DNA of 64,000 nucleotides. Origin: an uncultured Candidatus Saccharibacteria bacterium (GTDB lineage: Bacteria > Patescibacteriota > SICC01). Of the stretch, positions 1 to 64,000 are shown one piece after another. Every line of letters starts with the position of its first letter. Within the stretch, counting starts at the first letter, position 1. The stretch is taken from assembly GCA_964476895.1 (NCBI GenBank), contig CAYZCS010000001.1, positions 1,351 to 65,350 on the forward strand. The letters are read 5' to 3'. A model generated the notes under the pieces. That model saw only the letters and a list, made by a program, of their open reading frames with translations. It made no database searches and was not told where the DNA came from. Made by a program: the position numbers and the translations under genes.

Positions 1-29
1 CACTGCGCGGCCGGAAATTGCTCAACCTT

Positions 30-917
30 TCAGAAAAGCTGATCATCGGCAGTACTGAAGCGCGCCTTTTCCATAAAGTCCGCGTTTTCATGAAACTGCC
101 CCTCGTTATCAATAAAACCAGCACAGTATCTCGGGTTAATGAGATCGTCGACACGGCTTCCATCGGCATCAACCTTCGGAAGATAAAAGTCAGCTGGAAG
201 TGTATCCTCGTTCTGAGAAATCACCTCCCGAGCCGGCGACAACTCACTTTCCTGCGTCGGAAAAGCAAAGACAAATCTCCCGATCTTGGACGTGCCGTAG
301 TACCCACTCACTAAAGCCCGCCCCGTATAATCTGGGTCGGTATCAGCAATCGACTCGTCAATAAAGAGCAGGCGTTGTTCGGGATTATAATTCCCCATGG
401 GCAGCCCGCCTTCGCCCGCCAAAAGTGTTTCAGCCTCTTCGAGAGAGCTGGCAAGCAACTGATTCAGTCCGAGTGCATACCGCCCATCCACTTTACGATC
501 GAGCCTATCTGGCAGCTTTCCGCCGAAGAGCTCTCCGGCCGAAGCCTCAAGGTTTTCTCTTATCCGTGAATTATCTACGACCTCCCTACTCTCCGCGATG
601 AAGGAACGATCCTGGTCCAGTTCTTTCCGGCGTTGTTCGGATAATCCACCCCACCACTCACTGAATGACTCGAAACCAGGATCTCCGGGCTTGGGTTCTC
701 CGGAATAAATGTAGAGATCTGCATTCTCCAGGTCGCGCTCCTCCTCTTCCGAGCGTTCGGGCTCACCCAACAGATCCTCCATCCCTGCATCTAGATCAAA
801 ACCCTGACCTGTTTCGGCCGTAACCTCAGGAGGTACGCCTCTTTCATTTTCATTCCCGTCCGGTAATCTGCGCATGTTTGTATTCAGTAAATTGATTAAA
901 TTTACCACAATTATCAC
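30..917 (-). CDS. hypothetical acidic protein (stop is near the left window edge; lies in a lower-GC, ~48%, segment)
   Basis: 295-aa ORF from the track; Asp/Glu-rich; no recognisable motif; composition differs from the core genome. Confidence 0.45.
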   Translation of the reverse strand: MIIVVNLINLLNTNMRRLPDGNENERGVPPEVTAETGQGFDLDAGMEDLLGEPERSEEEERDLENADLYIYSGEPKPGDPGFESFSEWWGGLSEQRRKELDQDRSFIAESREVVDNSRIRENLEASAGELFGGKLPDRLDRKVDGRYALGLNQLLASSLEEAETLLAGEGGLPMGNYNPEQRLLFIDESIADTDPDYTGRALVSGYYGTSKIGRFVFAFPTQESELSPAREVISQNEDTLPADFYLPKVDADGSRVDDLINPRYCAGFIDNEGQFHENADFMEKARFSTADDQLF

Positions 918-978
918 GCTTTTTCAAGGTTTCATGAAAGCTGGGCGACTTATGCCTGTGCAACACCCATAGAGCAAC

Positions 979-1341
979 CTAGGTTCCCATTGATGAGTAA
1001 TATCTGTCGGCCTCTGCGACCACTTTGTCACCATGTCCGGCCCTGAAATGATCAAGCCGGGGCTTAAGGTGGGCAGTGCTGTGTTCGAGCCAGAGACGCA
1101 CACCCTCTGATCCCAGACCTCCATACAAAGCCATGCCTATGCGATATAACTTTTCCGGTGCACCAGGATCTATGCTCCTGAGTTCTTCGATCTCTGCCTG
1201 ATCCAGGCCGGTCAGGGTAACACTGTCAGCTAAGATGTCGCCGGTCAGGTCTGGCTTGGGAGGAGGCTCGATCTCTACATACGCCGGAGCACCCTGCTCA
1301 AGGAGCTCAAACGCCGCCTGCCTTAGATCCTCTCTAGCCAT
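979..1341 (-). CDS. hypothetical protein
   Basis: 120-aa ORF, no recognisable motif; sits between the left low-GC gene and the tRNA-Trp repeat. Confidence 0.4.
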   Translation of the reverse strand: MAREDLRQAAFELLEQGAPAYVEIEPPPKPDLTGDILADSVTLTGLDQAEIEELRSIDPGAPEKLYRIGMALYGGLGSEGVRLWLEHSTAHLKPRLDHFRAGHGDKVVAEADRYYSSMGT

Positions 1342-1363
1342 GGTCCCAGCATTATACCTCTTC

Positions 1364-1404
1364 TGCAGAGCGGAGGGATTCGTACCCCCGACACCGGGCT
1401 TTGA
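1364..1404 (-). repeat. imperfect direct repeat of the 3' half of tRNA-Trp (T-arm plus part of the anticodon stem); att-like scar or pseudo-tRNA fragment
   Basis: tgcagagcggagggattcgtacccccgacaccgggctttg versus tgcaggggtggagggattcgaacccccgacaccgggttttg at 1963-2003 (about 35/41 identical, same orientation); it does not fold into a complete cloverleaf, and the T-loop is TACGAAT rather than TTCGAAT. Confidence 0.6.
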
Positions 1405-1424
1405 AGCCTCTGGTTGTTAAGCCG

Positions 1425-1943
1425 CTATCTGACTACGGCGAATGCCCTGACCGGACTACCGTCACCATCAGTGATTTTCAGAGGCATGCCGAAGAACTCG
1501 AACCTTTCTGGAAGCTCCTCGGTGTTAGAGAGCCTCTCAAAGAGTAAAACGTCGTGCTCAAGAAGGAACTTCTCGACCGATTCATCCGCCTCTTTGCTCA
1601 ATCCAATAAACTTAGGGCGCGAGGGTAAGATTTGCTTTGCGATTTCCATGGTTAATGCTTCTCGAAATACTACGCCGGTTTCAGGACCAACGTCGACACC
1701 TGGCTTGTAGATTACGGCGTTCCCGCAAAATTCGGCGAGATCGTAATCATCGAGCAATCTCCCGTTTTCCACGCAGTGGACTTGGGCATTCACGTGCGTC
1801 CCATCATGAGCATTGAGGTGAAGCCGCTTCATGTTCCATTCATCCTTAGCAATCGTATGGAGTTGTTCGATGTCTACCTCTGGGTCTCCGGGGTACACGA
1901 ACATCCCCTGCTGAATCGGGACTGATAGGTCGATGATCTTCAT
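1425..1943 (-). CDS. cyclase-family protein (kynurenine formamidase-like)
   Basis: HDGTHVNAQVH resembles the cyclase-family HxGTHxDxPxH motif; start taken at the internal ATG (MKIIDLS) because the longer GTG-start ORF would overlap the tRNA. Confidence 0.55.
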   Translation of the reverse strand: MKIIDLSVPIQQGMFVYPGDPEVDIEQLHTIAKDEWNMKRLHLNAHDGTHVNAQVHCVENGRLLDDYDLAEFCGNAVIYKPGVDVGPETGVVFREALTMEIAKQILPSRPKFIGLSKEADESVEKFLLEHDVLLFERLSNTEELPERFEFFGMPLKITDGDGSPVRAFAVVR

Positions 1944-1964
1944 GGTTTGAGCATTGAGATACTG

Positions 1965-2038
1965 CAGGGGTGGAGGGATTCGAACCCCCGACACCGGGTT
2001 TTGGAGACCCGTGCTCTGCCAGACTGAGCTACACCCCT
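1965..2038 (-). tRNA. tRNA-Trp (anticodon CCA)
   Basis: reverse complement folds as a cloverleaf: acceptor AGGGGTG/CACCCCT, anticodon loop CTCCAAA, T-loop GGTTCGAATCC, discriminator G. Confidence 0.85.
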
Positions 2039-2111
2039 AAATCGCGTAGCGCTCCCCCATTATGGCACTACGAGCGCACCGCGTGCACTCGCCCCACCCA
2101 CTCCGCGTGAG

Positions 2112-2273
2112 CTACTTCGTCTCTTTGTGCAGCGTGTGCTTGCCGCAGCGCGAGCAATGCTTCTTCAGCTCCAAGCGGTCTTGCGTAGTCCGCCGGTTCT
2201 TGGTCGTGTGGTAGTTGTGCTCCTTGCACGCCGTGCATTCGAGCGTGATCACTGGTCGGATGTCCTTAGCCAT
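2112..2273 (-). CDS. rpmG: 50S ribosomal protein L33
   Basis: 53-aa ORF below the track cutoff: [53 protein letters not shown], the classical L33 zinc-ribbon sequence. Confidence 0.85.
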
Positions 2274-2299
2274 ACCAGGTTACGATACCATGGAATCGC

Positions 2300-2373
2300 G
2301 CCGCCTTAGCTCAGTTGGCCAGAGCAACTGTTTTGTAAACAGTAGGTCCTCGGTTCGAATCCGAGAGGCGGCT
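2300..2373 (+). tRNA. tRNA-Thr (anticodon TGT)
   Basis: GCCGCCT acceptor, anticodon stem ACTGT/ACAGT with loop TTTGTAA, T-loop GGTTCGAATCC, short variable loop. Confidence 0.85.
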
Positions 2374-3128
2374 CAGCGCCGGTCGGAATCCATGGTGACA
2401 CCCTCACCATCGGGAAGCTGCATCAACCTATCGAGCATGGACTGGTAGCTCTTGTTGTCAAAGAAAAGCTGTTCCCGTACTTTCGCCTCGACCTCTTCCG
2501 TGCCGATCGCGATCTCCAGTTGAGGAGGACTATCGCCACCACCCGGCGTCCTGAGGATATCGCCCCTATTGACCCGAACCGGTACATCCAAGGCGCCTTC
2601 CAGCGGACAATCTTTTGGCCATGCGAACTTGCCCGGTCTCTTCGTCGTCAATGAACCTGCGCGAACACCATGGTCACTCCCTGCACGGATATAACCGGCA
2701 CTCCCTGCACAGACATAAGAATCGGTAGGGAATCCCCACTGACCCTGTTCGCCAATGACCAGTTCCGGTCTTGCCAGGATGCCCAGGCCCATGCGCTCCA
2801 CAACGTATGGGTCTTGCCACCCCTTACCGAATACGTGTGTCTGATATTCAACTCCGCGCGAGATCACCAGTACCGGTTCATTGACGTGCGCCGCCACGCG
2901 CTCTTCGAGTGAACGGAACAAGTCTACTGCCTCTTGGTCGAGTCCATGGTTCCGGTGGATCACGTGATCAACCAGCCGGTCGCCGGTGGTTTCGCCGGCA
3001 TGTATCCGGTCATATAATTCCCGATTCTTTCCGTCGTATATCGCAAACTGGGCTTCGCGGTTCGCCTCCGCAGCTACGGCTTCGGCCCGCGCTGCTTCGA
3101 TTTCACCTAGATCGATCGGACGACTCAT
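2373..3128 (-). CDS. hypothetical protein
   Basis: 251-aa ORF with ATG start; no motif recognised; its stop abuts the tRNA-Thr 3' end. Confidence 0.5.
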   Translation of the reverse strand: MSRPIDLGEIEAARAEAVAAEANREAQFAIYDGKNRELYDRIHAGETTGDRLVDHVIHRNHGLDQEAVDLFRSLEERVAAHVNEPVLVISRGVEYQTHVFGKGWQDPYVVERMGLGILARPELVIGEQGQWGFPTDSYVCAGSAGYIRAGSDHGVRAGSLTTKRPGKFAWPKDCPLEGALDVPVRVNRGDILRTPGGGDSPPQLEIAIGTEEVEAKVREQLFFDNKSYQSMLDRLMQLPDGEGVTMDSDRR

Positions 3129-3191
3129 AAATGGTAACTCCCTGTTAGTAACCAGCCAGTGTAGCAGAAAAATATTCCTTTGCGGCTACTG

Positions 3192-3275
3192 TGCTGGGAG
3201 AGGGATTCGAACCCCCGAAGGCATAAAGCCAGCAGATTTACAGTCTGCCCCGTTTGGCCGCTTCGGTATCCCAGC
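3192..3275 (-). tRNA. tRNA-Tyr (anticodon GTA), class II with long variable arm
   Basis: reverse complement GCTGGGATACCGAAGCGGCCAAACGGGGCAGACTGTAAATCTGC...GGGGGTTCGAATCCCTCTCCCAGCA. Confidence 0.85.
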
Positions 3276-3298
3276 AAGTTGTTAATCGATCGCCCCTG

Positions 3299-3371
3299 AG
3301 CCGAGACCGGGATTCGAACCCGGGACCTCATCCTTACCATGGATGCGCTCTGCCAGCTGAGCTATCTCGGC
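3299..3371 (-). tRNA. tRNA-Thr (anticodon GGT)
   Basis: reverse complement GCCGAGATAGCTCAGCTGGCAGAGCGCATCCATGGTAAGGATGAGGTCCCGGGTTCGAATCCCGGTCTCGGCT. Confidence 0.85.
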
Positions 3372-3420
3372 GTACCATACCATTGTAAACAAACTCGTGC
3401 CCAACGCCTGCCGATTGAAC

Positions 3421-3723
3421 CTATTGTTCGGATCCGAGCTCTTCGCGTAACGTCCGTGCTTCTTCCGAATAGCCGCTGGCCAAAGCGTCACAGATATCAG
3501 CCTGGCGGCGCACGATCCTTTGCAAAGATTCATCTCGTGACAGGTGTGCCGCATCGGGCGCCATCGTTTCATGGGTAACGTGTCTTTCCAGGATCTGCCG
3601 CTGCATCTCGAGTTCTTCTCGAGATCTCGGAAGCCCGTCTTGTGCCATCACGAACTCGACCGTCTGCGCCAACTTCTCGGGCGTCAATTCCCCCAGAACG
3701 GTTTCGGAATTCCGTTCGGCCAT
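3421..3723 (-). CDS. hypothetical protein (about 100 aa)
   Basis: start taken at the ATG overlapping the upstream TAA (TAATG); the longer track ORF 3421..3948 would overlap the TPR gene. Confidence 0.4.
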   Translation of the reverse strand: MAERNSETVLGELTPEKLAQTVEFVMAQDGLPRSREELEMQRQILERHVTHETMAPDAAHLSRDESLQRIVRRQADICDALASGYSEEARTLREELGSEQ

Positions 3724-4586
3724 TACTTCTTCAGAACCTTGTTGAACTGGGTCCGACCCTTCTTGTCGGTGAGCATTCGCTCCACCTCCGCCAGCCGGTT
3801 GAGCACGAAGAAATTCCGCGGGTCGAGCTTCTTGGCCGCTTCGAACGCCTCCTTGGCATCGTCGAGCTGGCCGAGCTGCTGGTACACCTGCCCGATCCGG
3901 GTCATGTACTTGATGTTCTTCGGCTGCTGGACGAGGATCTTCAGGCACGCTTCCTCGCAGCGCTCGTACTCGCGGTCCCGCCAGGCCTGATCGGCCTCCG
4001 CGGAGAGGTGTTCGAAGTTGTCCGGCGTGCTCCGGGTACCGTCGTGGTAGGCCGGCTGCGACGGCCGCGCCGGCATGCTGGTCACACGTTCACCGGGCGC
4101 CCGGGTGACGGACCGGACCTGCGGAGCTTCCCGGGGCGGTTCGGGTTCGGACTGCGCCGGTTCGGCTTCCGGCTCCGGTTCCGCGGCGGGCTCTTCTTCG
4201 GCAATGGGTTCCGGCTGCTTCTCCTCAATCGCGGAATCTTCCGACGTGTCGGCGGCGGGCGCCGGGCGCTCTTCCGGCGCATCCTGCGGTTTCGACTTGG
4301 ATTCCTGCACTTCCGGCTCGGCCGTGATCGGTTTCTTCTTGAGCAGTCCGCCGGCGATCTCCGTCACCTTGTGGACCGTCCGGTCCGCGACTTGTCCGGC
4401 CTGACGAGCATGCTCACGGACCGCCTCGGTCGTGCGCTCCACCGGCGACCCTTCCGGCTCCGCGGTCTCGGCCTGCGGTACATCCACGTTGTCCACGCCG
4501 AAAATCCGCGCTTCCACGTCCGGCCAGCGGCGCGAGGCATACACGATGCCGGCGACGAGGGCGAGGAGGACGAGTGCGGTTAGCAT
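3723..4586 (-). CDS. membrane-anchored TPR-repeat protein with a long acidic/Pro-rich linker
   Basis: N-terminal hydrophobic helix, low-complexity PEPE/EPAAEPE linker, C-terminal TPR-like helices (YQQLGQLDDAKEAFEAAKKLDP). Confidence 0.6.
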   Translation of the reverse strand: MLTALVLLALVAGIVYASRRWPDVEARIFGVDNVDVPQAETAEPEGSPVERTTEAVREHARQAGQVADRTVHKVTEIAGGLLKKKPITAEPEVQESKSKPQDAPEERPAPAADTSEDSAIEEKQPEPIAEEEPAAEPEPEAEPAQSEPEPPREAPQVRSVTRAPGERVTSMPARPSQPAYHDGTRSTPDNFEHLSAEADQAWRDREYERCEEACLKILVQQPKNIKYMTRIGQVYQQLGQLDDAKEAFEAAKKLDPRNFFVLNRLAEVERMLTDKKGRTQFNKVLKK

Positions 4587-4589
4587 GGT

Positions 4590-5543
4590 TTAGCCTAGGT
4601 TGAGCAGCAGATGCTCAATAAGTAGCTGAGTGTTGGGATTGTAGCGAAGATTTCGCCGCGCGGCAAATAGCCTGACCAATCCGGCGCTCCGATGCGAGGC
4701 AGACAGTTGTTCAGTAAGCTTCCGACCGGCCGGCGTGGCGTCTTCCCGGAGCGAGGAACGGAAGATGCCGATCCAGGTATCGAGCGTCTCGCGGAGCACG
4801 TCGCGGTCCTCGGCCAGCGCCTTAGCACTGGCCAGGCGGCCGGGAACGGATGCTCCCAGCACCTCGAACAGTGCCGCCTCCTGCGCCGCCACGGCTTCCG
4901 AAACCGCCGGGTCCGTCAGCAGGCGGATCGCGTTGCCCGGGCGGTGCTCCGCACGGGCGGCCAGCGACTCCGCCTCCGGCGCATCCTGCTCCGCCAAGGC
5001 GGCGGCGAGATCTTCGGTCGCGACGGGACCGAGCGCGATCCGCTGGCACCGTGAGACCGTCGTCGGGAGCAGGCTCGCGGGAGACGTGGTCGTCAGCACC
5101 AATACGGCCCGGGACGGCGGCTCCTCGAGCACCTTCAGGAGCGCGTTCTGGGCCGGAATCCCGAGCCGGCCGGCCTCCGGGATGATGCCGATCTGGTACC
5201 GCCCGGTGTGCGGACGGAGTTCCAACGTATGGGTCAGCTCGCGCACCTGTTCGATGCCGACGGACCCCTCCTGGGGCAGCTCATGGAAGTCGGGATGATT
5301 GCCGGCCGCAAGCAGCTGGCACGAGGTGCAGGCACCGCAAGCGGCCAGGTCATCGCCCTTCGGAACGTCGCCCGTGCACAGCAGGGCGACGGCGAACCGT
5401 TCGGCGAGCGTCCGCTTGCCAACCCCGGCCGGCCCGGTGACCAGGTACGCGTGGTTCCCGGCGCCCGCGGCCCGCTTCCGGAGCCGGGCGACCGCCCCGC
5501 CGTTCCCGATGAATGACCGTTCGCTCGTTTCCATCGGCCCCAT
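4590..5543 (-). CDS. holB: DNA polymerase III subunit delta'
   Basis: Walker A GPAGVGKRT, the CxxC zinc module and LKVLEEPP...LLPTTVSRCQ sensor motifs. Confidence 0.8.
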   Translation of the reverse strand: MGPMETSERSFIGNGGAVARLRKRAAGAGNHAYLVTGPAGVGKRTLAERFAVALLCTGDVPKGDDLAACGACTSCQLLAAGNHPDFHELPQEGSVGIEQVRELTHTLELRPHTGRYQIGIIPEAGRLGIPAQNALLKVLEEPPSRAVLVLTTTSPASLLPTTVSRCQRIALGPVATEDLAAALAEQDAPEAESLAARAEHRPGNAIRLLTDPAVSEAVAAQEAALFEVLGASVPGRLASAKALAEDRDVLRETLDTWIGIFRSSLREDATPAGRKLTEQLSASHRSAGLVRLFAARRNLRYNPNTQLLIEHLLLNLG

Positions 5544-5622
5544 TGTACCTCACGTATTTTTACCGTAACCAAGCTACGTATCACTTGATTCAGGCGACCG
5601 GGCGTGCTATCATGCTTCTCCG

Positions 5623-5931
5623 ATGATCGAAGTACGCGACCACCAGATCGAATGCGCCAAGTGCGGGAAGACGTTCACCTTCACCGCCGGCGAAGCGAAG
5701 TCCTTCAACGAGAAGGGGCTCACGAACATCCCGAAAAAGTGCCCGGCCTGCCGCGCCAAGGACCGCGCCAAGCAAGAGCAGAAGGTCCGCGCGACCGTCC
5801 AGTGCGCTTCCTGCGGCACGAGCTTCGAAGTACCGTTCGAGCCCACCCGGAACGCCGACGGCACGCCGGCACGCCGGCTCTACTGCATCGAACACTTCGA
5901 GAGCCGCGGCGCCGGACAGAACCCGGCCTGA
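5623..5931 (+). CDS. zinc-ribbon domain protein (two CxxC...CxxC units)
   Basis: CAKCG...CPACR and CASCG...C...C...H spacing. Confidence 0.5.
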   Translation: MIEVRDHQIECAKCGKTFTFTAGEAKSFNEKGLTNIPKKCPACRAKDRAKQEQKVRATVQCASCGTSFEVPFEPTRNADGTPARRLYCIEHFESRGAGQNPA

Positions 5932-5940
5932 CTCCGGCGA

Positions 5941-6537
5941 CTAGCCGGCTGCCTGGTTCCGCGATGCGACCGCGTCCCGGACCAGTCCGGTCAGCTCCCG
6001 GGCGGCCGTTTCCAGATCGTCGTTGATGACCTCCGCATCGAATTCGTGACGCGCCTTGAGTTCGATGGCGGCCGTCCGCAGGCGCTTCTCCATCTGTTCC
6101 GGCGTATCCGTTCCCCGCTCCCGGAGCCGTTTCTCGAGCTCGACATCGCTCGGCGGCGAGATGAAGACCAGCGTCGCCTCGGGAATGTTCCGGCGCACCT
6201 GGCGGGCACCCTGCACTTCGATCTCCAGGATGACGGAATCGCCGTCCTTGAGATGTCGCTCGACCTCGCCCCGGAGCGTGCCGTACTGATACCCGGCATA
6301 TTCCGCGTGCTCGACGAATTCCCCCGCGGCGATACGGCGGTCGAATTCTTCGGGTGACAGGTAGTAGTAATCGACTCCCTCCCGTTCCCCTTCCCGGCAC
6401 GGCCGTGTGGTCGCCGACACGGAGTAGGCGAGGTGCGGGATCCGCTCACGGATAATCCGGATCAACGTGCCCTTCCCGACGCCGGACGGGCCCGTCACGA
6501 CGATCAGTGCTCCACGCTGGTCTGCGGTCTTGCTCAT
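5941..6537 (-). CDS. gmk: guanylate kinase
   Basis: P-loop GPSGVGKGT and the ATTRPCREGEREGVDYYYLS signature. Confidence 0.9.
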   Translation of the reverse strand: MSKTADQRGALIVVTGPSGVGKGTLIRIIRERIPHLAYSVSATTRPCREGEREGVDYYYLSPEEFDRRIAAGEFVEHAEYAGYQYGTLRGEVERHLKDGDSVILEIEVQGARQVRRNIPEATLVFISPPSDVELEKRLRERGTDTPEQMEKRLRTAAIELKARHEFDAEVINDDLETAARELTGLVRDAVASRNQAAG

Positions 6538-7250
6538 GTGCTTGTGTCGGATTCCCGGGCGGGCTCGTCCAATCCTCGCAGGAATACCTTTAAATCATCC
6601 GGGAGCGGATCCTCCACGGTCAAGGAGCGCTTCGTCCGCGGATGGATGAACCGGAGCTTCGCGGCGTGCAGGAACTGGCGGCCGAGGCCGGGATCCGCCG
6701 TGCCGTACACCGCGTCACCGACGATCGGATGCCGCAGCGCCGCCAGGTGTACGCGGATCTGATGGGTCCGGCCGGTCTTGGGCTCCACTTCGAGCAACGT
6801 CCGGCCGGGATACGCGCGTACCGTGCGGTACGTGGTTGAGGCCGGCTTGCCGTCCGGCCGGACGGCATAGCGCTTGCGGTCGGCGTGGTGCCGGGCGATC
6901 GGCGCGTCGATCTCGGCGGCCGGCTTGGCGGGCGTTCCCTCCACGAGTGCCCGGTACCATTTCCGCACGCGGCGGTCCTGGAACTGCGCGGAAAGGTCCC
7001 GTGCCGCCGCATCCGTCTTCGCGATGATCAAAAGCCCCGAGGTGTCACGGTCCAGCCGGTGCACCAGGCCGTGGCGCTCGAGCCGCCGGGTCGCCGGGAC
7101 GGCCGTGTCGAGCCAGTCGAGCAGCGTGCCGGTCGGTCGGCCCGCGCCGGGGTGCACCGTCAGTCCCGCCGGCTTGCCGATCACCGCCAGGTCGTCATCT
7201 TCGTAGCGAATCACCGGCCGAGGGGCGTCCGCCGTGGTGCGTTCAGTCAC
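6534..7250 (-). CDS. RluA-family rRNA pseudouridine synthase (RluD-like, no S4 domain)
   Basis: HRLDRDTSGLL catalytic motif; overlaps the gmk start by 4 nt. Confidence 0.8.
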   Translation of the reverse strand: MTERTTADAPRPVIRYEDDDLAVIGKPAGLTVHPGAGRPTGTLLDWLDTAVPATRRLERHGLVHRLDRDTSGLLIIAKTDAAARDLSAQFQDRRVRKWYRALVEGTPAKPAAEIDAPIARHHADRKRYAVRPDGKPASTTYRTVRAYPGRTLLEVEPKTGRTHQIRVHLAALRHPIVGDAVYGTADPGLGRQFLHAAKLRFIHPRTKRSLTVEDPLPDDLKVFLRGLDEPARESDTST

Positions 7251-7686
7251 CGCCGTCCTTCCGCCACACCGCGAGGAGCAGCGCCAGCCCGCCGAGCAGG
7301 ATCCAGATGTCCGCCAGGTTGAAGTGCGACGACGGCCCGATCGCGACGATGTCCAGCGCGCCGCCGTAGAGCAGCCGGTCGATGGTGTTCCCCACCGCGC
7401 CGGCCAGGAGCAGCCAGAGCCCCACCCGGACCGACGGCCGCCGAGTGCGTCCCAGCAACACGGCGATGCCGAACATGATCACGAATCCGGCCGCGATCAG
7501 CAAGGTGTTGCTGAGCGGGAGGCCCAGCACACCGGAGCGGTTCACCAGCGCGCCGACGCTCACCGGACCGGCCGAGAAGGTCTCCCCGCTCTGCGAGACG
7601 ATCAGCTTGGTAAGCTGGTCGGCCGCCAGGAGCGCCAGCGCGACCAGTCCGGCCGGTTCCGGACCCCGCCCCACGACGGGCGTCAT
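7243..7686 (-). CDS. lspA: lipoprotein signal peptidase II
   Basis: NRSGVLGLP and GNTIDRLLYGGALD...FNLADIWILLG motifs; ATG at 7684-7686 overlaps the lgt stop (ATGA). Confidence 0.8.
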   Translation of the reverse strand: MTPVVGRGPEPAGLVALALLAADQLTKLIVSQSGETFSAGPVSVGALVNRSGVLGLPLSNTLLIAAGFVIMFGIAVLLGRTRRPSVRVGLWLLLAGAVGNTIDRLLYGGALDIVAIGPSSHFNLADIWILLGGLALLLAVWRKDGGD

Positions 7687-8480
7687 CGTCGCGTCCCTTC
7701 CCGGCGGCCGCGCGGTGGGCGCAGGCCGTAACGGGTCGCCAGGACCCAGAGGCTCACGCCGGACGACGCGAGGAAGACCGGCACCGTCGCACGGAGGTTC
7801 TCGGTCAGGAAGAGGGCGTCCGCCGGATGATGCCACGGTTCCAGAGCCAGCTGTACGGTGGAGACCAGTAGCAGGACCAGCCAGAACAGCATCCCGGCCG
7901 GCGCGTGCGCGGGCCGCAATCGCCAGAGCCGGTACGCATAGAAGGCGATGCCTGCGTACAACCCCGCCGCATAGAGCGCCAACGGATGGAGCCGCTCCCC
8001 GGCGGCCGCGAGCGCCGGCCGCTCCTCATAGGTCACGCCCCAGGGCACGCCGGTCGCCGTCCCGAGGTAGTCACCGTTGAGATAACTGCCGAGCCTTCCT
8101 ATCGCGAGCCCGAGGACCGCCCCGATCGCGACCACGTCGAGCCATCGCCAGAGCGGCCCGCGGTGCCGTCGGATCAGCAGCACGAGCACCAGCGATCCCG
8201 CGAGTAGGCCGCCGGCCAGTGCCAGCCGGCCGCCGCCAATCGCGAACCAGGTCGCCGGTCCCCCGATCTCGTCGGGCCGGAGCATGAGATACCAGATCCG
8301 GGCGCCGACCAGGGCGGCCAGCGTGCCGTACAGGGCATAGTCGGTCAGGTATTTCACCGGCAGCCGCGCCTGCCGGGCCAGCAGGTAGATCACCGCCACC
8401 GCGACCACGACGGCGAGCACCACGAACAGACCGTAACTATAGACGGTCAACGGTCCGAGTTCGAAGAGCATCGGATGCAT
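7683..8480 (-). CDS. lgt: prolipoprotein diacylglyceryl transferase
   Basis: polytopic membrane protein with GRLGSYLNGDYLG (Lgt signature region); first ATG (MHPMLF) used, since the track ORF extends to a TTG at 8525. Confidence 0.75.
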   Translation of the reverse strand: MHPMLFELGPLTVYSYGLFVVLAVVVAVAVIYLLARQARLPVKYLTDYALYGTLAALVGARIWYLMLRPDEIGGPATWFAIGGGRLALAGGLLAGSLVLVLLIRRHRGPLWRWLDVVAIGAVLGLAIGRLGSYLNGDYLGTATGVPWGVTYEERPALAAAGERLHPLALYAAGLYAGIAFYAYRLWRLRPAHAPAGMLFWLVLLLVSTVQLALEPWHHPADALFLTENLRATVPVFLASSGVSLWVLATRYGLRPPRGRREGTRR

Positions 8481-9214
8481 GCTCTCATTGTCATGCAAGT
8501 CGTCGCCAAATGAAAAAGGCGCCAAGCTAAGGCCACCCCTTTTGTAAAAATAATGGTGCTGCCGGCGCCCCTTTCCGAAACAGCATTCGCCGCGGACGGC
8601 GAAGGACCAAGGTCGAAAAGAAGTGTTGGGGCTCCCCTGATGATCCGGGGAGCCCCGGCCCTACCTGTCTTGGGTGTGCCGGGCAGCAGGCTTGGCATCG
8701 CCGGTCTGAGCCTCTGGTACGAGCATTTGTTTTGATTTTTTCCCGTCAGAGGGCTCAGGCCGGTGATGCAAAGAGTTGCTGCCCGGCACGTGGTCAGGAC
8801 AAACGATGAATGGTTTCGAACACTTGGATTTTGGTTTGACGTTTTGGAAGTGGTGGACCGCCGTAACGGGCCACCGTTGGTTTTTGTTTGCGCAAACGTT
8901 CGTCTCGCTGACCGGGTGGGTGGGATCGGCACCCGCTCGAACAGCAGGGCGTCGAGCACCTTCTGGCTAGCGATAGTTGGTCGGTGAAGGTTGGTATTTT
9001 GTTTTCCTTCTCAGGAGGCGCTGCGCTTCTTGAGAAGATGCTCGAGTCCCCGCCGTTCAAGGCTGTGGTAGGACGCTGGTTGGTAAGGGAGCAAAAAACC
9101 CGATTGTTGGGGCCTCGGTGGGCCGCCGCTCAATCGGGATTAAGTCAACCTATCATGCTGAACAAAGCCTGTCAACACCTTTTCAAAAAGTATGTTCAGG
9201 CCTGTTCCCAGGCA

Positions 9215-9262
9215 CGAAAAAAGCAGCGCGGTTTCGCATGAAGCGAAACGGGTGCGCTGCCT
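9215..9262 (-). terminator. intrinsic terminator downstream of the 9304..9804 gene (bidirectional-looking)
   Basis: GCAGCGC-GGTTTCGC-ATGA-GCGAAACG-GGTGCGCTGC hairpin flanked by A6 on one side and a TTTTCC tract on the other. Confidence 0.55.
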
Positions 9263-9303
9263 TTTCCGTTACGAGAACGGGTCGGTCCTCCTAACGATGG
9301 TGG

Positions 9304-9804
9304 TCATGCCGGGGCCGGATGCGGACGTGCCGTCGCCGGCGTGGCGGGGGCGGTAGTAATCACCTCCTCGGGTCTGTCCTCGGGCCAGAACTGCGCATCT
9401 TTGGCCGGGCGTATCCGCCGGTAGGGGCGGGGCCGGTCGAAGACCGCCTTGCACTGGGTGCGCCATTCCTCACTGGAGTCGATCGCGCGAAGCGGGACGT
9501 GCATGCACGTCCGGATCCGTCGCGCGTTGCCCGGGTAGCCGGTCTTCGAACTGAAGACCACGAACTGGCAGGTTCCCCGCCGCTGTCGTCTGAGCGGCAG
9601 GAAATACGTCGGGTAGGTACGGTGCGCCTCCAGCAAGGCACGGTACTTCTTGCGTGCGCAGGTACGTCGCTGGCGACGGCCTCGGACCTGGTCCAATCGC
9701 TTGTCCCAGTAGGCCGCCTCCCGCAGCAGCGCGGCCAGCTCCGGCGGAATCTCCGGATGCCAGCCCACCACCTTGGTTCCCTGCACGAAAGCCGGATGGC
9801 TCAA
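9304..9804 (-). CDS. hypothetical basic protein
   Basis: 166-aa Arg-rich ORF; no motif recognised. Confidence 0.45.
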   Translation of the reverse strand: MSHPAFVQGTKVVGWHPEIPPELAALLREAAYWDKRLDQVRGRRQRRTCARKKYRALLEAHRTYPTYFLPLRRQRRGTCQFVVFSSKTGYPGNARRIRTCMHVPLRAIDSSEEWRTQCKAVFDRPRPYRRIRPAKDAQFWPEDRPEEVITTAPATPATARPHPAPA

Positions 9805-9883
9805 GGAGCGCTCCCCTTGGTTGACGTTGCCGTTGCGTTTTTTGCCAGCCCCCGACTGGCGTCGCCTGGTTTTCGAAAGTACT

Positions 9884-9904
9884 GAAAAACCGCCCTCAGG
9901 CGGT
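9884..9904 (-). terminator. putative intrinsic terminator about 100 nt downstream of rmuC
   Basis: CCGCC-CTGA-GGGCGG hairpin followed by a T5 run on the minus strand. Confidence 0.4.
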
Positions 9905-10007
9905 GTGCCCGTGCGAAAGAATCCCTTGTCCTTCGCGTCGGTTTTCGACGGTGTCAGCTACCATCCATTCCATCATACGAGCGGACACGGACCTTCCGCA
10001 AGCGGCC

Positions 10008-11054
10008 TTACCGTTTGACGGCCGGCTCGTCGATTGCTTCCGTGGTCTTCTCGGCCGATTCCGTGAAAGCCCTGAGTTTCCGTTTGGCTTCTTTCGTATC
10101 GGCAGGCAGCGTGCCGGCGTGGTCGATCTTACCCTTGAGCCGCTCGAAGTCCTTCCCGACCACGTCTCCCGTGTTCCGGGCGTTGCCGAGATGCTTGAAG
10201 AGCAGCGACAGGCTGCCGCCGAGCTTCCCCGAATCCTGCTGGATCGCCCGGAGTTCGCTCAGCACTTCCTTGGCCCGCGCCTCGATCTGCTCGCCCTCGA
10301 AACTCTTCAGTACCAGCTGCAGGAACAGGTAGAAGTTGTTCGGCGAGACCAGGATCACGTGGTTGGCCGCGGCGTGGTCGTAGAGGTCCGTCGTCGAGTA
10401 GATCTCATGGAAGACCGCTTCGCCAGGCACGTACATGAAGGCGTAGTCCACCGTGTCCTCGCCGGGGAGGATGTACTTCTTGGAGATGTCGTCGATGTGC
10501 TTCCGGACCTGCTTGTGGAATTCGCGCAGCACCGGCTCGCGCGCGTCCTCCGGGAGCTTCTGCGCCGCGAGGTACTTTTCCAGCGGGAACTTCGAGTCGA
10601 TCGGGATCATCCCGCTCGACGTGAACACCACCGCGTCCACCTTCTCACCGCTCTTGAAGCCGTACTGCAGCTTGAACTTGGCCTTCGGCAGGCATTCGGA
10701 GAGGATGTCCTTCATCAGCGATTCGCCGACGTTGCCGCGCATCTTGGGAGACCGGAACACCTCCCGCATCTCTTCGATCGACTGCCCCATCTTCTGGATC
10801 CGGCCGACCTCCTGGTTCAGCGACGAGATCACCTTGGCGGCGTTGTCGAGCCGTTCGCCGATCTGCCGGGTCGCTTCCTGCGAACTCCGACTGGCGTGCC
10901 GCTGGTCCTCCTTGAAGTCCTTGAGCCACTCCAGGAGCGCCGTCTGGTCGCCCTGGGCCGCGCGCTCACGGCGCTGCCGGAGCAGTTCGTAGTAGACGGC
11001 GGCGATCCCTACGACGATCGTGACGGCTACGGTCACTAAGATAGCAGTAGTCAT
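10008..11054 (-). CDS. rmuC: DNA recombination protein RmuC
   Basis: N-terminal TM helix, coiled-coil region and the conserved RmuC C-terminal region (VDYAFMYVPGEAVFHEI, ILVSPNNFYLFL). Confidence 0.8.
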   Translation of the reverse strand: MTTAILVTVAVTIVVGIAAVYYELLRQRRERAAQGDQTALLEWLKDFKEDQRHASRSSQEATRQIGERLDNAAKVISSLNQEVGRIQKMGQSIEEMREVFRSPKMRGNVGESLMKDILSECLPKAKFKLQYGFKSGEKVDAVVFTSSGMIPIDSKFPLEKYLAAQKLPEDAREPVLREFHKQVRKHIDDISKKYILPGEDTVDYAFMYVPGEAVFHEIYSTTDLYDHAAANHVILVSPNNFYLFLQLVLKSFEGEQIEARAKEVLSELRAIQQDSGKLGGSLSLLFKHLGNARNTGDVVGKDFERLKGKIDHAGTLPADTKEAKRKLRAFTESAEKTTEAIDEPAVKR

Positions 11055-11106
11055 ATGTATACTATACGGTTACGCGGGGCTTCGTGCCACCCCTCCGCTT
11101 CCCAGC

Positions 11107-11853
11107 CTACAACAGGTCGTCCGCCGATGAGATGACCCGCGGCTCGGTGATGTCGTAGACCACGTCCTTGCGCTCCAGGACCACCCGCCAGCCGGCTGCC
11201 TGGGCCTTCTCGAGCAGCTTCCGGTTGGGATTGAAGGCGATCGGATGCTCCACCAGCTCGAGGAAGCCTACGTCCCCTTCCGTATCCCCGATGCCGAACG
11301 AATCGTCGAGCGTGAACTCGCCGTGCTCGGAGAGGAAGTAGCGGACCACCGCCGCCTTGTCGTAGTACGGCTGCAGGCCCACCGGCTTCCCAGTGAACCG
11401 GCCGCCTTTCACCTCCTGCTTCGAACCGTAGATGTAGTCGAACTTAAGGAAGCGGTTGTAGAGCTTGAGCGCCGGCATCAGCATGCCGGAGACCGCGACG
11501 AGCGCGTATCCGCGGGCCCGGAGCTTCTCCAGCAGGTCGTGGGTGAACCGATACTGCCGGTCCTTGAGACGCCCGATCACCCCCTCGGCAAGCGCCGTGA
11601 ATTCCTGCTCCGACACCCCGGCCAGGTCGTGTTCGATCAGCCGGACGAGCTTGTCGTTGTACTGCTCGAAGCTGCCCTGCCGGTCCTTCCAGGCGTTCTG
11701 GGCCGCGACCAGGTCGGCGTACGCCGATTCCGGCAACATGTCGACGGAGATCATATGGTCGACGATCTCCATCATCACCGCCGAGCGGAACAGCGTACCG
11801 TCGATGTCGAAGATCGCGAGCGGTCGTTTATCGTGGGTGTGTTCGGTCGGCAT
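11107..11853 (-). CDS. HAD-superfamily hydrolase (SerB-like phosphatase, subfamily IB)
   Basis: DxDGT motif LAIFDIDGTL, a downstream GIGDTEGD HAD motif. Confidence 0.7.
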   Translation of the reverse strand: MPTEHTHDKRPLAIFDIDGTLFRSAVMMEIVDHMISVDMLPESAYADLVAAQNAWKDRQGSFEQYNDKLVRLIEHDLAGVSEQEFTALAEGVIGRLKDRQYRFTHDLLEKLRARGYALVAVSGMLMPALKLYNRFLKFDYIYGSKQEVKGGRFTGKPVGLQPYYDKAAVVRYFLSEHGEFTLDDSFGIGDTEGDVGFLELVEHPIAFNPNRKLLEKAQAAGWRVVLERKDVVYDITEPRVISSADDLL

Positions 11854-11859
11854 GGCGGT

Positions 11860-14760
11860 TCAGGACTCCGTGCGGTGTTTCGGCCGGTGGCCCGGACAGT
11901 CGGCGAACGGGCTGCACTCGTGCGCGGTCCGTGCCGGCAGGAACTCGCCTTTCCGGATCGCCGCGGCCGTCTCGATGATCTTCTCACGCATCGCGGAGAG
12001 CTGCCGGGCCGTGGGCGTGGCCACGGCCGACACGCCGGTCTCCACGAAGTTCAGGACGATCTGCTCCGGCGGCTCGCCGTGCTCCTCTTGGTACGCCAGC
12101 GCATAGATCTGGAGCTGCTTGGCCAACGCGCTCTGCTTGATCTTCCGTTCGGCTTCAGCGGCGGTGCGCACCGATTCGCTGGTCTTGTAGTCGACGATCG
12201 TCGGCCTGCCGTGGTGGATGTCGATCCGGTCGAGACGTCCGGTCACCACGCAGCCGGGCAATGCCATCTTGAACGGATACTCCACTTTCGTCGGCGCCTC
12301 GCGCTTCGCTTCCTCGGCGAAGAACCGCTTGATGGCATCCGTACCTTTGGCGAGCGCCCGCTCCCGCTGCCCCGGCCGTTCCTCGGGCAGCGTCCCGATG
12401 CCCCGGGTGAACCAGTCGAGGCTTTCCTTGAGGCTCGGCTTCCGCTCCTCCAGCTTGGCGCGGTTGATGCGCTCGATCACCCGGTGGACCAGGTTCCCGT
12501 ATTCCGGCGCGAACGCCCGTTCATCCGGAAACTTCGCCACATGCATCCAGTAATACTTGAGCGGACACTCCCAGTAGTCACGCAGTCGGGAATAGGACAG
12601 CCGGAGGACCTCATCGTTGGCGACGGGACTGCTGATCGCGGTCACGGGCGTGGACTGGGCCAACGCCCGCCAGGGATCCTTCGGCGCGTCCGGAAGCGTC
12701 GTCGCGATGTCGTCCCCAAGCGCCTCGGTGACGAACGGGCTGGTCCGCCAGGCCCGCGCGGACTGGTAATCGCTGGATGCGGTCAGGTAGCAGAACCGCT
12801 TCGCCCGGGTGATCGCCACGTAGCAGAGCCGGCGCTCCTCACGCTCGTGGGACGCGCTGTCCGCTTCCCGCCCGATCACCGGATCGATCGCGAGCTGGTC
12901 GCTCCGCCGGTTCTGCGGGAACTTCCCTTTCACCATCCCGGCGACCGCCACGACTTCGAACTCCAGCCCCTTGGCGCCGTGCGCGGTAAGGATCCGGACG
13001 GCGTCGTATTCGCCGTCGAACTCGGCGGCGACCGATTCGTCGGACAGCGCGGCGATGTCGGCGTAGTGCCGGGCCCAGCCGGTGACGCTCGGGTCTTCGG
13101 CCGTCGCCGCGTACTGCCGGAGCCGCGCGAAGAGCTTGCCGATGTTCTCGACCGGCTGCTCGTCGCCGCCGGCGCGGAGCCGCTCGGCGTATCCTGCTTC
13201 CGCCAGCCAGTCATAGAGCAACTCGTCCACCGGCCGTTCGCGGGCCCGGCGCGCGTACGTCCGGATGTCGTCCAGGAGCTTCCTGACCTGCGGAACGTCC
13301 TTCGCCTGACGGTCCAGCAGTTCCCAGAGCGGCTTATGGAACCGCTTCATCTGTGCCGCGGCGGCGAACAACGTATCCAGCGGCACGTCGTAGATCGGGC
13401 TGGCCGCCAGGTGCTTGAGCGCCGGCGAGTCGTGGGGGTCGGCGACTGCCAGCAGGAAGTTCACGCAGAGCTTCACCTCCGGTTGCCCGTAGAGCCGACC
13501 GCTCCCTTCCGCGCGGTACGGAACTCCGGCGGATGCCAGCGCCCGGGCGAAGTACGGCCCGAGCTTCTTCTGCCGGACCAGCACCGCCATCTCCTGCCAC
13601 GGGACGCCCTGCTCATGGTGTTTCCGGAACCGCGCCGCCACGGCTTCCGCTTCGTCGGTGACGGTCGCGAACCGCAGGAACTGCGGCTCGGCGGCCTCCT
13701 GCACCGCCGCGGCGGTCAGGCGCTTGTCGAACCCGTCCTGCGTCTCCAGCCGGTCGGGATTGTGCCGAACCAACCGGTAGGCGGCATCGAGGATCGGTTG
13801 GGAACTCCGGTAGTTCTCGGTCAGCACGATCCGTGCCGGCCGCTCATGCGCCTGCTCGAACCGCTGGATGTTCCCGATGTCGGCGCCCTGGAAGCCGTAG
13901 ATGCTCTGGTCGTCGTCGCCGACCACGGTAAGGTTGCCGTCCGGGCCCGCGATCTCGTCCACCAGCGCCGCCTGGGCCGGATTGGTGTCCTGGTATTCGT
14001 CGACGAGGATCCAGCGGAAGACCTTCCGGAGCCGTGCCCGGATCTCCGGCTTGTCCCGGAGCAGCCGGAGCGGCATCTGGACCTGGTCGCCGTAATCGAT
14101 CAGGTAGTGTTCCCGCTTGAGCCGTTCGTACGCCGCGAACGCTCCCGCCACCTCCCGATGGCGCGCGAGCTTCCGTTCCGCATCGGAGCGCTCATCGGGA
14201 TCGGCGAGCTTCTTCACCCGGGCCGTCTCCCGCTTCGTCCACTTCGCGTAATCTTCCGGGGTCAGGTCCTCCGCCTTGGCGCGGTTAATCGCTCCGGCGA
14301 TCTCCTTCAGGTACGCCGCCGGACGCCCGCGCGGAGAAAGGACTTCCAGGCCGAGCTCCTCGAGATGGTCTTCCAGGAAGATCACCTGCTCCGCCTCGCC
14401 GAGCAGCTGGTAGGTCGGCGGGAGCCCCAGTTCGAAGGAGTATTCACGGAGCAGCGCGTCGCCGAAGGCGTGGAACGTCTGGATGTGCTCCGGCAATGCC
14501 GACAGCCCGAGTCCGATCAGACGGTCGAGCATCTCGCCGGCCGCCTTTTCCGTGAACGTGATCGCGAGGATCTCGTTCGCCGGCACGCCGCGCTCCTCGA
14601 CCAGGTGCGCGATCCGCCTGGTGATCACGTTGGTCTTGCCGGTCCCCGCCCCGGCCACGATCAGGAGCGGCCCCTCGCCGTGGGTGACGGCCCGGGCCTG
14701 GGCCTCGTTCAGGCCGGTGCGCGGCTTCGGCTGCTTCGGTTCGGTGGAGGCAGGGTTCAC
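11860..14760 (-). CDS. UvrD/PcrA-family helicase fused to a C-terminal PD-(D/E)xK (RecB/Cas4-like) nuclease with a Cys cluster
   Basis: Walker A AGAGTGKTN, helicase motifs (VDEYQDTNPAQ, TAHGAKGLEF), C-terminal YSRLRDYWECPLKYYW...YGNLVHRVIE and CSPFADCPG. Confidence 0.8.
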   Translation of the reverse strand: MNPASTEPKQPKPRTGLNEAQARAVTHGEGPLLIVAGAGTGKTNVITRRIAHLVEERGVPANEILAITFTEKAAGEMLDRLIGLGLSALPEHIQTFHAFGDALLREYSFELGLPPTYQLLGEAEQVIFLEDHLEELGLEVLSPRGRPAAYLKEIAGAINRAKAEDLTPEDYAKWTKRETARVKKLADPDERSDAERKLARHREVAGAFAAYERLKREHYLIDYGDQVQMPLRLLRDKPEIRARLRKVFRWILVDEYQDTNPAQAALVDEIAGPDGNLTVVGDDDQSIYGFQGADIGNIQRFEQAHERPARIVLTENYRSSQPILDAAYRLVRHNPDRLETQDGFDKRLTAAAVQEAAEPQFLRFATVTDEAEAVAARFRKHHEQGVPWQEMAVLVRQKKLGPYFARALASAGVPYRAEGSGRLYGQPEVKLCVNFLLAVADPHDSPALKHLAASPIYDVPLDTLFAAAAQMKRFHKPLWELLDRQAKDVPQVRKLLDDIRTYARRARERPVDELLYDWLAEAGYAERLRAGGDEQPVENIGKLFARLRQYAATAEDPSVTGWARHYADIAALSDESVAAEFDGEYDAVRILTAHGAKGLEFEVVAVAGMVKGKFPQNRRSDQLAIDPVIGREADSASHEREERRLCYVAITRAKRFCYLTASSDYQSARAWRTSPFVTEALGDDIATTLPDAPKDPWRALAQSTPVTAISSPVANDEVLRLSYSRLRDYWECPLKYYWMHVAKFPDERAFAPEYGNLVHRVIERINRAKLEERKPSLKESLDWFTRGIGTLPEERPGQRERALAKGTDAIKRFFAEEAKREAPTKVEYPFKMALPGCVVTGRLDRIDIHHGRPTIVDYKTSESVRTAAEAERKIKQSALAKQLQIYALAYQEEHGEPPEQIVLNFVETGVSAVATPTARQLSAMREKIIETAAAIRKGEFLPARTAHECSPFADCPGHRPKHRTES

Positions 14761-14814
14761 CTCACCATTGTACCGAAGTGCCCCTGCGGCGGTGGAACCG
14801 TGACAGCGGAATCG

Positions 14815-15474
14815 TTAGAGCGTCCGGAAGCTGTCCTTGAAGGACCGTTTGGCCGCCGCGGTCGCTTCGGCATACGTGAAGTCCTTGTAATCCCCGACCG
14901 TACCGTCCGCGAAGACGACGACGTACGCGAATCCGCCCGCTTCCTCAAGCAGGCTGTCCGGATTGCCGATCGCGTGGCCGGAAGCCCTGGCGTCGTCGTA
15001 CTTGTCGATCGGAATCTTGCCGATCGTCGCGACCTCGGCGTACTTGGTCTCCTTGTTGATCAGGAAGAACGTCACGGAATTGGTGCTGATGCCGACGTTG
15101 CTTGCCTCCCGGTACCGCCACTTGCCGACCCACTCCTCGGGCACGTCCACGGCGAACCCGAGGTTCGCGCTGGAGTACGTCGCCGTCTGGGCGGCCGGCG
15201 CGTCACCCTCCTGGGTCTGCGGCGCGGCACTGGCCAGCGGTTCGGGGCTCGGTTGCGCGCCGAGCCGTTTCTTGAGCCGCTTGATCTCATCCTCCTGCTC
15301 GGCCAGCTGCTCTGCCGCGGACTGGCTTGCCACGATCCAGCCGCCGAAGCCGGCGCCGGCCGTCAGGAACAGGCCGATCAGGACGGTCAACAGGAGGGGT
15401 GATGCACCGCGCTGGCCGGAGACCGTCCCGCGGAAGCGGGAACGGCGGATTCGTTGGGAACGTCTAAGGCTCAT
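14815..15474 (-). CDS. membrane-anchored hypothetical protein
   Basis: N-terminal TM helix, then a Gln/Ala-rich linker and a globular C-terminus. Confidence 0.5.
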   Translation of the reverse strand: MSLRRSQRIRRSRFRGTVSGQRGASPLLLTVLIGLFLTAGAGFGGWIVASQSAAEQLAEQEDEIKRLKKRLGAQPSPEPLASAAPQTQEGDAPAAQTATYSSANLGFAVDVPEEWVGKWRYREASNVGISTNSVTFFLINKETKYAEVATIGKIPIDKYDDARASGHAIGNPDSLLEEAGGFAYVVVFADGTVGDYKDFTYAEATAAAKRSFKDSFRTL

Positions 15475-15540
15475 ATGTCTATCGGTGTTCGATGCGAATG
15501 CTACCCCGGCCGACGGCCGGCTGCAATCGGCCGGCCGTGG

Positions 15541-16296
15541 TCACTCGAACAATCCGCCGCCGCGGTCGCCGGAGGCACGACGGCCCTTCCCGCCACCCGG
15601 GCCGCGGGCCGACCGTTCCGGATCGCGGACGTACCGCACCCCTTGCCGGGTCGTGCGATGGAGCACCGCGTACGCGGCGCCCGCCGCCGCGGCCAGCGTG
15701 GCCAGGACGATCAGGCTGAAGAGGACGATGCCCCGCACCCGCTCGAACTCGGTTCCGAGGACGGCGCCTACGTACTCGGATAGCCCCGGGCTGAGCGCAC
15801 CGAGCCCGATGATCGCACAGATCGCGACGAACGCGGCGAGCCCGGCCCGAAGGTCCTGGAGGCTCGGCGCCATCGCCGCGGTGATCGCCGAGGCCAGGTA
15901 CGCGAAGACGAAGAACTGCCAGGAAGAGATGGAAAGCTCGCCGAAGCCGACGAAGCCCGGCACCAGCGCCAGGGCCAGGAGGTACACCGCGATCGCCGCG
16001 CCGAGGATCGGTGCCACGCTGATGATCCCGTCGCCGAGCGGTGCCCGCGGTTCCTCATGCACCACCGCCCCGCCCCGCGCGTCGAACACCCGGACTTGCC
16101 GGATCCGCGCGCCGGTCAGGATGCAGGCCAGCGCGTGCGAATACTCGTGGATGATCACGCCCGGCGCGATCAGGAACCGGTACGTCCGCCCGACGAACAC
16201 CCGCGCCAGGAACCAGTTCGCGGCATACGACAAGACCAGCACGGCCACCAGCAGGCCGAGCAGCTGGACCCCTGGATTGGTTGTGAGTGCTTCCAT
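15541..16296 (-). CDS. polytopic membrane protein with HExxH motif (putative zinc metalloprotease)
   Basis: HEYSHALACILTG sits within a hydrophobic segment. Confidence 0.5.
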   Translation of the reverse strand: MEALTTNPGVQLLGLLVAVLVLSYAANWFLARVFVGRTYRFLIAPGVIIHEYSHALACILTGARIRQVRVFDARGGAVVHEEPRAPLGDGIISVAPILGAAIAVYLLALALVPGFVGFGELSISSWQFFVFAYLASAITAAMAPSLQDLRAGLAAFVAICAIIGLGALSPGLSEYVGAVLGTEFERVRGIVLFSLIVLATLAAAAGAAYAVLHRTTRQGVRYVRDPERSARGPGGGKGRRASGDRGGGLFE

Positions 16297-16323
16297 TGTG
16301 TCTAGTGGTCTGACCGGACGCGG

Positions 16324-17796
16324 TCAGATCCAGCTCTTGAGCCACATCCGCCGGCCGTAGTCCGTAGCGTCGAGCCCGACTCCGGTCCAGACCGGATAGA
16401 AGTAGACGAACGCCAGCAGCGCCAGAGCCAGGAACGCCACGCTCTGTTTCTTTCCCCACCGCCAGCGGGGCACGTTCGTCCCCGCCCACGCCAGTGTCGC
16501 GCCGCCAGCCAGGAGCGTCCCGACCGTGAACCAGGTGACGTCCCCGCCGAACGCCGAGCGGAGGAACAATCCACCGAGCACGCCGTTCGCCGCGATCAGC
16601 CCGAGCCAGACCAGCGACTGCGGCCACGGGTCCTTCGGCCGCCACTGCCAGCTCTGGCCGAGCGCGTATGCCAGCGCCAGGATCACGAACGGCAGCGCCC
16701 CCGCGTAGTGGTAGATGAAGAGTACCCGATCGATCAGCGCCCACGGCGCGTAGTGCGCCAGGATCGCGAAGAGAATGAAGGCCAGGACCAGGCTCCGCCG
16801 CCGGACCAGCTGCACGGCCGCGAAGATCGCGGCCAGCAGCCCGCCCCACCAGACGACAGGGTTCCCCATCGCGATGATGCCCTGCCACTGCCCCTCGACG
16901 ACCTTGAAGTAGTACGCCACCGGACGGATCATCGCCGGCCAGGTGAACCAGTCCGAACCGTACGGATGCGTGGCGTCCAGGTTGTGGTGGTAGTTCCAGA
17001 TCTGCTTGTGGATGCCGGCGGCGTTCTCGCCGGTCGAATCGAACGGCACGTGGATCGCGAAGATCGCCGTGTAGATGATCACCGGCGCGACCACCAGCCA
17101 CGCGACGTAGTGCTCCGCCCGGAAGAGGTTTTCCTTCCGGACACCGAGCGCGGCCAGGAGCCGGTCGCCGGAGCGGACCTTGAAGATCCTCCGAAGTCGA
17201 CGGCGGTCGCGGAACGCGTACACCAGGAGCAAGCCGAACGCCGGCGCGATGAACGCCAACGTGATCCACTTGAGCGAGAGCCCGAGCCCGAACGCCACGC
17301 CCGTCGCGACCAGCCAGCGGTACGCGGCCCGGCGGGTCTTCGCCTGGAGGCTCGCCAGGAACAGGAAGTAGGTCAGGACGTTGAAGAAGACGACGAAGCC
17401 GTCCAGCACGGCCGTCCGCGATTCTACGAGCAGGAAGCCGTCGAGCAGCGCGAGCACGCCGGCGAACGCCGGGACCAGCACGCCACCGAAGATCCGTTTG
17501 GCGAGCAGGTAGAGCAGCGGGACCACCGCCGCGCCGAACAGCGCCGGTGCGAACCGCCAGCCGAAGGAGTCGTTGCCGAAGAGCCACTGCCCGCCGGCGA
17601 TCAGGAACTTACCGAGCGGCGGCTCCGCGTCGAAGAACGGCGTCGCGGTCAGGTAGTTCTGCGCGAAGACCGCGAAGTACGTCTCGTCGAAGATGATCTC
17701 GCCGGGGTGGCCGAGGTTCACGAACCGGAGCAGCAACGCGGCGAGCGTCAGCCCGCCGAGGATCCACCAGTCACGGCGTGTCATGGTCCTCACCAC
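16324..17796 (-). CDS. GT39-family (protein O-mannosyltransferase-like) glycosyltransferase
   Basis: IIFDETYFA DE motif near the N-terminus, multiple TM helices. Confidence 0.7.
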   Translation of the reverse strand: MVRTMTRRDWWILGGLTLAALLLRFVNLGHPGEIIFDETYFAVFAQNYLTATPFFDAEPPLGKFLIAGGQWLFGNDSFGWRFAPALFGAAVVPLLYLLAKRIFGGVLVPAFAGVLALLDGFLLVESRTAVLDGFVVFFNVLTYFLFLASLQAKTRRAAYRWLVATGVAFGLGLSLKWITLAFIAPAFGLLLVYAFRDRRRLRRIFKVRSGDRLLAALGVRKENLFRAEHYVAWLVVAPVIIYTAIFAIHVPFDSTGENAAGIHKQIWNYHHNLDATHPYGSDWFTWPAMIRPVAYYFKVVEGQWQGIIAMGNPVVWWGGLLAAIFAAVQLVRRRSLVLAFILFAILAHYAPWALIDRVLFIYHYAGALPFVILALAYALGQSWQWRPKDPWPQSLVWLGLIAANGVLGGLFLRSAFGGDVTWFTVGTLLAGGATLAWAGTNVPRWRWGKKQSVAFLALALLAFVYFYPVWTGVGLDATDYGRRMWLKSWI

Positions 17797-17896
17797 TCCA
17801 GCGTAGCACTGTTATCTGCCGCGGCAGCGGCCCCGGGTCCGGCCTTCCCGTCCCCGTGTGTCCGTCGGAACGGAAATCGCTATACTGTAATCCGTT

Positions 17897-20245
17897 ATGC
17901 CTGAATCCGACGGATTGGAGTTCGGGGGCGAGCACCCCGAGAACCTCCAGTACACCACCAAGGACGCGCGGCTCCTCAACCAGACCGAAACCGGCATCGC
18001 CCGGGCGGTCGCCGAAGAGTCGGAAAACTTCCTCGAACGCCAGTACGGACGGGTCTATATCGTCACGGATATCCCCTTCACCAACGACGCCTACGACGTC
18101 GGCGAGATCATCACCGACACGTTCCAACGCGAGTTCTTCGGGGATCTCAACCGCTCCGTCGGCGATGCGTTCGAGCACGCCCTGACGGTCCTCAATCAGA
18201 CGCTGGCCGACCTGGCCGCCGAAGGACAGTCCGACTGGGTCGGCAGGCTGAATGCGGTCATTTCCGTGGTCCACGAGAACCACATCTTCGTGACGCAGGC
18301 CGGAAGCGCCAAGGCGTACCTCGTCCGGGGCCACTCCTCCACCGACATCACCGAAGGGCTTTCCGAGCCGCCGGCCGGCGGCCAGACCGCGAAGACGTTC
18401 CTGAACGTCGCGGAGGGCGCGCTCGAGGTCGGCGACAAACTGGTGCTGGCCACGCCGGAGCTGCTGGAGCGGATCCAGATCCGCGACCTCCGCCGCACCG
18501 TCTTCCTGCATCCGCCGATCCGCACGATCCAGAAGCTCGCCGAACAACTCACCGAGCAACGTCCGGAACGGTTCGCGTCGGTGTTCGTCGAACTCACTAC
18601 CGTGGACCTGATCTCGACGGAGACCCTTTCCGAGGAACCGAACGAGATCATCCTGTCCGCACCGCGCCGACACTTCGAATCGCTCCAGCGGTTCCGCCCG
18701 CTCCGCAAGGACACCCCAGCCGCCGAACTGGCCGACAAGGCCCGCAAGCGTTGGGAACGGGAACTCCGACCGCGGGTCCAGCGGGCCACGGCAGGACTGA
18801 CCCACCGGGTCCGTTCCTGGCAGGCTTCCCGAAAGGGCGAGACGCCCCCGCCTCCGCCGCCGCGGCACGCGGCCGGCACCCCCGAGACCGAGCACCCGAA
18901 ACCGCGGTCCGACCGGCCGGTGACCGGTGCCGGAAGCCCGAATGCCGCCCTGGAGACCGTCCGACGGTTCGGCCGGCAGGCGGCCGAGTCCGCCCGTCCC
19001 GTCACCAGCAAGCTCCGGGAGCTCTGGGAGAAGAGCGGTATTCCGCGTTCCGGTGCTTGGCAGCGCGTCTCCGGAGTCGTCCGAAAGATTACCGCCCCGG
19101 TCTACCAGCGGGTGGCCGCCCTTCCCTGGCGCGACCAGTTCGCCGGCGACAAGCGGACCCTCTACCGGAACCTGATCCTTGCCGGCGCGCTGGTCCTGCT
19201 GATCAGCATCGCGCTCTCCGTGAATGCCGCCCAGAACCGCAAGGCCGAAGCCGACGTCCGCGAACGGATCGAGCAGGTCGAGGAGCTCCAGGCCAAGGCG
19301 GAAGCCAGCTTCATCTTCAAGGACGTGGCCGGCGCGCGGAAGCAACTCGCCGAGGCCCGGACACAGGCGAACGAACTCGAGCGGGAGGGCATCCTCGAGG
19401 ACGAGGTGTCCACGCTCCAGAAGAGCCTGACCGTCTCGGCGGACCGGATCAACGTGGTGGTCCGGGTGCAGGAGCCGATCGCCGACTTCCGGGAGCAGGC
19501 GGACGGCCCGCTGATCTCGATGGCCCAGTCCGGCACCAGCCTCTACGCGTTCGGCAAGCAATCGCCGGTCGTCACCTTCAACCTGAACGGCAGCGAGACC
19601 ACCGTCGGTGAGGAGCCGCCGGCGCAAAGCGCGGTCACCGGCACCGCGACGACCTCGAACGGCGACGTCCTCCTGCTGACCGACAAGCCGGCCCTGGTCC
19701 AGCTCGACACCGCTTCCGGCGCGGCCGCGGAAATCGAGATCGGGACCGGCGGCAGCTGGGAGCGCGGCTCGGCGGTCGACACCGTCCAGCAGAACGCGTA
19801 CATCCTTTCACCCGACGACGACCAGGTCTGGCGCCACACCCGGACGCTCTCCGCGTTCAACCGGGGCGAACCGTACTTCGACGGCGAAGTCGACCTGGAA
19901 GGCGCGGTCGATCTCGTGACCGGCGCGGCGGTGCACATCCTGAAGTCCGACGGCACGGTGATCCGGGCCAGCGGTGGCCAACCGGCGGACCTGCCGCTCG
20001 CGAAGCCACCCGCTCCGGACAGCTCGCTCGACGGCGCGACCGCGCTGGCGATCAACTTCGCGAACGACCACCTCTTCGTGGCCGATCCGGAGCGGAAGCG
20101 CGTGGTCGAGTTCAACGCCGACGGCGCCTACGTCCGCCAGTTCCGCAGCGATGACTTCGGCGACATCACCGACATCATCGTCGACGACAAGACGGAGCAG
20201 CTCTTCGTGCTCTCCGGCAACCGGCTTTGGCAAGTCGAGCTGTGA
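17897..20245 (+). CDS. large hypothetical protein with a central TM/coiled-coil segment and a repeat-rich C-terminal domain
   Basis: 782-aa ORF; the N-terminal region faintly resembles a PP2C-like fold (VISVVHENHIFVTQAGSAKAYLVRG); central LILAGALVLLISIAL helix. Confidence 0.55.
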   Translation: MPESDGLEFGGEHPENLQYTTKDARLLNQTETGIARAVAEESENFLERQYGRVYIVTDIPFTNDAYDVGEIITDTFQREFFGDLNRSVGDAFEHALTVLNQTLADLAAEGQSDWVGRLNAVISVVHENHIFVTQAGSAKAYLVRGHSSTDITEGLSEPPAGGQTAKTFLNVAEGALEVGDKLVLATPELLERIQIRDLRRTVFLHPPIRTIQKLAEQLTEQRPERFASVFVELTTVDLISTETLSEEPNEIILSAPRRHFESLQRFRPLRKDTPAAELADKARKRWERELRPRVQRATAGLTHRVRSWQASRKGETPPPPPPRHAAGTPETEHPKPRSDRPVTGAGSPNAALETVRRFGRQAAESARPVTSKLRELWEKSGIPRSGAWQRVSGVVRKITAPVYQRVAALPWRDQFAGDKRTLYRNLILAGALVLLISIALSVNAAQNRKAEADVRERIEQVEELQAKAEASFIFKDVAGARKQLAEARTQANELEREGILEDEVSTLQKSLTVSADRINVVVRVQEPIADFREQADGPLISMAQSGTSLYAFGKQSPVVTFNLNGSETTVGEEPPAQSAVTGTATTSNGDVLLLTDKPALVQLDTASGAAAEIEIGTGGSWERGSAVDTVQQNAYILSPDDDQVWRHTRTLSAFNRGEPYFDGEVDLEGAVDLVTGAAVHILKSDGTVIRASGGQPADLPLAKPPAPDSSLDGATALAINFANDHLFVADPERKRVVEFNADGAYVRQFRSDDFGDITDIIVDDKTEQLFVLSGNRLWQVEL

Positions 20246-21069
20246 TGCCAGACGCGGAACATCCTTCCTGGTCCGAACTGGCGAAGCGTCCCTACCCGGA
20301 ACACATCTACGATTCCGTCAGAACCGGAATTGCCAAGGGGCTGATCGAGAAGGAACTACGGAAGCAGCTTCCTGAACTGGGAACGGATGCCCAGGAGGCA
20401 CTCCGGTGTGGCATTGACCACTGGACGGATGGCAGCAGGGTCGGCTTGGCGGGTATCCATGATTTCTGGAACGGGTTCGACGGCATTACCCGGGGCTTCA
20501 AGCTCAAGCAATTCCTACCGGTACTGACCGGCAGGAACGTTTCCTGGGAGCGCACCGAGGTGGCGATCGCATCGGTCACGACGACCGCGGACCTGCCCGT
20601 GATGGAATCGCTCGAAGGACCTCCTTATCCGATACCGGACCTGCTGAAGGCGCTCGAGGATCCGAAGGTGCGGGCAGCATTCAAAAAGGACTCCGACCAC
20701 CATGCAGAGCATCCTGTCCGTCGTGACCACTATCCCGTGATCCTGATGAACGACGGTACGACAAAGAACACCATGGATGGCAATCGGCGGATCATCCGGG
20801 CGGCTGTCTACGACCGCCCCACGATCGACGCTTGGGTCGGCACGATCACTGACGGAAACCGCCCCTGCGACTATTGGGTCACCACCGGCTACCTACGGAA
20901 CCTGGTCCGGTTCGCCGAAGAACAAGGAAACGATGCCGTCACCGAAGCGACGTTCACTATCCTTAGGACCTTGATGAGCGAGACTGAAATCGCCAAGACA
21001 AACTACCGCTTGCGAATCATGAAGCCGGGATCATTCGGGGAAGCGCTCGGCAAACGCCTTGGGCTTTAG
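20245..21069 (+). CDS. hypothetical protein
   Basis: ATG overlaps the upstream TGA (TGATG); local GC is lower than the neighbours. Confidence 0.5.
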   Translation: MPDAEHPSWSELAKRPYPEHIYDSVRTGIAKGLIEKELRKQLPELGTDAQEALRCGIDHWTDGSRVGLAGIHDFWNGFDGITRGFKLKQFLPVLTGRNVSWERTEVAIASVTTTADLPVMESLEGPPYPIPDLLKALEDPKVRAAFKKDSDHHAEHPVRRDHYPVILMNDGTTKNTMDGNRRIIRAAVYDRPTIDAWVGTITDGNRPCDYWVTTGYLRNLVRFAEEQGNDAVTEATFTILRTLMSETEIAKTNYRLRIMKPGSFGEALGKRLGL

Positions 21070-21154
21070 GCTCAGGCCTTTCCGCGGACCAGCAGCAGGC
21101 CCCGTTCTCCAGGTTCCGGCTGACTGACCAGCGAGACCTTAAGGACTTTCTGCT

Positions 21155-22720
21155 TCACAGCTTCTCCGGCAGCTCGATCCCGACGGTCTCGCCGACCTGT
21201 TCCAGCACCAGCTTGGTAGCCTCGACGAGCCGGAGCCGCGCCGCGGTGAGCTCCTTGTCGTCCGAAACCACGCGGCACTGCTCGTAGAACTTGTGGAACG
21301 CGTCGGCCACGCCGAGCGCGTAGTGCGGCACCCGTTGGATCTGGTAGTCCTCCGCCGTCTGCCGGATGACCTCGGGAAACGCCGAGAGCTCCTGGACCAG
21401 CGCGAACTCCGCGGGCTCGACGAGCTTGCCGAGGTCGGCGTCCTTCTTCTTCGCGCCGCGGCCGGCCTGCCGAAGGATTCCCGCCACCCGCGCGTACGCG
21501 TACTTCAGGTAGTAGACGGGATTCTTCTGGCTCTGCTCCTTCGCCAGGTCGAGGTCGAAGTCCATGTGGGTGTCCCAGCCGCGCATCACGAAGAAAAAGC
21601 GCGCCACGTCGGACGGGATCTCGGCGAGCAGCTCGTCGAGCGCTACGTACGTGCCGGCCCGCTTGCTCATCTTCACTTCCTGGCCGCCGCGGGTCAGCCG
21701 GACGAGCTGCGTGACGAGGACCTGCAGCTTCCCGTCGAAGTGGTCCGCCTGACGGAGGAACTCGACGCCCGCCTCCATCCGCTTGATGTAGCCGTGATGG
21801 TCGGCGCCCCAGATGTCGATCGCCAGGTCGAGCTGCCGTTTCGCCAGTTTGTGGTAGTGGTAGGCGAGGTCGGCCGCGAAGTAGGTCAGCGCGCCATCAG
21901 ACTTCCGGAGCACGCGGTCCTTGTCGTCATCATGGTGAGTGGTCTTGAGCCAGAGCGCGCCGTCCTTCTCGTACGCCGCGTCGATCTTCTCGAAGCCGGC
22001 AAGTACGCGCTCGATCTCGCCGGTCTCGTGCAGCTCCTTCCGCTCCGAGAACCAATCGTCGAACCGGATCCCCATCCGCTCGATCGTCTTCCGGATCTCT
22101 TCCGTCATCAGCGCGGCAGCCTCCGCCCCGACTTCCGCCGCGGTCTTCGCGGTATCCACCTTGGTCTTCAGCTCCGCGACGTACTCGCCCTTGTAGGCGT
22201 CTTCCTCACCCCGGAGCGTGGCGCCGAGCTGTTCCACCTGGAAACCGGCGTCGTTCAGGTAGTACTCACGGCTGACCGTGTGCCCGGCCCGCGTCACCAC
22301 GTTCGCCAGGACATCACCGCCGTAACCGCCGCGGCCGTTACCGAGCGTAAGCGGACCGGTCGGATTCGCGGAGATGAACTCGACCTGGATCTTCCGGCCG
22401 GTCTCCGGGAGCCGCCCGAAGTCCTTGTCCGCTTCCAAGATCTCCGCGACCACGCCCTGCCACGCGGCCGGGCTCAACCGGAAGTTGAGGAACCCCGGAC
22501 CGGCGACCTCGACCGCGTTGAACATCTCCTCGGTCGAGAGCTTTTCCTGGAGCTGCTCGGCCAGGCTGCGCGGGTTCACGCCCCGCTTCTTGCCGAGCAC
22601 CATCGCCACGTTCGAGGCGTAGTCCCCATGCTCGGGCTGCTTCGGGCGCTCGACCGAGAAGTCGGCGTCTTCCGCCTCGGCGAGTTTCGTGAGCAGTGTA
22701 CGTATTTGTTGAGCAAGCAT
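21155..22720 (-). CDS. argS: arginine--tRNA ligase
   Basis: HIGH-region equivalent SANPTGPLTLGNGRGG and a class I ArgS C-terminal anticodon-binding region; start at the MLAQQIRTLL ATG, since the track ORF extends 206 codons upstream through non-coding sequence. Confidence 0.85.
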   Translation of the reverse strand: MLAQQIRTLLTKLAEAEDADFSVERPKQPEHGDYASNVAMVLGKKRGVNPRSLAEQLQEKLSTEEMFNAVEVAGPGFLNFRLSPAAWQGVVAEILEADKDFGRLPETGRKIQVEFISANPTGPLTLGNGRGGYGGDVLANVVTRAGHTVSREYYLNDAGFQVEQLGATLRGEEDAYKGEYVAELKTKVDTAKTAAEVGAEAAALMTEEIRKTIERMGIRFDDWFSERKELHETGEIERVLAGFEKIDAAYEKDGALWLKTTHHDDDKDRVLRKSDGALTYFAADLAYHYHKLAKRQLDLAIDIWGADHHGYIKRMEAGVEFLRQADHFDGKLQVLVTQLVRLTRGGQEVKMSKRAGTYVALDELLAEIPSDVARFFFVMRGWDTHMDFDLDLAKEQSQKNPVYYLKYAYARVAGILRQAGRGAKKKDADLGKLVEPAEFALVQELSAFPEVIRQTAEDYQIQRVPHYALGVADAFHKFYEQCRVVSDDKELTAARLRLVEATKLVLEQVGETVGIELPEKL

Positions 22721-22789
22721 AAGATTGATACCATTATCCGTCGTTCGCAGGTCCAGGTAAAACGTTCGTTCACAATTAAGGGAGGACCC

Positions 22790-22945
22790 ATGAGTTCCAG
22801 GAACAACGGCAGCCACAGCGCTGACGGCTTGGTGTTGGTCGCGCTCCTCGTCATCATCGTATCCGTAGCGTTTGCCGTATCCATGGCCGCGGACAGCGAC
22901 AGCGGCTCGATCCTGCCTCACTACGTCGTCGCCGTGCCAATCTGA
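22790..22945 (+). CDS. micro-ORF 1: single-TM small protein (51 aa)
   Basis: strong SD (AAGGGAGGA) 7 nt upstream of the ATG; hydrophobic core LVLVALLVIIVSVAFAV. Confidence 0.5.
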   Translation: MSSRNNGSHSADGLVLVALLVIIVSVAFAVSMAADSDSGSILPHYVVAVPI

Positions 22946-23002
22946 CCAACGTTCGTTCACAACCGACGGATCACCGGCAACAGCCGGAGAAAGGGATTTC
23001 CC

Positions 23003-23161
23003 ATGGACCGGAAAGACCACGGCAGCTTCACCGGCATGTCGCCGACCGTCGTGATCATCGGCATCGTCTGCTTCGTGATCCTCCTGATCGCCCTCGGCGT
23101 GGGCATCGAGGACCAGTACGGCACGCCACACGACCCGGCGCCTCCGGCGCAGACCCGGTAA
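23003..23161 (+). CDS. micro-ORF 2: single-TM small protein (52 aa)
   Basis: SD-like GGAGAAAGGGA upstream; TVVIIGIVCFVILLIALGVG helix; below the ORF-track cutoff. Confidence 0.5.
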   Translation: MDRKDHGSFTGMSPTVVIIGIVCFVILLIALGVGIEDQYGTPHDPAPPAQTR

Positions 23162-23182
23162 CCGCGCAACCAAGGAGATCCA

Positions 23183-23290
23183 ATGAACGAGAAAAGGGCG
23201 TTCGAAGCGCTCGGCTTTCTGCTCCTCATCGGGGGTGGTGTCATCTGCATCGGCATCGTCCTTCTGACAACCGCCGGTTGCGGTTCCTGA
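23183..23290 (+). CDS. micro-ORF 3: single-TM small protein (35 aa)
   Basis: SD AAGGAGA 6 nt upstream; LGFLLLIGGGVICIGIVLLTTAG helix; immediately followed by the T1 terminator. Confidence 0.45.
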   Translation: MNEKRAFEALGFLLLIGGGVICIGIVLLTTAGCGS

Positions 23291-23308
23291 CATCCCCACA
23301 CCGGCAAA

Positions 23309-23357
23309 CCCCTGACCCACCAACGTCCGCAAGGACATGGGTCAGGGGTTTCTATTT
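23309..23357 (+). terminator. structured intrinsic terminator, copy T1 of a 3-copy repeat
   Basis: outer stem CCCCTGACCCA/TGGGTCAGGGG, inner hairpin GTCC-GCAA-GGAC, then TTTCTATTT. Confidence 0.7.
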
Positions 23358-23387
23358 GCCTATCCGGAATTCAGGCATAATCGAGGC

Positions 23388-23837
23388 ATGAAGGTCATCG
23401 CGAAGAACCGGCGGGCCCGGCACGACTACATCCTCGAACAGACGTACGAGGCGGGCTTGGCGCTGACCGGCGCCGAGGTGAAGTCGATCAAGGCGAGCGA
23501 CATCTCGATCCAGGAAGCATACGTGATCATCCGCGGCGGCGAGGCGTACCTGCTCGGGGCGCACGTGAAGCCGTGGCACGGCGCCGACGGCGAACCCGAC
23601 CCTACCCGGACCCGGAAGCTCCTGCTCCACCGCCGCGAACTGGACAAGCTGGTCGGCGCGACCAAGGAAAAGGGCCGCACCCTCGTGCCGGTCACGGTCG
23701 GGCTCAGCAAAGGTCTGGTCAAGCTCGAGATCGCGCTCGCCCGCGGCAAGAAGATCCACGACAAACGCGAGACGCTCAAGCGCCGCCAGGCCGACCGCGA
23801 GGCCGCCCAAGCGGTCAAGCGTGCCACGAAAAGCTAG
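23388..23837 (+). CDS. smpB: SsrA-binding protein
   Basis: MKVIAKNRRARHDYILEQTYEAGLALTGAEVKS and the conserved SmpB core; SD GAGG 5 nt upstream. Confidence 0.9.
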   Translation: MKVIAKNRRARHDYILEQTYEAGLALTGAEVKSIKASDISIQEAYVIIRGGEAYLLGAHVKPWHGADGEPDPTRTRKLLLHRRELDKLVGATKEKGRTLVPVTVGLSKGLVKLEIALARGKKIHDKRETLKRRQADREAAQAVKRATKS

Positions 23838-23868
23838 TCCATTGACAAACTTCTGAGAATCCGTAGAC

Positions 23869-24339
23869 TTGGATATCGTGAGCCTACGATCCGCATCCCC
23901 CGACTCCGAACCGGGGTCGAGACCCGACCTCGACCTCGAACCTGCCGCCGAGACCGCGGCGGGAGGCGAAGCGTTCCCCGCGGAGCCAGGCATCCCCATC
24001 GAGCCAGCCGGCGAAGACAGCGGTGAATCGAGCCCTGACGCCGACATCGTCGCCCCGGAACCGCTTGGCAAACTGGATCCGGACAGTTTCCGCGGGCGGT
24101 CCGAGACCCGGGCCAGTGCGACGAGCGGCCCGCAGTTGGAGCGCCTACTGGAGACGTTCCCATCAGGAGTCGGGCGCTACTTCCGCGAACGCACGGATGC
24201 CCGGACCGGCAAGAAGGGGCCCGGGCCCCTTCCCCGTGCACCGCTCAGTGGCCGCGGCACAGACGCGATCATGCGGGTCAAGAAAGCCCGGAAATACCTG
24301 GAAGACCGGGCTACGCCACGCGACGAAGCGGATAAATAG
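23869..24339 (+). CDS. hypothetical acidic low-complexity protein
   Basis: ORF with Pro/Glu/Asp-rich composition; coding status uncertain. Confidence 0.3.
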   Translation: MDIVSLRSASPDSEPGSRPDLDLEPAAETAAGGEAFPAEPGIPIEPAGEDSGESSPDADIVAPEPLGKLDPDSFRGRSETRASATSGPQLERLLETFPSGVGRYFRERTDARTGKKGPGPLPRAPLSGRGTDAIMRVKKARKYLEDRATPRDEADK

Positions 24340-24955
24340 CGCCGTCGAACGGCTCATCCAGCCGGTACTGCCGCTGTTCCGCGGTCGTGCCGTCGAAGCG
24401 TAACGCGAGCGCGGTGTCGGGGCTCGGTGCCGTCGAGAGCATCAGCTCGCTATCCTCAAACCACTCGGAATCCCGGTCCAGCAGGTAGTACAGCTCGGGC
24501 GCGTTCGCCAGCACGAGCGGTTCCGCGGGATTACCCGGCAGGTCCATCCGGAGCATGCCCAGGCTCGTGAAGAAATCGGCTGCCGTTTCCGGCTCCGAAC
24601 TCATGCACCGCCGGGCGATCTCCCCTGCATCCAGCGGTTCCTCATAGACGGCGTACCAGCCCGGACCGCTGACTGCCTGGTCGAAGACGTCGCTCCACCG
24701 TTCGGGAACCGGCCGGTCATTGCGTCGGAACGGCACGAACCGGACCCGCACGCCGTGCTCCTCGAACCGCTCCAGGTCGCCGTCATGGAAGCGCCGCGGC
24801 AACCGGCTGATCGCCGTGATGTCGAGCACCCGGCTGGCCCGCTCGAGTTCCCGTGCCTCCAGCGATTCCACGAAGTAGCGCTCCTGCACCGGTTGGAGCC
24901 CGGTGAGCTCCTCGTCCGGATCGAATCCGTGGTCTGGCGTAGGTTCGTCGATCAT
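24311..24955 (-). CDS. hypothetical protein
   Basis: start at MIDEPTPDHG; the longer track ORF has a basic non-coding-looking extension. Confidence 0.45.
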   Translation of the reverse strand: MIDEPTPDHGFDPDEELTGLQPVQERYFVESLEARELERASRVLDITAISRLPRRFHDGDLERFEEHGVRVRFVPFRRNDRPVPERWSDVFDQAVSGPGWYAVYEEPLDAGEIARRCMSSEPETAADFFTSLGMLRMDLPGNPAEPLVLANAPELYYLLDRDSEWFEDSELMLSTAPSPDTALALRFDGTTAEQRQYRLDEPFDGAIYPLRRVA

Positions 24956-25145
24956 GGTGTTCCTTGGTTCCGCAAAGTGACGGCGTGCGGGTGACACCCC
25001 TTGATACCGCGCTTTGGAAAAGTCGTCAACCGCTGTGCGGGGCGCGCGGCGGCAAGCTGGAAAATCTCCGGACCGCCCGGGCCGCGGGCCAGGAATCTCT
25101 TTTTTGGGAACATCAGCCTTGCGGCGCAATCCCAAATTCCTTACA

Positions 25146-25463
25146 ATGCAGTCACTTTTTAGCCGTATCGGTAGCTACTTAACAACCAGGGAACAGGCAC
25201 GAAAGGAAATCATCGTGGGAGACGAACGGAGCCCCTCCGAAATAGAAGCAGACAAGAGGAAACAGGAACGATGGTACAGGGAGCACATGAGGGAGGAGCA
25301 AAGAAGAAGAGACAGGGGAGAACCGACCCATCAAGAGATATGGGAACAGAAACAACGCAAAGAGTCCATAAAAGCGTTCGTGCAAGTCGGGAGCGGGGTG
25401 GTGGCAATCTTGATCATCATCGGTTCCATCGTGTGGGCCGGCGTGGAGCTGTTCACCGGTTGA
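25146..25463 (+). CDS. hypothetical protein with a charged N-region and a C-terminal TM helix
   Basis: MQSLFSRIG...VQVGSGVVAILIIIGSIVWAGV; lies in a lower-GC patch and is followed by terminator T2. Confidence 0.5.
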   Translation: MQSLFSRIGSYLTTREQARKEIIVGDERSPSEIEADKRKQERWYREHMREEQRRRDRGEPTHQEIWEQKQRKESIKAFVQVGSGVVAILIIIGSIVWAGVELFTG

Positions 25464-25525
25464 TTGACACTATGCGCGTCACCGCAGAAGTAATCCGCGT
25501 CCGAAGCCCTCGCCGTCAATCAATA

Positions 25526-25579
25526 CCCCCCTGACCCACCAACGGTTCTTACGGACCAAGGGTCAGGGGGTTTCATTTT
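25526..25579 (+). terminator. structured intrinsic terminator, copy T2
   Basis: CCCCCTGACCCACC...inner GGTTC-TTAC-GGACC...GGTCAGGGGG then TTTCATTTTG. Confidence 0.7.
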
Positions 25580-25684
25580 GGCAGATTGTCGTTGTCCGCC
25601 TGCAGACGACGCTGTACAATGGCTGACTCGACAGTCAGGTAGCTTCATTAACAATCCGCAAACCACCAATGGGGAGAGATACAC

Positions 25685-25996
25685 ATGGGCCTTGAGGCCG
25701 GTAACGAGCACCACTACACTGGGGGGCCGGAACAGTGGCAACCCTCACCTTCACCCAGCATTCCCGCGGTGTTCTTCGGAATCATATTCCTGGCGGGTTT
25801 CTTTTTCTTCTTTCTGATGCTCACGTCGGCGCTCCTGATCCATATCCTCGGCGAAATCACGCCGCTGAGCAGCGAAGGCATTCAAGGATCGGTCGGGAGC
25901 ATCATCCTCGTCGTGAACGGGATCCTGGCCGGTATCGGAGCACTGTATATCGGAATAACCTACGCAGCAGAAGAAAGAGGCAAAAGCTCTGCATAA
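25685..25996 (+). CDS. small membrane protein (two predicted TM helices)
   Basis: FFGIIFLAGFFFFFLML and IILVVNGILAGIGALYIGI helices; followed by T3. Confidence 0.5.
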   Translation: MGLEAGNEHHYTGGPEQWQPSPSPSIPAVFFGIIFLAGFFFFFLMLTSALLIHILGEITPLSSEGIQGSVGSIILVVNGILAGIGALYIGITYAAEERGKSSA

Positions 25997-26004
25997 GAAC
26001 ACTT

Positions 26005-26057
26005 CCCCTGACCCACCAACGGTTCTTACGAACCACGGGTCAGGGGGTTCTTTTTGC
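26005..26057 (+). terminator. structured intrinsic terminator, copy T3
   Basis: CCCCTGACCCACCAACGGTTCTTACGAACCACGGGTCAGGGGG then TTCTTTTTG. Confidence 0.7.
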
Positions 26058-26101
26058 AAGGCGAGTCTCGGCCGAACCCGGAATTCAGGCGTAATCGAAC
26101 C

Positions 26102-26185
26102 ATGAACGCCGAGAACCGGCGCGACCGGAAGGACTATCTGCTTGAGCAGACGTTCGAGGCGGGTATCGCGCCGTCGAACGGCCTA
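26102..26185 (+). pseudogene. smpB 5' fragment: diverged duplicate of the smpB upstream region plus the first ~27 codons
   Basis: CCGGAATTCAGGCGTAATCGAACCATGAACGCCGAGAACCGGCGCGACCGGAAGGACTAT... aligns at about 75% nt identity with 23362-23470; encodes MNAENRRDRKDYLLEQTFEAGIA (SmpB: MKVIAKNRRARHDYILEQTYEAGLA) and then runs into the purN 3' end on the opposite strand. Confidence 0.6.
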
Positions 26186-26848
26186 CCCGCGGTGCGGAGT
26201 ACGCGCGCCGGCGACCGTGCAGATCTCGGCGAGGGCGCGGGTCAGCGCCTTGTGCTCCGCCGGCTTGATCCGGGCGTAGAGCTTCTCGACCGTGTCGCCG
26301 TCTTTCACGTCCACCATCGCCCGCTGGAACACCGGCCCCACACCGCCGTCCGGCGTGTGCGCGAAGACGCTCGAACCCGCCCACTTTTGTCCGGCCGCCA
26401 GCACCGCCTGGATCGCGTTCTCGCCAGCCAGGCCCAGGCACGGGTCGGCGAAGTTGCCGTCCGGCAGCTTGAACTTGTGATAGCCCGGGTCGGGGATGAG
26501 TCCCGGATGCACCGAGAGCACCCGCCACGGGAAGTACTTATGGAAGGCTTCGGAGAGGTCGTACGTCCAGCCCGCCAGGACGACCAGGTCCGGGGCATAG
26601 CGCTGGAGCTTGTGGGCCAGGTCCTCCTCGTAGTGCGCGCGGGGCTTCCCGTGCGCGGCGTAGTCCGCGTGGTCCAGCACGACGGTCGGCACGTCCGCCT
26701 CGCGGGCACGCACCAGGCCGTAGGCGCTCTCCTTGTCCGACGCCACCGCCACGACCTGGCCGTCGAACCGCTCGGCCTGGCCGTCCAGCATGGCCTGCAG
26801 GTTGGAGCCGCCGCTTTTGTTCGAGATCAGTACCGCGATGCGTTTCAT
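26183..26848 (-). CDS. purN: phosphoribosylglycinamide formyltransferase
   Basis: MKRIAVLISNKSGGSNLQA N-terminus and the formyl-transferase HPGLIP region. Confidence 0.8.
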   Translation of the reverse strand: MKRIAVLISNKSGGSNLQAMLDGQAERFDGQVVAVASDKESAYGLVRAREADVPTVVLDHADYAAHGKPRAHYEEDLAHKLQRYAPDLVVLAGWTYDLSEAFHKYFPWRVLSVHPGLIPDPGYHKFKLPDGNFADPCLGLAGENAIQAVLAAGQKWAGSSVFAHTPDGGVGPVFQRAMVDVKDGDTVEKLYARIKPAEHKALTRALAEICTVAGARTPHRG

Positions 26849-26960
26849 GTGGTGTGGGTTTTCGGCGGATCCATGCGTGGACCTGCCGTTTGCCGTCATG
26901 ATAGCACGCCTGGGCGTGGCTGGCGGTGCCACGCCGAGCGGTCTCTGCTAGGCTCTAGGC

Positions 26961-27266
26961 ATGCCCCAGGGACCTTCGATGCTGATCCAGTACATCGTCC
27001 GGACCGGCGAGGAAGCGGCCGTGAAAACGGCGGTCGAGCGGTTCGTCGCGGCGATCGCCGAGCATGAGCCGGAGACCCGTTACGAGTCGTGGCTCAAGGA
27101 AGACGGGCGCTCGTTCGCGCACCTGATGACGTTTGCCGACGCGGCCGCGCAGGAGCGGCACAAGGGCGCCGACTACACCAAGGAATTTGTCGCCGTGCTG
27201 TACCCGGCGTGCGAGGAAGAGCCGACGTACGAACCGGTGACGTTAGTCGCGTCAGCCCGCGAGTAG
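26961..27266 (+). CDS. ABM-domain (antibiotic biosynthesis monooxygenase-like) protein
   Basis: about 100 aa; the pattern suggests an alpha+beta barrel (MLIQYIVRTGEEAAVKTAVERFVAAI ... FAHLMTFADAAAQERH). Confidence 0.5.
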   Translation: MPQGPSMLIQYIVRTGEEAAVKTAVERFVAAIAEHEPETRYESWLKEDGRSFAHLMTFADAAAQERHKGADYTKEFVAVLYPACEEEPTYEPVTLVASARE

Positions 27267-28421
27267 CTTCCCTGCCTCGGTGATCACGGCGACCTTCGGG
27301 AGCGGCCGCGCGTTGTAGGTAGAGGCCATCGTCTCGCCGTACGCGCCGGCGGTGCGGATCGCGAGAAGGTCGCCGATCCGGGGCGCCGGAAGCGGGCGGT
27401 CCTTCGCGAAGACGTCCCCCGATTCGCAGACGTTCCCCGCCACCGTGACCCTCCGGCGGCGGCCGCGCGGATTGGTCGCATTCTCGATGTGGTGGTACGA
27501 GCCGTACATCGCCGGGCGCAGCAGCTGGTTGAAGCCGGAATCCACGCCCACGAACGTCTTGTGCGGCGTGACCTTGTAGTCGGTCACGGTCACGAGGAGC
27601 GTCCCAGCTTCCGCCACCAGGTAGCGGCCAGGCTCGAATGCCAGCCGTGGTTCGTAGCCCGCTTCTGCCGTGAACGCCGCCATCGTCTTGTCTATCAGTT
27701 TGCCAAGCTCCGAAATGTTCAGCCGCGGCTCGCCGGGCTGGTACGGCACGCCGAATCCCCCGCCGAAGTCGATATAGTCGAGCGTGTCGAACTGCCGCGC
27801 GGTACCGAGCAGCGCCCGCATCGCTTTGGCGAACAGCGGCGGATCCAGTACGTTCGAGCCGATGTGCTGGTGGATGCCGCTGATCTTCCGGCCGTACTTC
27901 GCGGCGATCCGCTTGGCATCCTTCACCTGGCCGGGATCGATCCCGAACTTGCTGTCCGGCCCGCCGGTCATCACGTGTTTGTGGTGTCCGCCGCCGATCC
28001 CCTGGTTGATCCGCACGCCGAGCGGCCGGCGCTTGGGGAGCCGCTTCGCGAGGTATTCGAGCTGGTGGAGCGAATCCGCGTTCACGGTGGCGCCGCCGCG
28101 GATGGCCGCGTCCAGGTCCGCCGGACTCGCGCTGGCACAGGTGAACGCGATCTGCTTCGGCGTGAAGCCGGCCTGCTTCGCCAGCTGCACCTCGCCCGGG
28201 CTGACCGTTTCCACGTCCGCACCGAGCCGCCGGAGGAGCCGGAGCACCCGCGGGTTCGCGTTCGCCTTCATCGCGTAGTGGATCTCAAGCTTCGGGTAAC
28301 GGATCGCACGGGCCAACTCGCGGTACCGATCCGCGATCACGCGCTCGTCGTACACGTAGAGCGGCGTGCCGAACCGCTTCGCCGCCCGCTTCAGTTCGGT
28401 AAGTCCGGTCGCCTCACGCAT
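27252..28421 (-). CDS. lysA: diaminopimelate decarboxylase
   Basis: YAMKANANP PLP-lysine motif and fold-III decarboxylase motifs (GGGFGVPY, CESGD). Confidence 0.85.
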   Translation of the reverse strand: MREATGLTELKRAAKRFGTPLYVYDERVIADRYRELARAIRYPKLEIHYAMKANANPRVLRLLRRLGADVETVSPGEVQLAKQAGFTPKQIAFTCASASPADLDAAIRGGATVNADSLHQLEYLAKRLPKRRPLGVRINQGIGGGHHKHVMTGGPDSKFGIDPGQVKDAKRIAAKYGRKISGIHQHIGSNVLDPPLFAKAMRALLGTARQFDTLDYIDFGGGFGVPYQPGEPRLNISELGKLIDKTMAAFTAEAGYEPRLAFEPGRYLVAEAGTLLVTVTDYKVTPHKTFVGVDSGFNQLLRPAMYGSYHHIENATNPRGRRRRVTVAGNVCESGDVFAKDRPLPAPRIGDLLAIRTAGAYGETMASTYNARPLPKVAVITEAGKLLAG

Positions 28422-28645
28422 GCGTCCATTCTGGCATATTATTAAGCGTCGCCCGCTGTTTACCTTCAAAACAAGAGAAAGGATCCGCATGGAGACGGAG
28501 ATACTAGGTATCGTCACGATGGACGAGCAAGGAAGAGTCACCCTCGACGGCAGGCAGCTGCCGCTTGGCGCCGGCGATGCTTTCACGGCCACTGGAGCAC
28601 CCCGCTTGGTTTACTTTTTGCCTTTATTAAGTAATATATCTAGCT

Positions 28646-29353
28646 ATGCCTTATCCAGAGCTGTCCGCTTATAGCCAAGAAGACCCTCCCGACCGCTTTC
28701 AACATCGACTGGAAGACGATGTACTACGCACTTGCTTCGGCGAGCGTTCCGGTTATTTCCGAACTGAGATAAATCGGTCAATCGATTGCTATGCAATGGA
28801 TTTCTGTGAAAACGCTTCTTTGCTGCGTGAAGCACGGAAGCATCTCGAGGAGACAGGGAGCATCGCGGTCTTGGACGTGGGTTGTGGCACAGGCCAAGCG
28901 CTATGGAGTTTCCGAGAGTATCTTACACGCCGTGACGACTACGAACCGGACGATCGGCTCACCTTGGTGGGCATCAACATAGACGATTTTCGCAACGAAG
29001 CGGAGAGATGGAAACCCCGTAAAGCAATCAAGGAAGGAATCATTGATTACATTGTCGGTGATGCGCGGATCGTGACGCCACGTCAGGAATTCGACATCAT
29101 TTTTTGCTACGAGGTGCTGATCCACATGTCCGATGAGGATGCGGCGGCGGTCCTTCGAAACACAGAACGAGCGCTTAAGCCGGGCGGCACCATGTACTTC
29201 GGATTCCATCTCGAGCAACTTGAAAGTGAAACGATTGCCGAATACCTCAGGGAACTGAGAGGGTCGGGTGAGGTAGCGGAAAATCTCGTAGAGAATGAAT
29301 TCAGCACGACACGTGCGTTCGTGACGTTTAAGAAAGCCGCCTCCGACCATTGA
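28646..29353 (+). CDS. class I SAM-dependent methyltransferase (small-molecule type)
   Basis: VLDVGCGTGQ motif I; no DNA-MTase DPPY/NPPF motif; GC about 50%. Confidence 0.6.
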   Translation: MPYPELSAYSQEDPPDRFQHRLEDDVLRTCFGERSGYFRTEINRSIDCYAMDFCENASLLREARKHLEETGSIAVLDVGCGTGQALWSFREYLTRRDDYEPDDRLTLVGINIDDFRNEAERWKPRKAIKEGIIDYIVGDARIVTPRQEFDIIFCYEVLIHMSDEDAAAVLRNTERALKPGGTMYFGFHLEQLESETIAEYLRELRGSGEVAENLVENEFSTTRAFVTFKKAASDH

Positions 29354-29386
29354 CTTTCCCGCCTAACAATCGTACAATCCGCGCAC

Positions 29387-29820
29387 GGGGATGCACCGGA
29401 TTCGACGGTGGCGTACCTTGACAGGTTGCCGGCCGAGGACGAACGCTCACCTCGCTAATCACGCGTTCAACGGCATTACAACTGCCAACTTCAAAGAGAA
29501 GCTTAGCGGTGTTGTCGCTTCCGCCCGGGAAAGCATTGCTTCCCTGAGCGATGCGTTCGCCCCGCGACAGCTCTCTCCCATCCGGGCGTAATACCCCGGA
29601 TCGTGCCCGCGCGAGCGCCCGGCTCGCACGGTAGCGCGTCATACTCCGGGCTCATCCGGATTCCCTAGTCTCAGGAAATTCGGAGACACGTTTGAGACTG
29701 GGTAGGCTGCGTTTCGTCCGCTTTCGAGCAGCCTGCTGACAGCAAAAAGTGGACTATGCCGGTAGATCGCCTTTCAACGGTCTCCATCGGACGGGGGTTC
29801 GACTCCCCCCATCTCCACCA
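29387..29820 (+). ncRNA. ssrA: tmRNA (transfer-messenger RNA)
   Basis: 5' GGGGATGCACCGGATTCGACGG pairs with 3' ...GGACGGGGGTTCGACTCCCCCCATCTCCACCA (tRNA-like domain, T-arm, CCA encoded); the tag frame is not resolvable with confidence. Confidence 0.8.
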
Positions 29821-30064
29821 AGCGGCTCTCTGAGCTCACCGGCAATACGCTTGCCGTAAGAAAAATAGCTTTGGAAAGAGATTGGATCGAGAATCACTAC
29901 TGCTCGCAAGAAACGCGATACTTAGGAGCAGCTAGAAAGGAGTTGCCAGTACCTATGCCGGTTTCATTGAGCAAGAATGGCGGCGACTCACTGTTGCAAC
30001 ATTAAGAGACTGACAAAAAGGCCCTGGCATAAAGCTCGAAGATATTTTCAAAGTCTTGTAGCAT

Positions 30065-32023
30065 CTACACGCTAGTCACCTGCTCAACCAGATCCTCTGC
30101 TGTGGCTTCTTTCGATATTTTCTTTTTTTGAAATTCAAGTTGTTTTAGCACAAAATCTAACCGCAAATTCACTTCTGTAAAAATTTCACTCCAGGTTTTT
30201 ACGTAAATTTCATAGTTGTCGACACTCTGAATAAGTGATTTCTTGCCATGAACTTTGGCACTTTTTTGCTCTCGTTTTATATAACCCGAGGTGTCAAATT
30301 TGTTCCCCACTAGATAAAACTCCCACTTCATATTTGGAGCATTAAATTCACTCTGCTCAAGAATGACCCCCATGTACTTTTTAACCTGATCCAGCTCTTT
30401 GGCTCCGAGCCTAACCGTAGGCTTTTTGAGTTCCACCACGATGTTATGAATCTCATCATTTTCTTTTAGCTGTCGACAAAGAAATATATCCATTTGCTTA
30501 CGCTTGTCTGGATGGTCAATTTTGACGTTCTTCTTTTCGTCTCGTAAAAGATATAAGTACCGACGAAGAGCCTCTTCAAATACTGGCTCTGCCTCTGTGA
30601 CTAGATGGAATCTTTCCCCAAAAATCCAATAAGACGAAGCTACGATTGTTTGAACATGCGGCACTTCTTTAGCTCTAACATTGTCGTCAAAAACAAGTTT
30701 CTTTAGAGCCTGCAAGTCTTTGTTTCGTCTCTCAAGCATTCGAGTCGTCGCGACCATGCGTGACATATTTGTACTTTGCAGAAGCTCAGCCAATTCCCTG
30801 CGCTCGCTTCTATCAAGATCTACTATTTCCTCAATAATTTTTAGTAGATTTTCCGTTTCATTAGTGTCGATTAAGAGATTCAATAAGCCAACAAAGGTCT
30901 TTTTTTGCTCAATGTTGAGTGTAGAAAAAATTTTAGGCTCGAGCTTGTAGAGGTCCTTAACTAAAACCTGAAGATGCTCTTTTCTAATTTGGTCAAATTC
31001 AGACTCAAGCTCCGGAAAGACCTTTTCGCTCTCATACTCTTTTACTAGATTGTCTGCATTGGTTTTTAGGAAAGGCTTTCTCAACTTTCTCAAATACCCC
31101 GAGAGTTCCTTCTGAAGAAACTTAAACTCAGGACTTGAACGATCAACCCCTATCAAAGTAGATTGATTTTTCTTTTCCTTTCCAAAGCCAAAGTTATCAA
31201 AGAACGAGGATTTGATGTAAACACTGTGATAAAAATCATCACCTTTTCTGTTCAAAGTAGTAAATTCTTTCCACTTTTCTTTATCTTTGGAGTCAATGTA
31301 GTAATACTGCGACCACTCCTTATTTAGACTTTCCTTCCATCGAACGTATGAGATATGAAACTTTGTATTGCTCTCTTCGTGAGTGAACTCTGTTTCCTTT
31401 CTGTCTCCAATCAATGCTGTGTAATCCAGCTCTTCTCCATTAATAAGAATCTTGAACGCTTTACTTTTATTTAGCTCTAAAAACCATCCAAACTCTCTTA
31501 CGAGGAAAGGTTGTAACTCTTGCTCGATCTGCGTTCTCGTAAAATCAAATATTGACGAAAGTATTACTTCTGTCCCTGGTTTTTCAGTAGTGATTTTTGG
31601 AGTCGTCGGATTAAAGAGATCGAGTCGTTTTGAATCAGCCTTAATCCGATACTTATGCCTCTTGCCAGCCTTCTTGTACACCGTTTCCCATGAAGCTTCA
31701 TTAGCAAACTTAAAGAAAGTTAGTCTGCCTACACCAGTTCGTCCGTGCAGTTGAGATTGATTGAAAGTTTTTTCGGCAAATTTCTCGGAATCATGAAATC
31801 TCCGAAATTTTTCTTCGAGCTTTGAGTGATCAATTCCATATCCATTGTCACGAATAGTGATAGAAGAAAGGTTGCCTATCGCATTACTATCAAATTCCAG
31901 TTCGACTTTGGTTGCATTGGCATCAAAGCCATTCCAAATGTACTCAGCAAGGGATCGATTTCTATCATAATTATCAAGAACCTGCTTGATACCCACCGAG
32001 GTAATTCGAACGCTTTTGCTCAT
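30065..32023 (-). CDS. GHKL-family ATPase (MORC/HATPase_c_3-like N-domain) with a C-terminal PD-(D/E)xK-like nuclease module
   Basis: Bergerat-fold boxes: N-box EYIWNGFDA, G1 IRDNGYGI, G2 HGRTGVGRL; C-terminal MDIFL...IVVELKKP (D...ExK pattern); 652 aa; 38% GC. Confidence 0.65.
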   Translation of the reverse strand: MSKSVRITSVGIKQVLDNYDRNRSLAEYIWNGFDANATKVELEFDSNAIGNLSSITIRDNGYGIDHSKLEEKFRRFHDSEKFAEKTFNQSQLHGRTGVGRLTFFKFANEASWETVYKKAGKRHKYRIKADSKRLDLFNPTTPKITTEKPGTEVILSSIFDFTRTQIEQELQPFLVREFGWFLELNKSKAFKILINGEELDYTALIGDRKETEFTHEESNTKFHISYVRWKESLNKEWSQYYYIDSKDKEKWKEFTTLNRKGDDFYHSVYIKSSFFDNFGFGKEKKNQSTLIGVDRSSPEFKFLQKELSGYLRKLRKPFLKTNADNLVKEYESEKVFPELESEFDQIRKEHLQVLVKDLYKLEPKIFSTLNIEQKKTFVGLLNLLIDTNETENLLKIIEEIVDLDRSERRELAELLQSTNMSRMVATTRMLERRNKDLQALKKLVFDDNVRAKEVPHVQTIVASSYWIFGERFHLVTEAEPVFEEALRRYLYLLRDEKKNVKIDHPDKRKQMDIFLCRQLKENDEIHNIVVELKKPTVRLGAKELDQVKKYMGVILEQSEFNAPNMKWEFYLVGNKFDTSGYIKREQKSAKVHGKKSLIQSVDNYEIYVKTWSEIFTEVNLRLDFVLKQLEFQKKKISKEATAEDLVEQVTSV

Positions 32024-32060
32024 ACGAGTATCTTACCAGTCAGACTTTTGCGATTTTCTT

Positions 32061-33080
32061 TCATGATTCAAATTTCCCAATCTCGGCATACCAATCAATT
32101 GTATCTACCAAATCTAGATCGCACGGCACAGGATTATCCTCGATAAATTTAGCCTCAAAATACTGGTTCCAGTAAGCTTCGGCTGATCGCCGAGGATGGT
32201 TTGCAAGCCACGAATCAAAGTAGTCGAAGTGAACGTCGTAGTGGTGTGTATGCATGAAGTCGTCCCACGTACCTTGCAACTGGTCAGCATCAGCACCTGG
32301 TCGGGCAATAATCTCGAACTGCTCAAATTCACGTTTTTCTTTTGAGCCCCAGCCCTTTTTTAGCTGCTCCATCGCTGCTACATCCGAATCTGGCGCGCGA
32401 TAACCAAAAACCGTTACCCATGCCGCGGATTTTAGTGCTTCCGTTAGACGCAGCCACTCGCTGGCGATAAACGGATTTTCCTCATAATTCTTCTCGTTGA
32501 CCGGATACAACAAGGGCACAGGACTGAAAGTTTTCTTGCAAACACTACAATTATTCCCAACTGTTCCGGCAATCCGATCTTTCTCGCATATCCCAACCAT
32601 GACATTGCCATGAAGAAACGCTAGCGGCGGCCGCGACAAAGTCCTCCGGCCACTTCTTGCGTAAGCTTGCATTAAAAGCGGATCCCAATTGAAGCTGGCA
32701 ATTAAGTCCTTATCTCGAAGTGACAAAATAAGGTGATCGTAGATTGTCGGATCATCTGGAATCTGGAAGCGCTCGTAATATTCATGAATGGCTTCATCTA
32801 TCTTGTCTGCAATCTCCGCTTTCGACCGATCCAACCGTAGATCTGAATAGGCAGACTCAAAATCCTCAACGTCGCCTAAGCCAGCCTCTTCCAGCAGAGG
32901 AGCAACAGTTTCTATTTTCGATAGACCTTTCATGTCAGTCGGTCGCTTCCCGTTCCTGTCTCCATTAGGCAGAGCAGCAATACTTGCGCCGGCGCCGAGA
33001 ATTACAACATGTGGCTTACCGGCAAAAGGCTTTTCAACCTCTTGCTCTTTAGTAACTTCAGAACCAGATGACGCTGCCAT
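32061..33080 (-). CDS. SIR2-like (sirtuin/DHS-like NAD-binding fold) protein
   Basis: VVILGAGASIA (GAGxS), FNWDPLL (TTNYD-like), LAFLHGN (catalytic HG), Cys-x12-Cys-x2-Cys, VTVFGYRAPDSD; 37 bp upstream of the GHKL gene on the same strand. Confidence 0.65.
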   Translation of the reverse strand: MAASSGSEVTKEQEVEKPFAGKPHVVILGAGASIAALPNGDRNGKRPTDMKGLSKIETVAPLLEEAGLGDVEDFESAYSDLRLDRSKAEIADKIDEAIHEYYERFQIPDDPTIYDHLILSLRDKDLIASFNWDPLLMQAYARSGRRTLSRPPLAFLHGNVMVGICEKDRIAGTVGNNCSVCKKTFSPVPLLYPVNEKNYEENPFIASEWLRLTEALKSAAWVTVFGYRAPDSDVAAMEQLKKGWGSKEKREFEQFEIIARPGADADQLQGTWDDFMHTHHYDVHFDYFDSWLANHPRRSAEAYWNQYFEAKFIEDNPVPCDLDLVDTIDWYAEIGKFES

Positions 33081-33124
33081 GCGCTAATCATAACTTTACC
33101 CGCGTCTGATTGCCGACTGCCGGT

Positions 33125-33580
33125 CTAGCTAAAACGATCAAGCCAAAGCTCTAGCACAAGCCGGGTGTTTCCTTGCTTCATTGCATTGACGTAGCTCTGC
33201 AAGTAATCAAGGTTAGATGCGAATAGCTTCATTTCCCCTTCCACCGCTTCAGAATCGTCCGCTGACAATCCCCACTCCCGCTTAAAGACGGCGGCCTCTT
33301 CCTCGGTCGCTTGCCCTTCACGCAAGCGCTTGAGGTGTCTCAATATCGTCAGATTGGCTTCCTGTTGCCCCTTGATCCAGTCGATCACCTGATGTGTCAT
33401 CCTGTTCGGTAATTCCCCCACTGGAGCAAGTCCGGAGAGGTCGTGAACAGGCTCTTCGTCCGTTTCTATCATTTCGACCCAGTTGGTTGGCCTTCTATCA
33501 TCGGCTTCCGCGCCGTCTACCAGCGAGTCGGCAGAATGAATCAGGACTTCATAGTCAGGGATTTGAAACTCTGTTGGCAT
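33125..33580 (-). CDS. hypothetical protein
   Basis: 151-aa ORF; GC about 52%. Confidence 0.45.
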   Translation of the reverse strand: MPTEFQIPDYEVLIHSADSLVDGAEADDRRPTNWVEMIETDEEPVHDLSGLAPVGELPNRMTHQVIDWIKGQQEANLTILRHLKRLREGQATEEEAAVFKREWGLSADDSEAVEGEMKLFASNLDYLQSYVNAMKQGNTRLVLELWLDRFS

Positions 33581-33670
33581 AGCCAGGCATAGTACCAGCC
33601 TTACCCCCTACATAGTAGTAAGCTCGATTACTTCACCGTGGCTACTTCAGCGACTGACCCGAAAAAGGAG

Positions 33671-34198
33671 TTAGCTCTCCGACAACGTGAACTCAACAGC
33701 CGTCTTGCCAGGCCCCCGCTCCCATAAATCGGTCACGACCGCCCCAGCAGCAGACAGCTGTTCGATTACGCGGTCGGGATCGGCAGTGATGACCTCGTGG
33801 GACTCCGTATCTCCGGGGTTTAATACCGCCGTGTCCTCTTCCTGGAGAACGTCCGCCAGCTCGATGCCGAACTGGAGCAAACGTTCGCTTGGCGTCTCGT
33901 GTAGCGTCACTTCCAGAACCGGTTTTCCCCTGTCATAGCCGGTTACCTTGTCCGCGTATCGCTGCCGGAAAGTCACCGGAGGGTGCGAGAATTCCCCGGC
34001 GCGATACAGCTTGGCCGTCACGGTGCCGACAGTGCTAATGGCGTCCGCATAACTTTCTACACGCCACTTGTCACTGCCCCCCAGCGCCTGCGTCAGACGA
34101 TCGGCGACAGGCTTCCTCGCACCTTTCGGGCGCCGCTTTGCCGCTTCTTTTGCTTCATGTTCCGCACGCCAAGCCGCCCTTCGTTCTGCTCGAGTCAT
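33671..34198 (-). CDS. hypothetical protein
   Basis: 175-aa ORF with a basic N-terminus. Confidence 0.45.
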   Translation of the reverse strand: MTRAERRAAWRAEHEAKEAAKRRPKGARKPVADRLTQALGGSDKWRVESYADAISTVGTVTAKLYRAGEFSHPPVTFRQRYADKVTGYDRGKPVLEVTLHETPSERLLQFGIELADVLQEEDTAVLNPGDTESHEVITADPDRVIEQLSAAGAVVTDLWERGPGKTAVEFTLSES

Positions 34199-34293
34199 TG
34201 CAATCCCATTGGTTTAGTAATACGACAAACAAGCTTAGCAAAAAACATTTATCCGTGGGAACCGGCTCACTGTAAGTTATCTCGTCGGTTCCA

Positions 34294-35154
34294 TCACGCC
34301 CCGACGGAAAAATGCTCGAGAATCTCCAGAATGCCGTTTTCGTCTACCGATGCACCGATGTACGAATTGCTTTCACCTTTGGCCCTTACCAGGTCCTTGA
34401 GTTCATTGGTGCCATTCTCCAATGTGGCCACATAGCCGCAGCGCTGCATGAATCCCCAATCGCTCGTACTGTCCCCGACGCCGAGCGCCTGTTCGAAAGA
34501 ACCACCAAGGTCCTTAAGCACCGCCTCGGCTCCGGCCTGTTTCGAACTACCCGGCGTGGTGACGATGCCGTACTGCAGGGGCAAAGCCACGGGATGCACG
34601 CCCCAGCTCAAGGAAACACGGTCGCCATACGTTTCCAGCAGTTTCCGGATGCGACCCTTGTCCGCCTCGTCCTGAGCGATCGGCATGACCTTGGTGACCT
34701 CTTCTTGAGCCGCCCGTTCCGGCAATGAGTCCACTACGACGGGTTCCCGCTGGAGTATCTGCGCATGCTTCGGCGTAATGTGCGAGACTTGGTCAGCCTG
34801 GATGAAGTAATCGTCCACCGTGTAGAACTCGACATACACGTCGTTCTCCAGGCAGGTAGCGAGGGTTTCCTTGACCAGATCCTGCGCCAAGACGTGCTTC
34901 TCGACGACGACGCCATCGATCGGATCGATGATCACGGCGCCCGCATCGGTGACATGCGGATTATCCAGTGCCGCGCCTTCGATGATGTCACCGATCGAGT
35001 AATGCGGCTTGGCAGTGCACAGTGAGATCGATACACCTGCGGCATGCAGCTGCTTCAATCTCTGCAGCACGTCGGGATGGGGCGAAGGGGTGTTGTAACC
35101 GACCTTCTCGCCGACGATCACGCCATCGATATCCAGAATGAGGTATTTAATCAT
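34294..35154 (-). CDS. HAD-superfamily hydrolase (Cof-like, subfamily IIB)
   Basis: LILDIDGV DxDG motif, cap domain, GDSTSD motif IV. Confidence 0.65.
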   Translation of the reverse strand: MIKYLILDIDGVIVGEKVGYNTPSPHPDVLQRLKQLHAAGVSISLCTAKPHYSIGDIIEGAALDNPHVTDAGAVIIDPIDGVVVEKHVLAQDLVKETLATCLENDVYVEFYTVDDYFIQADQVSHITPKHAQILQREPVVVDSLPERAAQEEVTKVMPIAQDEADKGRIRKLLETYGDRVSLSWGVHPVALPLQYGIVTTPGSSKQAGAEAVLKDLGGSFEQALGVGDSTSDWGFMQRCGYVATLENGTNELKDLVRAKGESNSYIGASVDENGILEILEHFSVGA

Positions 35155-35163
35155 GTGTCACTA

Positions 35164-35934
35164 CTAGGCGCTGAAAACGCCCTCCTTGAGTTCAATCAAC
35201 TCTTCGCACACCGCCTTGCTACCAGCGATGATATCCAACTGGCGGTAGTCGTAGGTTTCGCTCCCGATGTTCACGACCGTTCCGCCGGCCTCTTCCACCA
35301 GCAGGCATCCGGCCGCGTAATCCCACACCTGGCCGTAGCCGTCCTTCACGATGCGGGCATCGAACTTACCCGACGCTACCATCGCGTGCTCGAAGCCACT
35401 GTTCATGGTATTCACCAATTGGGTCCGATCGCGCAGCGCTTCGTACATCCCGTTCATCGCTTCCGGTTTCCCCTCCAATGCGATCATCGCCCGGCGCAGC
35501 GGCCGGTCGCTGACCTTTATGGCCTCACCATTCATGAACGCGCCCTCTCCACGGACGGCCGAATAGTAGCGATCGTTCACGAAGTCATAGATCGCCCCCA
35601 CCACCGCGTGCCCGTCTTCGACGTATGCCGCCATCACGGTGCAGAAGGGCATGCCGCGGATGAAGTGTTCGGTCCCGTCGATCGGATCAATCAACCAGAG
35701 GCGTTCCTCGCTCCCCTGTTTTCCGAATTCCTCACCATGGACTCCGACCCCTGGAGTAATCTCGAGCAATTCTTTCGCCAGGAATTCTTCGATCTCGTGA
35801 TCGAGCTGTGTGACCGTCGTCTCGTCGTCCTTCACGTCCACGCGCGCCACGGCACCGTAATACGGAAGCAGCTTCTCACCGGCCTTCTTCATGACCGGCT
35901 CGAGCGCCTGGGATATTTCGGTGTGTTCGGGCAT
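35164..35934 (-). CDS. inositol monophosphatase family protein
   Basis: WLIDPIDGT motif and the metal-binding EE...DP(I/L)DG pattern. Confidence 0.75.
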   Translation of the reverse strand: MPEHTEISQALEPVMKKAGEKLLPYYGAVARVDVKDDETTVTQLDHEIEEFLAKELLEITPGVGVHGEEFGKQGSEERLWLIDPIDGTEHFIRGMPFCTVMAAYVEDGHAVVGAIYDFVNDRYYSAVRGEGAFMNGEAIKVSDRPLRRAMIALEGKPEAMNGMYEALRDRTQLVNTMNSGFEHAMVASGKFDARIVKDGYGQVWDYAAGCLLVEEAGGTVVNIGSETYDYRQLDIIAGSKAVCEELIELKEGVFSA

Positions 35935-35981
35935 GGAGACTACTTAAGCGTCATCAGCGCGTCCCGCGCCATGTCCCTATC

Positions 35982-36647
35982 TTATGTCTTGCCGTCGTCA
36001 CGGGCCATTACGTCTTGCACTTTCAAGCCAACCTCTGCTGCCAGGTGCGGTGCCAGTAGCGCGAGCTGCAAAGAATCGATGACCGCGCCTTTCAGACTGG
36101 CGATGCCCCGGATACCCACGATATCGGATGACCGCAAATCCAGTCCCTTTGCACTGATGCCTGAAAACTCGACGTCTGCCAACTGACAACGCTCGAAAGA
36201 GACATGCTCGAATGTCGCACCCTGGAAGTCCGCCTCCCGCAAATCACACTCCTTGAAGCAGACACGTACGAACTTCGTGAACCGGAATGTCGCCAAATCG
36301 CACTTACTGTCGCTGATCACCGCGTCCCGCAGTTCGGACTCGTACAGCTTGATGCCGGTGAGCCGGCTGTCCTCGATGGTAATCCGGTGCATGCTCGCCC
36401 CGACACAATCAGCTGCGACTAGCTGGCAGGCGTTGAACGACGCATCCATCACGTCGAGCTTTTTCAGTTTCGCGCGAGACCAGTCGATTCCCTTGAGGCG
36501 TGCAGCATCGAACGACACATTGGGAAGATCGGCTTCTGCAAGATCCGATCCCTCTGCCCTGACGTTCTGGTAGCTACTTCCACCAACCATGCGTTTGAGT
36601 GGTTCCAGCGAACCCGTGATGTTCGGACGAGTAATGGACCGTGCCAT
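35982..36647 (-). CDS. pentapeptide-repeat protein
   Basis: tandem A(D/N)LxxAxL-type pentapeptides throughout. Confidence 0.7.
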   Translation of the reverse strand: MARSITRPNITGSLEPLKRMVGGSSYQNVRAEGSDLAEADLPNVSFDAARLKGIDWSRAKLKKLDVMDASFNACQLVAADCVGASMHRITIEDSRLTGIKLYESELRDAVISDSKCDLATFRFTKFVRVCFKECDLREADFQGATFEHVSFERCQLADVEFSGISAKGLDLRSSDIVGIRGIASLKGAVIDSLQLALLAPHLAAEVGLKVQDVMARDDGKT

Positions 36648-36725
36648 GTATCCACTCTACTGCCCGCTTGGTGGAACAGCTAGCAGGGTCGACGCCGCGC
36701 TTAAGGCTCCCTATTAGTACTTTAT

Positions 36726-37235
36726 TTATAGAATCTTCGTCTGACCGTTCGGACCGAATAGTTCTCGCTTAGCTTTCTTGTACTCCGCCTCACTTTTACC
36801 TTCGAAACGGCGCTTCAATGCGTTGTATCGCTCAAGTAGCTCCCTGTTCGAACGCAACACATCCCGTACATTCGCGAAATCATCGTACGCGGAACCAACG
36901 ACGGTCAGCTGGATACCTACGGGAATCGCTGGATTAGCGTGATCTTCGAAGCTCGCAAAGCCATCGGTCCAGATTGTGTTCTCATGTCGGGGATTAAATC
37001 TACTGCGCAGTACGGCCTTCGCATTCTCAAAATCGCCTCCGGACACACTGACCTGGATATCTAAGTCCCCTTTCGTGATGGATCCCGGCACCGCCGTGCT
37101 ACCAACGTGCTGCACGTTTGCGCCAGGAAGCAACTCTAGAAGTAACTCCCGATAGCGCTCGAATTCCGTGTCGGCCGTTTCCTGGATTTCCTCGACGGGC
37201 ACGAAACGCACTTGAATAAAGCTACTTCCCCTCAT
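36726..37235 (-). CDS. GrpB-family protein (nucleotidyltransferase-like)
   Basis: HVGSTAVPGSITKGDLDIQV signature. Confidence 0.65.
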   Translation of the reverse strand: MRGSSFIQVRFVPVEEIQETADTEFERYRELLLELLPGANVQHVGSTAVPGSITKGDLDIQVSVSGGDFENAKAVLRSRFNPRHENTIWTDGFASFEDHANPAIPVGIQLTVVGSAYDDFANVRDVLRSNRELLERYNALKRRFEGKSEAEYKKAKRELFGPNGQTKIL

Positions 37236-37313
37236 TCTCCTTAATTCTAACCTTCACGATCTTCCGCACCAGCGCGACGATCCTCTGTCCGCCGCGGTTC
37301 TTAATCGCCTGCT

Positions 37314-38102
37314 TCACTTAATCCCTTTCAACCACCGTACCGTCGAGGCATACAGCTTTTCCGCTACGCCGTCTTCCTCGAAGCAGTGCCCCGCCCCTCG
37401 GATGACCTCATGAGCGCTCTTCCCCTGCGCGTTCTCCGCATACCGGCGACTCCCGCGCAGCACGCCGTTTCCAGCGGTAATGACCTTGAGTGGGTACGCG
37501 ATGTCCTTTCCGAGCTCTTCCCACGGAATGTTCGCATCCACGTCGACCATCCGTTTACCGAACAGGTAATCGACATACCCACGTATCCGGTACGCTTTCA
37601 GGCGCGGCTCGTACTTACTGCGCGAGCGGAGCAGCGCGAGCTTGTAGCTCGGGTCCCACAGCACCGCACCGTCCAAATCCTTGTCCTTCGACAGCAGGAT
37701 CGTCGTGCCGCCGTAGCTGTGCCCGACGGCGAAGATCTTCCGTTTGCCATGCTTCCGGAAGTACGCCACGACCGCGTCGAAGTCGGCGGCATGCGTCTTC
37801 AGCGTGGCTTGGCGGAGCGGCCGGCTGTCGTACAGGTAGTAGCGAAACGACGAAAAGCCCTGCTGCTCCAGGTACCGCGCGCCGTTGTAGAACTGGTGCT
37901 CGTTCGGATCGCCGGTCAGCCCGTGTACGAAGATTACCAGCGGCTTGGTCAGCGGTCCGCGCAGGAACCCCTTGACCGACTTCCCGCCGCCGACCGGCAT
38001 TCGGACGATTCTCTCCTTGGCTGCCATGCGCCCATCGTACTGCACCGGCTGTATAGCTGCTTTCATTAAGAGTAAATCTGGCATATAAAAGAAGTCGCAC
38101 AT
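37314..38102 (-). CDS. alpha/beta-hydrolase
   Basis: GHSYGG nucleophile elbow; start uncertain (several in-frame Met; MAAKER at ~38027 plausible). Confidence 0.6.
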   Translation of the reverse strand: MCDFFYMPDLLLMKAAIQPVQYDGRMAAKERIVRMPVGGGKSVKGFLRGPLTKPLVIFVHGLTGDPNEHQFYNGARYLEQQGFSSFRYYLYDSRPLRQATLKTHAADFDAVVAYFRKHGKRKIFAVGHSYGGTTILLSKDKDLDGAVLWDPSYKLALLRSRSKYEPRLKAYRIRGYVDYLFGKRMVDVDANIPWEELGKDIAYPLKVITAGNGVLRGSRRYAENAQGKSAHEVIRGAGHCFEEDGVAEKLYASTVRWLKGIK

Positions 38103-38197
38103 TCACAGCATTGGTTCCGGAACCGGCTGTCGCGAGCCATCAATCGTGACGTCCAACCGGAACCAAGGGTCCAACTCGGACCAGATCGGAGCAGACC

Positions 38198-38809
38198 ATG
38201 CGTTGTTATACCGTCTCGGACGGCAAGCTGAGCGAGGGCATCGCGGTCAACGTGGATCGCATCCCCTATACTGTCAGGTCTTCCCCCCAGGTGGGATCCG
38301 AGGACCACCTCATCCTCGGCCTCGGCCTTCGCGACATCCCTCCCCCTGACATCTATCGGGGTGAGGTGTTCCGCGCCGACTGGGATATGTACGGTGCCAG
38401 TGACCTCAAGCCGATGCTCCGGAAGGAGCGTGACGCCGGGCCAAACACCCAGACCGGGTTGCTCGTGCGGATCGTCGTGCCCAGGGCGGGATACGACAGC
38501 AGGCCCTTTTTCCTGACGATCAATGGTGACGCCCACCTCCTTGCGGGGCTGTACCGGGACGAGCACTCACGTACGAAGCGGTTCGCGAAGGATGGCAGCT
38601 TCAGGGAGATGGACGCCGTGTACTACTTCCAACCCGACTCCATCGCGAGGTTGACCTACTGGAAGCTGAGGTCGTCGGAGCGCTCTCCCGGTTCGCCCTG
38701 CGACTTCGCGCTCTTCTGCACCCAGGACGGCAAGCTCGGAATGGTCACCTGGGATCACTTCGCGGAGGAGTGCATCGCTACGCCGACCGGGACGGTCGTC
38801 GCCGTCTGA
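38198..38809 (+). CDS. hypothetical protein
   Basis: 203-aa ORF; no motif recognised. Confidence 0.45.
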   Translation: MRCYTVSDGKLSEGIAVNVDRIPYTVRSSPQVGSEDHLILGLGLRDIPPPDIYRGEVFRADWDMYGASDLKPMLRKERDAGPNTQTGLLVRIVVPRAGYDSRPFFLTINGDAHLLAGLYRDEHSRTKRFAKDGSFREMDAVYYFQPDSIARLTYWKLRSSERSPGSPCDFALFCTQDGKLGMVTWDHFAEECIATPTGTVVAV

Positions 38810-38899
38810 TTCACACCGGGGAACGGACCGTGATTCATGCACACCAGCATGCAGTCGCACCTTCCCCACTCTCCTGAGTGCATCTCCTTACGGAGGTGG

Positions 38900-38960
38900 G
38901 CTGAGGAGGTGCCCATATCCCGCCACTGCCGACGTTCACCAGCCAGTGAATGGCCACTTA
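38900..38960 (-). pseudogene. 3'-terminal remnant of a PhnB-like/VOC-family gene
   Basis: minus-strand frame reads VAIHWLVNVGSGG and matches the C-terminus ...KYGIHWMVNVGSGEMGSA of the intact paralog at 41134..41562; preceded by a stop, so no upstream body remains. Confidence 0.55.
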
Positions 38961-39091
38961 GTCAGCAGACCAAGCGTACATAAACCCATCGTAGAGGCAC
39001 TTATATGATTGGTCGCTTGTTATTACCCCCGACAGGCGCATGCTACAAGCAAGATTCAATAAACTGAGCAGCGTTGACGCCTGCTTAGGGG

Positions 39092-39976
39092 GTGGGAATG
39101 AAAAGGTTCAAACATACGACGGTATCCGCACTGGTTGCCGCTTTGGCGATCGGTTTTCCGGCGCAGGCCCTGGCCCAAGAGGCTCCGGTAGAACTCGGCA
39201 CCACCGAGGACTTCGCGGTCTTGGCCGGCACCGAGATCACCAACGTCCCCACTTCCGACATCACCGGAGACGTGGGCCTGAGCCCGGGCACCGGTGCCGC
39301 GATTACCGGACTGACCTGCGCGGAGGTGACCGGTACGATCTACGACGTTGACGGTACGTATCCGGACACCTGCGAGGTAACCGATCCCGCCCTGCTGACG
39401 ACGGCCAAAAACGACCTGGTTACGGCATATGACGATGCCGCCGGACGCACGCCGACCGAGACGTTCGCCGGCGGCGACAACCAGCTCGGCGGACAGACGC
39501 TGACCTCCGGCGTCTACGCGTTCGGCGCCGCGTCGACCGCCAACCTGGTCGGCACGCTGACGCTTAACGGCCAGAACGACCCGGATGCGGTATGGATCTT
39601 CCAGGCCTCATCCACCCTGGTAACGGCATCGAGCAGCGTGGTGAGTCTCACCAACGGCGCCCAAGCCTGCAACGTCTTCTGGCAGGTTGGCAGTTCCGCC
39701 ACGCTCGGATCCGACTCCGTGTTCGTCGGGACCATCATGGCCCTCACTTCCATCGGGTTGGATACCGGCGCCACCATCAACGGGGGCCAGGCGCTGGCAC
39801 GTGACGGCGCGGTCACCCTGGACCAGAACGTCATCACCGACTCGGCATGTGCGCTCTCCGAGCCCCCCGACGACGATGATGGTGATGACACGGACTCCGG
39901 TTCTGACACCGGCTCACTCGCCGCCGGCGATATCGTTCCCAAGCTACCGAACGCCGGAGCCGGTCCTCGCAACTAG
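39092..39976 (+). CDS. secreted DUF3494 (ice-binding-like) domain protein ending in an LPNAG sortase-like motif
   Basis: signal peptide MKRFKHTTVSALVAALAIGFPAQALA; DUF3494-like repeats (FAVLAGTEITN...GDVGLSPGTG); C-terminus ...KLPNAGAGPRN-stop with no hydrophobic anchor. Confidence 0.6.
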   Translation: MGMKRFKHTTVSALVAALAIGFPAQALAQEAPVELGTTEDFAVLAGTEITNVPTSDITGDVGLSPGTGAAITGLTCAEVTGTIYDVDGTYPDTCEVTDPALLTTAKNDLVTAYDDAAGRTPTETFAGGDNQLGGQTLTSGVYAFGAASTANLVGTLTLNGQNDPDAVWIFQASSTLVTASSSVVSLTNGAQACNVFWQVGSSATLGSDSVFVGTIMALTSIGLDTGATINGGQALARDGAVTLDQNVITDSACALSEPPDDDDGDDTDSGSDTGSLAAGDIVPKLPNAGAGPRN

Positions 39977-39994
39977 GACACGCCCTGCCAAGAT

Positions 39995-40591
39995 ATGCCT
40001 GCGGATAAGCCAGTTCGTCGCCGGATCTTCGCAGCCGTGATCGGCGTAGCGCTGGCCGGAGCGCTGGTCTCGTTCGGGTTGCTCGGATTGCTCGGGCCGT
40101 TCCGAACCGATTCGCCGCCGCGTACCGCCGAAACCACGGCGGTTCAGGTGGGCGTGCCGGTGCACCTGGAAATCCCGAAGATCGGGGTGGATGCGGCGAT
40201 CGAGCTTACCGGCCTGACGCGTCAGGGATTGATGGGCGTCCCGAAAGACCCCGACAACGCCGCCTGGTACAAGCACGGGCCGCGCCCCGGTGAGATAGGG
40301 AGCGCGGTGATCGACGGGCACTTCGACTGGGACAACGGGACCCCCGCGGTGTTCGATGATCTCCACAAGCTGCGGCCCGGCGACAAAGTGATGGTTACGG
40401 ACCGGCACGGCACGATCATCTCGTTCGTCGTGCGGAAGTCCCGGAACTATAGTCCGGAGGCAGATGCCACCAGCGTGTTCCGTTCCAGCGACGGGAAAGC
40501 CCACCTCAACCTGATCACCTGCACCGGCGTGTGGAACCAGGATCGAGACAGCTACTCACAACGTCTCGTGGTGTTCTCCGATCGGGAATAG
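39995..40591 (+). CDS. sortase (class E/F-like transpeptidase)
   Basis: N-terminal signal anchor, LEIPKIGV, catalytic His region, TLITCTG catalytic Cys motif. Confidence 0.75.
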   Translation: MPADKPVRRRIFAAVIGVALAGALVSFGLLGLLGPFRTDSPPRTAETTAVQVGVPVHLEIPKIGVDAAIELTGLTRQGLMGVPKDPDNAAWYKHGPRPGEIGSAVIDGHFDWDNGTPAVFDDLHKLRPGDKVMVTDRHGTIISFVVRKSRNYSPEADATSVFRSSDGKAHLNLITCTGVWNQDRDSYSQRLVVFSDRE

Positions 40592-40606
40592 CCAGGCAGA
40601 GATCTT

Positions 40607-41137
40607 CTATTTTCCCGCGGCCGCCCGCTCCAGCTCCGCGACGTCGATCTTCTTCATCGTGAGCATCGCGTCCATCACCCGGCCGGCCTTCTCCTTGTCC
40701 GGATCGGTCATCAGCTCGCCGAGCCGCTTCGGGACGATCTGCCAGGACAGGCCGTACTTGTCTTTCAGCCAGCCACACTGCTCCGACTCGGGCACCGCGG
40801 AGAAACGCTCCCAAAAGTAGTCGACTTCCGCCTGGTCCGCACACTCCACGTAGAACGAGACGCTCTCGTTGAATGTGAATATCGGTCCGCCGTCGAGCGC
40901 CATGAACCGCTGGCCGGCCAGCTCGAAGATCGCGGTGAGCACCTTGCCTTCCATGTCTTTCATCGGACCGACCTGCTTACCTTCCGGATACCGCTCGATG
41001 CTGACGATCCGCGACTCCGCGCGCTTCCCTGGCGCGGCGCTGAAGGTGTCCACGTAGAAGGTGATCGCCTCCTCGCACTCCTTGTCGAACCACAGGCTGG
41101 GAACGATCTTCTGCGTACGCTGCGTATCCTCCGTCAT
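40607..41137 (-). CDS. VOC/PhnB-like family protein
   Basis: KYGLSWQIVP signature, glyoxalase-like fold pattern. Confidence 0.65.
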   Translation of the reverse strand: MTEDTQRTQKIVPSLWFDKECEEAITFYVDTFSAAPGKRAESRIVSIERYPEGKQVGPMKDMEGKVLTAIFELAGQRFMALDGGPIFTFNESVSFYVECADQAEVDYFWERFSAVPESEQCGWLKDKYGLSWQIVPKRLGELMTDPDKEKAGRVMDAMLTMKKIDVAELERAAAGK

Positions 41138-41562
41138 GCCGAACCCATCTCGCCGCTACCGACGTTCACCATCCAATGGATGCCGTACTTGTCGGTCACC
41201 ATACCGAAGAGGTCACCCCAGAACGCTTTCTCCAGCGGCATCGTCACCGTGCCGCCCTCGCTGAGACCGTCGAAGCACTCCCGGAGCTTCTGCTCGTCCG
41301 AGCCGTTGATCGAGAGAGCCACGTTCGTCCCGGCCACGTAGTCCTCGTCCTTCGGGCCGTCACTGGCGAACAGGCTCACCGCCCCGCCCTGGAGCGACGC
41401 GTGCATGATCAGCGCCTGCTTTTCCTCCGGAAAGTCCATCGGCGTGTCGCCGAACGTCTGCATCTGCAGCTCGCCGCCGAAGATGCCACGGTAGAATTCC
41501 ATGGCTTCCTTGGTCTTGCCGTCTTTGAAGCTGAGATACGGGGTCAGGGTCGTGTCGCTCAT
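41134..41562 (-). CDS. VOC/PhnB-like family protein (tandem paralog)
   Basis: DKYGIHWMVNV; 4-nt overlap with the downstream paralog. Confidence 0.65.
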   Translation of the reverse strand: MSDTTLTPYLSFKDGKTKEAMEFYRGIFGGELQMQTFGDTPMDFPEEKQALIMHASLQGGAVSLFASDGPKDEDYVAGTNVALSINGSDEQKLRECFDGLSEGGTVTMPLEKAFWGDLFGMVTDKYGIHWMVNVGSGEMGSA

Positions 41563-41741
41563 GGGCCTCCTTGGTCATGTTACTGCGAGACCATTGTACG
41601 CCCATGCTCAGAGACGTGGCGGTAGACCTCACTCGAAAGCATCAGCGGTGCGAGGCCTTCAGCGATATGCTACAGTTAACTGCTTTCGACGCAGAAGGCA
41701 TTAACAGCACGCTTTCCATGATCCCGACAGAAAGGGGAAAC

Positions 41742-42239
41742 GTGATCACTGGTCGTAGAATACTGACACTGCTGCTCATCGTCGCAGTGGGGACCGTCGG
41801 CTTCTTCGTGGGAGGGAATCTCCGCGAGAACGACGACGCGGACTCCGCCACGCGGACGAGCGGCGCGAGCCAGCCACTCATTCCGCCAAGTTGGGCTGAC
41901 TGCTCGATCATCGTCGTAACACGTCAACAGTTCAGTCCGGTCGTGGACGCGCCCTTCTGCAAGCAATCGACTTTCCTGCTCCGGAGGGCGCTGGTGCCGA
42001 GCCAAGAGGCCCGGCCTAACGAGTGCCGGCTTGATGTGGACTTTTACGACCTCAGACGACGGTTTTTCGATCGCGATGACGGGCCTCGGCTTGCGAAATA
42101 CCGCGATCGCTTCTCGATCTCGTGCAGGAAGATCCTGTTCGTCATACACAACCCCAGCGAGATCGCGTCGTACGAGCACGACGTAGTCAGCAGCGGGGTC
42201 TTGGAGCCCGGCCAAAAGGGCCACAACCTCCATCCATAG
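41742..42239 (+). CDS. secreted/lipoprotein-like hypothetical protein (paralog A)
   Basis: GTG start after the GAAAGGGGAAAC SD-like sequence; signal-anchor ILTLLLIVAVGTVGFFVGG; shares ADC(S/T)I(I/V)VVT...FCKQS...ECRLD blocks with 43943..44557. Confidence 0.55.
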   Translation: MITGRRILTLLLIVAVGTVGFFVGGNLRENDDADSATRTSGASQPLIPPSWADCSIIVVTRQQFSPVVDAPFCKQSTFLLRRALVPSQEARPNECRLDVDFYDLRRRFFDRDDGPRLAKYRDRFSISCRKILFVIHNPSEIASYEHDVVSSGVLEPGQKGHNLHP

Positions 42240-42387
42240 CTGCCGCACCGCACCGTCCCCGCCCGGAACCACTCCTCATCAAGGAGCCGGGCGGGGACTT
42301 TTGCTGTACCCAAAGAGTAAGATGCGGATAGCCGCGACGGGAAAGCCCGACGCCACGGTCGAAGTCTGATCTGCCCCAGCGGTCCGC

Positions 42388-43713
42388 TCAGTCGCGGCGG
42401 ATCCGGGACGGATGCACCGGTACGAGGTCCCGATGCAAGGTTGTCGCGAGCTCCGCGGCTGCGTCGGCGGCATCCACGCCTTGCAGGTTACGAGTAAGCG
42501 CATCGAGGGAAAAGAAATCTTTCGGCAATCCGCCCTCGTCATGCTCCCATCCGTACTGCTTGACCTCCGTCTTTTTGACTCCGCCCGGACGGCGCGCGTA
42601 CGTGTCGTGCTCCTGGTCGTGGACCCACGGCAGGATCCGTACCTGCCCCGGCTCGCTACGTAGTTCGAGCATCGTCGAGGTTTCCGGGTCGAAGTAGTAC
42701 GCGAACGTTTCGCTGCCCGCCGTGCCGGCATCGTGCGCCTGGTCGACCAGGCCTTTGCACCGGTTATCGATACGGGCCACGTCGGCCTCGAAGTTCTCCT
42801 CCCGTTCACGCTCGACCCGGTGCAGGAGCAGCGCGACCGTCTCATGACGGGATTCCACTTCCAGCCCGATCTGTTCCGCGGCGACCAGGTCGGCCTGCGC
42901 GATCTCCAGTAGCTCCTGGGTGCTGAGTCCGAGCTCGGCTTCGCGTCCACGGTACCGGTCCGCGATATCCAGGATCGCCGTGGTGTGCCGCCGGACGAAC
43001 TTCGGAGGTACCGGCTTGGTCTCCATGGAGACCACCGACCGGCGCAACGCGATCTCCGCCGCGTCGAGTTTCGCCAGCGGCGCCTCAGCATCGCGGCCGC
43101 GCCGCATCCGCTGGCGACCGACTTTCGCGACCTCAAGCGCCCGGGCGGTCCAGCGCTTCTGCTGGGGATACCGCTCCAACCCGATCACCTCCGACGCTTC
43201 GATCATGTCCGCGGCCAGCCAGACGTGGGCAATGGCGGCTTCCCGCCGTTCTTCCGTAAGCGGGCCGGGTTTCTCGAAGACCACCCGCTCGTAGGTCTCG
43301 ATCGCCCGACCCGCGGCATTGATGGCCGTCTTGGGCCGCGGGGACCCTGGCACCTCCCACTGGTGCATCCGGAGTTCGGTGAGCGAGCTGGCGCCGACGG
43401 TGTGCGCCCACGCCAATTGGAAGCGCGGTTCCGCATCCGCGACACCCTTGCCTACGGCACGGGTCACCCGGGCACGGGTACCCTGGAGAGCGTCGTGCGC
43501 ATCGAGCAACTGCGCCCAGTGCGGCGCACGGGATTCGATGTCCGCGGGAACGTCCTCGGGCAGCCCGTTGATCGCCTCCCATGCGTCCTCGGCGCGACGT
43601 TGTACGGATTCCACCAGCAACCGGTCCGCGGCCCGCCGATACGCTTCTTCGCGCGGCAGTCCTTCGGTGCCGTCCGGCGACAGCTCTGGCTCGGTGTTTC
43701 CGGGTAGTGTCAT
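42388..43713 (-). CDS. hypothetical protein
   Basis: 441-aa ORF; helical; no motif recognised. Confidence 0.5.
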   Translation of the reverse strand: MTLPGNTEPELSPDGTEGLPREEAYRRAADRLLVESVQRRAEDAWEAINGLPEDVPADIESRAPHWAQLLDAHDALQGTRARVTRAVGKGVADAEPRFQLAWAHTVGASSLTELRMHQWEVPGSPRPKTAINAAGRAIETYERVVFEKPGPLTEERREAAIAHVWLAADMIEASEVIGLERYPQQKRWTARALEVAKVGRQRMRRGRDAEAPLAKLDAAEIALRRSVVSMETKPVPPKFVRRHTTAILDIADRYRGREAELGLSTQELLEIAQADLVAAEQIGLEVESRHETVALLLHRVEREREENFEADVARIDNRCKGLVDQAHDAGTAGSETFAYYFDPETSTMLELRSEPGQVRILPWVHDQEHDTYARRPGGVKKTEVKQYGWEHDEGGLPKDFFSLDALTRNLQGVDAADAAAELATTLHRDLVPVHPSRIRRD

Positions 43714-43942
43714 AGCGAACTAACGTACCCGACAATCATACCTTTGGCAATGCGGCGGACCTAGTCGGTCGGCAATCTTACCAGTTATTGCCTTAACCAA
43801 GGTCTTCTAAAAGCATTGCAAGTATGTTAGGGTGAGATGTCTTTCCCTGGCGGAAAGGCATTAACAACACTTCCTTCGGTCGGGGCAGGCGTCCCGGGTA
43901 CGCTCGCCCCTGGAGCGCCCGTTCCCGACAGGAAGGAGAGAC

Positions 43943-44557
43943 GTGGGCAACTCTCGAAAGTTGATGGTACTCGTCGCGGTCGCGGTCGTCGCGGTTTTCG
44001 CGGCCAGCTGCGGCGGGGACGACGGCAAGGTCACCGTCGTGACCGAGACGGTCACGACCGATGAGCCGGTGCAGCTCCCGAAGGTCACGGCCGAGCAGAA
44101 GCAGGCTCAGGCACGAGCAGTGAAGCAGGTGCGGGACTTGGACGCCGACTGCACCATCGTCGTCGTCACGCTCGCGGACCAACGCGCCAAGATCCAGCGG
44201 CCGTTCTTCTGCAAGCAGTCCGTGCTGCGCGTAAAGAAGAACCTGCCCCTCTCGCCGTTCGCGGCGGAGGATGAGTGCCGGCTCGACTACGAGCCGACGA
44301 CACTCTACTCAGAGGGCAAGGGCTACTGGCAGACGGTCATCGTCCTGAGCCAGTCCTGGCCACGCTTCACGCCGAAGTGCAAGCGCATCCGCTTCGTGGT
44401 GTTCGCCACGCAAGATGAGGATGTCGTCGACTACGCGCGTGAGGCACCGCTCACACGGGGGAAGCTCAAGCCGGGCCAAAAGGCCTACTACACCCCCGAC
44501 CCCGGTCTGCGGGAGTACCAAAGGGAGTACGGCAAGTTCAGCCAGCACGCCCAGTAA
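43943..44557 (+). CDS. lipoprotein (paralog B of 41742..42239)
   Basis: lipobox VFAASCGG; conserved 5' leader AAGGCATTAACA(A/G)CAC...CCCGACAG(G)AA(A/G)G shared with paralog A. Confidence 0.6.
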   Translation: MGNSRKLMVLVAVAVVAVFAASCGGDDGKVTVVTETVTTDEPVQLPKVTAEQKQAQARAVKQVRDLDADCTIVVVTLADQRAKIQRPFFCKQSVLRVKKNLPLSPFAAEDECRLDYEPTTLYSEGKGYWQTVIVLSQSWPRFTPKCKRIRFVVFATQDEDVVDYAREAPLTRGKLKPGQKAYYTPDPGLREYQREYGKFSQHAQ

Positions 44558-44893
44558 TCCTGTAGTCGCCCGCGTCACACCCGTCCCCGTCCGGAACCAC
44601 TTCTTTTTTAGAAGCCGGACGGGGACCTTTGCTATATCGACTTACGAGTACGTCTTTGCGCTTTATCTGCCTTCCGTCAACAGCTACCTCTTGCCCAGTT
44701 TGAGTCCGCTAGCATATCATGCATTATGGCCTTTACAAAGCGATTTATTTACGATACGATTCGAGGCCGATTAGCACGTTAACATCCGCACCGGAGAGCT
44801 CAGCGAGCGTACACCGTGCGCCTGATGAGCTCTCCGTTGCTGCTGCGGCCGAGCACCACTACACGACATCCAGCAGCCGAAAGGAAAGTCATC

Positions 44894-45481
44894 ATGACCG
44901 TCACCATGCTCGTTCCGGATTGGAACGCGACCGACGAGTTGCGAGAGGTCCACGAGGCGCGAGAGGCCTCAAGGCGAGATTCCGGGGTGCCCCTGTCAAC
45001 GATGAACCAATGGTTCCGTAACACCGATATAAATTGGGATAGCGAGATCGGAGACTATTTCAGGATCCTGAGTCGTCTAGGGGATGTTCCCAAGCATCTG
45101 AAGGACATCCGGTTTCCACGTGTCGGGCTCTCGCGAGCCAATTCGCCGCTCACCCAGGCCATCGATGGGCCGTACGAGGATGACTGCGTCACCGGCCGTG
45201 TCGAGAGCTATGTCCGCGATGGAGTGATCCAGCAGAGCATCGTGGTCTGGGGCTCGAATCTCATCATGGTCAACCAGTTCTTCGACGCCCTCGTGGCCGG
45301 TAAGAAGCACGACTGGAACATGAACCCGGCGCCGCTGGCGAGGGAGACGATCACCATCCGTGACGTCCTACCCGACGGCAAGACCCGCACAGTCGAGGTC
45401 GAGTTCCCTGTAACCAGCCAGGCTCTGCTCGGGCTGGCTCGCCGGCTCGCCGATCCGTCGGACAAGAGGCCCGTCAGCTAG
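44894..45481 (+). CDS. hypothetical protein
   Basis: start at the ATG preceded by the AAAGGAAAG SD; the longer track ORF begins 78 nt upstream. Confidence 0.5.
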   Translation: MTVTMLVPDWNATDELREVHEAREASRRDSGVPLSTMNQWFRNTDINWDSEIGDYFRILSRLGDVPKHLKDIRFPRVGLSRANSPLTQAIDGPYEDDCVTGRVESYVRDGVIQQSIVVWGSNLIMVNQFFDALVAGKKHDWNMNPAPLARETITIRDVLPDGKTRTVEVEFPVTSQALLGLARRLADPSDKRPVS

Positions 45482-45575
45482 CAGCAATGGAAGCACCGGG
45501 CGGGCAGCCACAGACAACCAACGTCTCCGCTGCCCGCCCGTTACCACTTTATGTGGTACTTAAACGTGCTACCTG

Positions 45576-46517
45576 TTATCCGCTTTCCCTAGCCTGCACG
45601 ACGACCTTCCCTCGCGGATGTCCCTCCTGCAGGTACGTGAGTGCATCGCCCGCCTGTTCCAGCGGGAACGTCTTGTCGATGATCGGCCGCACCGCCCCCT
45701 GGCCGACCAGTTCCGCCAGCTTCGTGAGCCGCTCCGCGGTCGCCTTGCCACGCACGGGAATCACTTCCACATCGTACTGCTCCGCACCTTCGAGCGGGCC
45801 GAACAGTTGCATCGAGGCGAGCCCGCCACCGGGCCGGAGCACCCTCAGTGAGTCCTTCGTCACGTCGCCGCCGACCGTATCAAGGACGGCATCACAGTCC
45901 CGGACCAAGTCGGTGAACGATTCGGCGCGGTAATCGATCGTCTCGTCGGCCCCGAGTTCTCGCGCGAATTCCCTGTCCTGGGCGCTGACTGTCGTGATCA
46001 CGTGCGCGCCAAGGTGCTTCGCGATCTGGATCGCCAGCGAGCCGATGCCGCCGGCACCGCCGTGGATCAACACCTTCTGCCCCTTGGACACGCCGAGGTG
46101 CTCGACGATCACCTGGTATGCGCTCGAGCCGGCCAGCGGCAGTGCGCCGGCATCCGTGAAGGATGTTCTCGGCGGCTTCGGCGCGAGCTGGCCTGCGGCC
46201 ACCGCGGTGAACTCGGCGAACGACCCGGCGCCACCCGTGGCATTGGTCGAGCCGTAGACCTCGTCACCGACCGCGATACCCGACACGCCCGGGCCGACTT
46301 CCGTGACCACCCCGGCCACGTCCCCGCCGAGCGTGGCCGGAAGTTCGAGTGATATCGAATCCTTGAAGTTCCCTGCCCGCAGTTTCGCGTCGAACGGGTT
46401 CACCCCGGCCGCGTGCACCTGGACGACCACCTGGCCACCCACCGCCTCCGGCTTCGGAACGTCACCCAGTACCGTCACTTCACTGCCGCCGTAGCCGGTG
46501 ATCCGGGATGCCTTCAC
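45576..46517 (-). CDS. zinc-type alcohol dehydrogenase-like quinone oxidoreductase (MDR superfamily)
   Basis: VKASRITGYGGSEV N-terminus (GTG start assumed), Rossmann GGAGGIGSLAIQIAK. Confidence 0.7.
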   Translation of the reverse strand: MKASRITGYGGSEVTVLGDVPKPEAVGGQVVVQVHAAGVNPFDAKLRAGNFKDSISLELPATLGGDVAGVVTEVGPGVSGIAVGDEVYGSTNATGGAGSFAEFTAVAAGQLAPKPPRTSFTDAGALPLAGSSAYQVIVEHLGVSKGQKVLIHGGAGGIGSLAIQIAKHLGAHVITTVSAQDREFARELGADETIDYRAESFTDLVRDCDAVLDTVGGDVTKDSLRVLRPGGGLASMQLFGPLEGAEQYDVEVIPVRGKATAERLTKLAELVGQGAVRPIIDKTFPLEQAGDALTYLQEGHPRGKVVVQARESG

Positions 46518-46645
46518 CCTTCCAGCATAATAAGGGCGGCCGCCGCCGGCCAGGACGGCGTACCGCCGGCTTGATGGGAGTACCCTCATGTGCGATAACT
46601 GAACGTCGCCGTTCTTTTACATCGCAAGGCAACCGAAAGGATCAC

Positions 46646-47062
46646 ATGCGCGACATGAGGGCCGAGCGCGGTCTCGGCGACCCGAAGTACTGGTCGGAGC
46701 TGCCATCGATTGCGTTGCCGGGCGAGCCCGACGCCGAGCCGTTGCTATCCAACCCGGATGCGGACGTCGGTGCGGTCATCGACTCATGGAAGCAGGCGGC
46801 GGTGTTCAGGATCTCGAGTCCGCCCCTGCCCGTGACCAGTTGGCCCGCGTTCTACGTGGGGTGGTACGACGCTAACGGCTCCCTGCACCGGCTCGGCGTT
46901 CCCGTCGGACTCGATCAGTGGGGACATTTCGCCATGCGGATCGGGCACGAGGACGTGCAGTTCTTCATCATGCCCCTAAATCCGACGGCGAGGCTCGAGT
47001 GGGAGCTGGTCGGTGTCTACGACATCGACGACCCCGACATGACCGACGTCCCGCTGTACTAG
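46646..47062 (+). CDS. hypothetical protein
   Basis: internal ATG of track ORF 46508..47062 (MRDMRAERG...); no motif recognised. Confidence 0.4.
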   Translation: MRDMRAERGLGDPKYWSELPSIALPGEPDAEPLLSNPDADVGAVIDSWKQAAVFRISSPPLPVTSWPAFYVGWYDANGSLHRLGVPVGLDQWGHFAMRIGHEDVQFFIMPLNPTARLEWELVGVYDIDDPDMTDVPLY

Positions 47063-47176
47063 CCGTTCCGCCCGTTCCCGATCTACCGCACTCCAGCGGA
47101 CCATGATCAGGAACGGGCATCTCCTGAGCGCATCTCACGACGAGGTGCCCTGAGGAGAATCCCGACGGGTCCCCGC

Positions 47177-48925
47177 CTAGTCCCGCTTCCGCAGCTGGAT
47201 GTGCACGTCGCGGAGCTGTTCCGGGTCCAGTTCGCGCGGCGCCTGCATCATCGGGTCCTCGGCACGCTGGTTCTTTGGGAACGCGATCACCTCGCGGATG
47301 TTCGGCTGGTCCATCAGAAGCATCAGGAGCCGGTCCAGCCCCCAGGCGATTCCACCGTGCGGCGGCATGCCGTACTTGAAGGCTTTCAGGAAGTGCCCGA
47401 AGGCCTTTTCGAAGTGGTCTTCCTTGTAGCCGACCTTGCCGAAGACCTTTTGGAGCAGCTTCGGGTCGTGATTCCGGATCGCGCCGCCGGCGATCTCTTC
47501 GCCGTTCAGCACCAGGTCGTACTGGCGGCCGCGAACCTCCCCTAGCGACTCTTCATCGAGCGCCTCGGGATTGGCGACCATCGAGAACGGGTTGTGGCTG
47601 AAGTCCCAGTGGCCGGTGTCGTCGTCGCGCTCGTACATCGGGAACTCGGTGATCCAGGCGAACGCGAATACGTCCGGGTCGGCGAGGCCACGCTCGCGGC
47701 CAAGCCGGTGCCGGAGCGTCGAAAGCACCTTCGCCACCACCGGCGGCCGGTCGGCGACGAACAGCGCCAGGTCGCCGGCTTTCGTGCCGAGCGCCTGGTG
47801 CAGGGCCTGCTGCACGTCGTCCGCCAGGAACTTCGCGATCGGACTCTCGAACGTTCCCTGCTCCGGGACCTTGAGCCAGGCCAGGCCCTTCGCGCCTTCC
47901 TCGGTCGCGAACGCGGTGAGCGCGTCGACCTCGCCGCGGCTAAGGTCCGCGGCATCCGGCACGACGATCGCCTTCACCTGGTCGGCGCCCGTGAATACCT
48001 TGAAGTCACTCTTCCGGACTACGTCCGTCACGTCCCGAAGCTCCATCCCGAACCGGAGGTCGGGGCGGTCCGTTCCGAACCGCTCCAGCGCCTCGCGGTG
48101 CGCCAGACGCGGGAACGGCGTCTTGAGTATCTTCTTCTTGGTGAACTGCTTGGTGAGGTCGGTCGCGAGCTGCTCGTTCAGCCCGATCACGTCTGCTTCC
48201 TCGACGAACGTCATCTCCACGTCGATCTGCGTGAACTCGGGCTGGCGGTCGCCGCGGAGGTCCTCGTCGCGGAACACCCGGGCGATCTGGTAGTACTGGT
48301 CCATCCCGCCGACCATCAGGAGCTGCTTGAAGAGCTGGGGCGCCTGCGGCAGCGCGTAGAACGCGTGCGGATGCACGCGGCTCGGCACGACGAAGTCACG
48401 CGCGCCTTCCGGCGAACTGCTGGTCAGGAGCGGCGTTTCCACCTCCGTGAATCCGCGTTTGTCGTGGAAGTCGCGGATCGCCTTGATGATCCGGTGCCGG
48501 AGCCGGACACGGTCACCCACGTCCTTCCGGAGGTCCAGGTATCGGTGCTTCAACCGTAACTCTTCGCCGACCTCTTCCTGCGAATCGATCTCGAACGGCG
48601 GCGTCTGCGACTCGGCCAGGACGGTCACCTCCTCCACGGCCACCTCCACGTCGCCGGTCGCGAGGTCCTTGTTGACGGTCTCCTTCGAACGCTTCCGTAC
48701 CGCGCCGGTCACCTGCAGGACCCATTCCGGCCGGACGCGGTCGGCCGCCTTGAACGCCGCTTCCTGCTCCGGGTGCAGGACCAGCTGGGTCAGGCCGTAG
48801 CGATCGCGCAGGTCGATGAAAATCAGCCCGCCGTGGTCCCGGCGCCGATGTACCCAACCGGCCAGCGTGACGGTCTTGCCGGCATGCTTCGGCCGGAGTT
48901 CTCCGAGCGTGTGTGTTCGCAGCAT
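47177..48925 (-). CDS. aspS: aspartate--tRNA ligase
   Basis: N-terminal OB-fold MLRTHTLGELR...GWVHRRRDHGGLIFIDLRD; class II motifs (FRDEDLRGDRQPEFTQID, GGIAWGLDRL). Confidence 0.9.
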   Translation of the reverse strand: MLRTHTLGELRPKHAGKTVTLAGWVHRRRDHGGLIFIDLRDRYGLTQLVLHPEQEAAFKAADRVRPEWVLQVTGAVRKRSKETVNKDLATGDVEVAVEEVTVLAESQTPPFEIDSQEEVGEELRLKHRYLDLRKDVGDRVRLRHRIIKAIRDFHDKRGFTEVETPLLTSSSPEGARDFVVPSRVHPHAFYALPQAPQLFKQLLMVGGMDQYYQIARVFRDEDLRGDRQPEFTQIDVEMTFVEEADVIGLNEQLATDLTKQFTKKKILKTPFPRLAHREALERFGTDRPDLRFGMELRDVTDVVRKSDFKVFTGADQVKAIVVPDAADLSRGEVDALTAFATEEGAKGLAWLKVPEQGTFESPIAKFLADDVQQALHQALGTKAGDLALFVADRPPVVAKVLSTLRHRLGRERGLADPDVFAFAWITEFPMYERDDDTGHWDFSHNPFSMVANPEALDEESLGEVRGRQYDLVLNGEEIAGGAIRNHDPKLLQKVFGKVGYKEDHFEKAFGHFLKAFKYGMPPHGGIAWGLDRLLMLLMDQPNIREVIAFPKNQRAEDPMMQAPRELDPEQLRDVHIQLRKRD

Positions 48926-48985
48926 ACGCCCAGTGTACCAACAAGCCGTACGGATGCGGCAGGGCGTGCGTCGCCGACTCAAAGG

Positions 48986-49603
48986 TCACTTCGGCGGCGC
49001 CGGGATCGGATTCGCCCGGAGCGCTTCCGCCACGGCGTAGAGATTCGCGGCGGCCGTCTTGCCGGTCGACTCCGACCAGTCGTGTCCCTGCTCCGTCTCG
49101 GTATAGTTCTGGCCGCCGCCCGGTCCGATGTTCCAGTACGTCCAGGACTGGCCCGGCACCGTGAAGCCGATCTCGATCAGCGCCGCCTCTACCTCGGCAA
49201 CCACCCAGTGCGCGCCGTCCGACGTGCCGGTCACCACGATCCCGGCGACCTTGTTGTACGCGGGCGGGTGACCCGCGTCGTCCGTCTCGAAGATCATCGC
49301 GTCTAGCCGCTCCAGCACCCGCTTGGCCATGCTGGACTGCTGCCCGAGCCAGGTCGGCGTGGCGATCACCAGGATATCCGCCGCCAGGACTTGCTTGCGG
49401 ATGGATGGCCACTCGTCGCCGGCACCCTCATCGTTGCTCACCCCCGGGTGGACGTCGTAATCCACGACGCGGACCAGCTCGGTTTCCGCACCCTTTTCCT
49501 GGAGCTCCCGCTCCACGACCCTGGCTAATTCCTCCGTGTTCGATGTCTCAGGTGATGGTTTGAGCGTGCAGCCGAGAACGAGCGCCTTGATCGGTCTTGT
49601 CAT
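48986..49603 (-). CDS. NAD(P)H-dependent FMN reductase / flavodoxin-like fold protein
   Basis: MTRPIKALVLGCTLKPSPETSNTEEL and the WLGQQSS region. Confidence 0.65.
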   Translation of the reverse strand: MTRPIKALVLGCTLKPSPETSNTEELARVVERELQEKGAETELVRVVDYDVHPGVSNDEGAGDEWPSIRKQVLAADILVIATPTWLGQQSSMAKRVLERLDAMIFETDDAGHPPAYNKVAGIVVTGTSDGAHWVVAEVEAALIEIGFTVPGQSWTYWNIGPGGGQNYTETEQGHDWSESTGKTAAANLYAVAEALRANPIPAPPK

Positions 49604-49666
49604 GGAAACATGATGCGCGCATGCGCCCGGCGCCGCATTGGAGAGGTACACAAAGACCGGAACGGG

Positions 49667-51004
49667 TCAGGAAACGGTTTCCTTGAGCCGTTTCTTGACT
49701 TGCTCTTTCAGCTTGCCCGGGCGCGAGGACCCCGCGCCGATACCGCGCAGGACCGCTTCGAAGTCCCGCAACCCGTACCGTTCCACCTGCCGGCGGATGT
49801 CCTCGGGAGTCAGGAGGGCCAGCGGATCATCGACCCGGATTCCCTTTTTCCGTAATTCCTTGTCGTCACGGAGGAGCTCGAACACGATCTGCCTGCCGCG
49901 CTCCCCGAATCCTTCGGGGTCCGCTTCCTTGATCGCCCGCCGGATCCGCGACCGGGACCGCCGGGTGCTCACCTTGTCCAGCCAGCTCTCCCGCCAGGTC
50001 TCGCGCTTGTTCCGCTGTGAGCCGTAATCCACCCGGACCCGGTCGCCGTACGAAAGCCGGTCCTCGAAGCCGGCGCGCGTGCCGTTGATTTCGACACCCC
50101 GCGTCCGGAGCGCCCGCCGGCTATGGATCTCGAACGCGAAGTCGAGCGCGGTCGCGCCATGCGGCAGGTCGAAGAGGTTTCCGTCGGGAGCGAAGACCAG
50201 TAGCCTCGGGGCCAGCCCTGAAAGGTCGCCGTCCGGCCGGTGCCTGATCTCCGCCGCGGCCAGGTCGCGCCAGCGGTACATCCGGTTCGGACGTCGATCC
50301 CCATCCTTGCGGAACGTACCCGGTGTCAGCTTGGTGGCCGCTTCATAGAACATATGCGAAGCGTTGGGGTCCGATTCAGCGTGTTCGTGCATGGCCGAGG
50401 TCCGGATCTGTACTTCGAGTTGCGGGTACCCGGCCGGCGCCTCGCGCGCGGAACGATCCTCTAACGTCAGATGAAGGCTGCGGTACCCGTTCGGCTTGGG
50501 GTTGGCGATGTAATCCTTGAACCGCCCGAGGTCGGGATCGAACGCCTCGTTGATCGCGCTCATGGCGCTGTAGCAGTGTGCGATCGCCGCTTCCTCGTCC
50601 AAACCGGAATCGATTACCGCGCGAACACCGATGAAGTCAGTGATCCGGTAGTCGGTACGGCCGTCTTTCGCGCACTTCCGCCAGATGCTGTAGTACCGCT
50701 TGCGGCGAGCTTCGACGCTGAGATGGCCGGACAACCCAGGAAGCTCCTTCTCCACCTCTTCCCGGATTTCCCGGCGATACTTTCCGGCGGCGGCGTCCAA
50801 CGCTCTCCGCTCCCCGAGCGCGACGTAGGTATCGATGATCTCTTGTCGCTCTTTTGGAAAGAGCACTTCGAACGCCCTTTCTTCCAGCGCTTCCTTCTGC
50901 CGTTGCGAACCGATGATCTCGGCGGCCGGAGCCCAGATCCAGAAGGCCTGCCGGGCCAAAATCCTCGGTCCGCTCGGATGGCTCGGCAAGCCTGGCATGG
51001 GCAA
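49667..51004 (-). CDS. RelA/SpoT-homolog (p)ppGpp synthetase with a TGS domain
   Basis: synthetase motifs YRSLHLTL, LEVQIRTSAMHEHAE; TGS-like segment LLVFAPDGNLFDLPHGATALDFAFEIH; no intact HD hydrolase motif seen. Confidence 0.7.
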   Translation of the reverse strand: MPMPGLPSHPSGPRILARQAFWIWAPAAEIIGSQRQKEALEERAFEVLFPKERQEIIDTYVALGERRALDAAAGKYRREIREEVEKELPGLSGHLSVEARRKRYYSIWRKCAKDGRTDYRITDFIGVRAVIDSGLDEEAAIAHCYSAMSAINEAFDPDLGRFKDYIANPKPNGYRSLHLTLEDRSAREAPAGYPQLEVQIRTSAMHEHAESDPNASHMFYEAATKLTPGTFRKDGDRRPNRMYRWRDLAAAEIRHRPDGDLSGLAPRLLVFAPDGNLFDLPHGATALDFAFEIHSRRALRTRGVEINGTRAGFEDRLSYGDRVRVDYGSQRNKRETWRESWLDKVSTRRSRSRIRRAIKEADPEGFGERGRQIVFELLRDDKELRKKGIRVDDPLALLTPEDIRRQVERYGLRDFEAVLRGIGAGSSRPGKLKEQVKKRLKETVS

Positions 51005-51377
51005 GTTCCAGGAACGCCTCCAGATTCGAGCGATTCCCCGCGGCCTCCAACAGTAACTTGATGTGATTCTCGATGGTCCGGTTGTGCGTGTGCTTCTGGA
51101 CCTCGATGTTGTTCTCCGGCACCAGGGCCTTCACATGACCCATGACCTCGAGCCTTCCCGCCAGGTCCTCGGCCGGTGGCAAGTCCTGCCAATCCACCCC
51201 TGCATACGCCGGTCGGTCGCTCTCCAGCGCCGCGAGGATCCGCTGCCACCCTCCGGCATCCACCGACTCGACGGCGCGAGCCGTCTCCGGCTCAAGCCGG
51301 ACAGTACCGAATGGCGGCTCGCCCCGACCGTCCTTTTCGGGAACAGGATCCAGGGCGGGTTCGGGTCGGTCGCTCAT
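50990..51377 (-). CDS. upstream out-of-frame ORF abutting the RelA-like gene (possible frameshifted N-terminal segment or separate small gene)
   Basis: track ORF 50637..51377 begins MSDRPEPALD... and continues in a different frame across the first 360 nt of the relA-like ORF; only the 5' 390 nt look protein-like. Confidence 0.3.
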
Positions 51378-51389
51378 GACTGCGTGGTA

Positions 51390-52373
51390 TTACAGTTCGG
51401 CAAAGGCCGTCCTGGCATCCAGCCCAGCCTGCCGCGAACGTTCCTCGAGGATCGGCCGCAGCCTTTCCTCGGCCTCGGCAATGACCCGCCGCGCGTACTT
51501 GATCGAGACGCCAAGCTCTCGGGCGGTGTCGCGAATCCCTTTCGGCTCTTCTTCGCCAAGGCCATACCGTAGCTGCAGCGCCCGGACCAGACGCTCGTCC
51601 TCGGATTGTTCCAGGTCCTTGATCGATTCCCCCAGCGCCGACATCAGACGTCGTCTGGTATCCTCGTCTGTGACTATTTCCTCGGGAGCACCGCTCTGCT
51701 TGTCCACTTGAAGTTCCCCGAGCGTCGTATCACCGTCACCGCCTTTTACCGGACTGTCGAGCGATACCGCCGGCTCGTCTATGTCGCGGAGTGCGTCGAC
51801 TTCCGCCGGTTCCCTCCCGAGTTCCGCGGCGACTTCTTCAGCGGTCGGCTCGCGGTTCAGGAGGGACGTCAACCGGTTCTCTGCGCGGCGCATCTTGGCG
51901 ATCTCCTGTCCGATGTGGATCGGAACACGCGCCGTCCGACCCTCGTTGTAGAGCCCGCGCGACATGCTCTGACGGATCCACCAGGTCGCGTAAGTCGAGA
52001 ACTTATACCCGCGCCGCCAATCGAACTTTTCCGCGGCCCTGATCAGTCCCATGCTGCCGTGCTGAATCAGGTCGAGCTTATGAAGACCGTGACCCTCATA
52101 GCGCTTCGTGAGCGAGACCACTAGCCGGAGGTTCGAATTGATCAAGTGCTGCTTCGCCTCCAGGTCACCCCGTTCGATCCGTTTGGCCAGGTCCACCTCT
52201 TGTTCAGCCGTCAGCAGAGGATGCTTCTGGATGTCACGGAAATACAGGTCGAGTCCGTCTTCCGGCATGACATCGGCAACGGCCGTTTCGGCGGAAGCAG
52301 CTTCCGTGGAAACTGCTTCCGCGGGAACCACTTCCGCGTCTGATATTTCGTACTGTAGCGCTGTTTCTGCCAT
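51390..52373 (-). CDS. RNA polymerase sigma-70 family factor (RpoD-like, regions 1.2-4)
   Basis: LYFRDIQKHPLLTAEQE, DLIQHGSMGLIRAAEKFD, YATWWIRQ and a C-terminal region 4 HTH. Confidence 0.85.
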   Translation of the reverse strand: MAETALQYEISDAEVVPAEAVSTEAASAETAVADVMPEDGLDLYFRDIQKHPLLTAEQEVDLAKRIERGDLEAKQHLINSNLRLVVSLTKRYEGHGLHKLDLIQHGSMGLIRAAEKFDWRRGYKFSTYATWWIRQSMSRGLYNEGRTARVPIHIGQEIAKMRRAENRLTSLLNREPTAEEVAAELGREPAEVDALRDIDEPAVSLDSPVKGGDGDTTLGELQVDKQSGAPEEIVTDEDTRRRLMSALGESIKDLEQSEDERLVRALQLRYGLGEEEPKGIRDTARELGVSIKYARRVIAEAEERLRPILEERSRQAGLDARTAFAEL

Positions 52374-52516
52374 AAAAAAGTGGGTTTGGCAGTGTAGTAT
52401 AACACGCCACTACGTAAGAGACGGGTACCGAAAAACTCCCACGATAGATAAAGGCCGGCAAATTCTGGGGAATCTGCCGGCCTGAGCCGTACGATGGCCG
52501 AAGCCTTACGGGTCGC

Positions 52517-52798
52517 TCACAAGTTACCGAGGTGCCCGCCGATCTCGTAGGCGATGAGAATCGCCGCGATACCGACGAGCGTGCTGCCCACGGTCCGAAG
52601 ACCGCTGACATTCTCCGGCAGGTTGTAGATCCAGAACAGCACCGCCCAGATGCTCAGGATGAACCAAGCGTAGAAGAATCCGGCGTCGTCACCGAGCTTC
52701 ACGCCGACGTACCGGAGCACCACGCTGACCGTGAGCACCAGGGTGATCCAGAAGAACGTTCCGGGCCTGCGCGCCGGAGGGTAATCCGCCGCCTCCAT
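52517..52798 (-). CDS. small membrane protein
   Basis: 93 aa, three hydrophobic helices. Confidence 0.45.
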   Translation of the reverse strand: MEAADYPPARRPGTFFWITLVLTVSVVLRYVGVKLGDDAGFFYAWFILSIWAVLFWIYNLPENVSGLRTVGSTLVGIAAILIAYEIGGHLGNL

Positions 52799-52812
52799 AC
52801 TTCTCCTCTCAT

Positions 52813-53910
52813 GTGATGTCTGATGGGAAAGAACGACTAGTCAGTTTAGTGCACGACCGACCAATGGACAACCGAAGCGTACGGTACCATGGGCAGGTGA
52901 AACGGGACGCGAAAGTAGTGGTGATCGGCGGCGGGACGGGCACGTTCGCCACGCTTTCCGCGCTCAAGGGCCGTGTCGGCCATCTCAGCGGGATCGTGAA
53001 CATGGTGGACGACGGCGGCTCCACCGGCGTGCTGCGCGACGAACTCGGCGTCCTTCCGCCCGGCGACGTCCGGCAGTGCCTGGTCGCCCTGGCCAGCGAT
53101 ACCAGCCACATGCGGAAGCTGATGAATTACCGGTTCACCGACGGCACGTTCCAAGGCCATCCGTTCGGGAACCTGTTCCTGTCCGTCCTGGAGAAGACCA
53201 CCGGAGGCTTCGCCGACGCGGTCAAGACGGCCGGCGAGATCCTGGCGATCGAGGGCGAGGTCATCCCGGTCACTACGGATGACATCCGCCTCTGCCGGCG
53301 GCAGCCGGACGGGACGGTCATCAAGGGCGAGGGTACGATCCAGGACTCGTTCTTCGAGCACGGCGAGAACGCGGATATCTACCTCGAACCGCGAGCGGTA
53401 CTCAACGAGGAGGCTGCCCGGGCGATCAAGGAAGCAGACCTGGTCGTCTTCGGCCCCGGCAACTTCTACTGCTCCCTGGTACCGAACCTCCTGGTCGAAG
53501 GCATGCCCGAGGCGCTCGGGGCGGCGGCCGGCAGACGCGTATTCATCTGCAACCTGGTCAACAAGCCGCACCAGACCGCGGGATTCAAGGTGCATGACTA
53601 CGTCGAGCGGCTCGAGCGGCACGCCAAGCCGGGCCTGTTCGACTACGTCCTGTACGATTCCAGCCGCCCGAGCGAGGAACTGCTGGCCCGTTACCAGGAG
53701 GCCGGGGAGGAGTGGGTCGAGCACGATCCGGCCGCGTTCGAGGGTAAGCCGTACCGCGCGATCGGCACGGATCTCCTCTCCACCGCCCCGCCCGAGCGGC
53801 GCGGCAGCGGCCCCAAGCAGGCCGCGGTCACCCGTAACCTGATCCGGCATGATCCGGAAAAGCTGGCGGCGGTGATCCTGCGCGAGCTGCTCCCAGGCCC
53901 CGGGGCTTGA
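52813..53910 (+). CDS. YvcK/gluconeogenesis-factor family (CofD-like) protein
   Basis: VVVIGGGTGTFATLSALK and VNMVDDGGSTG motifs. Confidence 0.75.
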   Translation: MMSDGKERLVSLVHDRPMDNRSVRYHGQVKRDAKVVVIGGGTGTFATLSALKGRVGHLSGIVNMVDDGGSTGVLRDELGVLPPGDVRQCLVALASDTSHMRKLMNYRFTDGTFQGHPFGNLFLSVLEKTTGGFADAVKTAGEILAIEGEVIPVTTDDIRLCRRQPDGTVIKGEGTIQDSFFEHGENADIYLEPRAVLNEEAARAIKEADLVVFGPGNFYCSLVPNLLVEGMPEALGAAAGRRVFICNLVNKPHQTAGFKVHDYVERLERHAKPGLFDYVLYDSSRPSEELLARYQEAGEEWVEHDPAAFEGKPYRAIGTDLLSTAPPERRGSGPKQAAVTRNLIRHDPEKLAAVILRELLPGPGA

Positions 53911-54019
53911 CAGGAGCCGAAAAAAAGCCCATAATCAACGATTGTTCTGATGGATAGGAGCTGTAGTTACATTCTCGCTGTTCAGCCGAACAGCGATATC
54001 TACTACCACAAAGGATCCT

Positions 54020-55279
54020 ATGTCCCATCAATCATCCCGTTCACCGCGGCGTAATCGCCGCACATTCAATTCGAATAAGCCCGGCCGGCCGAACCGGTCC
54101 GGCAATTTCCGGCGCGGCGGTTCTCCGTCACGCGGCGGAGGCGGCCGCGGCCGCGCCAAGGCGCAGATCGACCCACGACGGTTCGTAAACGCCGCCACGA
54201 TCCCGGCCGAGATCGTGCCCTACGACCCCCACCACTCGTTCGACGATTTCCCCTTCGAGCCGAAACTGAAGGAAGCGATCCGGGCCAAGGGCTTCGAACA
54301 TCCGACCGCGATCCAGGACCAGGCCATTCCCCACGTGCTGGCCGGCAAGGACCTGGTCGGCCTCGCCAACACCGGCACCGGCAAGACGGCGGGCTTCGTG
54401 CTGCCGATCATCCACCGGCTGGCCACCAAGCAATCCAAGATGGCCTTGATCGTGGCGCCGACCCGCGAGCTCGCCAAGCAGATCAACGACGAGTTCCTCG
54501 ACTTCGGCAAGCGGTTCGGCTATTCCAGCGCGGTGTGCGTGGGCGGCATGCGCGAGCAGCCGCAGATCTCCGCGCTCTACCGGAAACCACAGGTGGTGAT
54601 CGGTACGCCGGGCCGTCTCAAGGACTTCGTGAACCAGAAGCACCTGCGGCTCGACCAGTGCGATACCTTCGTGCTCGACGAAGCCGACCGCATGCTCGAC
54701 ATGGGCTTCGTCCACGACATGAAGTTCCTGATGCAGCACCTCCCCACCCACCGGCAATCGCTCTGTTTCTCCGCGACGATCACGCCGGAAGTCGAGCGGA
54801 TCATCGCCGAGCTGCTCCGCGACCCGGTGACCGTCTCGGTCCGTTCGACCGTCACCAGCGAGCATATCGAACAGGAAGTGATCCATGCCGACAGCAGGGA
54901 AGAGAAGCTCGACCATCTGGTGCAGATGCTCTCGAAGCCCGACTTCGGACGGGTGCTGGTATTCGGCGAGACGAAGTTCGGCGTGAAGCGCCTGGCGGAG
55001 AAGCTGAACAAGGCCGGCATCGAGGCTGCCGAGATCCATGGCAACCGCAACCAGAGCCAGCGCCAGCGGGCCCTCGATTCGTTCAAGCGCGGACGGGTGC
55101 GGGTCCTGGTCGCTACCGACGTGGCGGCGCGCGGCATCGACGTCGACGACGTCAGCCACGTGATCAATTACGACACGCCGGGCTCATACGAGGACTACGT
55201 CCACCGGATCGGCCGTACCGGCCGGGCCGGCAAGGGCGGTTCCGCGATCACGTTCGTGCCTCGGTCAGTCGCGCGATAG
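54020..55279 (+). CDS. DEAD-box ATP-dependent RNA helicase
   Basis: Q-motif, ANTGTGKT (Walker A), VLDEADRML (DEAD), SAT and HRIGRTGRAG motifs; basic N-terminal Arg/Gly tail. Confidence 0.9.
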   Translation: MSHQSSRSPRRNRRTFNSNKPGRPNRSGNFRRGGSPSRGGGGRGRAKAQIDPRRFVNAATIPAEIVPYDPHHSFDDFPFEPKLKEAIRAKGFEHPTAIQDQAIPHVLAGKDLVGLANTGTGKTAGFVLPIIHRLATKQSKMALIVAPTRELAKQINDEFLDFGKRFGYSSAVCVGGMREQPQISALYRKPQVVIGTPGRLKDFVNQKHLRLDQCDTFVLDEADRMLDMGFVHDMKFLMQHLPTHRQSLCFSATITPEVERIIAELLRDPVTVSVRSTVTSEHIEQEVIHADSREEKLDHLVQMLSKPDFGRVLVFGETKFGVKRLAEKLNKAGIEAAEIHGNRNQSQRQRALDSFKRGRVRVLVATDVAARGIDVDDVSHVINYDTPGSYEDYVHRIGRTGRAGKGGSAITFVPRSVAR

Positions 55280-57802
55280 CGCGTCCAAGGCTTTGGCGAG
55301 GTTGACCCCTTTCCCAAGCACGCCGCTCCACAAATCGCCCTTCCGTTCCAAGCGTTTCCCGATCGTCCCGACCGTGAAGCGTTTCGGGTCGAGGCCCTTC
55401 CGCACCTCGGACCATTCCAGCGGCGTCGAGACGGTCGCACCCGGCACCGGACGCAGGCAGTACGCCGCCGCCATGGTCTGGCCTTTCCGGTTCTGCAGGA
55501 AGTCCAGGTAGACCTTGCGTTTCCGCTTTTCGGGTTTCCGCTCCAGGCTGGTGATGTCCGGTAGCCGTTCGTGCACGAAGTGCATCAGGAGTTCCGCGAA
55601 TTGCTTGGATTGCTCGTAGTCGTATCGGGCACCCAGCGGCAGGCAGATGTGCATGCCGCTCTTGCCGGACGTCTTCGGATAACTCGGCAGGCCGAGTTCC
55701 TCGAATACCTTCCGGACGGCCTGCGCGACGTGCACCACCGTATCGAAGCCGCACGTCTTGGCATCCAGATCGATCAACAGGTAGTCCGGCCGTTCAAGCT
55801 TGTTTGCCCGCGAATGCCACGGGTTCAGCTCGATGCAGCCGAGGTTCGCCAGATACGCCAACGTCGCCTCATCCTGGCAGAGCAGCCAGGTCAGGTGCTT
55901 CTTGTTCGATTCGGAAAAGATCTTCTTCGTCTTCACCCACCCCGGCGGCTGGTCGCCCACGTCCTTCTGGTAGAAGCTCGAACCCTCGATGCCGTTCGGA
56001 TGGCGGTGCAGCGATTGCGGCCGGTCCCGCAGGTACGGCAAGATCAGCGAAGAGACGTCGCGGTAGTAGGCGATCACGTCACCCTTGGTGATCCGCTCCT
56101 CCGGCCAAAAGACCTTGCCGAGATGCGTCAATTTCACGCGGTGACCGGAGATGCTCTCGACCTTCTCGTCCGCTGCCTTCGATGCGGATCCTCCAGCCGA
56201 TCCATCGTCTTCCAGCACGGCCTCCGCCGGTTGTCCCGACTCCCGCCGCACCTCCTTCGCCGGCTTATCCTCCCGGAACCCGACGAAGACCGGCTGGCGC
56301 ATACGCCCGTCTCCCGTCCATTCGCTGAACGCGATCTCACAGACCAGCTTCGGCTGCACCCAGGTGACCGGTGCGTTGGTCTTGGGTTCGTCCGCGAACG
56401 GCGAGGTCTTCCGCCGCAGGCGGTGCAGGCGCCGGTAGGTCTCATCGAGCATCCGTTGGCCGAAACCCGTGCCGGTATGGCCGACGTAGCGGAACTTCCC
56501 GTCCTCATAGACACCAAGCACCAGGGCCCCGAATCCTTTGCGGCTGCCTCGCGGCGCGGTGAACCCACCGATCACCGCTTCCTGCCGGTGCCCCGTCTTC
56601 ACTTTCAACCAGGCATCGCTGCGGCAGCCCGGCTGGTATGGACTCGCGCCGTCCTTGGCGATGATCCCCTCGAGTCCCTGCTCTTCGGCGGCCCGGAAGA
56701 AACCGCACCCGTCCCGATCGACGTGTTCGCTGAGCCGGACCCGTTCTCCGCCCTGCACGAATGCGGCCAGGACCTCTTTCCGCCGGGTAAGCGGCAGTCC
56801 CGTCAGGTCGCGGCCATCCAAGTGCAGGATGTCGAAAACGTAGTAGACGAGGCTTCCCCGCCCGGTAGTGTGGTACTGCTGGAGCCGCTGGAAGTCGGAC
56901 TTGCCCGTCTCATCGACCGCGACGATCTCGCCATCCAGCACGGCATCGCGACCGAGCGAGGCCAGTTCCTCGACCACCGGCCCGTACCGGTCACTGAAAT
57001 CGATGCCGTTCCGTGAGTAGAGGCGGACCGCGCCCTTCCGGACCTCTCCGATCGCCCGGTACCCGTCCCACTTGATCTCGTAGAGCCAGCCGGAACGGTT
57101 GAACGGTTCCTTCACCAGCGTGGCCAACATCGGCTTCACGTCCCTCGGCATCGCGCCTTTCGGGGCAGCCGGCGGCGCGGACACGGATGCTCGGCGACGC
57201 TTCGAAGCACTACCTTTCTTACGTCCCGGCTTCGTACCGCCGGCAATCTCCTCCAGCGTCCGTCTCGTCTTCGCCGACGTGTCCCGCGCGGTCACGTCAT
57301 CTTCCGTCGCGTGCTCGTCCTGTTTCTTGATCAACAGCCAGTTGTTCTCGCCGCGCCCTTTCATCTTGACGAGCGCGTAGGCTCCGCGCAGCTTCTTCCC
57401 GTGCAGCACGAACTTCAGGTCGCCTTTGTGCAACCCCGCTCGCAGCGTCTTCTCTGGATCGTCGCTCTCCTCGTACGGCACGTACGTCCCCTCGTCCCAG
57501 ACCATTACCGCCCCGGCGCCGTAGTTACCTTCGGGAATCGTTCCTTCGAACGTCCGGTACTCGAACGGGTGGTCCTCGACCATCATCGCGAGGCGTTTGT
57601 CGGCGGGGTCCAGCGACGGCCCCTTCGGCACCGCCCAGCTCTTCAGCACGCCGCCCAGCTCCAACCGGAAGTCATAGTGCAGGCGCGTGGCCGCGTGCTT
57701 CTGCACGACGAATCGGAGCCGCTTGCCCGCACGGCGGGCGGATCCTTTCGGCTCGGGCGTCTTGCCGAAAGAACGTTTCTTCCGGTACGCCGTCAGCCCC
57801 AT
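55265..57802 (-). CDS. ligD: multidomain DNA ligase D (phosphoesterase - ATP-dependent ligase - polymerase/primase)
   Basis: PE domain (FVVQKHAATRLHYDFRLE), ligase KxDG (YEIKWDGYRAI), Pol domain (SGKSGMHICLPL). Confidence 0.85.
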   Translation of the reverse strand: MGLTAYRKKRSFGKTPEPKGSARRAGKRLRFVVQKHAATRLHYDFRLELGGVLKSWAVPKGPSLDPADKRLAMMVEDHPFEYRTFEGTIPEGNYGAGAVMVWDEGTYVPYEESDDPEKTLRAGLHKGDLKFVLHGKKLRGAYALVKMKGRGENNWLLIKKQDEHATEDDVTARDTSAKTRRTLEEIAGGTKPGRKKGSASKRRRASVSAPPAAPKGAMPRDVKPMLATLVKEPFNRSGWLYEIKWDGYRAIGEVRKGAVRLYSRNGIDFSDRYGPVVEELASLGRDAVLDGEIVAVDETGKSDFQRLQQYHTTGRGSLVYYVFDILHLDGRDLTGLPLTRRKEVLAAFVQGGERVRLSEHVDRDGCGFFRAAEEQGLEGIIAKDGASPYQPGCRSDAWLKVKTGHRQEAVIGGFTAPRGSRKGFGALVLGVYEDGKFRYVGHTGTGFGQRMLDETYRRLHRLRRKTSPFADEPKTNAPVTWVQPKLVCEIAFSEWTGDGRMRQPVFVGFREDKPAKEVRRESGQPAEAVLEDDGSAGGSASKAADEKVESISGHRVKLTHLGKVFWPEERITKGDVIAYYRDVSSLILPYLRDRPQSLHRHPNGIEGSSFYQKDVGDQPPGWVKTKKIFSESNKKHLTWLLCQDEATLAYLANLGCIELNPWHSRANKLERPDYLLIDLDAKTCGFDTVVHVAQAVRKVFEELGLPSYPKTSGKSGMHICLPLGARYDYEQSKQFAELLMHFVHERLPDITSLERKPEKRKRKVYLDFLQNRKGQTMAAAYCLRPVPGATVSTPLEWSEVRKGLDPKRFTVGTIGKRLERKGDLWSGVLGKGVNLAKALDALSRD

Positions 57803-58584
57803 CAGGCCGCCGTCTTCTTGCGCCCGCGTTCGAGACTCTTCCGGAGCGTCGACATCAGGTCGGTCACGGCCGTCGGCTCAGGTTCCTTGCCTTTCGTCTC
57901 AACCTTCTTGCCCTTGGCTTTCTTCGCGATCACTCCCCGCAGCTCGCGCCGGTAGTCGTCCTTGAAGTCCCTCGGGTCGAAGTGCTCGGTCAGCTGGTCG
58001 ATCAACGTAAGCGCCATGTCGAGCTCCCGTTTGTCGGCCTGCTTCGCGTCCGGCACGTCGAGACCGACGGGCTTTCGGATCTCGTCGCTGTACCGGAGCT
58101 GCTCCAACACGATCACGTTGCCGGTCGGCTTGATCACACCGAGATGCTCCTTGTTACGCAGCACGAACTCCGCCACACCGACCTTCTTCGAGCGGCGGAG
58201 CGCCTCGCGCAGCAGCGCGTACGGCTTGGCGGCACCCTTGTCCGGTTCCAAATAGTACGGCCGTTCCGCATAAATCAGGTCAATCTCTCCCTCGTCGGTG
58301 AACTCGGCGATGTTGATCGTCTTCGTCCGCTTCACGTTCGCCTTCTTGAACTCCTCGTCCGTAAGCACGATGAAGTCTCCTTTTTGGTATTCGTACCCCC
58401 GAACGATCTGGTCGAACGGGACCTCCTTGCCATCCGCCCGGGCCACCTTCAGGTAGCGTATCGGTGAAAGATCGCCTTTCCGGAGGTACCGGAACTTAAG
58501 GTCGCCGTCACCCGCGGCCGAATACATCCGCACTGGGATGTTCACTAGCCCGAAGCTGAGGGCGCCGGTCCACATCGCTCGCAT
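57802..58584 (-). CDS. ku: Ku protein (NHEJ)
   Basis: MRAMWTGALSFGLVNIPVRMY Ku core; its stop overlaps the ligD start (ATGA). Confidence 0.85.
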   Translation of the reverse strand: MRAMWTGALSFGLVNIPVRMYSAAGDGDLKFRYLRKGDLSPIRYLKVARADGKEVPFDQIVRGYEYQKGDFIVLTDEEFKKANVKRTKTINIAEFTDEGEIDLIYAERPYYLEPDKGAAKPYALLREALRRSKKVGVAEFVLRNKEHLGVIKPTGNVIVLEQLRYSDEIRKPVGLDVPDAKQADKRELDMALTLIDQLTEHFDPRDFKDDYRRELRGVIAKKAKGKKVETKGKEPEPTAVTDLMSTLRKSLERGRKKTAA

Positions 58585-58647
58585 GCCCACAGCATACAAG
58601 GATACGACCGCCTTGCTTTGGCAATAGTCACAATCGTGGCGCCGGCG

Positions 58648-59184
58648 TCACGGACCGGGGAGGAGCGGCGGAAGCGCTTTGTCCGTCTCGGAAACGACGG
58701 TGCCCAGGGGGTTGCTCTCCAGCGCCCGGCGTACCGATTCGCGGGACGGCCCCTGGAGCCTGGAGGTCGCCGGTCCTAATTGCCGCTGTCGGTGCCGGTG
58801 ACTGGCGGCGGCGCGGGCCTCCACTTTCTCAAGGGATTCCTCGGGTGCGCCCCGGGACCGCAGGCCGGCCAGTTCCGCCTGGACGTTCCGATCGGATCGG
58901 AGGACTCGCTCGGCGGCTTCCGCGATCAGGTCGACCGAGGCCTGCTGCTGCAACAACCGCTCCAGCTCGGCTATCTTCGTATCGGTGTTATCCAGGTACT
59001 CCTGGGCGCGCTTGGTACCGCTCGGCACCGTCGCGATCCGCAGCTCTACGAACGCCTGCTTCAACCCGTAGGTCAGGTCCCCGGGGACGCTCCGTGCGGC
59101 ATCCGCGGCGACCGCGGCGAAACCGACCAGAAGCATCGCGGCGATGCCGGCGGCGTATGCCTTCCTGCGGGTCATCCGGATCAT
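58648..59184 (-). CDS. hypothetical exported/membrane-anchored protein
   Basis: N-terminal hydrophobic segment AYAAGIAAMLLVGFAAVAA, then a helical region. Confidence 0.45.
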   Translation of the reverse strand: MIRMTRRKAYAAGIAAMLLVGFAAVAADAARSVPGDLTYGLKQAFVELRIATVPSGTKRAQEYLDNTDTKIAELERLLQQQASVDLIAEAAERVLRSDRNVQAELAGLRSRGAPEESLEKVEARAAASHRHRQRQLGPATSRLQGPSRESVRRALESNPLGTVVSETDKALPPLLPGP

Positions 59185-61076
59185 GTGCCGACAGCCTCGG
59201 ATTCCACGGGCGCCGGTTCGGTCGCCTGTTTGAACGTCAGCCGGACGGTCGTGCCCGCCTCGGGCGTGGAGGATATCGTGAGCATCCCGCCCTGGCGTTC
59301 GACCAGTTCCTTGGTGATCGCCAGGCCGAGGCCGCTGCCGCCGGCCGCGATGGAAAGCTCGTTCTCCTCCCGATAGAACTTCTCGAAGACCCGTTTGAGG
59401 TTCTCCGGCTTGATACCGATCCCCGTATCACGGATTTCGATCACGACCTGTCTTTCGGTGAGCAGGGTCATCAGGGATACCTTGCCCCCCGATGGCGTGT
59501 ACTTCAGCGCGTTATCGAGCAGATTCACGATGACCTGGGCGAAGCGGTCGCGGTCGACCCAGATCCGTACGCCATCCGGCACCTGGTCCTCGAAACGCAG
59601 GTCGACCTCCTTGCGCTCGAACATGGTCCGGAGCGTCTCCAACTCCCCGCGGATCACCGATGCCGGCTCCACGGGAGCCAGGTCGAATGCCAGCTTGTTG
59701 TGGTCCAGGCGCGTAATCTGCAGCAGGTCCTCCACCAGCCGGCCGAGTCGCTGGGCCGCGCTGAAGGCGCGCTCCGTGAAGCGCGCCGTATCGCCCTGAT
59801 CGCTGCGGGCCATCGAGAGGTAGCCCATCAGGGCGGTGAGCGGCGTGCGGAGCTCGTGCGACGCGGTCGAGACGAACTGCTGCTGCCGCTGCTGGAGCGC
59901 CCACCGATCACTGATGTCCCGGAAGATCGCCACGGCGCCCCTGACCCGGCCGTTGTGCACGATCGGCGCGGCGCTGGTCTCCATGCGGAACCGGCTGCCG
60001 TCGCGCCGGACCAACAGGTACCGGTCGGAGCGCACGGTGTTGCCGCTGCTCAGGGCACGGCCGACCGGACGCCTTGAGAACGGCAGCGGCTTTCCGTCCT
60101 CCGTGTACGCGGAATAGACCTGGGAGACATGCCGGCCGATGGCCTCTTCCTTGCGCCAGCCAAGCATCTGCTCGAACGCCTGGTTGACCATCACGATCGT
60201 CCCGTCGCGCTCGACGACCACCAGCCCGTCGCTGACCGCTTCGAGAAACGCTTCGGTACGGGCTTTGGAACGGGTCAGGCGCCGCTTCTCCTGGCGAAGC
60301 TCCTTGAGATTCTCGAAGAGCCGGGCCGTCTTTTCCTGGACCTGTGCTTCCAGACCGTGTTGGGCCCGCTCCAACTGCTCGGCCATCACGTTGAACGTCT
60401 CGGACAACTCACCGATTTCGTCGGAGGAGTGCACCCGGGCACGGCTTCGCAGGTTACCGCGGCTGAAGGACCGCACCGCCCGGGTCAGTCCGCGGACGGG
60501 ATGGGTGATCACCCGCCCGAAGAACGAGGCCAGCAGCAGGACCAGTATCGACGCCGTGACACCGAGGACCAGGAAGATGTTCCGGATCACGCCGACCGGG
60601 GCGAACGCCTCGGCCCGGTCGATCTTCGCGACCAGTCCCCAGCCCGGAGCGAATTGCCGCGTCACGGCCAGTACCGTGTTGCCGCGATAATCGGCGGCGG
60701 AGGGAAAGACCGCCTCGCCCGTATTCAGCGCTTGGGCGCCGAGTTCGGTTCCCTGATTGCCGGCGGTGAAACGCAGCGACGTGACCGCGGCTGTAGTATT
60801 ACCGTCCCGACGGACCACGAACGTCTCCCCGGTCGCACCGAAAGCCGGCGGCTCAGCCTCGCGAATCGCCCCGGCACCGCCCGTTTCAAGCAGCTCCCCG
60901 TACCGTTGCTCCTCGATGTCCGCGATGGTGTGGAGGTTCTGGATCGTCTGGGTCTCCAACGAATGCCGGACGACCAGGTACATCACGCTCCCGGCCAACG
61001 CCATGGAGACCAGCGCCACCACAAGCGCCAAACCGACCACCTTGCGAGTGATTGTAAGTTTCAGCTTTCCTAACAC
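59181..61076 (-). CDS. sensor histidine kinase (TM sensor, PAS, HisKA, HATPase_c)
   Basis: H-box SHELRTPLTAL, N/G boxes LLDNALKYT...DTGIGI...GGSGLGLAI, PAS-like VVVERDGTIVMVNQAFEQMLGW. Confidence 0.85.
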   Translation of the reverse strand: MLGKLKLTITRKVVGLALVVALVSMALAGSVMYLVVRHSLETQTIQNLHTIADIEEQRYGELLETGGAGAIREAEPPAFGATGETFVVRRDGNTTAAVTSLRFTAGNQGTELGAQALNTGEAVFPSAADYRGNTVLAVTRQFAPGWGLVAKIDRAEAFAPVGVIRNIFLVLGVTASILVLLLASFFGRVITHPVRGLTRAVRSFSRGNLRSRARVHSSDEIGELSETFNVMAEQLERAQHGLEAQVQEKTARLFENLKELRQEKRRLTRSKARTEAFLEAVSDGLVVVERDGTIVMVNQAFEQMLGWRKEEAIGRHVSQVYSAYTEDGKPLPFSRRPVGRALSSGNTVRSDRYLLVRRDGSRFRMETSAAPIVHNGRVRGAVAIFRDISDRWALQQRQQQFVSTASHELRTPLTALMGYLSMARSDQGDTARFTERAFSAAQRLGRLVEDLLQITRLDHNKLAFDLAPVEPASVIRGELETLRTMFERKEVDLRFEDQVPDGVRIWVDRDRFAQVIVNLLDNALKYTPSGGKVSLMTLLTERQVVIEIRDTGIGIKPENLKRVFEKFYREENELSIAAGGSGLGLAITKELVERQGGMLTISSTPEAGTTVRLTFKQATEPAPVESEAVGT

Positions 61077-61200
61077 GCTTTATTGAAAGAGTATCTACGT
61101 TACCGTTACCCTATGCTGCCGCATGTCCGCCGGGAATGGAGGAAATTACAAACCTACGCGGATTTTCTTGAAGATATCCACAGCGGTCCGGGGATGGCGG

Positions 61201-61683
61201 CTACAGGGTCCGCACCCGATGGCCGAGCGCTGTGATCATGGCGGTTTTCGGCCGGGCTTTCCAGCCCGCCTGGCGCAGCTCGTCAAGCCGCCCGATCAGG
61301 GCCCGGAACGCCGGGGCGGCGTGATCCCTGCCCTCCTCGACCGGCTCTTCGAAAAAGCCCCCGCAGGTGACGGAGGCATATTCGGGAGAGTCCACGGTGA
61401 CGCGCAAGCCGGGGTGGCTGTCGAATACCGCCATCTCCCTTCCTTCACCGTCCACATGGGCGACCACGCTTGCCTCGCACGACCCGCCGAAGCAGGCGAT
61501 TTCCACGTCCACGTCCGGCAGCACGTCTTCCAGCACACCGCTACCGTGCGTGCATGGAGGAAGCAACGCCCTGATCTCGCTTCTGAGCGTATCCTCGATC
61601 AATTCCTCATCCAACGGCTCCGTATCCCCCGCACCGCGGGTGGCTGCTTCAAGTCCGATAGCTTCCGCCGGTATGTTTTTCAT
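61201..61683 (-). CDS. hypothetical Cys-rich protein (possible Fe-S or metal-binding)
   Basis: CTHGSG...ACFGGSCEAS...TCGG cysteine pattern. Confidence 0.4.
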   Translation of the reverse strand: MKNIPAEAIGLEAATRGAGDTEPLDEELIEDTLRSEIRALLPPCTHGSGVLEDVLPDVDVEIACFGGSCEASVVAHVDGEGREMAVFDSHPGLRVTVDSPEYASVTCGGFFEEPVEEGRDHAAPAFRALIGRLDELRQAGWKARPKTAMITALGHRVRTL

Positions 61684-61897
61684 GTCGCAGGAGGCTTACT
61701 TGCTGACAGCGTACACCCATATGCCGATATGCGCGACACTTCAGGAATCCTTCCCCAAGGACCGGCCCTGACGATATACGCATTCGGAATACCGACGAAA
61801 CCCCGGCCGGTCGCACGGCAAAGTCAGTGCATTTGCCTAATGCATGCGGTGGGTCCGTTTCCTATGCTGTGGACACGTAAGGACGAAAGGAGGCCGA

Positions 61898-62287
61898 ATG
61901 CAAGCGACGGAGTTCGTACGGAAGATACGCGAACGGACGGGCGTATCGGAAGAAGAAGCGCCGCGGATGATCGCCGCGTTCCTGCGGACACTCGGTGAAC
62001 GGGTCACGACCGACGAGGCCAAGGACCTGCGCGCGCAGCTGGCACCCGAGCTGGCGAAGATGCTGGAGAAGGAATCCGGTGAGGAGGTGAAGAAGTACAC
62101 CGCCGACGAATTCGTGAAGGTGTTCGCGCTCAGGCACGATCACGGACGGGCGGAATCGTCCGGCCACGCCAAGATCATCTGGGACACACTGAGCGAAGCC
62201 GTCTCCAGCGGCGAGATGGATGACATCCGCTCCCAATTGCCGGATGACTACACGCGGTTATTCGGCCCGGCCAGGCAGCAGGCGTAG
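61898..62287 (+). CDS. DUF2267 domain protein
   Basis: MQATEFVRKIRERTGVSEEEAPRMIAAFLRTLGERV pattern; strong SD AAAGGAGG upstream of the ATG. Confidence 0.6.
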   Translation: MQATEFVRKIRERTGVSEEEAPRMIAAFLRTLGERVTTDEAKDLRAQLAPELAKMLEKESGEEVKKYTADEFVKVFALRHDHGRAESSGHAKIIWDTLSEAVSSGEMDDIRSQLPDDYTRLFGPARQQA

Positions 62288-62315
62288 TCCTTTCGTCTCC
62301 AAGCGGTGACCGGCG

Positions 62316-62804
62316 CTAGGACCGATCCGTCAGCTGACGGCGGGCATGCCGGTGGATCAACAGGCTCCCGAGGACCACGCTGGCGATGCCGAGCGCCACG
62401 AAGACCGTGTTCCAGGGCGAGGGGGTGGAGCTTTCTTCGGCAGCCGCGATGATCGCGTCCGCAGGCTCCTCTTCAGTAGCCTCCGATGCTTTCTGCTCGG
62501 CGACCGGCCACTGCTTCTTCGGCGCCGGTTTTACTTCCTGGGAGAATCGGGTCTGGGCCTGGGGTTGCGTAGGAGCATAGCCTGAATCAGCCGACTGCGT
62601 TGTGCTGGCCTTGCCTCCCACCGGCTCGTCTTCAGGAACCTGGTCGCAAGACATGTAATAGACATGTCCATCTCGTTCACACTTCTCTACGAGCTGCTGC
62701 TTCTCTCCAGTGCCGGCTTTCTGTGCCTGCGCGTTCCCCACCCCAACGACTCCTGCAAACAGGAACGCAAAAACGACGGCGAAGATTTTGAGGTGGTTTC
62801 TCAT
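62316..62804 (-). CDS. secreted protein with signal peptide and C-terminal TM anchor
   Basis: MRNHLKIFAVVFAFLFAGVVGVGNAQA signal peptide; C-terminal VFVALGIASVVLGSLLI helix. Confidence 0.5.
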   Translation of the reverse strand: MRNHLKIFAVVFAFLFAGVVGVGNAQAQKAGTGEKQQLVEKCERDGHVYYMSCDQVPEDEPVGGKASTTQSADSGYAPTQPQAQTRFSQEVKPAPKKQWPVAEQKASEATEEEPADAIIAAAEESSTPSPWNTVFVALGIASVVLGSLLIHRHARRQLTDRS

Positions 62805-62886
62805 CTGTCCGCTTTCCGCCCGGGAATACCCCTGAGCACCGGCACTATAGGCGCAGAAAACGCGTCTGTCAAGGTCATTATCGCCA

Positions 62887-63987
62887 CTATGCCACCTGCC
62901 GGTCCCGTTCGGAATCGGTGAGGAACGCCGGGGATGCATCCCATCCGTCCGGTGCCGGGGCTCGGGATGCTTCCCGTTCCGCCCGTCGGTCGTGCGCCCC
63001 GCCTGCGTGCGCAGAGCGAAGCGATCCGGCCAGCATCTCTTCGAGCAACTGTAGTCCCCGCTTCTCCATCATCTGGGCCCTCCCGTGCGTCACGCCCAGT
63101 CTTTGGCCGATCCGGTCGTACGACTCGGGTTTTTTCCCTTCGAACAGGTAGCGGCCCCGGATGATGGCCGCCTCCCCGGGGTGGTACCGTTCCAGCTTCC
63201 TGAGCCCTTCCGCCAGGAGTCCCCGCTCTTCCGCCGCCGCGGCTTCTTCCGCAGGCTCGGGAGCGGAATCAGGAAGCAGGCCTCCAAGCGTATTGCCGTC
63301 CTCGCCTTCCTTGTTGCCGACCGGACGATCCAATGACGCCGTGGTCCGGCTGGCATCGCGCCACCCTGCCACGTCGGCCGCTTCCACGCCCATCTTCTCG
63401 GCGATTTCCGTAACGGTCGGTTCCCGTCCCAGCGTCGCCATCAGGGCGGATTCCGCCCCTTTCATCTTGTTGACCTCTTCGTAGATGTGAACGGGCAGCC
63501 GGATGCTCCGTCCCTTGTCCGCGACTCCCCGACGTACCGCCTGGCGAATCCACCAGCTTGCATACGTCGAGAACTTGAATCCCCGTCGATGATCGAACTT
63601 TTCGACGGCCCGGATCAGACCGATGTTCCCTTCCTGGATCAGGTCGAGCAGCGGCAGGTCGGAGTGCCGGTACGTCTTCGCGATCGAGACGACGAGACGG
63701 AGGTTGGATTCGACCATCCGGTCCTTCGCCTCCATGTCGCCACGGCCGATCCGCTGAGCCAGACTGCGCTCTTCCGAAGCGGTCAGGAGCGGATACTGGG
63801 AGATACCGTCCAGGTACGCCTGCAAGGAGTCTACGGAAGAAACCGTCCATGCTTCCGACATCACCTGTTCGGCGGGCGACTGATCCTGCCCCGAAACCGT
63901 CCCGTCCCCGACCAGCTCCTCTGACTCCAGGGCAGCTTCGGGCTCCAGGGCCATCTCGATGTCGGGTGCTTCCTTCATCATCACCAA
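62887..63987 (-). CDS. RNA polymerase sigma-70 family factor (second RpoD-like paralog)
   Basis: [42 protein letters not shown], region 4 HTH; N-terminus lies about 13 nt from the right window edge. Confidence 0.85.
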
Positions 63988-64000
63988 CGTATCATCACAC

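Follow-up and report, generated by a model that had tools for sequence, protein, structure and literature searches.

What placed a second copy of the tail of tRNA-Trp 600 nt away from the gene itself, and what is the DNA that lies between and beyond the two copies? The question arises in a window of 64,000 nt (the whole stretch of DNA that was analysed) from an uncultured Candidatus Saccharibacteria bacterium. Patescibacteria have very small genomes, and how they gain genes is little understood. The reading preferred here, to which a probability of roughly three in four is given, is that a high-GC Patescibacteria clade has a hot spot of site-specific integration at the 3' end of tRNA-Trp and that the window holds a tandem array there. 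The locus was compared with that of the nearest relative, the Patescibacteria MAG L003 (contig JBBDXB010000006.1; 92% nucleotide identity in core genes), and with those of two more distant relatives, L011 and L013, which are near-identical to each other.

The duplicated tRNA-Trp tail

The features of the locus are collected in Table 1. When the full block is aligned on the minus strand (2006→1962 against 1406→1363), 39 of 44 positions are identical and one nucleotide is deleted, in good agreement with the earlier note, which had described a repeat of the 3' part of tRNA-Trp in the same orientation at about 85% identity; none is expected by chance. The att core sequence contains CTCCAAAACCCGGTGTCGGGGGTTCGAATCCCTCCACCCCTG. 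Its 35-nt core at 1972-2006 is repeated at 1372-1406 with three mismatches, giving two matches in all of the 64 kb, and 100 dinucleotide shuffles gave no chance match. That the copy is no functional tRNA, as the same note had held, is borne out by its changed T-loop, which reads TACGAAT where tRNA-Trp has TTCGAAT, and by the silence of both ARAGORN and Rfam, the latter returning no tRNA match up to E=10.

Table 1. Features at the tRNA-Trp locus, numbered by position in the window.
Feature	Position	Strand	Remarks
rpmG, ribosomal protein L33	2112..2273	-	PF00471, E=1.3e-22; syntenic in L003, L011 and L013
Intact tRNA-Trp(CCA), proposed integration target (attB/attL)	1965-2038	-	ARAGORN (1964-2038) and Rfam tRNA model, 66.4 bits
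attL core, 45-nt block from anticodon-loop C32 to discriminator G73, with trailing CAG	1962..2006	-	Duplicated part of the tRNA
Cassette leader, 18 nt, TATCTCAATGCTCAAACC	1944..1961	-	Between tRNA trailer and cyclase ATG; homologous in L011 and L013
Short cyclase-family cargo gene, 172 aa	1425..1943	-	PF04199, Pfam E=1.7e-10
Cassette spacer, 18 nt, CGGCTTAACAACCAGAGG	1407..1424	-	From cyclase stop codon to att copy; distal cassette end
att' (attR-type), decayed duplicate of the tRNA-Trp 3' block	1363..1406	-	39/44 identical, plus one indel
21-nt leader and 120-aa acidic orphan gene	979..1362	-	ORF call; first gene beyond att'
281-aa acidic protein, uncharacterised family	30..875	-	Same low-GC left flank

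The repeat also runs on beyond the end of the tRNA. Both copies are followed by a motif of the form CAG…TAT…AATGCT-N3-ACC-ATG, which reaches the ATG of the cyclase gene in one case and that of the 120-aa gene in the other, and which none of 5000 shuffles equalled in score; the cyclase leader, which begins CAGTATCTC…, and that of the 120-aa gene resemble each other. A search for further att copies in 1-1360 of the window gave a best local match at 776-789 on the plus strand (13/14) that falls within the shuffle range. One of the two short Logan contigs that matched (L001, SRR12687281) corresponds to 771-2331 of the window with a single mismatch.

Two copies lying in the same orientation and a short distance apart might be thought to result from a local tandem duplication of tRNA-Trp in which one copy decayed and no mobile DNA took part, and a GTAG-TCAG stretch ahead of the copy, which faintly recalls the D-arm, could be read in the same way. 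However, the 32 nt upstream of the att' block match the tRNA 5' half no better than shuffled sequence does (p=0.22), and the duplication is thus limited to the 3' part, breaking off sharply at the anticodon loop (C32). A full-length duplication was rejected on these grounds: over the comparisons made the 5' part stays at shuffle level (p=0.22-0.39) while the 3' block is preserved at 39/44 to 44/45, so that decay is not uniform along the supposed pseudogene. The upper figure is that of the orthologous att copies in L011 and L013, which agree with the CAG form of the block at 44/45 positions. The DNA between the copies is, moreover, compositionally foreign and missing from the nearest relative, and in relatives this junction holds other elements, all of which makes a plain tRNA pseudogene extremely unlikely.

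The good conservation of the copy in L011 and L013, its position 18 nt past the cyclase stop codon and its retained T-arm hairpin suggest a further reading, in which the copy is kept as a tRNA-like RNA that serves as a 3' processing, stabilising or terminating signal of the cyclase transcript. This is very unlikely, since the folding energies equal those of shuffled sequences in three genomes (z = 0.09 in the window, and -0.37 and -0.61 in the others), no Rfam family is matched, and the T-loop and acceptor positions are mutated in the window although the cyclase gene there is still intact. Terminator-like matches, whose number lies within the shuffle range, are all on the plus strand, opposite to the cyclase transcript, and neither promoter nor terminator pattern scans rose above shuffle level.

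The copy is probably the displaced former 3' end of tRNA-Trp. Under the integration reading, incoming DNA would bring an attP that is a copy of the tRNA sequence between the anticodon loop and the 3' end. By recombination at the tRNA gene the element would be spliced in, the tRNA would be remade from the element's own copy, and the previous tRNA 3' end would be left as a direct repeat on the far side. The bases that trail the discriminator vary with the occupant, being CAG where the cyclase cassette abuts tRNA-Trp (the window and L011) and CCA where another element does (L003 and L013), as would be expected if incoming elements each supply the tRNA 3' end.

Different elements at the same tRNA-Trp site in relatives

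The tRNA gene itself is 97-99% identical in L003, L011 and L013, and rpmG, the upstream gene of the rpmG-tRNA-Trp unit, is the final conserved protein gene ahead of the insertion point. From position 9000 down to 1964 the window aligns with L003 at 80-92% identity, and synteny ends exactly at the tRNA 3' end; foreign DNA begins 3 nt past the tRNA-Trp discriminator. GC is also lowered on the other side of tRNA-Trp (56.7% over 2039-3700).

At this 3' end L003 and L022 carry a 550-aa protein with Resolvase, Recombinase and Zn_ribbon_recom domains, which is to say a large serine recombinase and not the tyrosine recombinase that had been assumed for the site. It is followed by genes for an AAA_25 protein, a primase zinc finger, an HTH protein, an HNH-RecQ-like helicase and a PLD-SNF2 protein, and further on by an MmeI-like methylase, a PD-(D/E)XK protein and GmrSD. 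This defence island, autonomous in appearance, has 42-52% GC, extends over at least 17 kb and, in L003, has no sequence in common with the cyclase cassette. No distal att copy of the L003 island was found within 17 kb, and use of the same core by its recombinase is putative; nor were att copies found beyond the tRNA in L022 and L023. A search of the L003 recombinase against a viral collection gave no result.

In L011 the order is tRNA-Trp, the cyclase unit, an att copy (44/45) at exactly 600-nt spacing and then a native flank of TauE-DnaA_C-…-MurB-SecE-NusG-L11-L1, which is also present in L013. There the series is longer, with tRNA-Trp followed by a VRR_NUC gene, a degenerate att remnant, the cyclase unit, an att copy and the native flank, so that VRR_NUC forms a second cassette in tandem with the cyclase unit. 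The internal remnant ends CCCTGCAG and is weak when taken alone (score z about 2.3), and the VRR_NUC cassette is without the shared leader motif.

Two further comparisons were set aside. The junction after att' shares an 8-mer, AAGAGGTA, with the L003 element at a 1-nt offset, but a global test for homology gave p=0.58 and the match is a hint at most. The genomic context of a helicase homologue (P0128) proved unrelated.

The integrative elements at tRNA-Trp that the earlier note had proposed are thus supported by the synteny break, by the L003 island and by the cyclase units bounded by the repeat in L011 and L013, and the comparison of the tRNA-Trp/rpmG neighbourhood that it had called for turned out in its favour. 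None of the native-flank genes conserved in the relatives is present in the window, and neither the 120-aa nor the 281-aa gene of the left flank, which the note would have expected beside tRNA-Trp in relatives had it been wrong, occurs in any relative compared. The cyclase gene does adjoin tRNA-Trp in two of them, yet there too it lies in a low-GC insert flanked by att repeats.

The two proteins encoded beyond att' are acidic, as had been observed (pI 4.2 and 4.8), and the GC content there was measured at 52% (1-1363), with 50% for the cassette, in place of the roughly 48% given before for the whole left side. Neither protein has a Pfam, PHROG, NCBIfam or PADLOC match, a PDB sequence search returned nothing for them, and neither gene bears a mobile-element hallmark. 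The family of the 281-aa protein comprises 99 representative clusters among 1.84 billion proteins, with fusions to SAM methyltransferase domains in some, and the confident AF2 model of this protein (pLDDT 88.8) matched no PDB fold significantly; an exact-protein look-up returned no record of it, and searches against metagenome and viral collections gave no result. Positions 1-1963 likewise gave no result against phage and plasmid collections. The two genes are probably part of a second inserted element: the segment 1-1362 would take the place of the relatives' native flank and belong to an element that was probably inserted earlier and continues past the window edge. This order of insertions in the array is the one that we infer.

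The cyclase cassette and its spread

The unit beside the tRNA would be a foreign, integrase-less cassette of 0.55 kb made up of a leader, a cyclase gene and a spacer that ends …CAACCAGAGG. The earlier note had seen only a cyclase-family gene between the repeats, and indeed the roughly 555 nt (1407-1961) that separate the copies contain one ORF, the PF04199 gene of 172 aa; as a description of what is there, however, a mere integration scar falls short, for this is an intact and conserved single-gene cassette. The protein is 92-93% identical in amino acids to those of L011 and L013 with a dN/dS of about 0.07, and every residue that is invariant in the family is kept, so that the gene is intact and under purifying selection. 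The spacer is identical to that of L011 (18/18) and nearly so to that of L013 (16/18).

The composition and the history of the unit set it apart from its surroundings. In the window the cassette has 50% GC against 65.6% in the core, and across all three genomes the contrast is 47-50% against 65%; the site is both GC-atypical (47-52% against 65%) and polymorphic, the cassette being absent in L003 and L022 and present in L011 and L013. Between the window and L011 or L013 the cassette is 90-91% identical in nucleotides (dS 0.42), whereas neighbouring genes are 69-84% identical (dS 0.63-0.97); between L011 and L013 core genes have a dS of 0.02-0.06 and the cyclase gene one of 0.20. The cassette genealogy therefore disagrees with that of the core genes in both directions, although the discordance is moderate (about 2-fold in dS) and comes from one gene of 172 codons. 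The next-best short cyclase homologues are 50-63% identical and are found away from tRNA genes, in ordinary surroundings, in genomes with 35-46% GC, and it is plausible that the cargo came from a pool of ordinary chromosomal short cyclase genes in low-GC Patescibacteria.

Domain searches found no recombinase, excisionase or other mobility gene in any ORF of 1-1963, and neither a circular junction nor an empty site was seen. The cassette stands alone between the tRNA end and att', having kept attL and attR without integration or transfer genes. Its junctions would have been made by a recombinase, for which a large serine recombinase like that of L003 is the best candidate type. The decay of att', with changes in T-loop and acceptor positions now that it is freed from tRNA selection, suggests that in the window the cassette is probably fixed. 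All cargo genes are co-oriented with rpmG and tRNA-Trp and the first starts 21 nt after the discriminator base, an arrangement from which read-through expression from the host transcription unit is likely.

How such a unit came to be shared is a separate matter from how it arose. It is possible, though well short of an even chance, that a single ancient integration was trimmed by deletion to the cyclase unit and then spread by homologous recombination, anchored by the identical tRNA/rpmG at one end and by the 45-nt att copy or the flank at the other, without any site-specific mobilisation of the cassette. Such a history would depart from the integration reading only in the manner of spread, the origin being the same. 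It would draw on tRNA genes that are 97-100% identical across genomes and could act as anchors, on the presence of the cassette without an integrase in three genomes, and on an allele replacement close by: a neighbouring gene of 251 aa, with a tRNA gene on either side, has 62% amino acid identity, against 99-100% in the core, between near-identical genomes, and recombinational exchange thus does occur around this tRNA cluster (a metagenome scan for which 251-aa proteins were aligned gave no result). However, an anchor of 45 nt is short for RecA-dependent exchange, the flanks are about 25% diverged, and the extra cassette of L013 and the island of L003 are independent integrations at tRNA-Trp. 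The DNA past the att copy is, in addition, unrelated between the window and L011, which puts any right-hand crossover inside the 45-nt block, as site-specific recombination predicts.

The opposite departure would be to regard the unit as still active, that is, as an integrase-less mini-cassette of about 600 bp moved by the recombinases of larger tRNA-Trp-specific islands, with the cargo read through from an array in the manner of an integron. Several observations are in keeping with this: the unit has the same boundaries in three genomes, with the spacer match to L011 and the att copies of L011 and L013 already described; its genealogy is independent of the core genes; L013 holds single-gene cassettes in tandem; the window's cyclase leader is related to that of the 120-aa gene; the cargo shares the orientation of rpmG and tRNA-Trp; and in L003 the site is taken by an element with a serine recombinase. 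The reading is nonetheless unlikely. There are only three known instances, two of them in near-identical genomes, too few to show selection on the att copy; the window's att copy is decayed; the VRR_NUC cassette does not carry the leader motif; the next-best cyclase homologues, at 63% identity or less, are not linked to tRNA genes; and among the genomes compared neither a circular form nor a recombinase alongside a cassette was seen. In its most specific form, a living 0.6-kb cassette moved in trans by large serine recombinases within an integron-like tRNA-Trp array of read-through cargo, it is more doubtful still.

Taken as an integration hot spot, the locus offers a concrete and well-delimited example of gene gain in Patescibacteria, in which one tRNA gene would be the landing site at which close lineages swap in and out a single metabolic-type gene, a nuclease gene or a 17-kb defence island. 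A large serine recombinase apparently targets a 45-nt sequence of tRNA-Trp, and this could be tested as a tool for site-specific integration.

Relation to known integrative elements

Elements that target tRNA genes have reportedly been divided into sublocation classes, among them one with crossover in the anticodon loop, by Williams in Nucleic Acids Res in 2002. The classical prophages and islands of the anticodon-loop class carry a tyrosine integrase beside the tRNA. They resemble the cassette in that the block of identity starts in the anticodon loop and extends to the tRNA 3' end and the element remakes the tRNA, and differ in that the window is without an integrase and the enzyme of the relative is a serine recombinase.

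An integron gene cassette in the strict sense was considered and rejected: the boundary is the 3' part of a tRNA and not an attC, it shows no unusual fold, and there is no integrase in the region.

Tandem islands parted by partial tRNA or tmRNA copies, some of them integrase-less, have been documented (PMC3146451; PMC5704250; bioRxiv 10.1101/2020.12.28.424599). In Dehalococcoides multiple low-GC islands lie in tandem downstream of the single-copy small RNA gene ssrA and are bounded by direct repeats of its 3' end, and about half of them, being without an integration module, were suggested to be CIMEs (PMC3146451). Their serine recombinase of about 540 aa lies on the reverse strand adjoining attL, and the 550-aa protein of L003 holds the same position. 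The target there is a tmRNA with a repeat of 20 nt in the T-loop, whereas here it is tRNA-Trp with 45 nt from the anticodon loop, and the cargo consists of reductive dehalogenases, in contrast to the cyclase-family gene and defence genes at tRNA-Trp.

The tycheposons of Prochlorococcus likewise integrate at tRNA genes, leave partial tRNA copies and push older elements outward, and their islands contain scattered degenerate remnants and extra partial tRNAs; their integrases are tyrosine recombinases, with a minority of large serine recombinases (bioRxiv 10.1101/2020.12.28.424599). Primase/helicase modules together with cargo or defence genes are common to tycheposons and the L003 island. Tycheposons belong to another phylum, however, and what the window contains is limited to cargo and a partial tRNA; none of the hallmark tycheposon genes is present.

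A close parallel is that of CIMEs and tandem accretion, which were defined for ICESt1/ICESt3-related islands in Streptococcus thermophilus (PMC5704250). [quoted passage not shown] The differences are that CIMEs target the fda gene and not the 3' end of a tRNA, and that they are larger, the cassette with its single 519-nt gene falling far below those described; the cassette hosts are, moreover, Patescibacteria with no conjugation module in view. That the cassette descends from an ICE or IME is putative, as is its mobilisation in cis together with an adjacent functional element, for which the genealogy at odds with the core genes gives indirect support only. With these differences the cassette is an integrase-less, CIME-like unit in a tandem array, a known type of footprint that calls for no new mechanism. 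Integration targeted to tRNA genes, tandem accretion and integrase-less remnants are all established, and the locus extends this known pattern to a new group while leaving the understanding of it unchanged.

The duplicated tail of tRNA-Trp

The 3' part of tRNA-Trp is duplicated in the window, as an earlier note had claimed from the sequence alone. A 35-nt core (1972–2006) recurs at 1372–1406 with three mismatches and a spacing of 600, and nowhere else in the 64-kb window does it match (0 in 100 shuffles). The full block, running from anticodon-loop C32 to discriminator G73 and the trailing CAG, is identical at 39 of 44 positions between 2006→1962 and 1406→1363, with one base deleted. This copy (att') received no tRNA call from ARAGORN and none from Rfam up to E≤10, and its T-loop reads TACGAAT, which bears out the claim that it is no functional tRNA; that it serves instead as a functional tRNA-like RNA element is a reading that was not supported and that we consider highly improbable. 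The 32 nt upstream of the att' block resemble the tRNA 5' half only at shuffle level (p=0.22) and the 3' block is repeated, so the left boundary of the duplication is sharp and lies in the anticodon loop. Att cores in tRNA genes share this kind of boundary. A duplicated tRNA pseudogene was rejected because the boundary at C32 is sharp.

Past the tRNA end, both copies continue CAG…TAT…AATGCT-N3-ACC-ATG into the start codons of the cyclase-family and 120-aa genes, and 0 of 5000 shuffles reach an equal score for this extended similarity. The order along transcription is rpmG, tRNA-Trp, cyclase, 120-aa and 281-aa genes, all on the minus strand. GC content is 52% at 1–1363 and 50% in the cyclase segment vs 65.6% at 4–28 kb; the low GC previously described left of the repeat therefore stands, but not the value of 48% attached to it.

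Features of the window and of the closest relative, L003
Feature	Position	Strand	Basis or context
rpmG	2273→2112	minus	PF00471
tRNA-Trp(CCA)	2038→1965	minus	ARAGORN, Rfam
172-aa cyclase-family gene	1943→1425	minus	PF04199
120-aa orphan gene	1341→979	minus	ORF
281-aa orphan gene	875→30	minus	ORF
tRNA-Thr(TGT)	2300–2374		
251-aa orphan gene	2373–3128	minus	between tRNA-Tyr and tRNA-Thr(TGT)
tRNA-Tyr	3191–3275		
652-aa HATPase_c_3 protein	30065–32023	minus	second low-GC stretch
Three orphan ORFs	32061–34198		second low-GC stretch
L003 tRNA-Trp	L003 13203–13279		
L003 large serine recombinase, 550 aa	L003 13214–14866	minus, opposite to tRNA-Trp	Resolvase + Recombinase + Zn_ribbon_recom

The same tRNA gene in relatives

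A genome scan with holB located L003, a 'Patescibacteria group bacterium' MAG (JBBDXB010000006.1) with 95% amino acid identity at holB and ~92% nucleotide identity over 5 kb. It is collinear with the window from 9000 down to 1964 and diverges exactly at the tRNA-Trp 3' end. Downstream lies an island of at least 17 kb at 42–52% GC, headed by the 550-aa large serine recombinase; the stretch contains no cyclase gene and also includes an AAA_25 protein, a CHC2 primase zinc finger, DUF5659, an HTH protein, an HNH-RecQ-like helicase, a PLD-SNF2 protein, an MmeI/Eco57I-like methylase (1186 aa), a PD-(D/E)XK protein and GmrSD. The last 21 codons of the serine recombinase ORF, which is absent from the NCBI record's gene list, are antisense to tRNA-Trp, and therefore its C-terminus would change on excision. 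Logan contig L023, from the same element, starts precisely with a 31-mer from the att core. In L022 (the relative's tRNA-Trp island), the PLD-SNF2 helicase, MmeI/Eco57I-type methylase, PD-(D/E)XK protein and GmrSD fall within 11879–21821, and the cargo appears to be defence genes stacked together.

Two more distant relatives, L011 (NCBI) and L013 (ENA), were reached from the lineage-specific 251-aa neighbour gene through its homologues and share the window's gene order upstream of tRNA-Trp. In L011 the tRNA is followed by CAG, leader, cyclase and spacer, then, with a spacing of exactly 600 nt, by a repeat of the tRNA 3' block (44/45), and beyond it by native genes (in order, TauE, a DnaA_C-domain protein, glyoxalase, MurB, SecE, NusG, L11, NUDIX and L1). 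In L013, tRNA-Trp (trailer CCA) precedes a VRR_NUC gene, a degenerate remnant reading …GGTTCTCAACCC…CCCTGCAG, the cyclase unit, an att copy and native genes of the L011 type. The distal att copy adjoins native DNA in both, and unrelated 52% GC DNA in the window. None of these native-flank genes was found in the window or L003, and the window's 120-aa and 281-aa genes occur in none of the relatives whose tRNA-Trp neighbourhood was compared. Immediately after the discriminator come the bases CAG if the neighbour of the tRNA is the cyclase unit (window, L011) and CCA if it is other DNA (L003, L013); L013 keeps the CAG version in front of its cyclase unit. The loss of window–L003 synteny and the cyclase unit with its att copy at tRNA-Trp in L011 and L013 support the integration scar that the note had read into the repeat.

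The 18-nt non-coding spacer CGGCTTAACAACCAGAGG from cyclase stop to att copy (window 1407–1424, L011 11707–11724) is identical at 18/18 positions, against a 32% difference at synonymous sites in the gene beside it; with so small a count, either a recombinase-binding arm of att or chance may explain the identity.

The cyclase cassette and its neighbours

The cyclase unit has 47–50% GC in the window, L011 and L013, and the cores 65%. Comparing the window with L011 and L013, the unit is 90–91% identical in nucleotides (dS 0.42) and neighbouring genes 69–84% (dS 0.63–0.97). For L011 vs L013, dS of core genes is 0.02–0.06, the two genomes therefore being nearly identical, and that of the cyclase gene is 0.20. 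Too alike between distant genomes, too unlike between close ones and missing from the nearest, L003, the unit requires horizontal movement or replacement: it is a foreign cassette with a history of its own.

An old remnant spread by homologous recombination, with tRNA genes as anchors, is a possible, if less likely, account of this pattern, and the 251-aa gene, with tRNA genes on both sides as putative anchors, looks like a case of such allele replacement. Its protein is hypervariable (L011 vs L013 62% identical, dS 2.1; neighbouring proteins 99–100%, dS 0.02–0.06; window vs L003 76%, holB 95%), with just 6 homologues among 5.8 billion proteins, a poor AF2 model (pLDDT 67.5) and ~57% GC around the gene (2039–3700). 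A second low-GC stretch at about 28000–38000, with its minimum near 30000–32000 (38.6% GC at 30–32 kb vs ~65% background), may be another acquired island; its orphan ORFs are followed by a HAD hydrolase, inositol monophosphatase, pentapeptide-repeat protein, GrpB and alpha/beta hydrolase.

The cyclase gene is intact (dN/dS ~0.07), and its protein has every family-invariant residue. Cyclase-like proteins of 172–176 aa are common in low-GC Patescibacteria, in ordinary non-tRNA contexts and with native composition, which suggests that the cargo came from there. All members of this short family have N replacing the D of HxGTHxDxPxH, which we take to be the motif of canonical cyclase-family enzymes. 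The nearest curated model of the cargo (1425–1943) is arylformamidase (kynurenine formamidase), at 51.6 bits vs a cut-off of 223; this is a tryptophan-catabolism enzyme, and its proximity to tRNA-Trp is probably a coincidence.

Probable integration and accretion, and known systems

The simplest account, to which we give a probability of roughly three in four, is that elements integrated site-specifically at the 3' end of tRNA-Trp and then accreted in tandem. Every newcomer would bring its own tRNA 3' end, so that the bases after the discriminator vary with the occupant, and the older end would be displaced outward and then decay. Since att' adjoins unrelated DNA in the window and its counterparts adjoin native DNA, the native flank is probably separated from att' by a second element, which would continue beyond the window edge. 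Descent of both units from related elements whose attP arms are alike would account for the shared CAG…ACC-ATG likeness. No recombinase other than that of L003 was seen at the site, making an L003-type large serine recombinase the candidate enzyme. The cyclase ATG stands 21 nt past the discriminator and every cargo gene is co-oriented with rpmG and tRNA-Trp, so read-through expression from rpmG-tRNA-Trp is plausible. That the unit is a mini-cassette actively mobilised in trans would fit its conserved boundaries and spacer, but with only three instances we think this unlikely.

Integration with accretion is itself an ordinary mechanism, here in an under-studied phylum. An autonomous integrative element encodes its own recombinase and the cyclase unit does not, so we class it as CIME-like and not as an independent island. 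The structure of the tRNA-Trp locus matches the documented parallel of CIMEs and accretion (PMC5704250), the tandem ssrA islands of Dehalococcoides, where attL has a ~540-aa serine recombinase beside it on the reverse strand and many units lack an integrase (PMC3146451), and the tRNA-anchored islands built by tycheposons in Prochlorococcus (bioRxiv 10.1101/2020.12.28.424599).

Follow-up and report, generated by a model that had tools for sequence, protein, structure and literature searches.

Introduction

AcrZ, MgrB, MgtS, KdpF and CydX are small membrane-protein modulators, which make up a functional class and not a homology family. Other short hydrophobic peptides are encoded by type I toxin loci such as ldr, ibs and hok, which occur in tandem, and type I toxin mRNAs typically hide their Shine-Dalgarno (SD) sequence. 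Enterococcal sex pheromones, in turn, derive from the signal peptides of lipoproteins. Patescibacteria have tiny genomes, so that each gene retained in them is informative, and depend on contact between their surface and host bacteria. Small membrane proteins have received little study, and to our knowledge none at all in Patescibacteria; our literature search for small proteins or for type I toxins from Saccharibacteria and Patescibacteria found nothing relevant.

Here, we analysed a stretch of 64,000 nucleotides (the window) from an uncultured Candidatus Saccharibacteria bacterium, in which three short open reading frames, ORF1 to ORF3, lie between argS and smpB (Table 1). With AcrZ, MgrB, MgtS, KdpF and CydX they share a length of <60 aa, a single helix, short polar ends, an ordinary SD and moderate purifying selection. 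They differ from them in showing no sequence relationship and in having no membrane complex beside them, and whereas those modulators are conserved across a genus or family, ORF1-3 are orphan and strain-variable. On balance, we consider it probable that they form a three-gene operon of orphan, lineage-restricted accessory membrane peptides, putative modulators, in an insertion/deletion hot spot.

Results

Table 1. Features of the argS-smpB region and of the second cassette, in window positions.
Feature	Position	Strand	Description
argS (arginine-tRNA ligase)	21155-22720	-	Left flank; 521-aa ORF; transcribed away from the micro-ORFs
Leader	22721-22789	+	Conserved; overlaps the argS promoter; contains repeat copy 1
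argS promoter-like site	22761-22733	-	TTTACC-17-GATAAT (consensus scan)
Repeat copy 1	22761-22775	+	AACGTTCGTTCACAA; in the leader, 5' of ORF1
ORF1	22790-22945	+	51 aa; one transmembrane helix, LVLVALLVIIVSVAFAVSM; relatives not found
Repeat copy 2	22948-22962	+	AACGTTCGTTCACAA; 5' of ORF2 (direct repeat D9)
ORF2	23003-23161	+	52 aa; one transmembrane helix; conserved polar head; Pro-rich acidic tail YGTPHDPxPPxQTR
ORF3	23183-23290	+	35 aa; one Gly-rich helix, ALGFLLLIGGGVIC; lipobox-like TAGC-GS at the end
T1, intrinsic terminator	23303-23360	+	Hairpin of -34.8 kcal/mol, z -5.6, followed by UUUCUAUUU
smpB	23388-23837	+	Right flank; Pfam SmpB, E 6e-52; own CATAAT box 7 nt 5' of the ATG
Second cassette	25034-26192	+	1.16-kb insertion relative to L001 (synteny break)
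S4	25146-25463	+	Small ORF in the second cassette; C-terminal helix; 5' of T2
T2	25527-25579	+	Hairpin; exact 17-mer CCCCTGACCCACCAACG common to T1
S5	25685-25996	+	103 aa; several hydrophobic stretches; SD GGGGAGAG; 5' of T3
T3	26005-26056	+	Hairpin; exact 17-mer CCCCTGACCCACCAACG common to T1
smpB promoter and ~26 codons, duplicate	26078-26171	+	Inside the second cassette

A sequence-only reading of this DNA had described three tiny ORFs in the argS-smpB spacer, each with an SD and one hydrophobic helix. String search fixed their coordinates, with the ATG of ORF1 at 22790, and recovered all three at the lengths and with the helix strings given there. The left flank is 92% identical to the argS of L001, the closest relative, which NCBI names arginine--tRNA ligase. 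ORF1 is preceded by AAGGGAGG (GGGAGG) with a 4 nt spacer to its ATG, ORF2 by AAGGGA at 6 nt and ORF3 by AAGGAG at 5 nt. SD 5-mers located at -16 to -4 accompany 4.4% of the 1361 ATGs of the window, and in the relatives only three of 33 called genes carry one of this kind. The best 19-residue hydrophobic stretches reach Kyte-Doolittle means of 3.05 (ORF1), 3.22 (ORF2) and 2.76 (ORF3). On both strands of the whole 64-kb window, only four ORFs in the size range of 25-75 aa combine a strong SD with a helix: ORF1-3, all within 500 nt, and an internal start inside S4.

All three ORFs carry the coding-type GC pattern of this genome, with GC1/2/3 values of 0.57/0.43/0.84 for ORF1, 0.63/0.44/0.94 for ORF2 and 0.57/0.46/0.74 for ORF3, compared with 0.70/0.38/0.90 in argS and 0.68/0.43/0.91 in smpB. 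ORF2 and ORF3 have both been called as genes on an NCBI contig of 78,989 bp, and their exact sequences are found in a public protein collection that contains no call for ORF1; the expectation that such ORFs are missed by annotation thus applies to ORF1 and fails for the other two. Judging from this coding-type GC pattern, and from the purifying selection on ORF2 and ORF3 and the frame, start and stop that they keep in relatives (see below), it is very probable that ORF1-3 are true genes whose products are tiny membrane peptides.

Regarding transcription signals, the consensus scan revealed no plus-strand promoter for the micro-ORFs above threshold, and no Rfam family was found in the region. 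Read by eye, the leader contains TTGAGC-17-CATTAT, a candidate plus-strand promoter. Both argS and smpB look as if they start without a leader of their own. The two exact 15-nt copies of AACGTTCGTTCACAA lie 187 nt apart, and none of 100 shuffles contained two copies; L001 has one copy, immediately 5' of its ORF2. The shared terminator claimed to follow the ORFs was recovered as T1, which a simple terminator scan does not report because of its long loop and whose U-tract adjoins the smpB promoter. No terminator was detected between ORF1, ORF2 and ORF3, which supports reading the three as a single unit with T1 at its end.

Conservation of the reading frames in relatives, the check named in the sequence-only reading, was observed for ORF2 and ORF3, while ORF1 had no homologue in relatives or in protein searches, so that ORF1, unconfirmed by this check, has its SD, helix and GC3 pattern in its favour. 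ORF2 shows 73% identity to its counterparts in L001 and L106, gapless and with unchanged start and stop. Between the window and L001, its 52 codons display no indels; 16 changes are synonymous and 20 non-synonymous (dN/dS 0.35), the residue differences being distributed as 3/16 in the head, 8/19 in the helix and 3/17 in the tail. ORF3 matches L002, a more distant relative than L001, with 54% identity over 35 aa (tblastn, E 2e-8), or 61% in the MAFFT alignment, with one frame-preserving 2-codon indel and a dN/dS of 0.28; the intramembrane motif ALGFLxLIGGGxIC...GCGS is conserved in both. The synonymous excess has p values of 0.012 for ORF2 and 0.014 for ORF3 (pooled 5.5e-4), each ORF being represented by one pairwise comparison with small counts (ORF2 against L001, ORF3 against L002). 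We conclude from these alignments that ORF2 and ORF3 evolve under purifying selection. Their omega of 0.28-0.35 is about 3x that of the flanking genes for window and L001, and for window and L002 1.3x that of argS (0.21) and 2.5x that of smpB (0.11), which means that the constraint is only moderate. Vertical descent looks likely, since ORF2 and ORF3 have a dS similar to those of argS and smpB on either side. The leader region (22660-22775) is 95.7% identical to L001, and the leader 74% to L002; it is absent from the cassette-less strain L109.

Searches beyond these relatives yielded little. ORF2 matched only itself among 5.8 billion proteins, as did ORF3 in an exhaustive phmmer search of 1.84 billion representatives, and the protein search with ORF1 gave no candidate. 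None of the three had a match above noise in Pfam, NCBIfam, PADLOC or PHROGs. The weak matches of ORF2 to Pfam DUF6479 (E 0.081; 13.8 bits, cut-off 25.4) and to the NCBIfam membrane anchor AmaP (E 0.13; 12.1 bits, cut-off 55) span the helix and adjacent residues with scores far under threshold, and are most simply read as an effect of helix composition. No match was found for ORF1-3 in GenBank phages (tblastn), for the ORF2 and ORF3 alignments in IMG/VR, or for the exact ORF2, smpB and argS sequences in the contig index, and an smpB-anchored metagenome scan gave, among the matches listed, distant bacteria only (<=54% identity). A paralogous relationship of ORF1 and ORF2 was not demonstrable: their alignment z of 2.2-4.3 against shuffles is inflated because of the hydrophobic block, and the sole link is the 15-nt leader repeat.

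In most relatives the argS-smpB spacer measures just 25-60 nt (about this length in L004, L109, L111, L112, L114 and L115). L001 carries ORF2 alone in its spacer, and L002 an ORF3-like ORF together with an unrelated 52-aa helix ORF, the two in different frames. L002 and L109 share 98% identity in both flanks, compared over 3.9 and 4.2 kb, the difference being a cassette of ~600 bp that L109 lacks.

Discussion

Among the functions that the sequence-only reading had offered, "membrane micro-regulator" appears to be the best generic one for ORF1-3. ORF2 and ORF3 are predicted single-helix proteins of <60 aa under purifying selection, as expected of small membrane-protein modulators, and ORF1 agrees with this class in composition and SD. 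Co-transcription, topology, translation in vivo and a modulator role are what we infer for the three ORFs. One three-gene mRNA would start in the leader, which is common to the divergent argS promoter and presumably the site of a putative micro-ORF promoter and 5' UTR, and would end at T1. Each ORF would be translated from its own SD, and each product would be a single-pass membrane peptide. Under the positive-inside rule, the Arg/Lys heads and the acidic or Pro-rich tails suggest a cytoplasmic N-terminus and a C-terminus outside. Most likely the peptides would bind and modulate larger envelope proteins, or display a short tail on the surface, and would less likely damage the membrane non-specifically; the two soluble ends of ORF2 are better kept than its helix, and ORF3 keeps a specific intramembrane motif. 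The neighbours argS and smpB encode cytoplasmic translation factors and no partner membrane protein is adjacent, so that the co-location clue usual for small membrane regulators is missing. The hot spot would sit between two housekeeping promoters in a high-GC clade of Saccharibacteria (Patescibacteria), and the patchy strain distribution also fits toxin, immunity or exclusion functions.

It is unlikely that ORF1-3 include a type I toxin or other membrane-damaging peptide restrained by an antisense or trans-acting RNA, although they resemble Hok, Ldr, Ibs, TisB, Fst and TxpA/BsrG in several respects: all are <60 aa with one hydrophobic helix and a polar tail, the ldr, ibs and hok loci are likewise arranged in tandem, and their strain-level presence and absence would fit selfish or addiction modules. 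They differ from these toxins in that the argS promoter was the only minus-strand promoter-like site at 22000-27000, in a consensus scan that may miss atypical promoters, so that no antisense promoter was seen, and in that the initiation regions are not structured in a way that would hide the SD (folding z against shuffles of +0.53, -0.92 and +0.87). Three unrelated peptides on one SD-led operon also do not look like single-gene toxin loci, no toxin family was matched in Pfam, NCBIfam or PADLOC, and the tails of ORF2 are better kept than its helix. The type I toxin suggested by the sequence-only reading is therefore not supported. Its bacteriocin or immunity alternative found no footing either, since the 21 neighbouring products scanned at 11.8-38.8 kb (including a helicase-nuclease, an M50B-like peptidase, PMT, purN, a decarboxylase, a methyltransferase and hydrolases) comprise neither a bacteriocin gene nor an ABC/C39 exporter, and a modification enzyme and a two-component system are likewise absent from them. 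It is rather improbable that ORF1-3 are secreted or signalling peptides, or immunity partners, whether bacteriocin-like or, in the case of ORF3, a stand-alone lipoprotein-type signal peptide yielding a lipopeptide or pheromone-like fragment. Strain variability would suit genes of competition or communication, but the double-glycine or Sec leader and mature peptide of a class II bacteriocin, with a dedicated ABC/C39 exporter or immunity gene nearby, were not found, and the family searches were as silent here as for toxins. ORF3 resembles lipoprotein signal peptides and enterococcal sex pheromones in that a hydrophobic core follows its positively charged head and a small-small-Cys motif is conserved between the window and L002, the C-terminus being TAGC-GS in the former and VGGC-GSA in the latter; as candidate lipoboxes, TTAG-C33 of the window and AVGG-C31 of L002 would fit PROSITE PS51257. 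It differs from them in that its hydrophobic stretch of ~24 residues has the length of a transmembrane helix and not of a signal peptide, and in that nothing beyond GS (window) or GSA (L002) comes after the Cys, leaving no mature protein domain. The genes scanned in the 64 kb include neither lgt nor lspA. The internal GGG, which would speak for a secreted or signalling peptide, sits within the continuous hydrophobic helix.

Some or all of the ORFs might instead be non-functional, as chance ORFs or decaying remnants, with ORF1 in particular a recent, untranslated by-product of local duplication. ORF1 indeed has neither a relative nor a gene call and lies between the two 15-nt repeat copies, and these ORFs are freely lost among relatives. 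Still, we judge this quite unlikely given the gene-like GC1/2/3 values of all three, the SD ahead of every one and the purifying selection on ORF2 and ORF3. The starts of all three are in the same reading frame (chance 1/9), as might be expected if a larger gene had been broken up, but a single broken three-helix gene is unlikely because ORF2 is solitary in L001 with unchanged start and stop and because the ORFs of L002 are in different frames. Extremely unlikely is a role as regulatory leader or arrest peptides whose translation decides whether transcription passes T1 into smpB or how far the next ORF is expressed. The stop of ORF3 does lie 13 nt before the T1 hairpin, and the N-terminal helix of ORF2 with its Pro-rich end loosely recalls MifM or the RAPP class, which are peptides that monitor membrane insertion (PMC12992588). 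ORF2, however, ends in DPAPPAQTR (DPTPPSQTR in L001), without an R-A-P-P motif and with a different residue before PP in L001 (TPP), and is followed by ORF3 and smpB and not by sec or yidC. The distance from its helix to PP is only ~12 residues, so that the helix would remain within the ribosome tunnel and the tunnel-spanning spacing of MifM, SecM or RAPP arrest motifs is not seen. In L001, ~70 nt separate the ORF2 stop from a different terminator. Attenuation of smpB is disfavoured by its own TAnAAT box, directly 5' of the ATG and kept in relatives with and without the cassette.

A further reading, which we regard as very unlikely, treats the argS-smpB spacer as a dedicated landing pad for cassettes that are swapped between strains by recombination, each made up of tiny surface-exposed membrane peptides and a shared terminator hairpin, with the peptides deciding, strain by strain, on host attachment, host range or exclusion; as a bolder sub-case, ORF3 would be a signal peptide alone, processed to a signalling or lipid-anchored tripeptide. 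If the landing pad were real, the peptides could be determinants of host interaction, since Saccharibacteria are attached to host bacteria. Returning to the accessory membrane peptides that we favour, the locus is a clean case of three orphan peptides with computational coding support, in which the expectation of a toxin is corrected and two of the three peptides turn out to be gene calls already. L002 and L109 provide a natural pair that differs only by the cassette, which makes a correlation with host or habitat possible. The insertion/deletion hot spot could be surveyed across Saccharibacteria genomes; the practical value of the finding as a whole is modest.

A second cassette lies downstream of smpB in the window and adds two more small membrane proteins and two copies of the T1-type hairpin. 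Its GC content is 0.55, compared with ~0.65 in the surroundings, and it holds the repeats D1-D3, D5 and D7. T1-T3 were also considered as a dispersed REP-like element, which is out, as only three copies occur in the 64 kb, all in this neighbourhood. Similar helix-bearing small ORFs had been said to precede T2 and T3, and S4 and S5 do so, each hairpin standing 3' of one of them and sharing its 17-mer with T1.

Anatomy of the argS-smpB spacer

The spacer between argS and smpB holds three micro-ORFs (ORF1-ORF3) and, 13 nt behind ORF3, the hairpin T1, which is an intrinsic terminator because of its strength and the sequence that follows it. The Shine-Dalgarno-like (SD) sites are AAGGGAGG, 4 nt from the ATG of ORF1, AAGGGA, 6 nt from that of ORF2, and AAGGAG, 5 nt from that of ORF3, and each product has one 19-residue hydrophobic stretch (Kyte-Doolittle means 3.05, 3.22, and 2.76 for ORF1, ORF2, and ORF3). 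Coordinates, SD sites, hydrophobicity, and hairpin all agree with the sequence-only reading, which had described three SD-led one-helix ORFs followed by a terminator. The start codons at 22790, 23003, and 23183 lie in one frame (coordinate mod 3 = 2), with 19 and 7 in-frame codons between the ORFs; we judged this, at a chance of 1/9, to be coincidental.

Features of the micro-ORF locus and of the second cassette
Feature	Position	Strand	Remarks
argS	21155-22720	minus	one flank of the micro-ORFs
ORF1	22790-22945	plus	51 aa; string search
ORF2	23003-23161	plus	52 aa; string search
ORF3	23183-23290	plus	35 aa; string search
T1 hairpin	23303-23360	plus	-34.8 kcal/mol, z -5.6; then UUUCUAUUU
smpB	23388-23837	plus	other flank; Pfam SmpB, E 6e-52
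S4	25146-25463	plus	charged protein, C-terminal helix
T2 hairpin			between S4 and S5
S5	25685-25996	plus	103 aa, several hydrophobic stretches, SD GGGGAGAG
T3 hairpin	26005-26056		after S5
smpB promoter copy and first ~26 codons	26078-26171		77-90% identity; right end of the insertion

Evidence for coding

An SD 5-mer at -16 to -4 precedes just 4.4% of the 1361 ATGs of the window. By a scan of both strands of the entire 64 kb, four ORFs of 25-75 aa combine a strong SD with a hydrophobic helix: ORF1-ORF3 and an internal start inside S4, a small ORF of the second cassette. With GC1/2/3 values of 0.57/0.43/0.84 (ORF1), 0.63/0.44/0.94 (ORF2), and 0.57/0.46/0.74 (ORF3), next to 0.70/0.38/0.90 for argS and 0.68/0.43/0.91 for smpB, the micro-ORFs carry the pattern of genuine genes of a 65% GC genome.

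In the window and in relatives (L106, L109, L111-L115), smpB (window 23372-23390), argS (window 22720-22740), and most called genes lack an SD and have a TAnnnT box a mere 6-12 nt upstream of the ATG, and only 3/33 called genes of the relatives have a strong SD, which suggests that leaderless mRNAs are the rule in this clade and makes the SD-led micro-ORFs stand out. Downstream of smpB, the region's best promoter-like site (TTGACA-16-TAGACT, 10/12, 23842-23869) ends right at the TTG start codon of an ORF of 156 aa (23869-24339). This ORF matches no Pfam family, has a called homologue in L108, and is another candidate leaderless gene.

A search with the argS protein led to Saccharibacteria/Patescibacteria genomes with 92% (L001), 76% (L002), and 66-69% (L003-L006) identity, across which the divergent argS-smpB pair is kept; further relatives, L106-L115, came from an smpB search and contig look-ups. 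The spacer of L001, and of the identical L106, contains a single ORF of 52 aa, 73% identical to ORF2 without gaps, with the same start and stop and an SD of its own, which the Logan gene caller also calls. L002 possesses a homologue of ORF3 (54% identity over 35 aa at E 2e-8 by tblastn; 61% by MAFFT, where the alignment has one 2-codon indel and a common C-terminal GCGS), in addition to a 52-aa helix ORF unrelated to the micro-ORFs. By the Nei-Gojobori method, ORF2 against L001 gave a dN/dS of 0.35 (16 synonymous, 20 non-synonymous) at a dS of 0.56, with flank values of dS 0.44 and omega 0.10 for argS and 0.48 and 0.125 for smpB; ORF3 against L002 gave 0.28 at a dS of 0.93 (argS 0.77 and 0.21, smpB 0.57 and 0.11). 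Synonymous changes exceed the neutral expectation (p 0.012 for ORF2, 0.014 for ORF3, pooled 5.5e-4). On these ratios, the flank-like dS, and the synonymous excess, ORF2 and ORF3 appear to behave as coding sequences, inherited vertically under moderate constraint.

ORF1 has no relative in the relatives' genomes, the protein collection, or the GenBank phages searched, so its case is made by composition, SD, and helix. Conservation of the frames in relatives, the check attached to the original claim, thus holds for ORF2 (L001) and ORF3 (L002); for ORF1 there was no relative to compare. We consider it highly probable that ORF2 and ORF3 are translated genes, and moderately so for ORF1.

Differences of ORF2 from L001 fall on 3/16 residues of the polar head, 3/17 of the tail, and 8/19 of the helix, and in ORF3 the motif ALGFLxLIGGGxIC and the terminal GCGS are conserved with L002. 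As ORF3 ends (23270-23290) in a lipobox-like TAG-C followed by GS only (VGG-C-GSA in L002), it resembles a lipoprotein signal peptide that has hardly any mature protein behind it.

Gain and loss in the spacer

The argS-smpB spacer is an insertion/deletion hot spot. In most relatives (L004, L109, L111, L112, L114, L115) the two start codons are just ~25-60 nt apart, and the spacers of L003 (238 nt) and L006 (133 nt) lack such ORFs. L002 and L109, whose flanks are 98% identical (3.9 kb and 4.2 kb), are a natural presence/absence pair: the interval from the argS start to the smpB -10 box is taken up by a ~600-bp cassette with two helix ORFs and a terminator (reverse complement 7574-8171) in L002 and by ~35 nt (3953-3986) in L109. 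Compared with L001, the window shows two gains, a 187-nt unit with ORF1 that lies between two exact copies of AACGTTCGTTCACAA (two copies in 0/100 shuffles), and ORF3 together with another terminator. Since ORF3-type genes are present in the window and L002 and absent from their respective sisters L001 and L109, their distribution implies either two or more losses or a transfer from one lineage to another.

The second cassette (25034-26192) is a 1.16-kb insertion of lower GC (0.55), absent from L001, the closest relative. S4 precedes T2 and S5 precedes T3, bearing out the earlier description of similar helix-bearing small proteins there. An exact 17-mer, CCCCTGACCCACCAACG, is common to T1, T2, and T3 and found nowhere else in the window; L001 and L002 have a different terminator. 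The partial smpB copy stops abruptly at the purN 3' end (purN 26183-26932, minus). The simplest reading is that this cassette would be a copy of a segment once upstream of smpB in another strain; if so, other strains hold other small membrane proteins in the argS-smpB spacer.

Possible functions

Type I toxins and bacteriocin-like or immunity peptides had been proposed, and neither proposal is upheld. No family in Pfam, NCBIfam, PADLOC, or PHROG matches the micro-ORFs (best scores, DUF6479 E 0.08 and AmaP E 0.13, are each far under the cut-off), and no relatives were found in GenBank phages or, for ORF2 and ORF3, in IMG/VR. Within 22000-27000 the only minus-strand promoter-like site is the argS promoter, the micro-ORF region has no Rfam family, its three initiation regions are no more stably folded than shuffles, and among the 21 neighbouring products scanned (11.8-38.8 kb) there is neither an ABC/C39 exporter nor a phage protein or modification enzyme; with these negatives, the defining features of both kinds of locus were looked for and not found. 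A broken three-helix gene would fit the common frame, but is unlikely, given that L001 has ORF2 by itself, with unchanged ends, and that the two ORFs of L002 lie in different frames. Attenuation of smpB is also unlikely, as smpB has its own TAnAAT box directly 5' of the ATG with or without the cassette.

We favour accessory peptides that would bind other envelope proteins or show a short surface tail, because the soluble ends of ORF2 and the intramembrane motif of ORF3 are conserved and no sign of a repressed toxin was seen. The leader 22721-22789, conserved and overlapping the argS promoter, is the probable start of one mRNA that would end at T1, its three cistrons each being initiated independently. 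The products would insert into the membrane as single-pass peptides, for which the positive-inside rule would place the heads inside (R4 in ORF1, R3 and K4 in ORF2, K4 and R5 in ORF3) and acidic or Pro-rich tails outside. For this account as a whole, accessory role included, our confidence is slightly better than even. ORF1-ORF3 are new orphan bacterial small membrane proteins at a strain-variable spot in a poorly studied phylum; that annotation had missed them is true of ORF1, while ORF2 and ORF3 are already unnamed gene calls in public data.

Other features of the window

At 16327-17796 (minus), a protein O-mannosyltransferase homologue (PMT/PMT_4TMC) adjoins an M50B-like peptidase; these are genes for envelope glycosylation within a reduced genome. 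Beside the 3' end of the tmRNA gene (29387-29820), GC falls to 38-47% at 30000-33100, where a protein of 652 aa, which has HATPase_c_3 and weakly matches HSDR_N_2 (type I restriction), is followed by proteins without Pfam match; this looks like a foreign island inserted at tmRNA, possibly defence-related.

Follow-up and report, generated by a model that had tools for sequence, protein, structure and literature searches.

Three near-identical hairpins around smpB in a Candidatus Saccharibacteria genome: probable paralogous intrinsic terminators spread by local segmental duplication

Three hairpins of nearly identical sequence, which we call T1, T2 and T3, lie within 2.7 kb of the genome of an uncultured Candidatus Saccharibacteria bacterium (assembly GCA_964476895.1, contig CAYZCS010000001.1, positions 1,351 to 65,350; this whole stretch of 64,000 nt is called the window here). 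The question is whether such a repeated element is a mobile cassette, an RNA with a role of its own, or a plain terminator that was copied together with its neighbourhood. Our answer is that T1, T2 and T3 are quite probably paralogous Rho-independent (intrinsic) terminators that multiplied through local segmental duplication; we saw no sign of a novel kind of RNA or of a self-mobile element.

The three hairpins are where the original prediction had placed them, all on the + strand. T1 (23309-23348) reads CCCCTGACCCA-CCAAC-GTCC-GCAA-GGAC-A-TGGGTCAGGGG and is followed by the U-tract UUUCUAUUU (23349-23357). T2 (25528-25569) has the same 5' arm and CCAAC, the inner hairpin GGTTC-TTAC-GGACC, whose helix includes one G.U pair, and then UUUCAUUUU (U-tract 25571-25579). 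T3 (26005-26046) shares the arm and CCAAC too, with the inner hairpin GGTTC-TTAC-GAACC, and continues with UUCUUUUU (U-tract 26048-26055). The outer stem had been described as 11 bp long in all of them; ten pairs are indeed common (CCCCTGACCC/GGGTCAGGGG), but the 11th pair, A-T, exists in T1 alone, the same position being A.A in T2 and A.C in T3. The GNRA loop is likewise found in T1 only. The inner hairpins are as predicted and their pairing is kept despite the change of sequence, the covariation across T1-T3 amounting to one double-sided pair change and one inserted pair. These pairs were counted by hand, MAFFT and covariance-model alignments putting the inner helix of T1 and of T4, a copy in a relative, out of register. 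Such covariation would be expected from any terminator under selection for pairing.

Regarding the similarity among the copies, T2 and T3 matched each other in BLAST at E=5e-15 and the two copies of the T1/T3 block at E=3e-17, and T1 scored 73.5 bits with the covariance model. When up to 1 mismatch was allowed, the 11-mer was found 7 times where 1.2 occurrences were expected, a count of 7 being attained in 1 of 100 shuffles. An additional match to it at 59938 does not fold and was discarded as chance.

The reading as terminators is supported by the anatomy. The hairpins are stable, with minimum free energies of -34.8, -29.0 and -28.8 kcal/mol for T1, T2 and T3 respectively (z = -6.3, -3.6 and -4.8), none of 200 shuffled sequences folding as stably, and the U-rich tracts begin 0-1 nt 3' of the stem. 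Furthermore, each hairpin closes a transcription unit of small membrane-protein genes, as had been claimed, the distance from the stop codon being 19 nt for p3-T1, 65 nt for orf82-T2 and 9 nt for orf103-T3, all on the + strand. The promoter scan found a sigma70-like promoter 3' of each hairpin, and RpoD-type sigma factors are encoded within the window. In the transcript, each element would form a GC-rich outer helix of 10-11 bp, a 5' internal loop of 5-6 nt (ACCAAC), an inner helix of 4-5 bp and a tetraloop, and the U-rich tract of 8-9 nt directly 3' of the hairpin would release the RNA polymerase just past the small membrane-protein ORF. Actual termination at T1-T3 is a prediction from this anatomy. 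The promoter that comes next, starting 20-45 nt further on, would be insulated as well; in the case of T1 it is that of the apparently leaderless smpB.

The T hairpins resemble canonical ('L-shaped') intrinsic terminators in their GC-rich hairpin, in the immediate U-rich tract of 7-9 nt, in their intergenic and co-oriented position just past a stop codon and in their stability (-29 to -35 kcal/mol). However, they differ from canonical terminators in having a long interrupted stem (two tiers, about 15 bp in all, separated by an asymmetric internal loop) and in being present as three near-identical copies in 2.7 kb. A sequence-conserved terminator motif, TRIT, has been reported from Mycobacterium tuberculosis, with 147 dispersed copies that are mostly bidirectional and lie around position -8 relative to the stop codon, and recognition by a factor or protein was speculated for it (Gardner et al. 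2011, PMC3152330). Both TRIT and T are lineage-restricted terminators in which the sequence, beyond the structure, is conserved among the copies in one genome, whereas T has 3 clustered copies (plus one in a relative), is unidirectional, with its U-tract on one strand, and lies 9-65 nt after the stop.

T1 closes an operon of three small single-pass membrane ORFs on the + strand, p1 (22790-22945), p2 (23003-23161) and p3 (23183-23290), taken from the ORF list. None of them has a Pfam match; p2 is conserved as an ORF in the relative L036, and p1 and p2 have the leader AACGTTCGTTCACAA in common. The smpB promoter follows (region from 23364, -10 CATAAT at 23376-81, + strand) and then the intact smpB gene (23388-23837, + strand; Pfam SmpB 6.1e-52). 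The -10 is separated from the ATG by a 6-nt gap, which suggests that the smpB mRNA is leaderless, and this spacing is identical in L030, L032 and L036. Between the T1 and T3 blocks lie two conserved neighbours, orf156 (23869-24339, + strand) and orf214 (24311-24955, - strand), both with no match in Pfam; the stretch 23869-24955 is collinear with L036 1182-2726.

The original prediction saw an smpB start region after both T1 and T3. The gene after T1 is intact, but what follows T3 is a truncated pseudogene fragment of 22 codons and no second smpB gene. This fragment, smpB' (26078-26171, + strand), is a dead smpB promoter and 5' end, with its ATG at 26102, about 22 codons and a 6-nt deletion. 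The homology between T1 and T3 thereby extends over about 160 nt and covers the terminator, the promoter of smpB and its first 22 codons. In the block alignment with 23364-23463, smpB' agrees at 24 of 27 positions in the promoter and at 52 of 67 in the coding part. Its -10 is degraded to CGTAAT (26090-95), with loss of -11A, and it has D and K in place of the A and H of the ARH[DE]Y motif, residues that are present in 13/13 SmpB homologues. The 3' end of smpB' abuts the purN stop codon.

The original prediction had set a simple recent tandem duplication against its own reading. Duplication largely explains the copies, but to judge from the identity of about 81% in the flanks, that of the smpB region is old and diverged, not recent, and simple tandem-duplication models for T1-T3 would need several additional deletions.

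The segment with T2 and T3 carries a second footprint. The functional purN (26183-26848, - strand; Pfam Formyl_trans_N 4.7e-30) provides with its 3' end (26164-26246) the right-hand copy of a bracket duplication, and the left bracket of the inserted block is a second, decayed copy of this end with its downstream flank (25005-25093, - strand), comprising the last ~23 codons with indels. The stretch 25005-25093 aligns locally to L036 2795-2849 and to window 26164-26246 with a score reached by 0 of 300 shuffles, and its translation resembles the PurN C-terminus. In L030, L032 and L039 the locus consists of argS (-), smpB, an orf156-like ORF and purN (-) with nothing between, and in L036 the orf214 homologue is the sole addition, so the T2/T3-bearing block is missing at the same locus in the relatives. 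Compared with L036, window 25034-26192 is extra (its extent being from about 25034/25094 to 26163/26192), and its GC content is 56% versus 66-69% in the flanks. At the right junction, smpB codons 23-25 (ATCGCGC in the relatives) resemble the flank downstream of purN, which is ACCGCGC both in L036 and in the left copy; the sequence of the window at this place is TATCGCGCC. An NHEJ system, Ku + LigD, is encoded in the window. T1 and T3 were thus copied within a longer block with a dead smpB 5' fragment and the T2/T3 segment is bracketed by purN, and therefore we ascribe the copies to segmental duplication or rearrangement.

The truncated smpB 5' copy and the displaced, decayed purN 3' copy that bracket the extra DNA are reminiscent of the attL/attR-like footprints of integration into the 3' end of a gene. 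In comparison with such integration, no integrase was found among window ORFs of at least 120 aa, there is no usual identical core repeat, and the insert consists of two tiny ORF units only. The only perfect repeat, GCGCCGTCGAACGGC (15 nt, at 24338 and 26169), does not bracket the insert; it was considered as a target-site duplication of a 1.8-kb insert and rejected, orf214 being ancestral according to the L036 comparison. The insert had no match in plasmid or phage collections.

A chimeric join of strain variants during metagenome assembly might also have made smpB' and the extra terminators. The window comes from a single MAG contig and the only cluster with its SmpB sequence lists one NCBI contig; furthermore, the insert differs in GC and the perfect 15-nt repeat sits at one junction. 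However, the purN remnant and smpB' are diverged and carry indels, which a strain-level chimera would not give, the 15-nt repeat is shorter than assembler k-mers, and T4 with its unit was recovered independently in one other assembly as well as two Logan assemblies. Such an artefact is therefore extremely improbable.

Within the block there are two units on the + strand. U_A (25119-25579) is composed of a promoter (TTGCGG-17-TACAAT, 25119-25147), a 5'UTR with the motif GGTAGCTACTTAACAACC found in the 5'UTR alignment, orf82 (25215-25463), the T2 hairpin and the U-tract. U_B (25592-26055) has the same order, with the promoter TTGTCC-17-TACAAT (25592-25620, promoter scan), a 5'UTR, orf103 (25685-25996), the T3 hairpin and the U-tract. 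T2 and T3 are 96% identical over 45 nt, and the ORFs preceding them are not alignable.

One of these units has a counterpart elsewhere. A fourth hairpin, T4, was found in the close relative L171/L104, where orf129 and T4 are homologous to orf103 and T3 from the promoter through the U-tract, at a locus different from that in the window. The two proteins match with a BLASTP E=8e-6 (0 of 1000 shuffles), and among 5.8 billion proteins neither has a homologue but the other, and no donor of the insert was identified. The similarity of orf82 to orf129 of L171 was reached by 35 of 1000 shuffles and that of p3 to orf82 by 5 of 1000, so both are only suggestive. T4 folds at -31.0 kcal/mol and lies 40 nt 3' of the orf129 stop. 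Its 3' flank CCGGGATTTTCAGG was compared with the T1/T3 flank as a candidate homologue and dropped, the shuffle test being without significance.

The original prediction expected further copies in the genome. Only T4 was found beyond T1-T3: the remaining ~61 kb of the window has no other copy, nor do ~86 kb of relatives' DNA apart from T4, and blastn-short plus the covariance model over 150 kb (window and relatives) returned T1-T4 only. A modest number of additional copies may exist elsewhere in the source genome and in that of the relative. The exact T pattern, with both outer arms and CCAAC, had no match in GTDB species genomes or JGI metagenomes, and the patterns with the CCAAC/CCNAC bulge brought up nothing related in these two collections. 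Looser patterns gave the two 10-nt arms at at least 119 loci in genomes, all unrelated palindromes except T4 among the matches listed; 12 matches in metagenomes, all unrelated; and 29 arms-only matches in IMG/VR, all unrelated palindromes. A 12-nt match in L032 turned out to be a coincidence in coding sequence.

These counts bear on the idea of a mobile or recombinogenic cassette, formed by the hairpin alone or by the whole unit with its promoter and small ORF, the hairpin acting as a DNA-level recombination site or hotspot as in REP/MITE or attC. Several features would suit it. The homology of T1 and T2 to other copies begins exactly at the first base of the hairpin and that of T2/T3 ends right after the U-tract, so that copying of the hairpin module alone also fits the sharp start and the T2/T3 likeness. 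The unit occupies different loci in two close relatives, the unit region of L171 begins exactly at the truncation of an alpha/beta-hydrolase gene, and a hairpin of a second family, S, is 98% identical in L171 (S2) although the ORF that precedes it in the window is absent there. On the other hand, the window has no more than 3 copies and these are confined to 2.7 kb; the 20 kb of the relative yielded a single one, and none of the other matches listed from public collections was related. Pfam found no integrase, transposase or Y1/RAYT in window ORFs of at least 120 aa, and sequence inspection found no target-site duplications or direct repeats flanking the hairpins. Integron attC sites were likewise rejected: CACCAAC departs from RYYYAAC and lacks a GTTRRRY counterpart, each unit comes with a -35/-10 of its own, and no integrase was found. 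Furthermore, the useless smpB fragment in the T1/T3 copy marks a passive segmental duplication. We thus consider a cassette unlikely: the module was duplicated, as had been proposed, but in a longer block and inside a purN 3' bracket, and not as a self-mobile element.

Palindromic intergenic repeats such as REP/BIME, Correia/NEMIS and paired uptake sequences can terminate transcription and mark rearrangement points; these families are dispersed, have tens to thousands of copies and come with a cognate transposase or an uptake function. T shares with them its palindromic and intergenic nature, whereas dispersal, transposase and uptake function were not seen.

The other proposal, a structured RNA beyond a terminator, for instance a protein-binding 3'UTR or a processing signal acting through the ACCA(A)C loop, concerns T and S alike. 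S is independent of T and built on the same plan, its 5' bulge being AACCA. The design common to both combines a long GC helix with a short inner hairpin and leaves ACCA(A)C unpaired on the 5' side, and a two-tier descriptor run over ~200 kb on both strands matched the T and S families only. The ACCAAC loop is identical in T1-T3 (ACCGAC in T4), and compensatory changes occur in the T inner helix and between S1 and S2 (two pairs). However, the 4 T and 3 S copies are a tiny sample drawn from two related genomes, the conservation of the loop is non-significant against the ~80% background identity, and the loops (GCAA, TTAC, TAAC) and the 3' bulge vary. None of the 4227 covariance models of Rfam 15 matched the T elements at the gathering thresholds, or anything in 22700-26250 at E<=5. 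Nothing is conserved outside a narrow clade, and a plain terminator would show all the same features, the covariation included, so that such a role appears very unlikely. A related idea is that the clade uses a small set of sequence-conserved two-tier terminators (T, S) that outlast the adjacent genes, being recognised by a factor or offering preferred breakpoints or landing pads at which tiny membrane-protein genes arise, duplicate and relocate; we regard it as quite doubtful.

Coming back to terminators spread by segmental duplication, the argS-purN interval would be a hypervariable spot that owes its present form to local segmental duplication and illegitimate recombination. T1 and T3 would stem from the duplication of one block, which comprised the terminator together with the promoter and 5' end of smpB, the T3 copy decaying to a pseudogene fragment, and a tandem duplication of the unit of promoter, 5'UTR, small ORF and terminator would have given T2 and T3, this segment being located inside the duplicated purN 3' end. 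T2 and T3 were probably also homogenised, or T2 is a recent copy. We infer the order of these events around smpB, and the part of selection or gene conversion in the likeness of the T copies, from the sequence comparison. T1 and T3 are identical at 27 of 28 positions of outer stem and bulge versus 88 of 109 in the flanks, a small difference of which gene conversion, not selection, could be the source. That the helices stay paired would be because termination is under purifying selection.

Therefore, repeated covarying hairpins can be plain terminators carried by segmental duplication, which calls for caution, and the footprints by which such duplication is recognised are here a dead 5' end of smpB and a decayed 3' end of purN. 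The argS-smpB-purN interval looks like a hotspot for gain, duplication and loss of tiny orphan membrane-protein genes in a reduced Patescibacteria genome. Lineage-specific terminator designs may exist and could aid the annotation of transcription units in uncultured CPR bacteria. The role of T1 upstream of smpB is kept in L036 by an unrelated sequence that folds at -28.6 kcal/mol (z -8.2); between the window and L036 the terminator function is retained at this place while the sequence is replaced.

The three look-alike elements near smpB were borne out in position and on the plus strand: T1 at 23309-23348, T2 at 25528-25569 and T3 at 26005-26046. Each consists of an outer helix (CCCCTGACCC/GGGTCAGGGG) with ACCAAC unpaired on the 5' side, an inner hairpin (GTCC-GCAA-GGAC in T1, GGTTC-TTAC-GGACC in T2 and GGTTC-TTAC-GAACC in T3) and then a U-rich tract. 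The original prediction gave all three an 11-bp outer stem; the stem holds, except that its eleventh pair (A-T) is found in T1 alone. The RNA folding it proposed as a check gave stable structures throughout (-34.8, -29.0 and -28.8 kcal/mol for T1, T2 and T3, respectively), with none of 200 shuffles as stable, and the resemblance among the three is well above chance level in shuffle and BLAST comparisons. A partial 11-mer match at 59938 was rejected as a further copy, since it has no fold and is noise.

T1-T3 have every feature of an intrinsic terminator that a sequence can reveal. Most likely each of them acts as one, ending a small-ORF transcript and shielding the next promoter, and T1 would shield smpB, the next gene downstream. 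This smpB is intact (23388-23837; Pfam 6.1e-52) and its closest relatives are in Patescibacteria MAGs, with SmpB identities of 88% at loci L030 and L036, 80% at L032 and 76% at L039. In four genomes (window 23376-23390; L030 ~9990-10003; L032 ~9987-10003; L036 ~1186-1199) the smpB ATG is preceded, at a distance of exactly 6 nt, by a -10 hexamer (CATAAT or TACAAT), which suggests that the smpB mRNA is leaderless. No Shine-Dalgarno is conserved before smpB across the four; GAGG occurs in the 6-nt spacer of the window only, too near the ATG. A strong terminator upstream of a leaderless smpB makes sense.

The orthologous locus in L030, L032 and L039 reads argS(-), smpB(+), one or two short ORFs and purN(-). 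In L036 it reads argS(-), a 52-aa homologue of p2 (a small membrane ORF), an unrelated strong terminator, smpB, orf156, an orf214 homologue (-) and purN(-). By BLAST L036 is collinear with the window save for extra window DNA at 22776-23002 (the small ORF p1), at 23166-23372 (the small ORF p3 plus T1, in place of the L036 terminator) and at 25034-26192. A non-homologous terminator of similar strength stands at the T1 position in L036, which argues for conservation of terminator function, not of sequence, before smpB. Furthermore, p1 and p2 have a common leader, AACGTTCGTTCACAA (22761-22775 and 22948-22962), and L036 has p2 alone upstream, without p1; therefore, the small ORF was tandemly duplicated upstream of smpB.

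T1 and T3 are homologous over ~160 nt, on through the smpB promoter and its first 22 codons. Identity is 17/17 in the outer 5' arm plus bulge, 7/12 in the inner hairpin, 10/11 in the 3' arm, 12/15 in the spacer, which also has a 16-nt indel, 24/27 over the promoter up to the ATG and 52/67 in the coding part, where there is also a 6-nt deletion; upstream of the hairpin it is random. What had been taken for an smpB start region after T3 turned out to be a truncated fragment, not a gene. Its -10 is CGTAAT as against CATAAT on the T1 side, it encodes DRKDY where 13/13 SmpB homologues have ARH[DE]Y, and its end abuts the purN stop codon; judged by its sequence, this copy is dead.

The extra block at 25034-26192 has 56% GC versus 66-69% in its flanks. 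At 25005-25093 lies a decayed duplicate of the purN 3' end (the last ~23 codons) together with the flank downstream of it; the functional copy is at 26164-26246. At the right junction, a short stretch in smpB codons 23-25 (ATCGCGC) resembles the purN-downstream flank (ACCGCGC). Two routes may be envisaged. In one, the segment running from terminator to purN 3' end would have been duplicated in tandem, and the second copy would then have lost its smpB 3' part, orf156 and orf214; this yields the observed order of relics, with additional steps needed to place the two small-ORF units that end in T2 and T3. In the other, a fragment would have been inserted into the purN 3' end. Under either route the three hairpins are paralogues through passive copying. 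A perfect 15-nt direct repeat, GCGCCGTCGAACGGC, itself a small hairpin, occurs at the orf156 stop/orf214 3' end (24338-24352) and at the junction of the truncated smpB with the purN stop (26169-26183); it may have arisen by chance or gene conversion, or be left over from a second copy since deleted. The window also encodes Ku and a full LigD with phosphoesterase, ligase and primase-polymerase domains (55265-58599, minus strand), an NHEJ system within a small Patescibacteria genome which is relevant to illegitimate junctions near smpB; end-joining repair is therefore a plausible source of them.

T2 and T3 each stand at the end of one of two tandem units made of a promoter, 5'UTR, small membrane ORF and hairpin. 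A single homologous unit, in which orf129 is followed by a fourth hairpin (T4, CCCCTGACCCA-CCGAC-GTCC-TAAC-GGAC-AC-GGGTCAGGGG-GUUCUUUU), was found in the close relative GCA_040902515.1, which shares genes with the window at 83-94% identity. This genome and L036 are the same organism or very nearly so, because the L036 smpB contig and an orf129 contig (L172) come from one sequencing run and the assembly (L171) has the L036 gene order. The unit lies ~6 kb from lysA, and the counterpart window locus (~37.9 kb) has no T element. Precisely where the region with the orf129-T4 unit starts, the L171 alpha/beta-hydrolase gene (9704-9901) is cut off after ~35 codons; the window gene (37314-38102) is intact, with 262 aa and no T there. 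The motif GGTAGCTnnTTAACAAyC lies between promoter and start codon in the 5'UTRs of orf82 (25170-25187), orf103 (25646-25664) and orf129 (L171 9956-9973). The ORF before T3, orf103 (25685-25996), is homologous to orf129 (L171 10001-10390; E=8e-6; 0/1000 shuffles), and among 5.8 billion clustered proteins each matches itself alone. By sequence, they form a fast-evolving, lineage-specific family of small membrane proteins.

The inner-helix pairs of T1-T4 were counted by hand. T1 and T4 have G-C, U-A, C-G and C-G, and T3 has G-C, G-C, U-A, U-A and C-G, with a U.G wobble in T2 instead of the second U-A. The variation thus comes down to a single double-sided change, whose wobble intermediate is seen in T2, plus an inserted pair. 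The helix has evidently stayed paired, as had been claimed, yet this is precisely what terminators need. The state common to T1 and T4 looks ancestral and that of T2 and T3 derived. Furthermore, T2 and T3 differ at only 2/45 positions although orf82 and orf103 are not alignable, so we infer that their similarity postdates the T1/T3 split, via gene conversion or recent copying.

A second paralogous terminator family, S, is two-tier like T: GTCCCCGYCCGG, an AACCA bulge, CTYCT, loop, AGRAG, CCGGRCGGGGAC and a U-tract. Its members lie at 42255-42298 and 44583-44626 (+) (predicted -36.6 and -30.3 kcal/mol) and at L171 6434-6477 (-). Two compensatory pairs separate S1 from S2, and the two follow paralogous ORFs (41571-42239 and 43943-44557; proteins 32% identical). 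The S2 orthologue in L171 is 98% identical, without the ORF that precedes S2 in the window.

The original prediction also considered a mobile cassette or a structured RNA beyond a terminator. Neither blastn-short nor a covariance model, which could be built from T1-T4 as proposed, found copies beyond those four in 150 kb of window and relatives. Exact patterns run over 185,579 genomes of different species, the JGI metagenomes and IMG/VR gave no related element besides T4 among the matches listed; in a relaxed genome pattern scan T4 was likewise the only one among the matches listed, and a few more copies are possible. The extra block had no match in plasmid and phage collections, and Pfam detected no integrase, transposase or RAYT among window ORFs of at least 120 aa. 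With no dispersed copies beyond T4 in the sequences searched, and the copies explained by passive copying, a mobile cassette is not supported. The T elements also lack the features of REP/MITE-like repeats, integron attC sites and TRIT-like high-copy families (PMC3152330). As for a structured RNA, Rfam gave no match even at E<=5, and the covariation is what a terminator requires; the 15-nt repeat, homology boundaries that are sharp at the hairpin base and the S family leave a small probability of a factor-recognised or recombinogenic terminator class. The T elements are most probably narrowly distributed, newly found intrinsic terminators.

Elsewhere in the window, a low-GC block (~29830-33000; 36-46% versus 62% for the window) begins directly after the tmRNA gene and contains a 652-aa HATPase_c_3 protein (30065-32023, minus strand). 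The block resembles an island inserted at ssrA; neither an integrase nor a repeat of the tmRNA 3'-end was found there. The tmRNA itself (29387-29820), missed by ARAGORN, is a full-length Rfam match of 151.8 bits and has 434 nt versus the 374 positions of the model.

Follow-up and report, generated by a model that had tools for sequence, protein, structure and literature searches.

The smpB–purN locus

The window, i.e. the entire 64-kb stretch of DNA under analysis, harbours a live smpB gene next to argS and, further downstream, a gene for a formyltransferase of the PurN type. Between and around these genes lie the hypothetical genes hyp1 and hyp2, the small ORFs tm1 to tm4, the hairpins T1 to T3 and an incomplete second copy of the smpB start region (Table 1). 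The product of the live smpB gene matches the Pfam SmpB profile with 175.8 bits (E 6e-52) and the NCBIfam SmpB equivalog (TIGR00086) with 183.5 bits, the cut-off being 130. The purN gene product is recognised by Pfam as Formyl_trans_N (4.7e-30). With the NCBIfam PurN model it reaches 131 bits at a cut-off of 150, which makes it, measured by that model, a formyltransferase of the PurN-like type. Among relatives there is free variation in its last 5-10 residues.

Searches with SmpB assign the window to high-GC Saccharimonadia (Patescibacteria), with L001, L002, L003, L004 and L005 as the nearest genomes. The closest relative is L001 (contig JBBDXB010000006.1), which shares 88% identity with the window in SmpB and about 90% overall on the nucleotide level. 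The contigs L161-L167 of further relatives were included in the comparison.

Table 1. Coordinates of features at the smpB–purN locus (window positions).
Feature	Position	Strand	Remarks
argS	21155 to about 22900	−	
tm1	23003-23161	+	tiny hydrophobic ORF
tm2	23183-23290	+	tiny hydrophobic ORF
Hairpin T1	23306-23351	+	terminator-like stem-loop after tm2, directly upstream of live smpB
Resident smpB promoter region	23364-23387	+	CCGGAATTCAGG spacer end, -10-like CATAAT (23376-23381), 6 nt, ATG
Live smpB	23388-23837	+	149 aa
hyp1	23869-24339	+	
hyp2	24311-24955	−	
15-mer source copy	24339-24353	+	GCGCCGTCGAACGGC, at hyp1 stop / hyp2 3′ end
Genome-specific block	25034-26182		1,149 nt
tm3	25215-25463	+	82-aa ORF, charged N-terminal part, one hydrophobic segment
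Hairpin T2	25527-25570	+	terminator-like, after tm3
tm4	25685-25996	+	103-aa hydrophobic ORF
Hairpin T3	26005-26046	+	terminator-like, after tm4
Spacer and decayed smpB promoter copy	26058-26101	+	16 extra nt, CCGGAATTCAGG, -10 as CGTAAT (26090-26095)
Pseudo-smpB	26102-26171	+	ATG and 23 codons
Deletion joint	26165-26182	+	microhomology AT(C/A)GCGC, then 11 nt (CGTCGAACGGC) from hyp1 3′ end
PurN-like formyltransferase gene	26183-26848	−	stop codon 26183-26185

A second, diverged copy of the smpB promoter and 5′ end

A Smith-Waterman alignment of 23290-23560 with 25990-26260 pairs positions 23309-23463 with 26005-26171, and the copies are identical at 122 of the 149 aligned columns (82%). The score of 100 is far above chance, since 300 shuffles gave 18.6±2.4 with a maximum of 30. 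The second copy of the smpB promoter and 5′ end, which the first-pass annotation had proposed, is therefore real, and the peptides that it quoted for the fragment and for SmpB are correct. Common to both copies are a hairpin terminator, a spacer, a -10 box, the ATG and about 23 smpB codons.

The similarity is distributed unevenly along this region. In the hairpin, the 5′ stem is identical at 17 of 17 positions and the 3′ stem with the T tract at 21 of 24, while the loops differ. The promoter-start segment CCGGAATTCAGGC(A/G)TAATCGA(GG/AC)CATGAA agrees at 26 of 29 positions, and the coding part past a 6-nt gap at 50 of 65 (77%). The fragment's spacer is longer than the resident one by 16 nt. As to its extent, originally given as 26076-26185, the smpB-like stretch starts at about 26078 and its homology holds to about 26171; beyond that, 26168-26182 are a different piece of DNA and 26183-26185 are the purN stop codon. 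The upstream region and 5′ end of smpB exist here in a second, paralogous version that has diverged, and, as had been stated, the fragment is no fresh duplication.

Decay of the second copy

The translated fragment matches the Pfam SmpB profile (PF01668) with 17.1 bits (E 0.005), below the cut-off of 27, and covers only positions 2-34 of about 143. This sub-cut-off score, together with altered invariant residues at the N-terminus, sets it apart from SmpB genes. What it displays instead are the hallmarks of a duplication remnant: paralogous similarity beyond chance, restriction to one lineage and a collinear trace of a neighbouring gene.

Codons 3-4 are missing through a two-codon deletion. The fragment carries the replacements K6E, A10D, H12K and Y20F at residues that are invariant in all nine relatives, and L26P is another change at an invariant residue, but lies past the deletion joint. 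Where the relatives have the N-terminal motif KN(R/K)RARHDY, the fragment reads NAENRRDRKDY. Contrary to their earlier description, the substitutions are hence not conservative, because several of them fall on these invariant residues. The promoter is affected as well, as the -10 box reads CGTAAT in the fragment and CATAAT in the resident copy, and all nine relatives have A at the second position. This A at -11 is the most critical base of sigma-70 promoters.

Since the -11 A is now a G, two codons are lost, invariant residues are replaced and 85% of the smpB gene is absent, we infer that the fragment is presently inert. One could also envisage a working element, in which the copied promoter and leader drive regulatory transcription antisense to purN or in which a short peptide is expressed. 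In its favour, the two copies agree at 90% over the promoter-proximal 29 nt, the ATG is retained, and the frame remains open for 321 codons. However, at 69% GC long ORFs on the antisense strand are frequent, and the 321-aa ORF, which runs antisense to purN, has no Pfam match. The 16 extra nucleotides displace any upstream element, the -10 box has lost its A, and the fragment occurs in no other genome and is hence without conservation. We regard a present function as very unlikely.

For the timing of the duplication we considered four-fold degenerate sites, at which the window and L001 are about 70% identical in smpB, purN and lysA. By a rough calculation, the divergence of about 20% between the copies, under neutral drift, fits a duplication about as old as the split between the window and L001. 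The upstream identity of about 90% exceeds that of the coding part (77%), whereas in the simplest neutral case one would expect the reverse; the difference, however, is not significant (rough Fisher p of about 0.17).

Comparison of the locus with related genomes

The order argS(−)–smpB(+)–purN(−) is kept in all relatives sampled, as a check of synteny proposed with the original observation had asked, and the fragment is missing in every one of them. In the loci of L001-L005 and L161-L167 no second smpB 5′ copy was found, and a query with the fragment matches the resident smpB only. The window's hairpin is likewise absent near smpB in these loci. An ancient feature fixed in relatives, which would have spoken against a past rearrangement, is therefore not what the sampled genomes hold, and the fragment as a mark of such a rearrangement is supported.

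The interval between smpB and purN differs among relatives. The two genes are 17 nt apart in L161 and enclose hyp1 and hyp2 in L001, L165 and L163, hyp2 alone in L004 and two other small ORFs in L162. Since hyp1 and hyp2 are present in relatives that lack the fragment, they are older than the fragment and did not arrive with it. This contradicts the proposal that the 2.7 kb between the copies came in as a unit; L001, L165, L163 and L004 are all free of the fragment, and the DNA specific to this genome is limited to 25034-26182.

The same data bear on a more far-reaching scenario, in which the 5′ end of smpB was the place where a mobile element inserted, or was exchanged for that of the element. 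The 2.7-kb unit would then consist of smpB, hyp1, hyp2 and the small genes, and the fragment would be the original 5′ end after its displacement. An arrangement of accessory-looking genes flanked by direct copies of a gene's end does recall att duplications, and smpB lies 5.5 kb from the tmRNA gene. The tmRNA gene is a classic target of genomic islands, and att duplications at islands occur in ssrA or tRNA genes or at the ends of protein genes. In keeping with this likeness, a gene end is repeated here, in short and direct form, at the border of accessory genes, and the tmRNA partner locus is nearby. The differences, however, are numerous. The repeat comprises a 5′ end with its promoter and is about 20% diverged, not near-identical, and the content of the interval is ancestral in relatives, where hyp1 and hyp2 lie between smpB and purN without any fragment. 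Integration at the 5′ end would leave the intact gene at the far end, but the live smpB still stands on the ancestral side beside argS, and it is at the stop codon of purN that new joints have arisen. Furthermore, the hyp1 piece in the fragment (see below) is incompatible with an original smpB older than the arrival of hyp1. The ORFs between the copies were searched for an integrase, as had been suggested; apart from SmpB they have no Pfam or NCBIfam match, and no integrase or recombinase domain was detected in them. Taken together, integration into smpB is extremely unlikely.

In the same comparison, hyp1 and its counterpart in L001 (10497-10895) share 35% protein identity; the neighbouring genes share 82-95%. 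A strong promoter-like site, TTGACA-16-TAGACT, precedes hyp1 at 23842-23869 and is also found in L001.

A genome-specific block next to purN

The fragment is the right end of a block that L001 lacks. This block (25034-26182) has a GC content of 55.8%, compared with 67-69% in its neighbours, and adjoins the stop codon and last few codons of purN. Its left flank (24991-25033) matches L001 11540-11582 and its right flank, from 26193, matches L001 from 11600. As L001 has just 17 nt between these flank matches, the extra DNA of the window is confined to the interval 25033/26193. Within the block the order is leader–tm3–T2, leader–tm4–T3, smpB promoter joint, 23 decayed codons, 11-15 nt of hyp1 and the purN stop codon.

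We considered whether the block could be an assembly artefact, i.e. whether sequences of two strains from the same community were joined into one chimeric contig in this region. The feature is known from one genome only, a metagenome-assembled contig, its proteins are found on a single NCBI contig, and three copies of a 45-nt hairpin could mislead an assembler. Yet outside the hairpin stems the copies are about 20% diverged, the joint between fragment and purN (26171-26192) does not coincide with a repeat shared with smpB, which makes a k-mer join unexpected there, and both flanks are collinear with L001. A chimera therefore has very little probability.

Neither end of the block (25034 or 26182) has terminal inverted repeats, and a MITE or IS element was rejected as an explanation. 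The sole long inverted pair inside it, 25509-25537 and 26037-26065, consists of halves of T2 and T3. A candidate remnant of the purN 3′ end, which would mark a second duplication boundary at the left edge of the block, was also evaluated; 25030-25092 and 26187-26245 are 81% identical over 57 nt (z 3.6), and this pair is not the top one in a window-wide BLAST control.

Small membrane-protein cassettes and their hairpins

The block contains two cassettes; in each of them a promoter-like leader precedes a small membrane ORF, which is followed by a hairpin. The motif GGTAGCTnC(n)TTAACAA, some 30 nt ahead of the start codon, is common to the leaders of tm3 (25170-25185) and tm4 (25638-25654), with 15 of 16 positions in agreement, a value that equals the shuffle maximum. 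Because of this common leader motif the two cassettes look paralogous, though their ORFs are unrelated. A further promoter-like site lies upstream of tm4 at 25592-25620. Both ORFs are orphans in database searches: tm3 has no Pfam or NCBIfam match, and a search of 5.8 billion proteins returned tm3 itself only; for tm4, an exact look-up and a protein search gave the source contig only. The sole relative of tm4 is a partial ORF in L001, about 6 kb past its tmRNA gene.

The hairpins have the arms CCCTGACCC..GGGTCAGGG. T1 folds with -31 kcal/mol (z -5.9) and is followed by a U-rich tract, T2 folds with -29 kcal/mol and T3 with -26.8 kcal/mol (z -4.8); over T1-T3 the z scores range from -3.6 to -5.9, and all have U-rich tails. 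T2 and T3 are 96% identical over 45 nt. The stop codons of tm2, tm3 and tm4 lie 8-65 nt upstream of the hairpins. With a stable GC-rich stem-loop and a U tract after a stop codon, T1-T3 possess the sequence attributes of intrinsic terminators and look like putative terminators. They resemble Rho-independent terminators in their GC-rich stem-loops of -27 to -31 kcal/mol and their U-rich tracts. They differ in that an A/C-rich internal loop on the 5′ side (ACCAAC), which is conserved, interrupts the stem, and in that the upper stem covaries, with GUCC/GGAC in T1 and L001 and GGUUC/GAACC in T2 and T3; in addition, the total loop exceeds the limit of a simple scanner. An Rfam search of 22900-26300 with E up to 1 gave no match.

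Two other identities of the hairpins were dismissed. The 16-mer of the hairpin had 21 matches in viral contigs, 0 of which had the complementary arm, so that these are due to chance. An integron was suggested by the small ORFs in an array, each followed by a copy of one imperfect palindrome. In contrast to integron cassettes, however, the ORFs are individually provided with promoter-like leaders, an integron integrase was not observed, and the hairpin lacks the RYYYAAC/GTTRRRY core sites of attC and is followed by a T tract in the manner of a terminator.

Elsewhere in the window, 44-nt hairpins of the same build occur at 42255-42298, 44583-44626 and 45497-45540 (+), after plus-strand genes. 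They have a long GC stem, an A/C-rich stretch at the 5′ side of the loop (AACCAC / AACCAAC) and a T-containing tail. Those at 42255-42298 and 44583-44626 have the short upper stem as well and are 82% identical paralogues. Such hairpins may represent the form that terminators commonly take in this genome, or else a repeated motif.

In L001, the 3′ end of tm4 together with its hairpin is found with 72% identity over 159 nt (20324-20173). What recurs there is the 3′ end of tm4 with the hairpin and the next 35 nt or so (…CCGGGATTTTCAGG), and the surrounding DNA has no counterpart in the window. At L001 20160-20445 (−), the 3′ end of the tm4-like ORF, a T-type hairpin and CCGGGATTTTCAGG stand convergent with a SAM-methyltransferase gene. 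Among the ORFs past the tmRNA gene of L001 that were compared with Pfam, none was an integrase; only an EamA transporter and the methyltransferase were recognised.

This recurrence invites a speculative reading, for which we define a hairpin module as a small membrane-protein gene with its leader, the 45-nt interrupted hairpin and about 35 nt ending in CCGGAATTCAGG. It is very improbable, in our estimation, that the module is a duplicative or mobile cassette of high-GC Saccharimonadia which moves between the variable region beside ssrA, where it is located in L001, and the upstream region of smpB. A similarly low probability attaches to the corollary that the hairpin would serve as a recombination site and that the dead smpB start would be flanking DNA that hitch-hiked during one such move. 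If mobile hairpin cassettes proved true, they would be of moderate interest for genome dynamics in the Candidate Phyla Radiation (CPR).

The promoter joint and the hyp1 trace

The homology between the smpB promoters of the window and L001 begins at GGCATAAT (23373). Upstream of smpB, L001 and L002 have a different hairpin (GCGGCC..GGCCGC). In both copies within the window, by contrast, DNA of the hairpin module abuts the smpB -10 region at the joint ..CCGGAATTCAGG|C(A/G)TAAT... The hairpin-module homology, which is also present in L001 20221-20160, ends at precisely this joint, where the smpB-promoter homology starts. Since both window copies share the same joint, a single fusion event followed by copying is indicated.

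In most of the genomes compared (that of the window, L001-L005 and L161-L163), a -10-like hexamer (CATAAT, TACAAT, CACAAT or TAGAAT) ends 6 nt before the smpB ATG; L161 and L163 have GATATC at this place. A consensus scan called no sigma-70 site at the resident smpB promoter. To judge from the position of the hexamer, 6 nt before the ATG, the smpB mRNA may be leaderless in this clade.

The end of the fragment provides a second clue. The 15-mer GCGCCGTCGAACGGC occurs exactly twice in the 64 kb, at 24339 and 26168, and 26165-26182 are identical to 24336-24353 at 17 of 18 nt. A same-strand copy within 3.5 kb is found for 0.07% of random 15-mers and for 1.1% of random 11-mers. Since the 15-mer from the hyp1 3′ end follows the smpB piece directly, in the same order and on the same strand, the second copy probably once ran through hyp1. 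At the 15-mer site L001 has GCACCGCCGAAGGGT. Because the 15-mer matches the window and not L001, the copy would have come from a genome with the hyp1 sequence of this lineage. Both source sites, in smpB and in hyp1, contain AT(C/A)GCGC, and this microhomology could plausibly have served for a deletion that began at smpB codon 24 and reached the end of hyp1.

Origin of the fragment

The fragment had been ascribed to a different, perhaps foreign, smpB allele. Over positions -16 to +72 it is 82% identical to L001, 77-78% to the resident copy and 68-78% to the others, and it carries EQT, the state of the window/L001/L002 subclade, rather than ERT. It is thus placed within this subclade. Moreover, the joint of hairpin spacer and promoter is common to the fragment and the resident copy only, and the fragment ends in 15 nt identical to the window's own hyp1 3′ end, at 4 of which L001 differs. 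On these sequence grounds its source points to the host's own lineage or a very near relative.

We slightly favour, at a little better than even confidence, the view that the fragment is the dead 5′ remnant of an smpB region which arose by a segmental duplication within the lineage and was later trimmed by deletions. The following course of events would account for it. First, a hairpin module, as defined above, would have been fused to the smpB -10 region, displacing the terminator that is still present in L001 and L002. In a second step, a block from the cassettes through smpB and at least hyp1 would have been duplicated in direct orientation beside purN. Finally, the second copy would have lost the stretch from smpB codon 24 through hyp1 at AT(C/A)GCGC, and then hyp2, while the cassettes would have been deleted from the first copy, so that one working copy per gene was left.

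This model has its costs. It takes three events or more, and a genome that represents an intermediate stage was not found. There is also a mild tension in the ages of the parts, as a 15-mer identity of 100% next to a coding piece at 77% has, under equal age, an estimated probability of about 0.03-0.07. Furthermore, the cassette DNA, with 55% GC compared with 67-69%, and the orphan character of tm3 and tm4 would also suit foreign DNA.

The main rival is accordingly a closely related donor. At least about 1.1 kb from a close Saccharimonadia genome, in which tm3–T2–tm4–T3 stood upstream of smpB, would have entered at the purN stop codon through illegitimate recombination, with trimming afterwards. 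Apart from the deviating GC content, such a transfer would explain why tm3 and tm4 have no homologues save the partial tm4-like ORF elsewhere in L001, and why the fragment is no nearer to the resident copy (78%) than to L001 (82%). A donor with tm3 and tm4 in the argS–smpB spacer is conceivable, as this spacer contains differing small membrane ORFs across relatives. However, the joint that only the resident copy shares and the 15-mer identical to the window's hyp1 3′ end demand that the donor was of almost the same lineage and carried hyp1. The altered invariant SmpB residues resemble decay and not a working allele, and no donor appeared in genome or protein searches or, among the matches listed, in metagenomes, where a scan with SmpB gave no relative above 54% identity among the matches listed. 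We thus consider import from such a donor possible but unlikely.

Read as the remnant of a duplication, the fragment is a pseudogene scar, an ordinary and familiar feature of bacterial genomes. Like other bacterial gene remnants left by duplication and deletion, it is a truncated, diverged, lineage-specific copy in direct orientation near its parent, has lost its coding integrity, and ends in a deletion joint with microhomology and a collinear scrap of hyp1. It departs from them in that it retains the promoter and 5′ end, not a random internal piece, and in that it is set among two single-copy small gene cassettes. A literature search for smpB pseudogenes or smpB duplication in Saccharibacteria gave nothing relevant.

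In an annotation the fragment should carry the label of a pseudo-smpB remnant rather than that of a gene start, and the 337-aa ORF that it opens antisense to purN should be left uncalled; beyond this it is of little consequence. The locus illustrates that the small, streamlined genomes of Saccharimonadia do undergo local duplication and loss around smpB–purN, where small membrane-protein genes with a common terminator turn over quickly.

Other regions of the window

The tmRNA gene is located at 29387-29820 (+) by Rfam (151.8 bits) and was missed by ARAGORN. Past it, at 30001-33000, the GC content falls to 36-40%, and a 652-aa protein with HATPase_c_3 and HSDR_N domains is encoded at 30065-32023 (−). 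L001 and L002 have unrelated DNA after their tmRNA genes. The post-tmRNA DNA of the window is probably a variable island; a repeat of the tmRNA 3′ end as its boundary was not found in the window.

On the other side of the locus, a 280-aa ORF of about 60% GC without Pfam match (20227-21069, +) lies between a 782-aa gene and argS. It is missing in L001, in which the homologue of the 782-aa gene abuts argS. Direct repeats at 51969-52225 and 63541-63797, 11.6 kb apart, comprise stretches of 109 and 122 nt with 70-78% identity and are probably paralogous genes.
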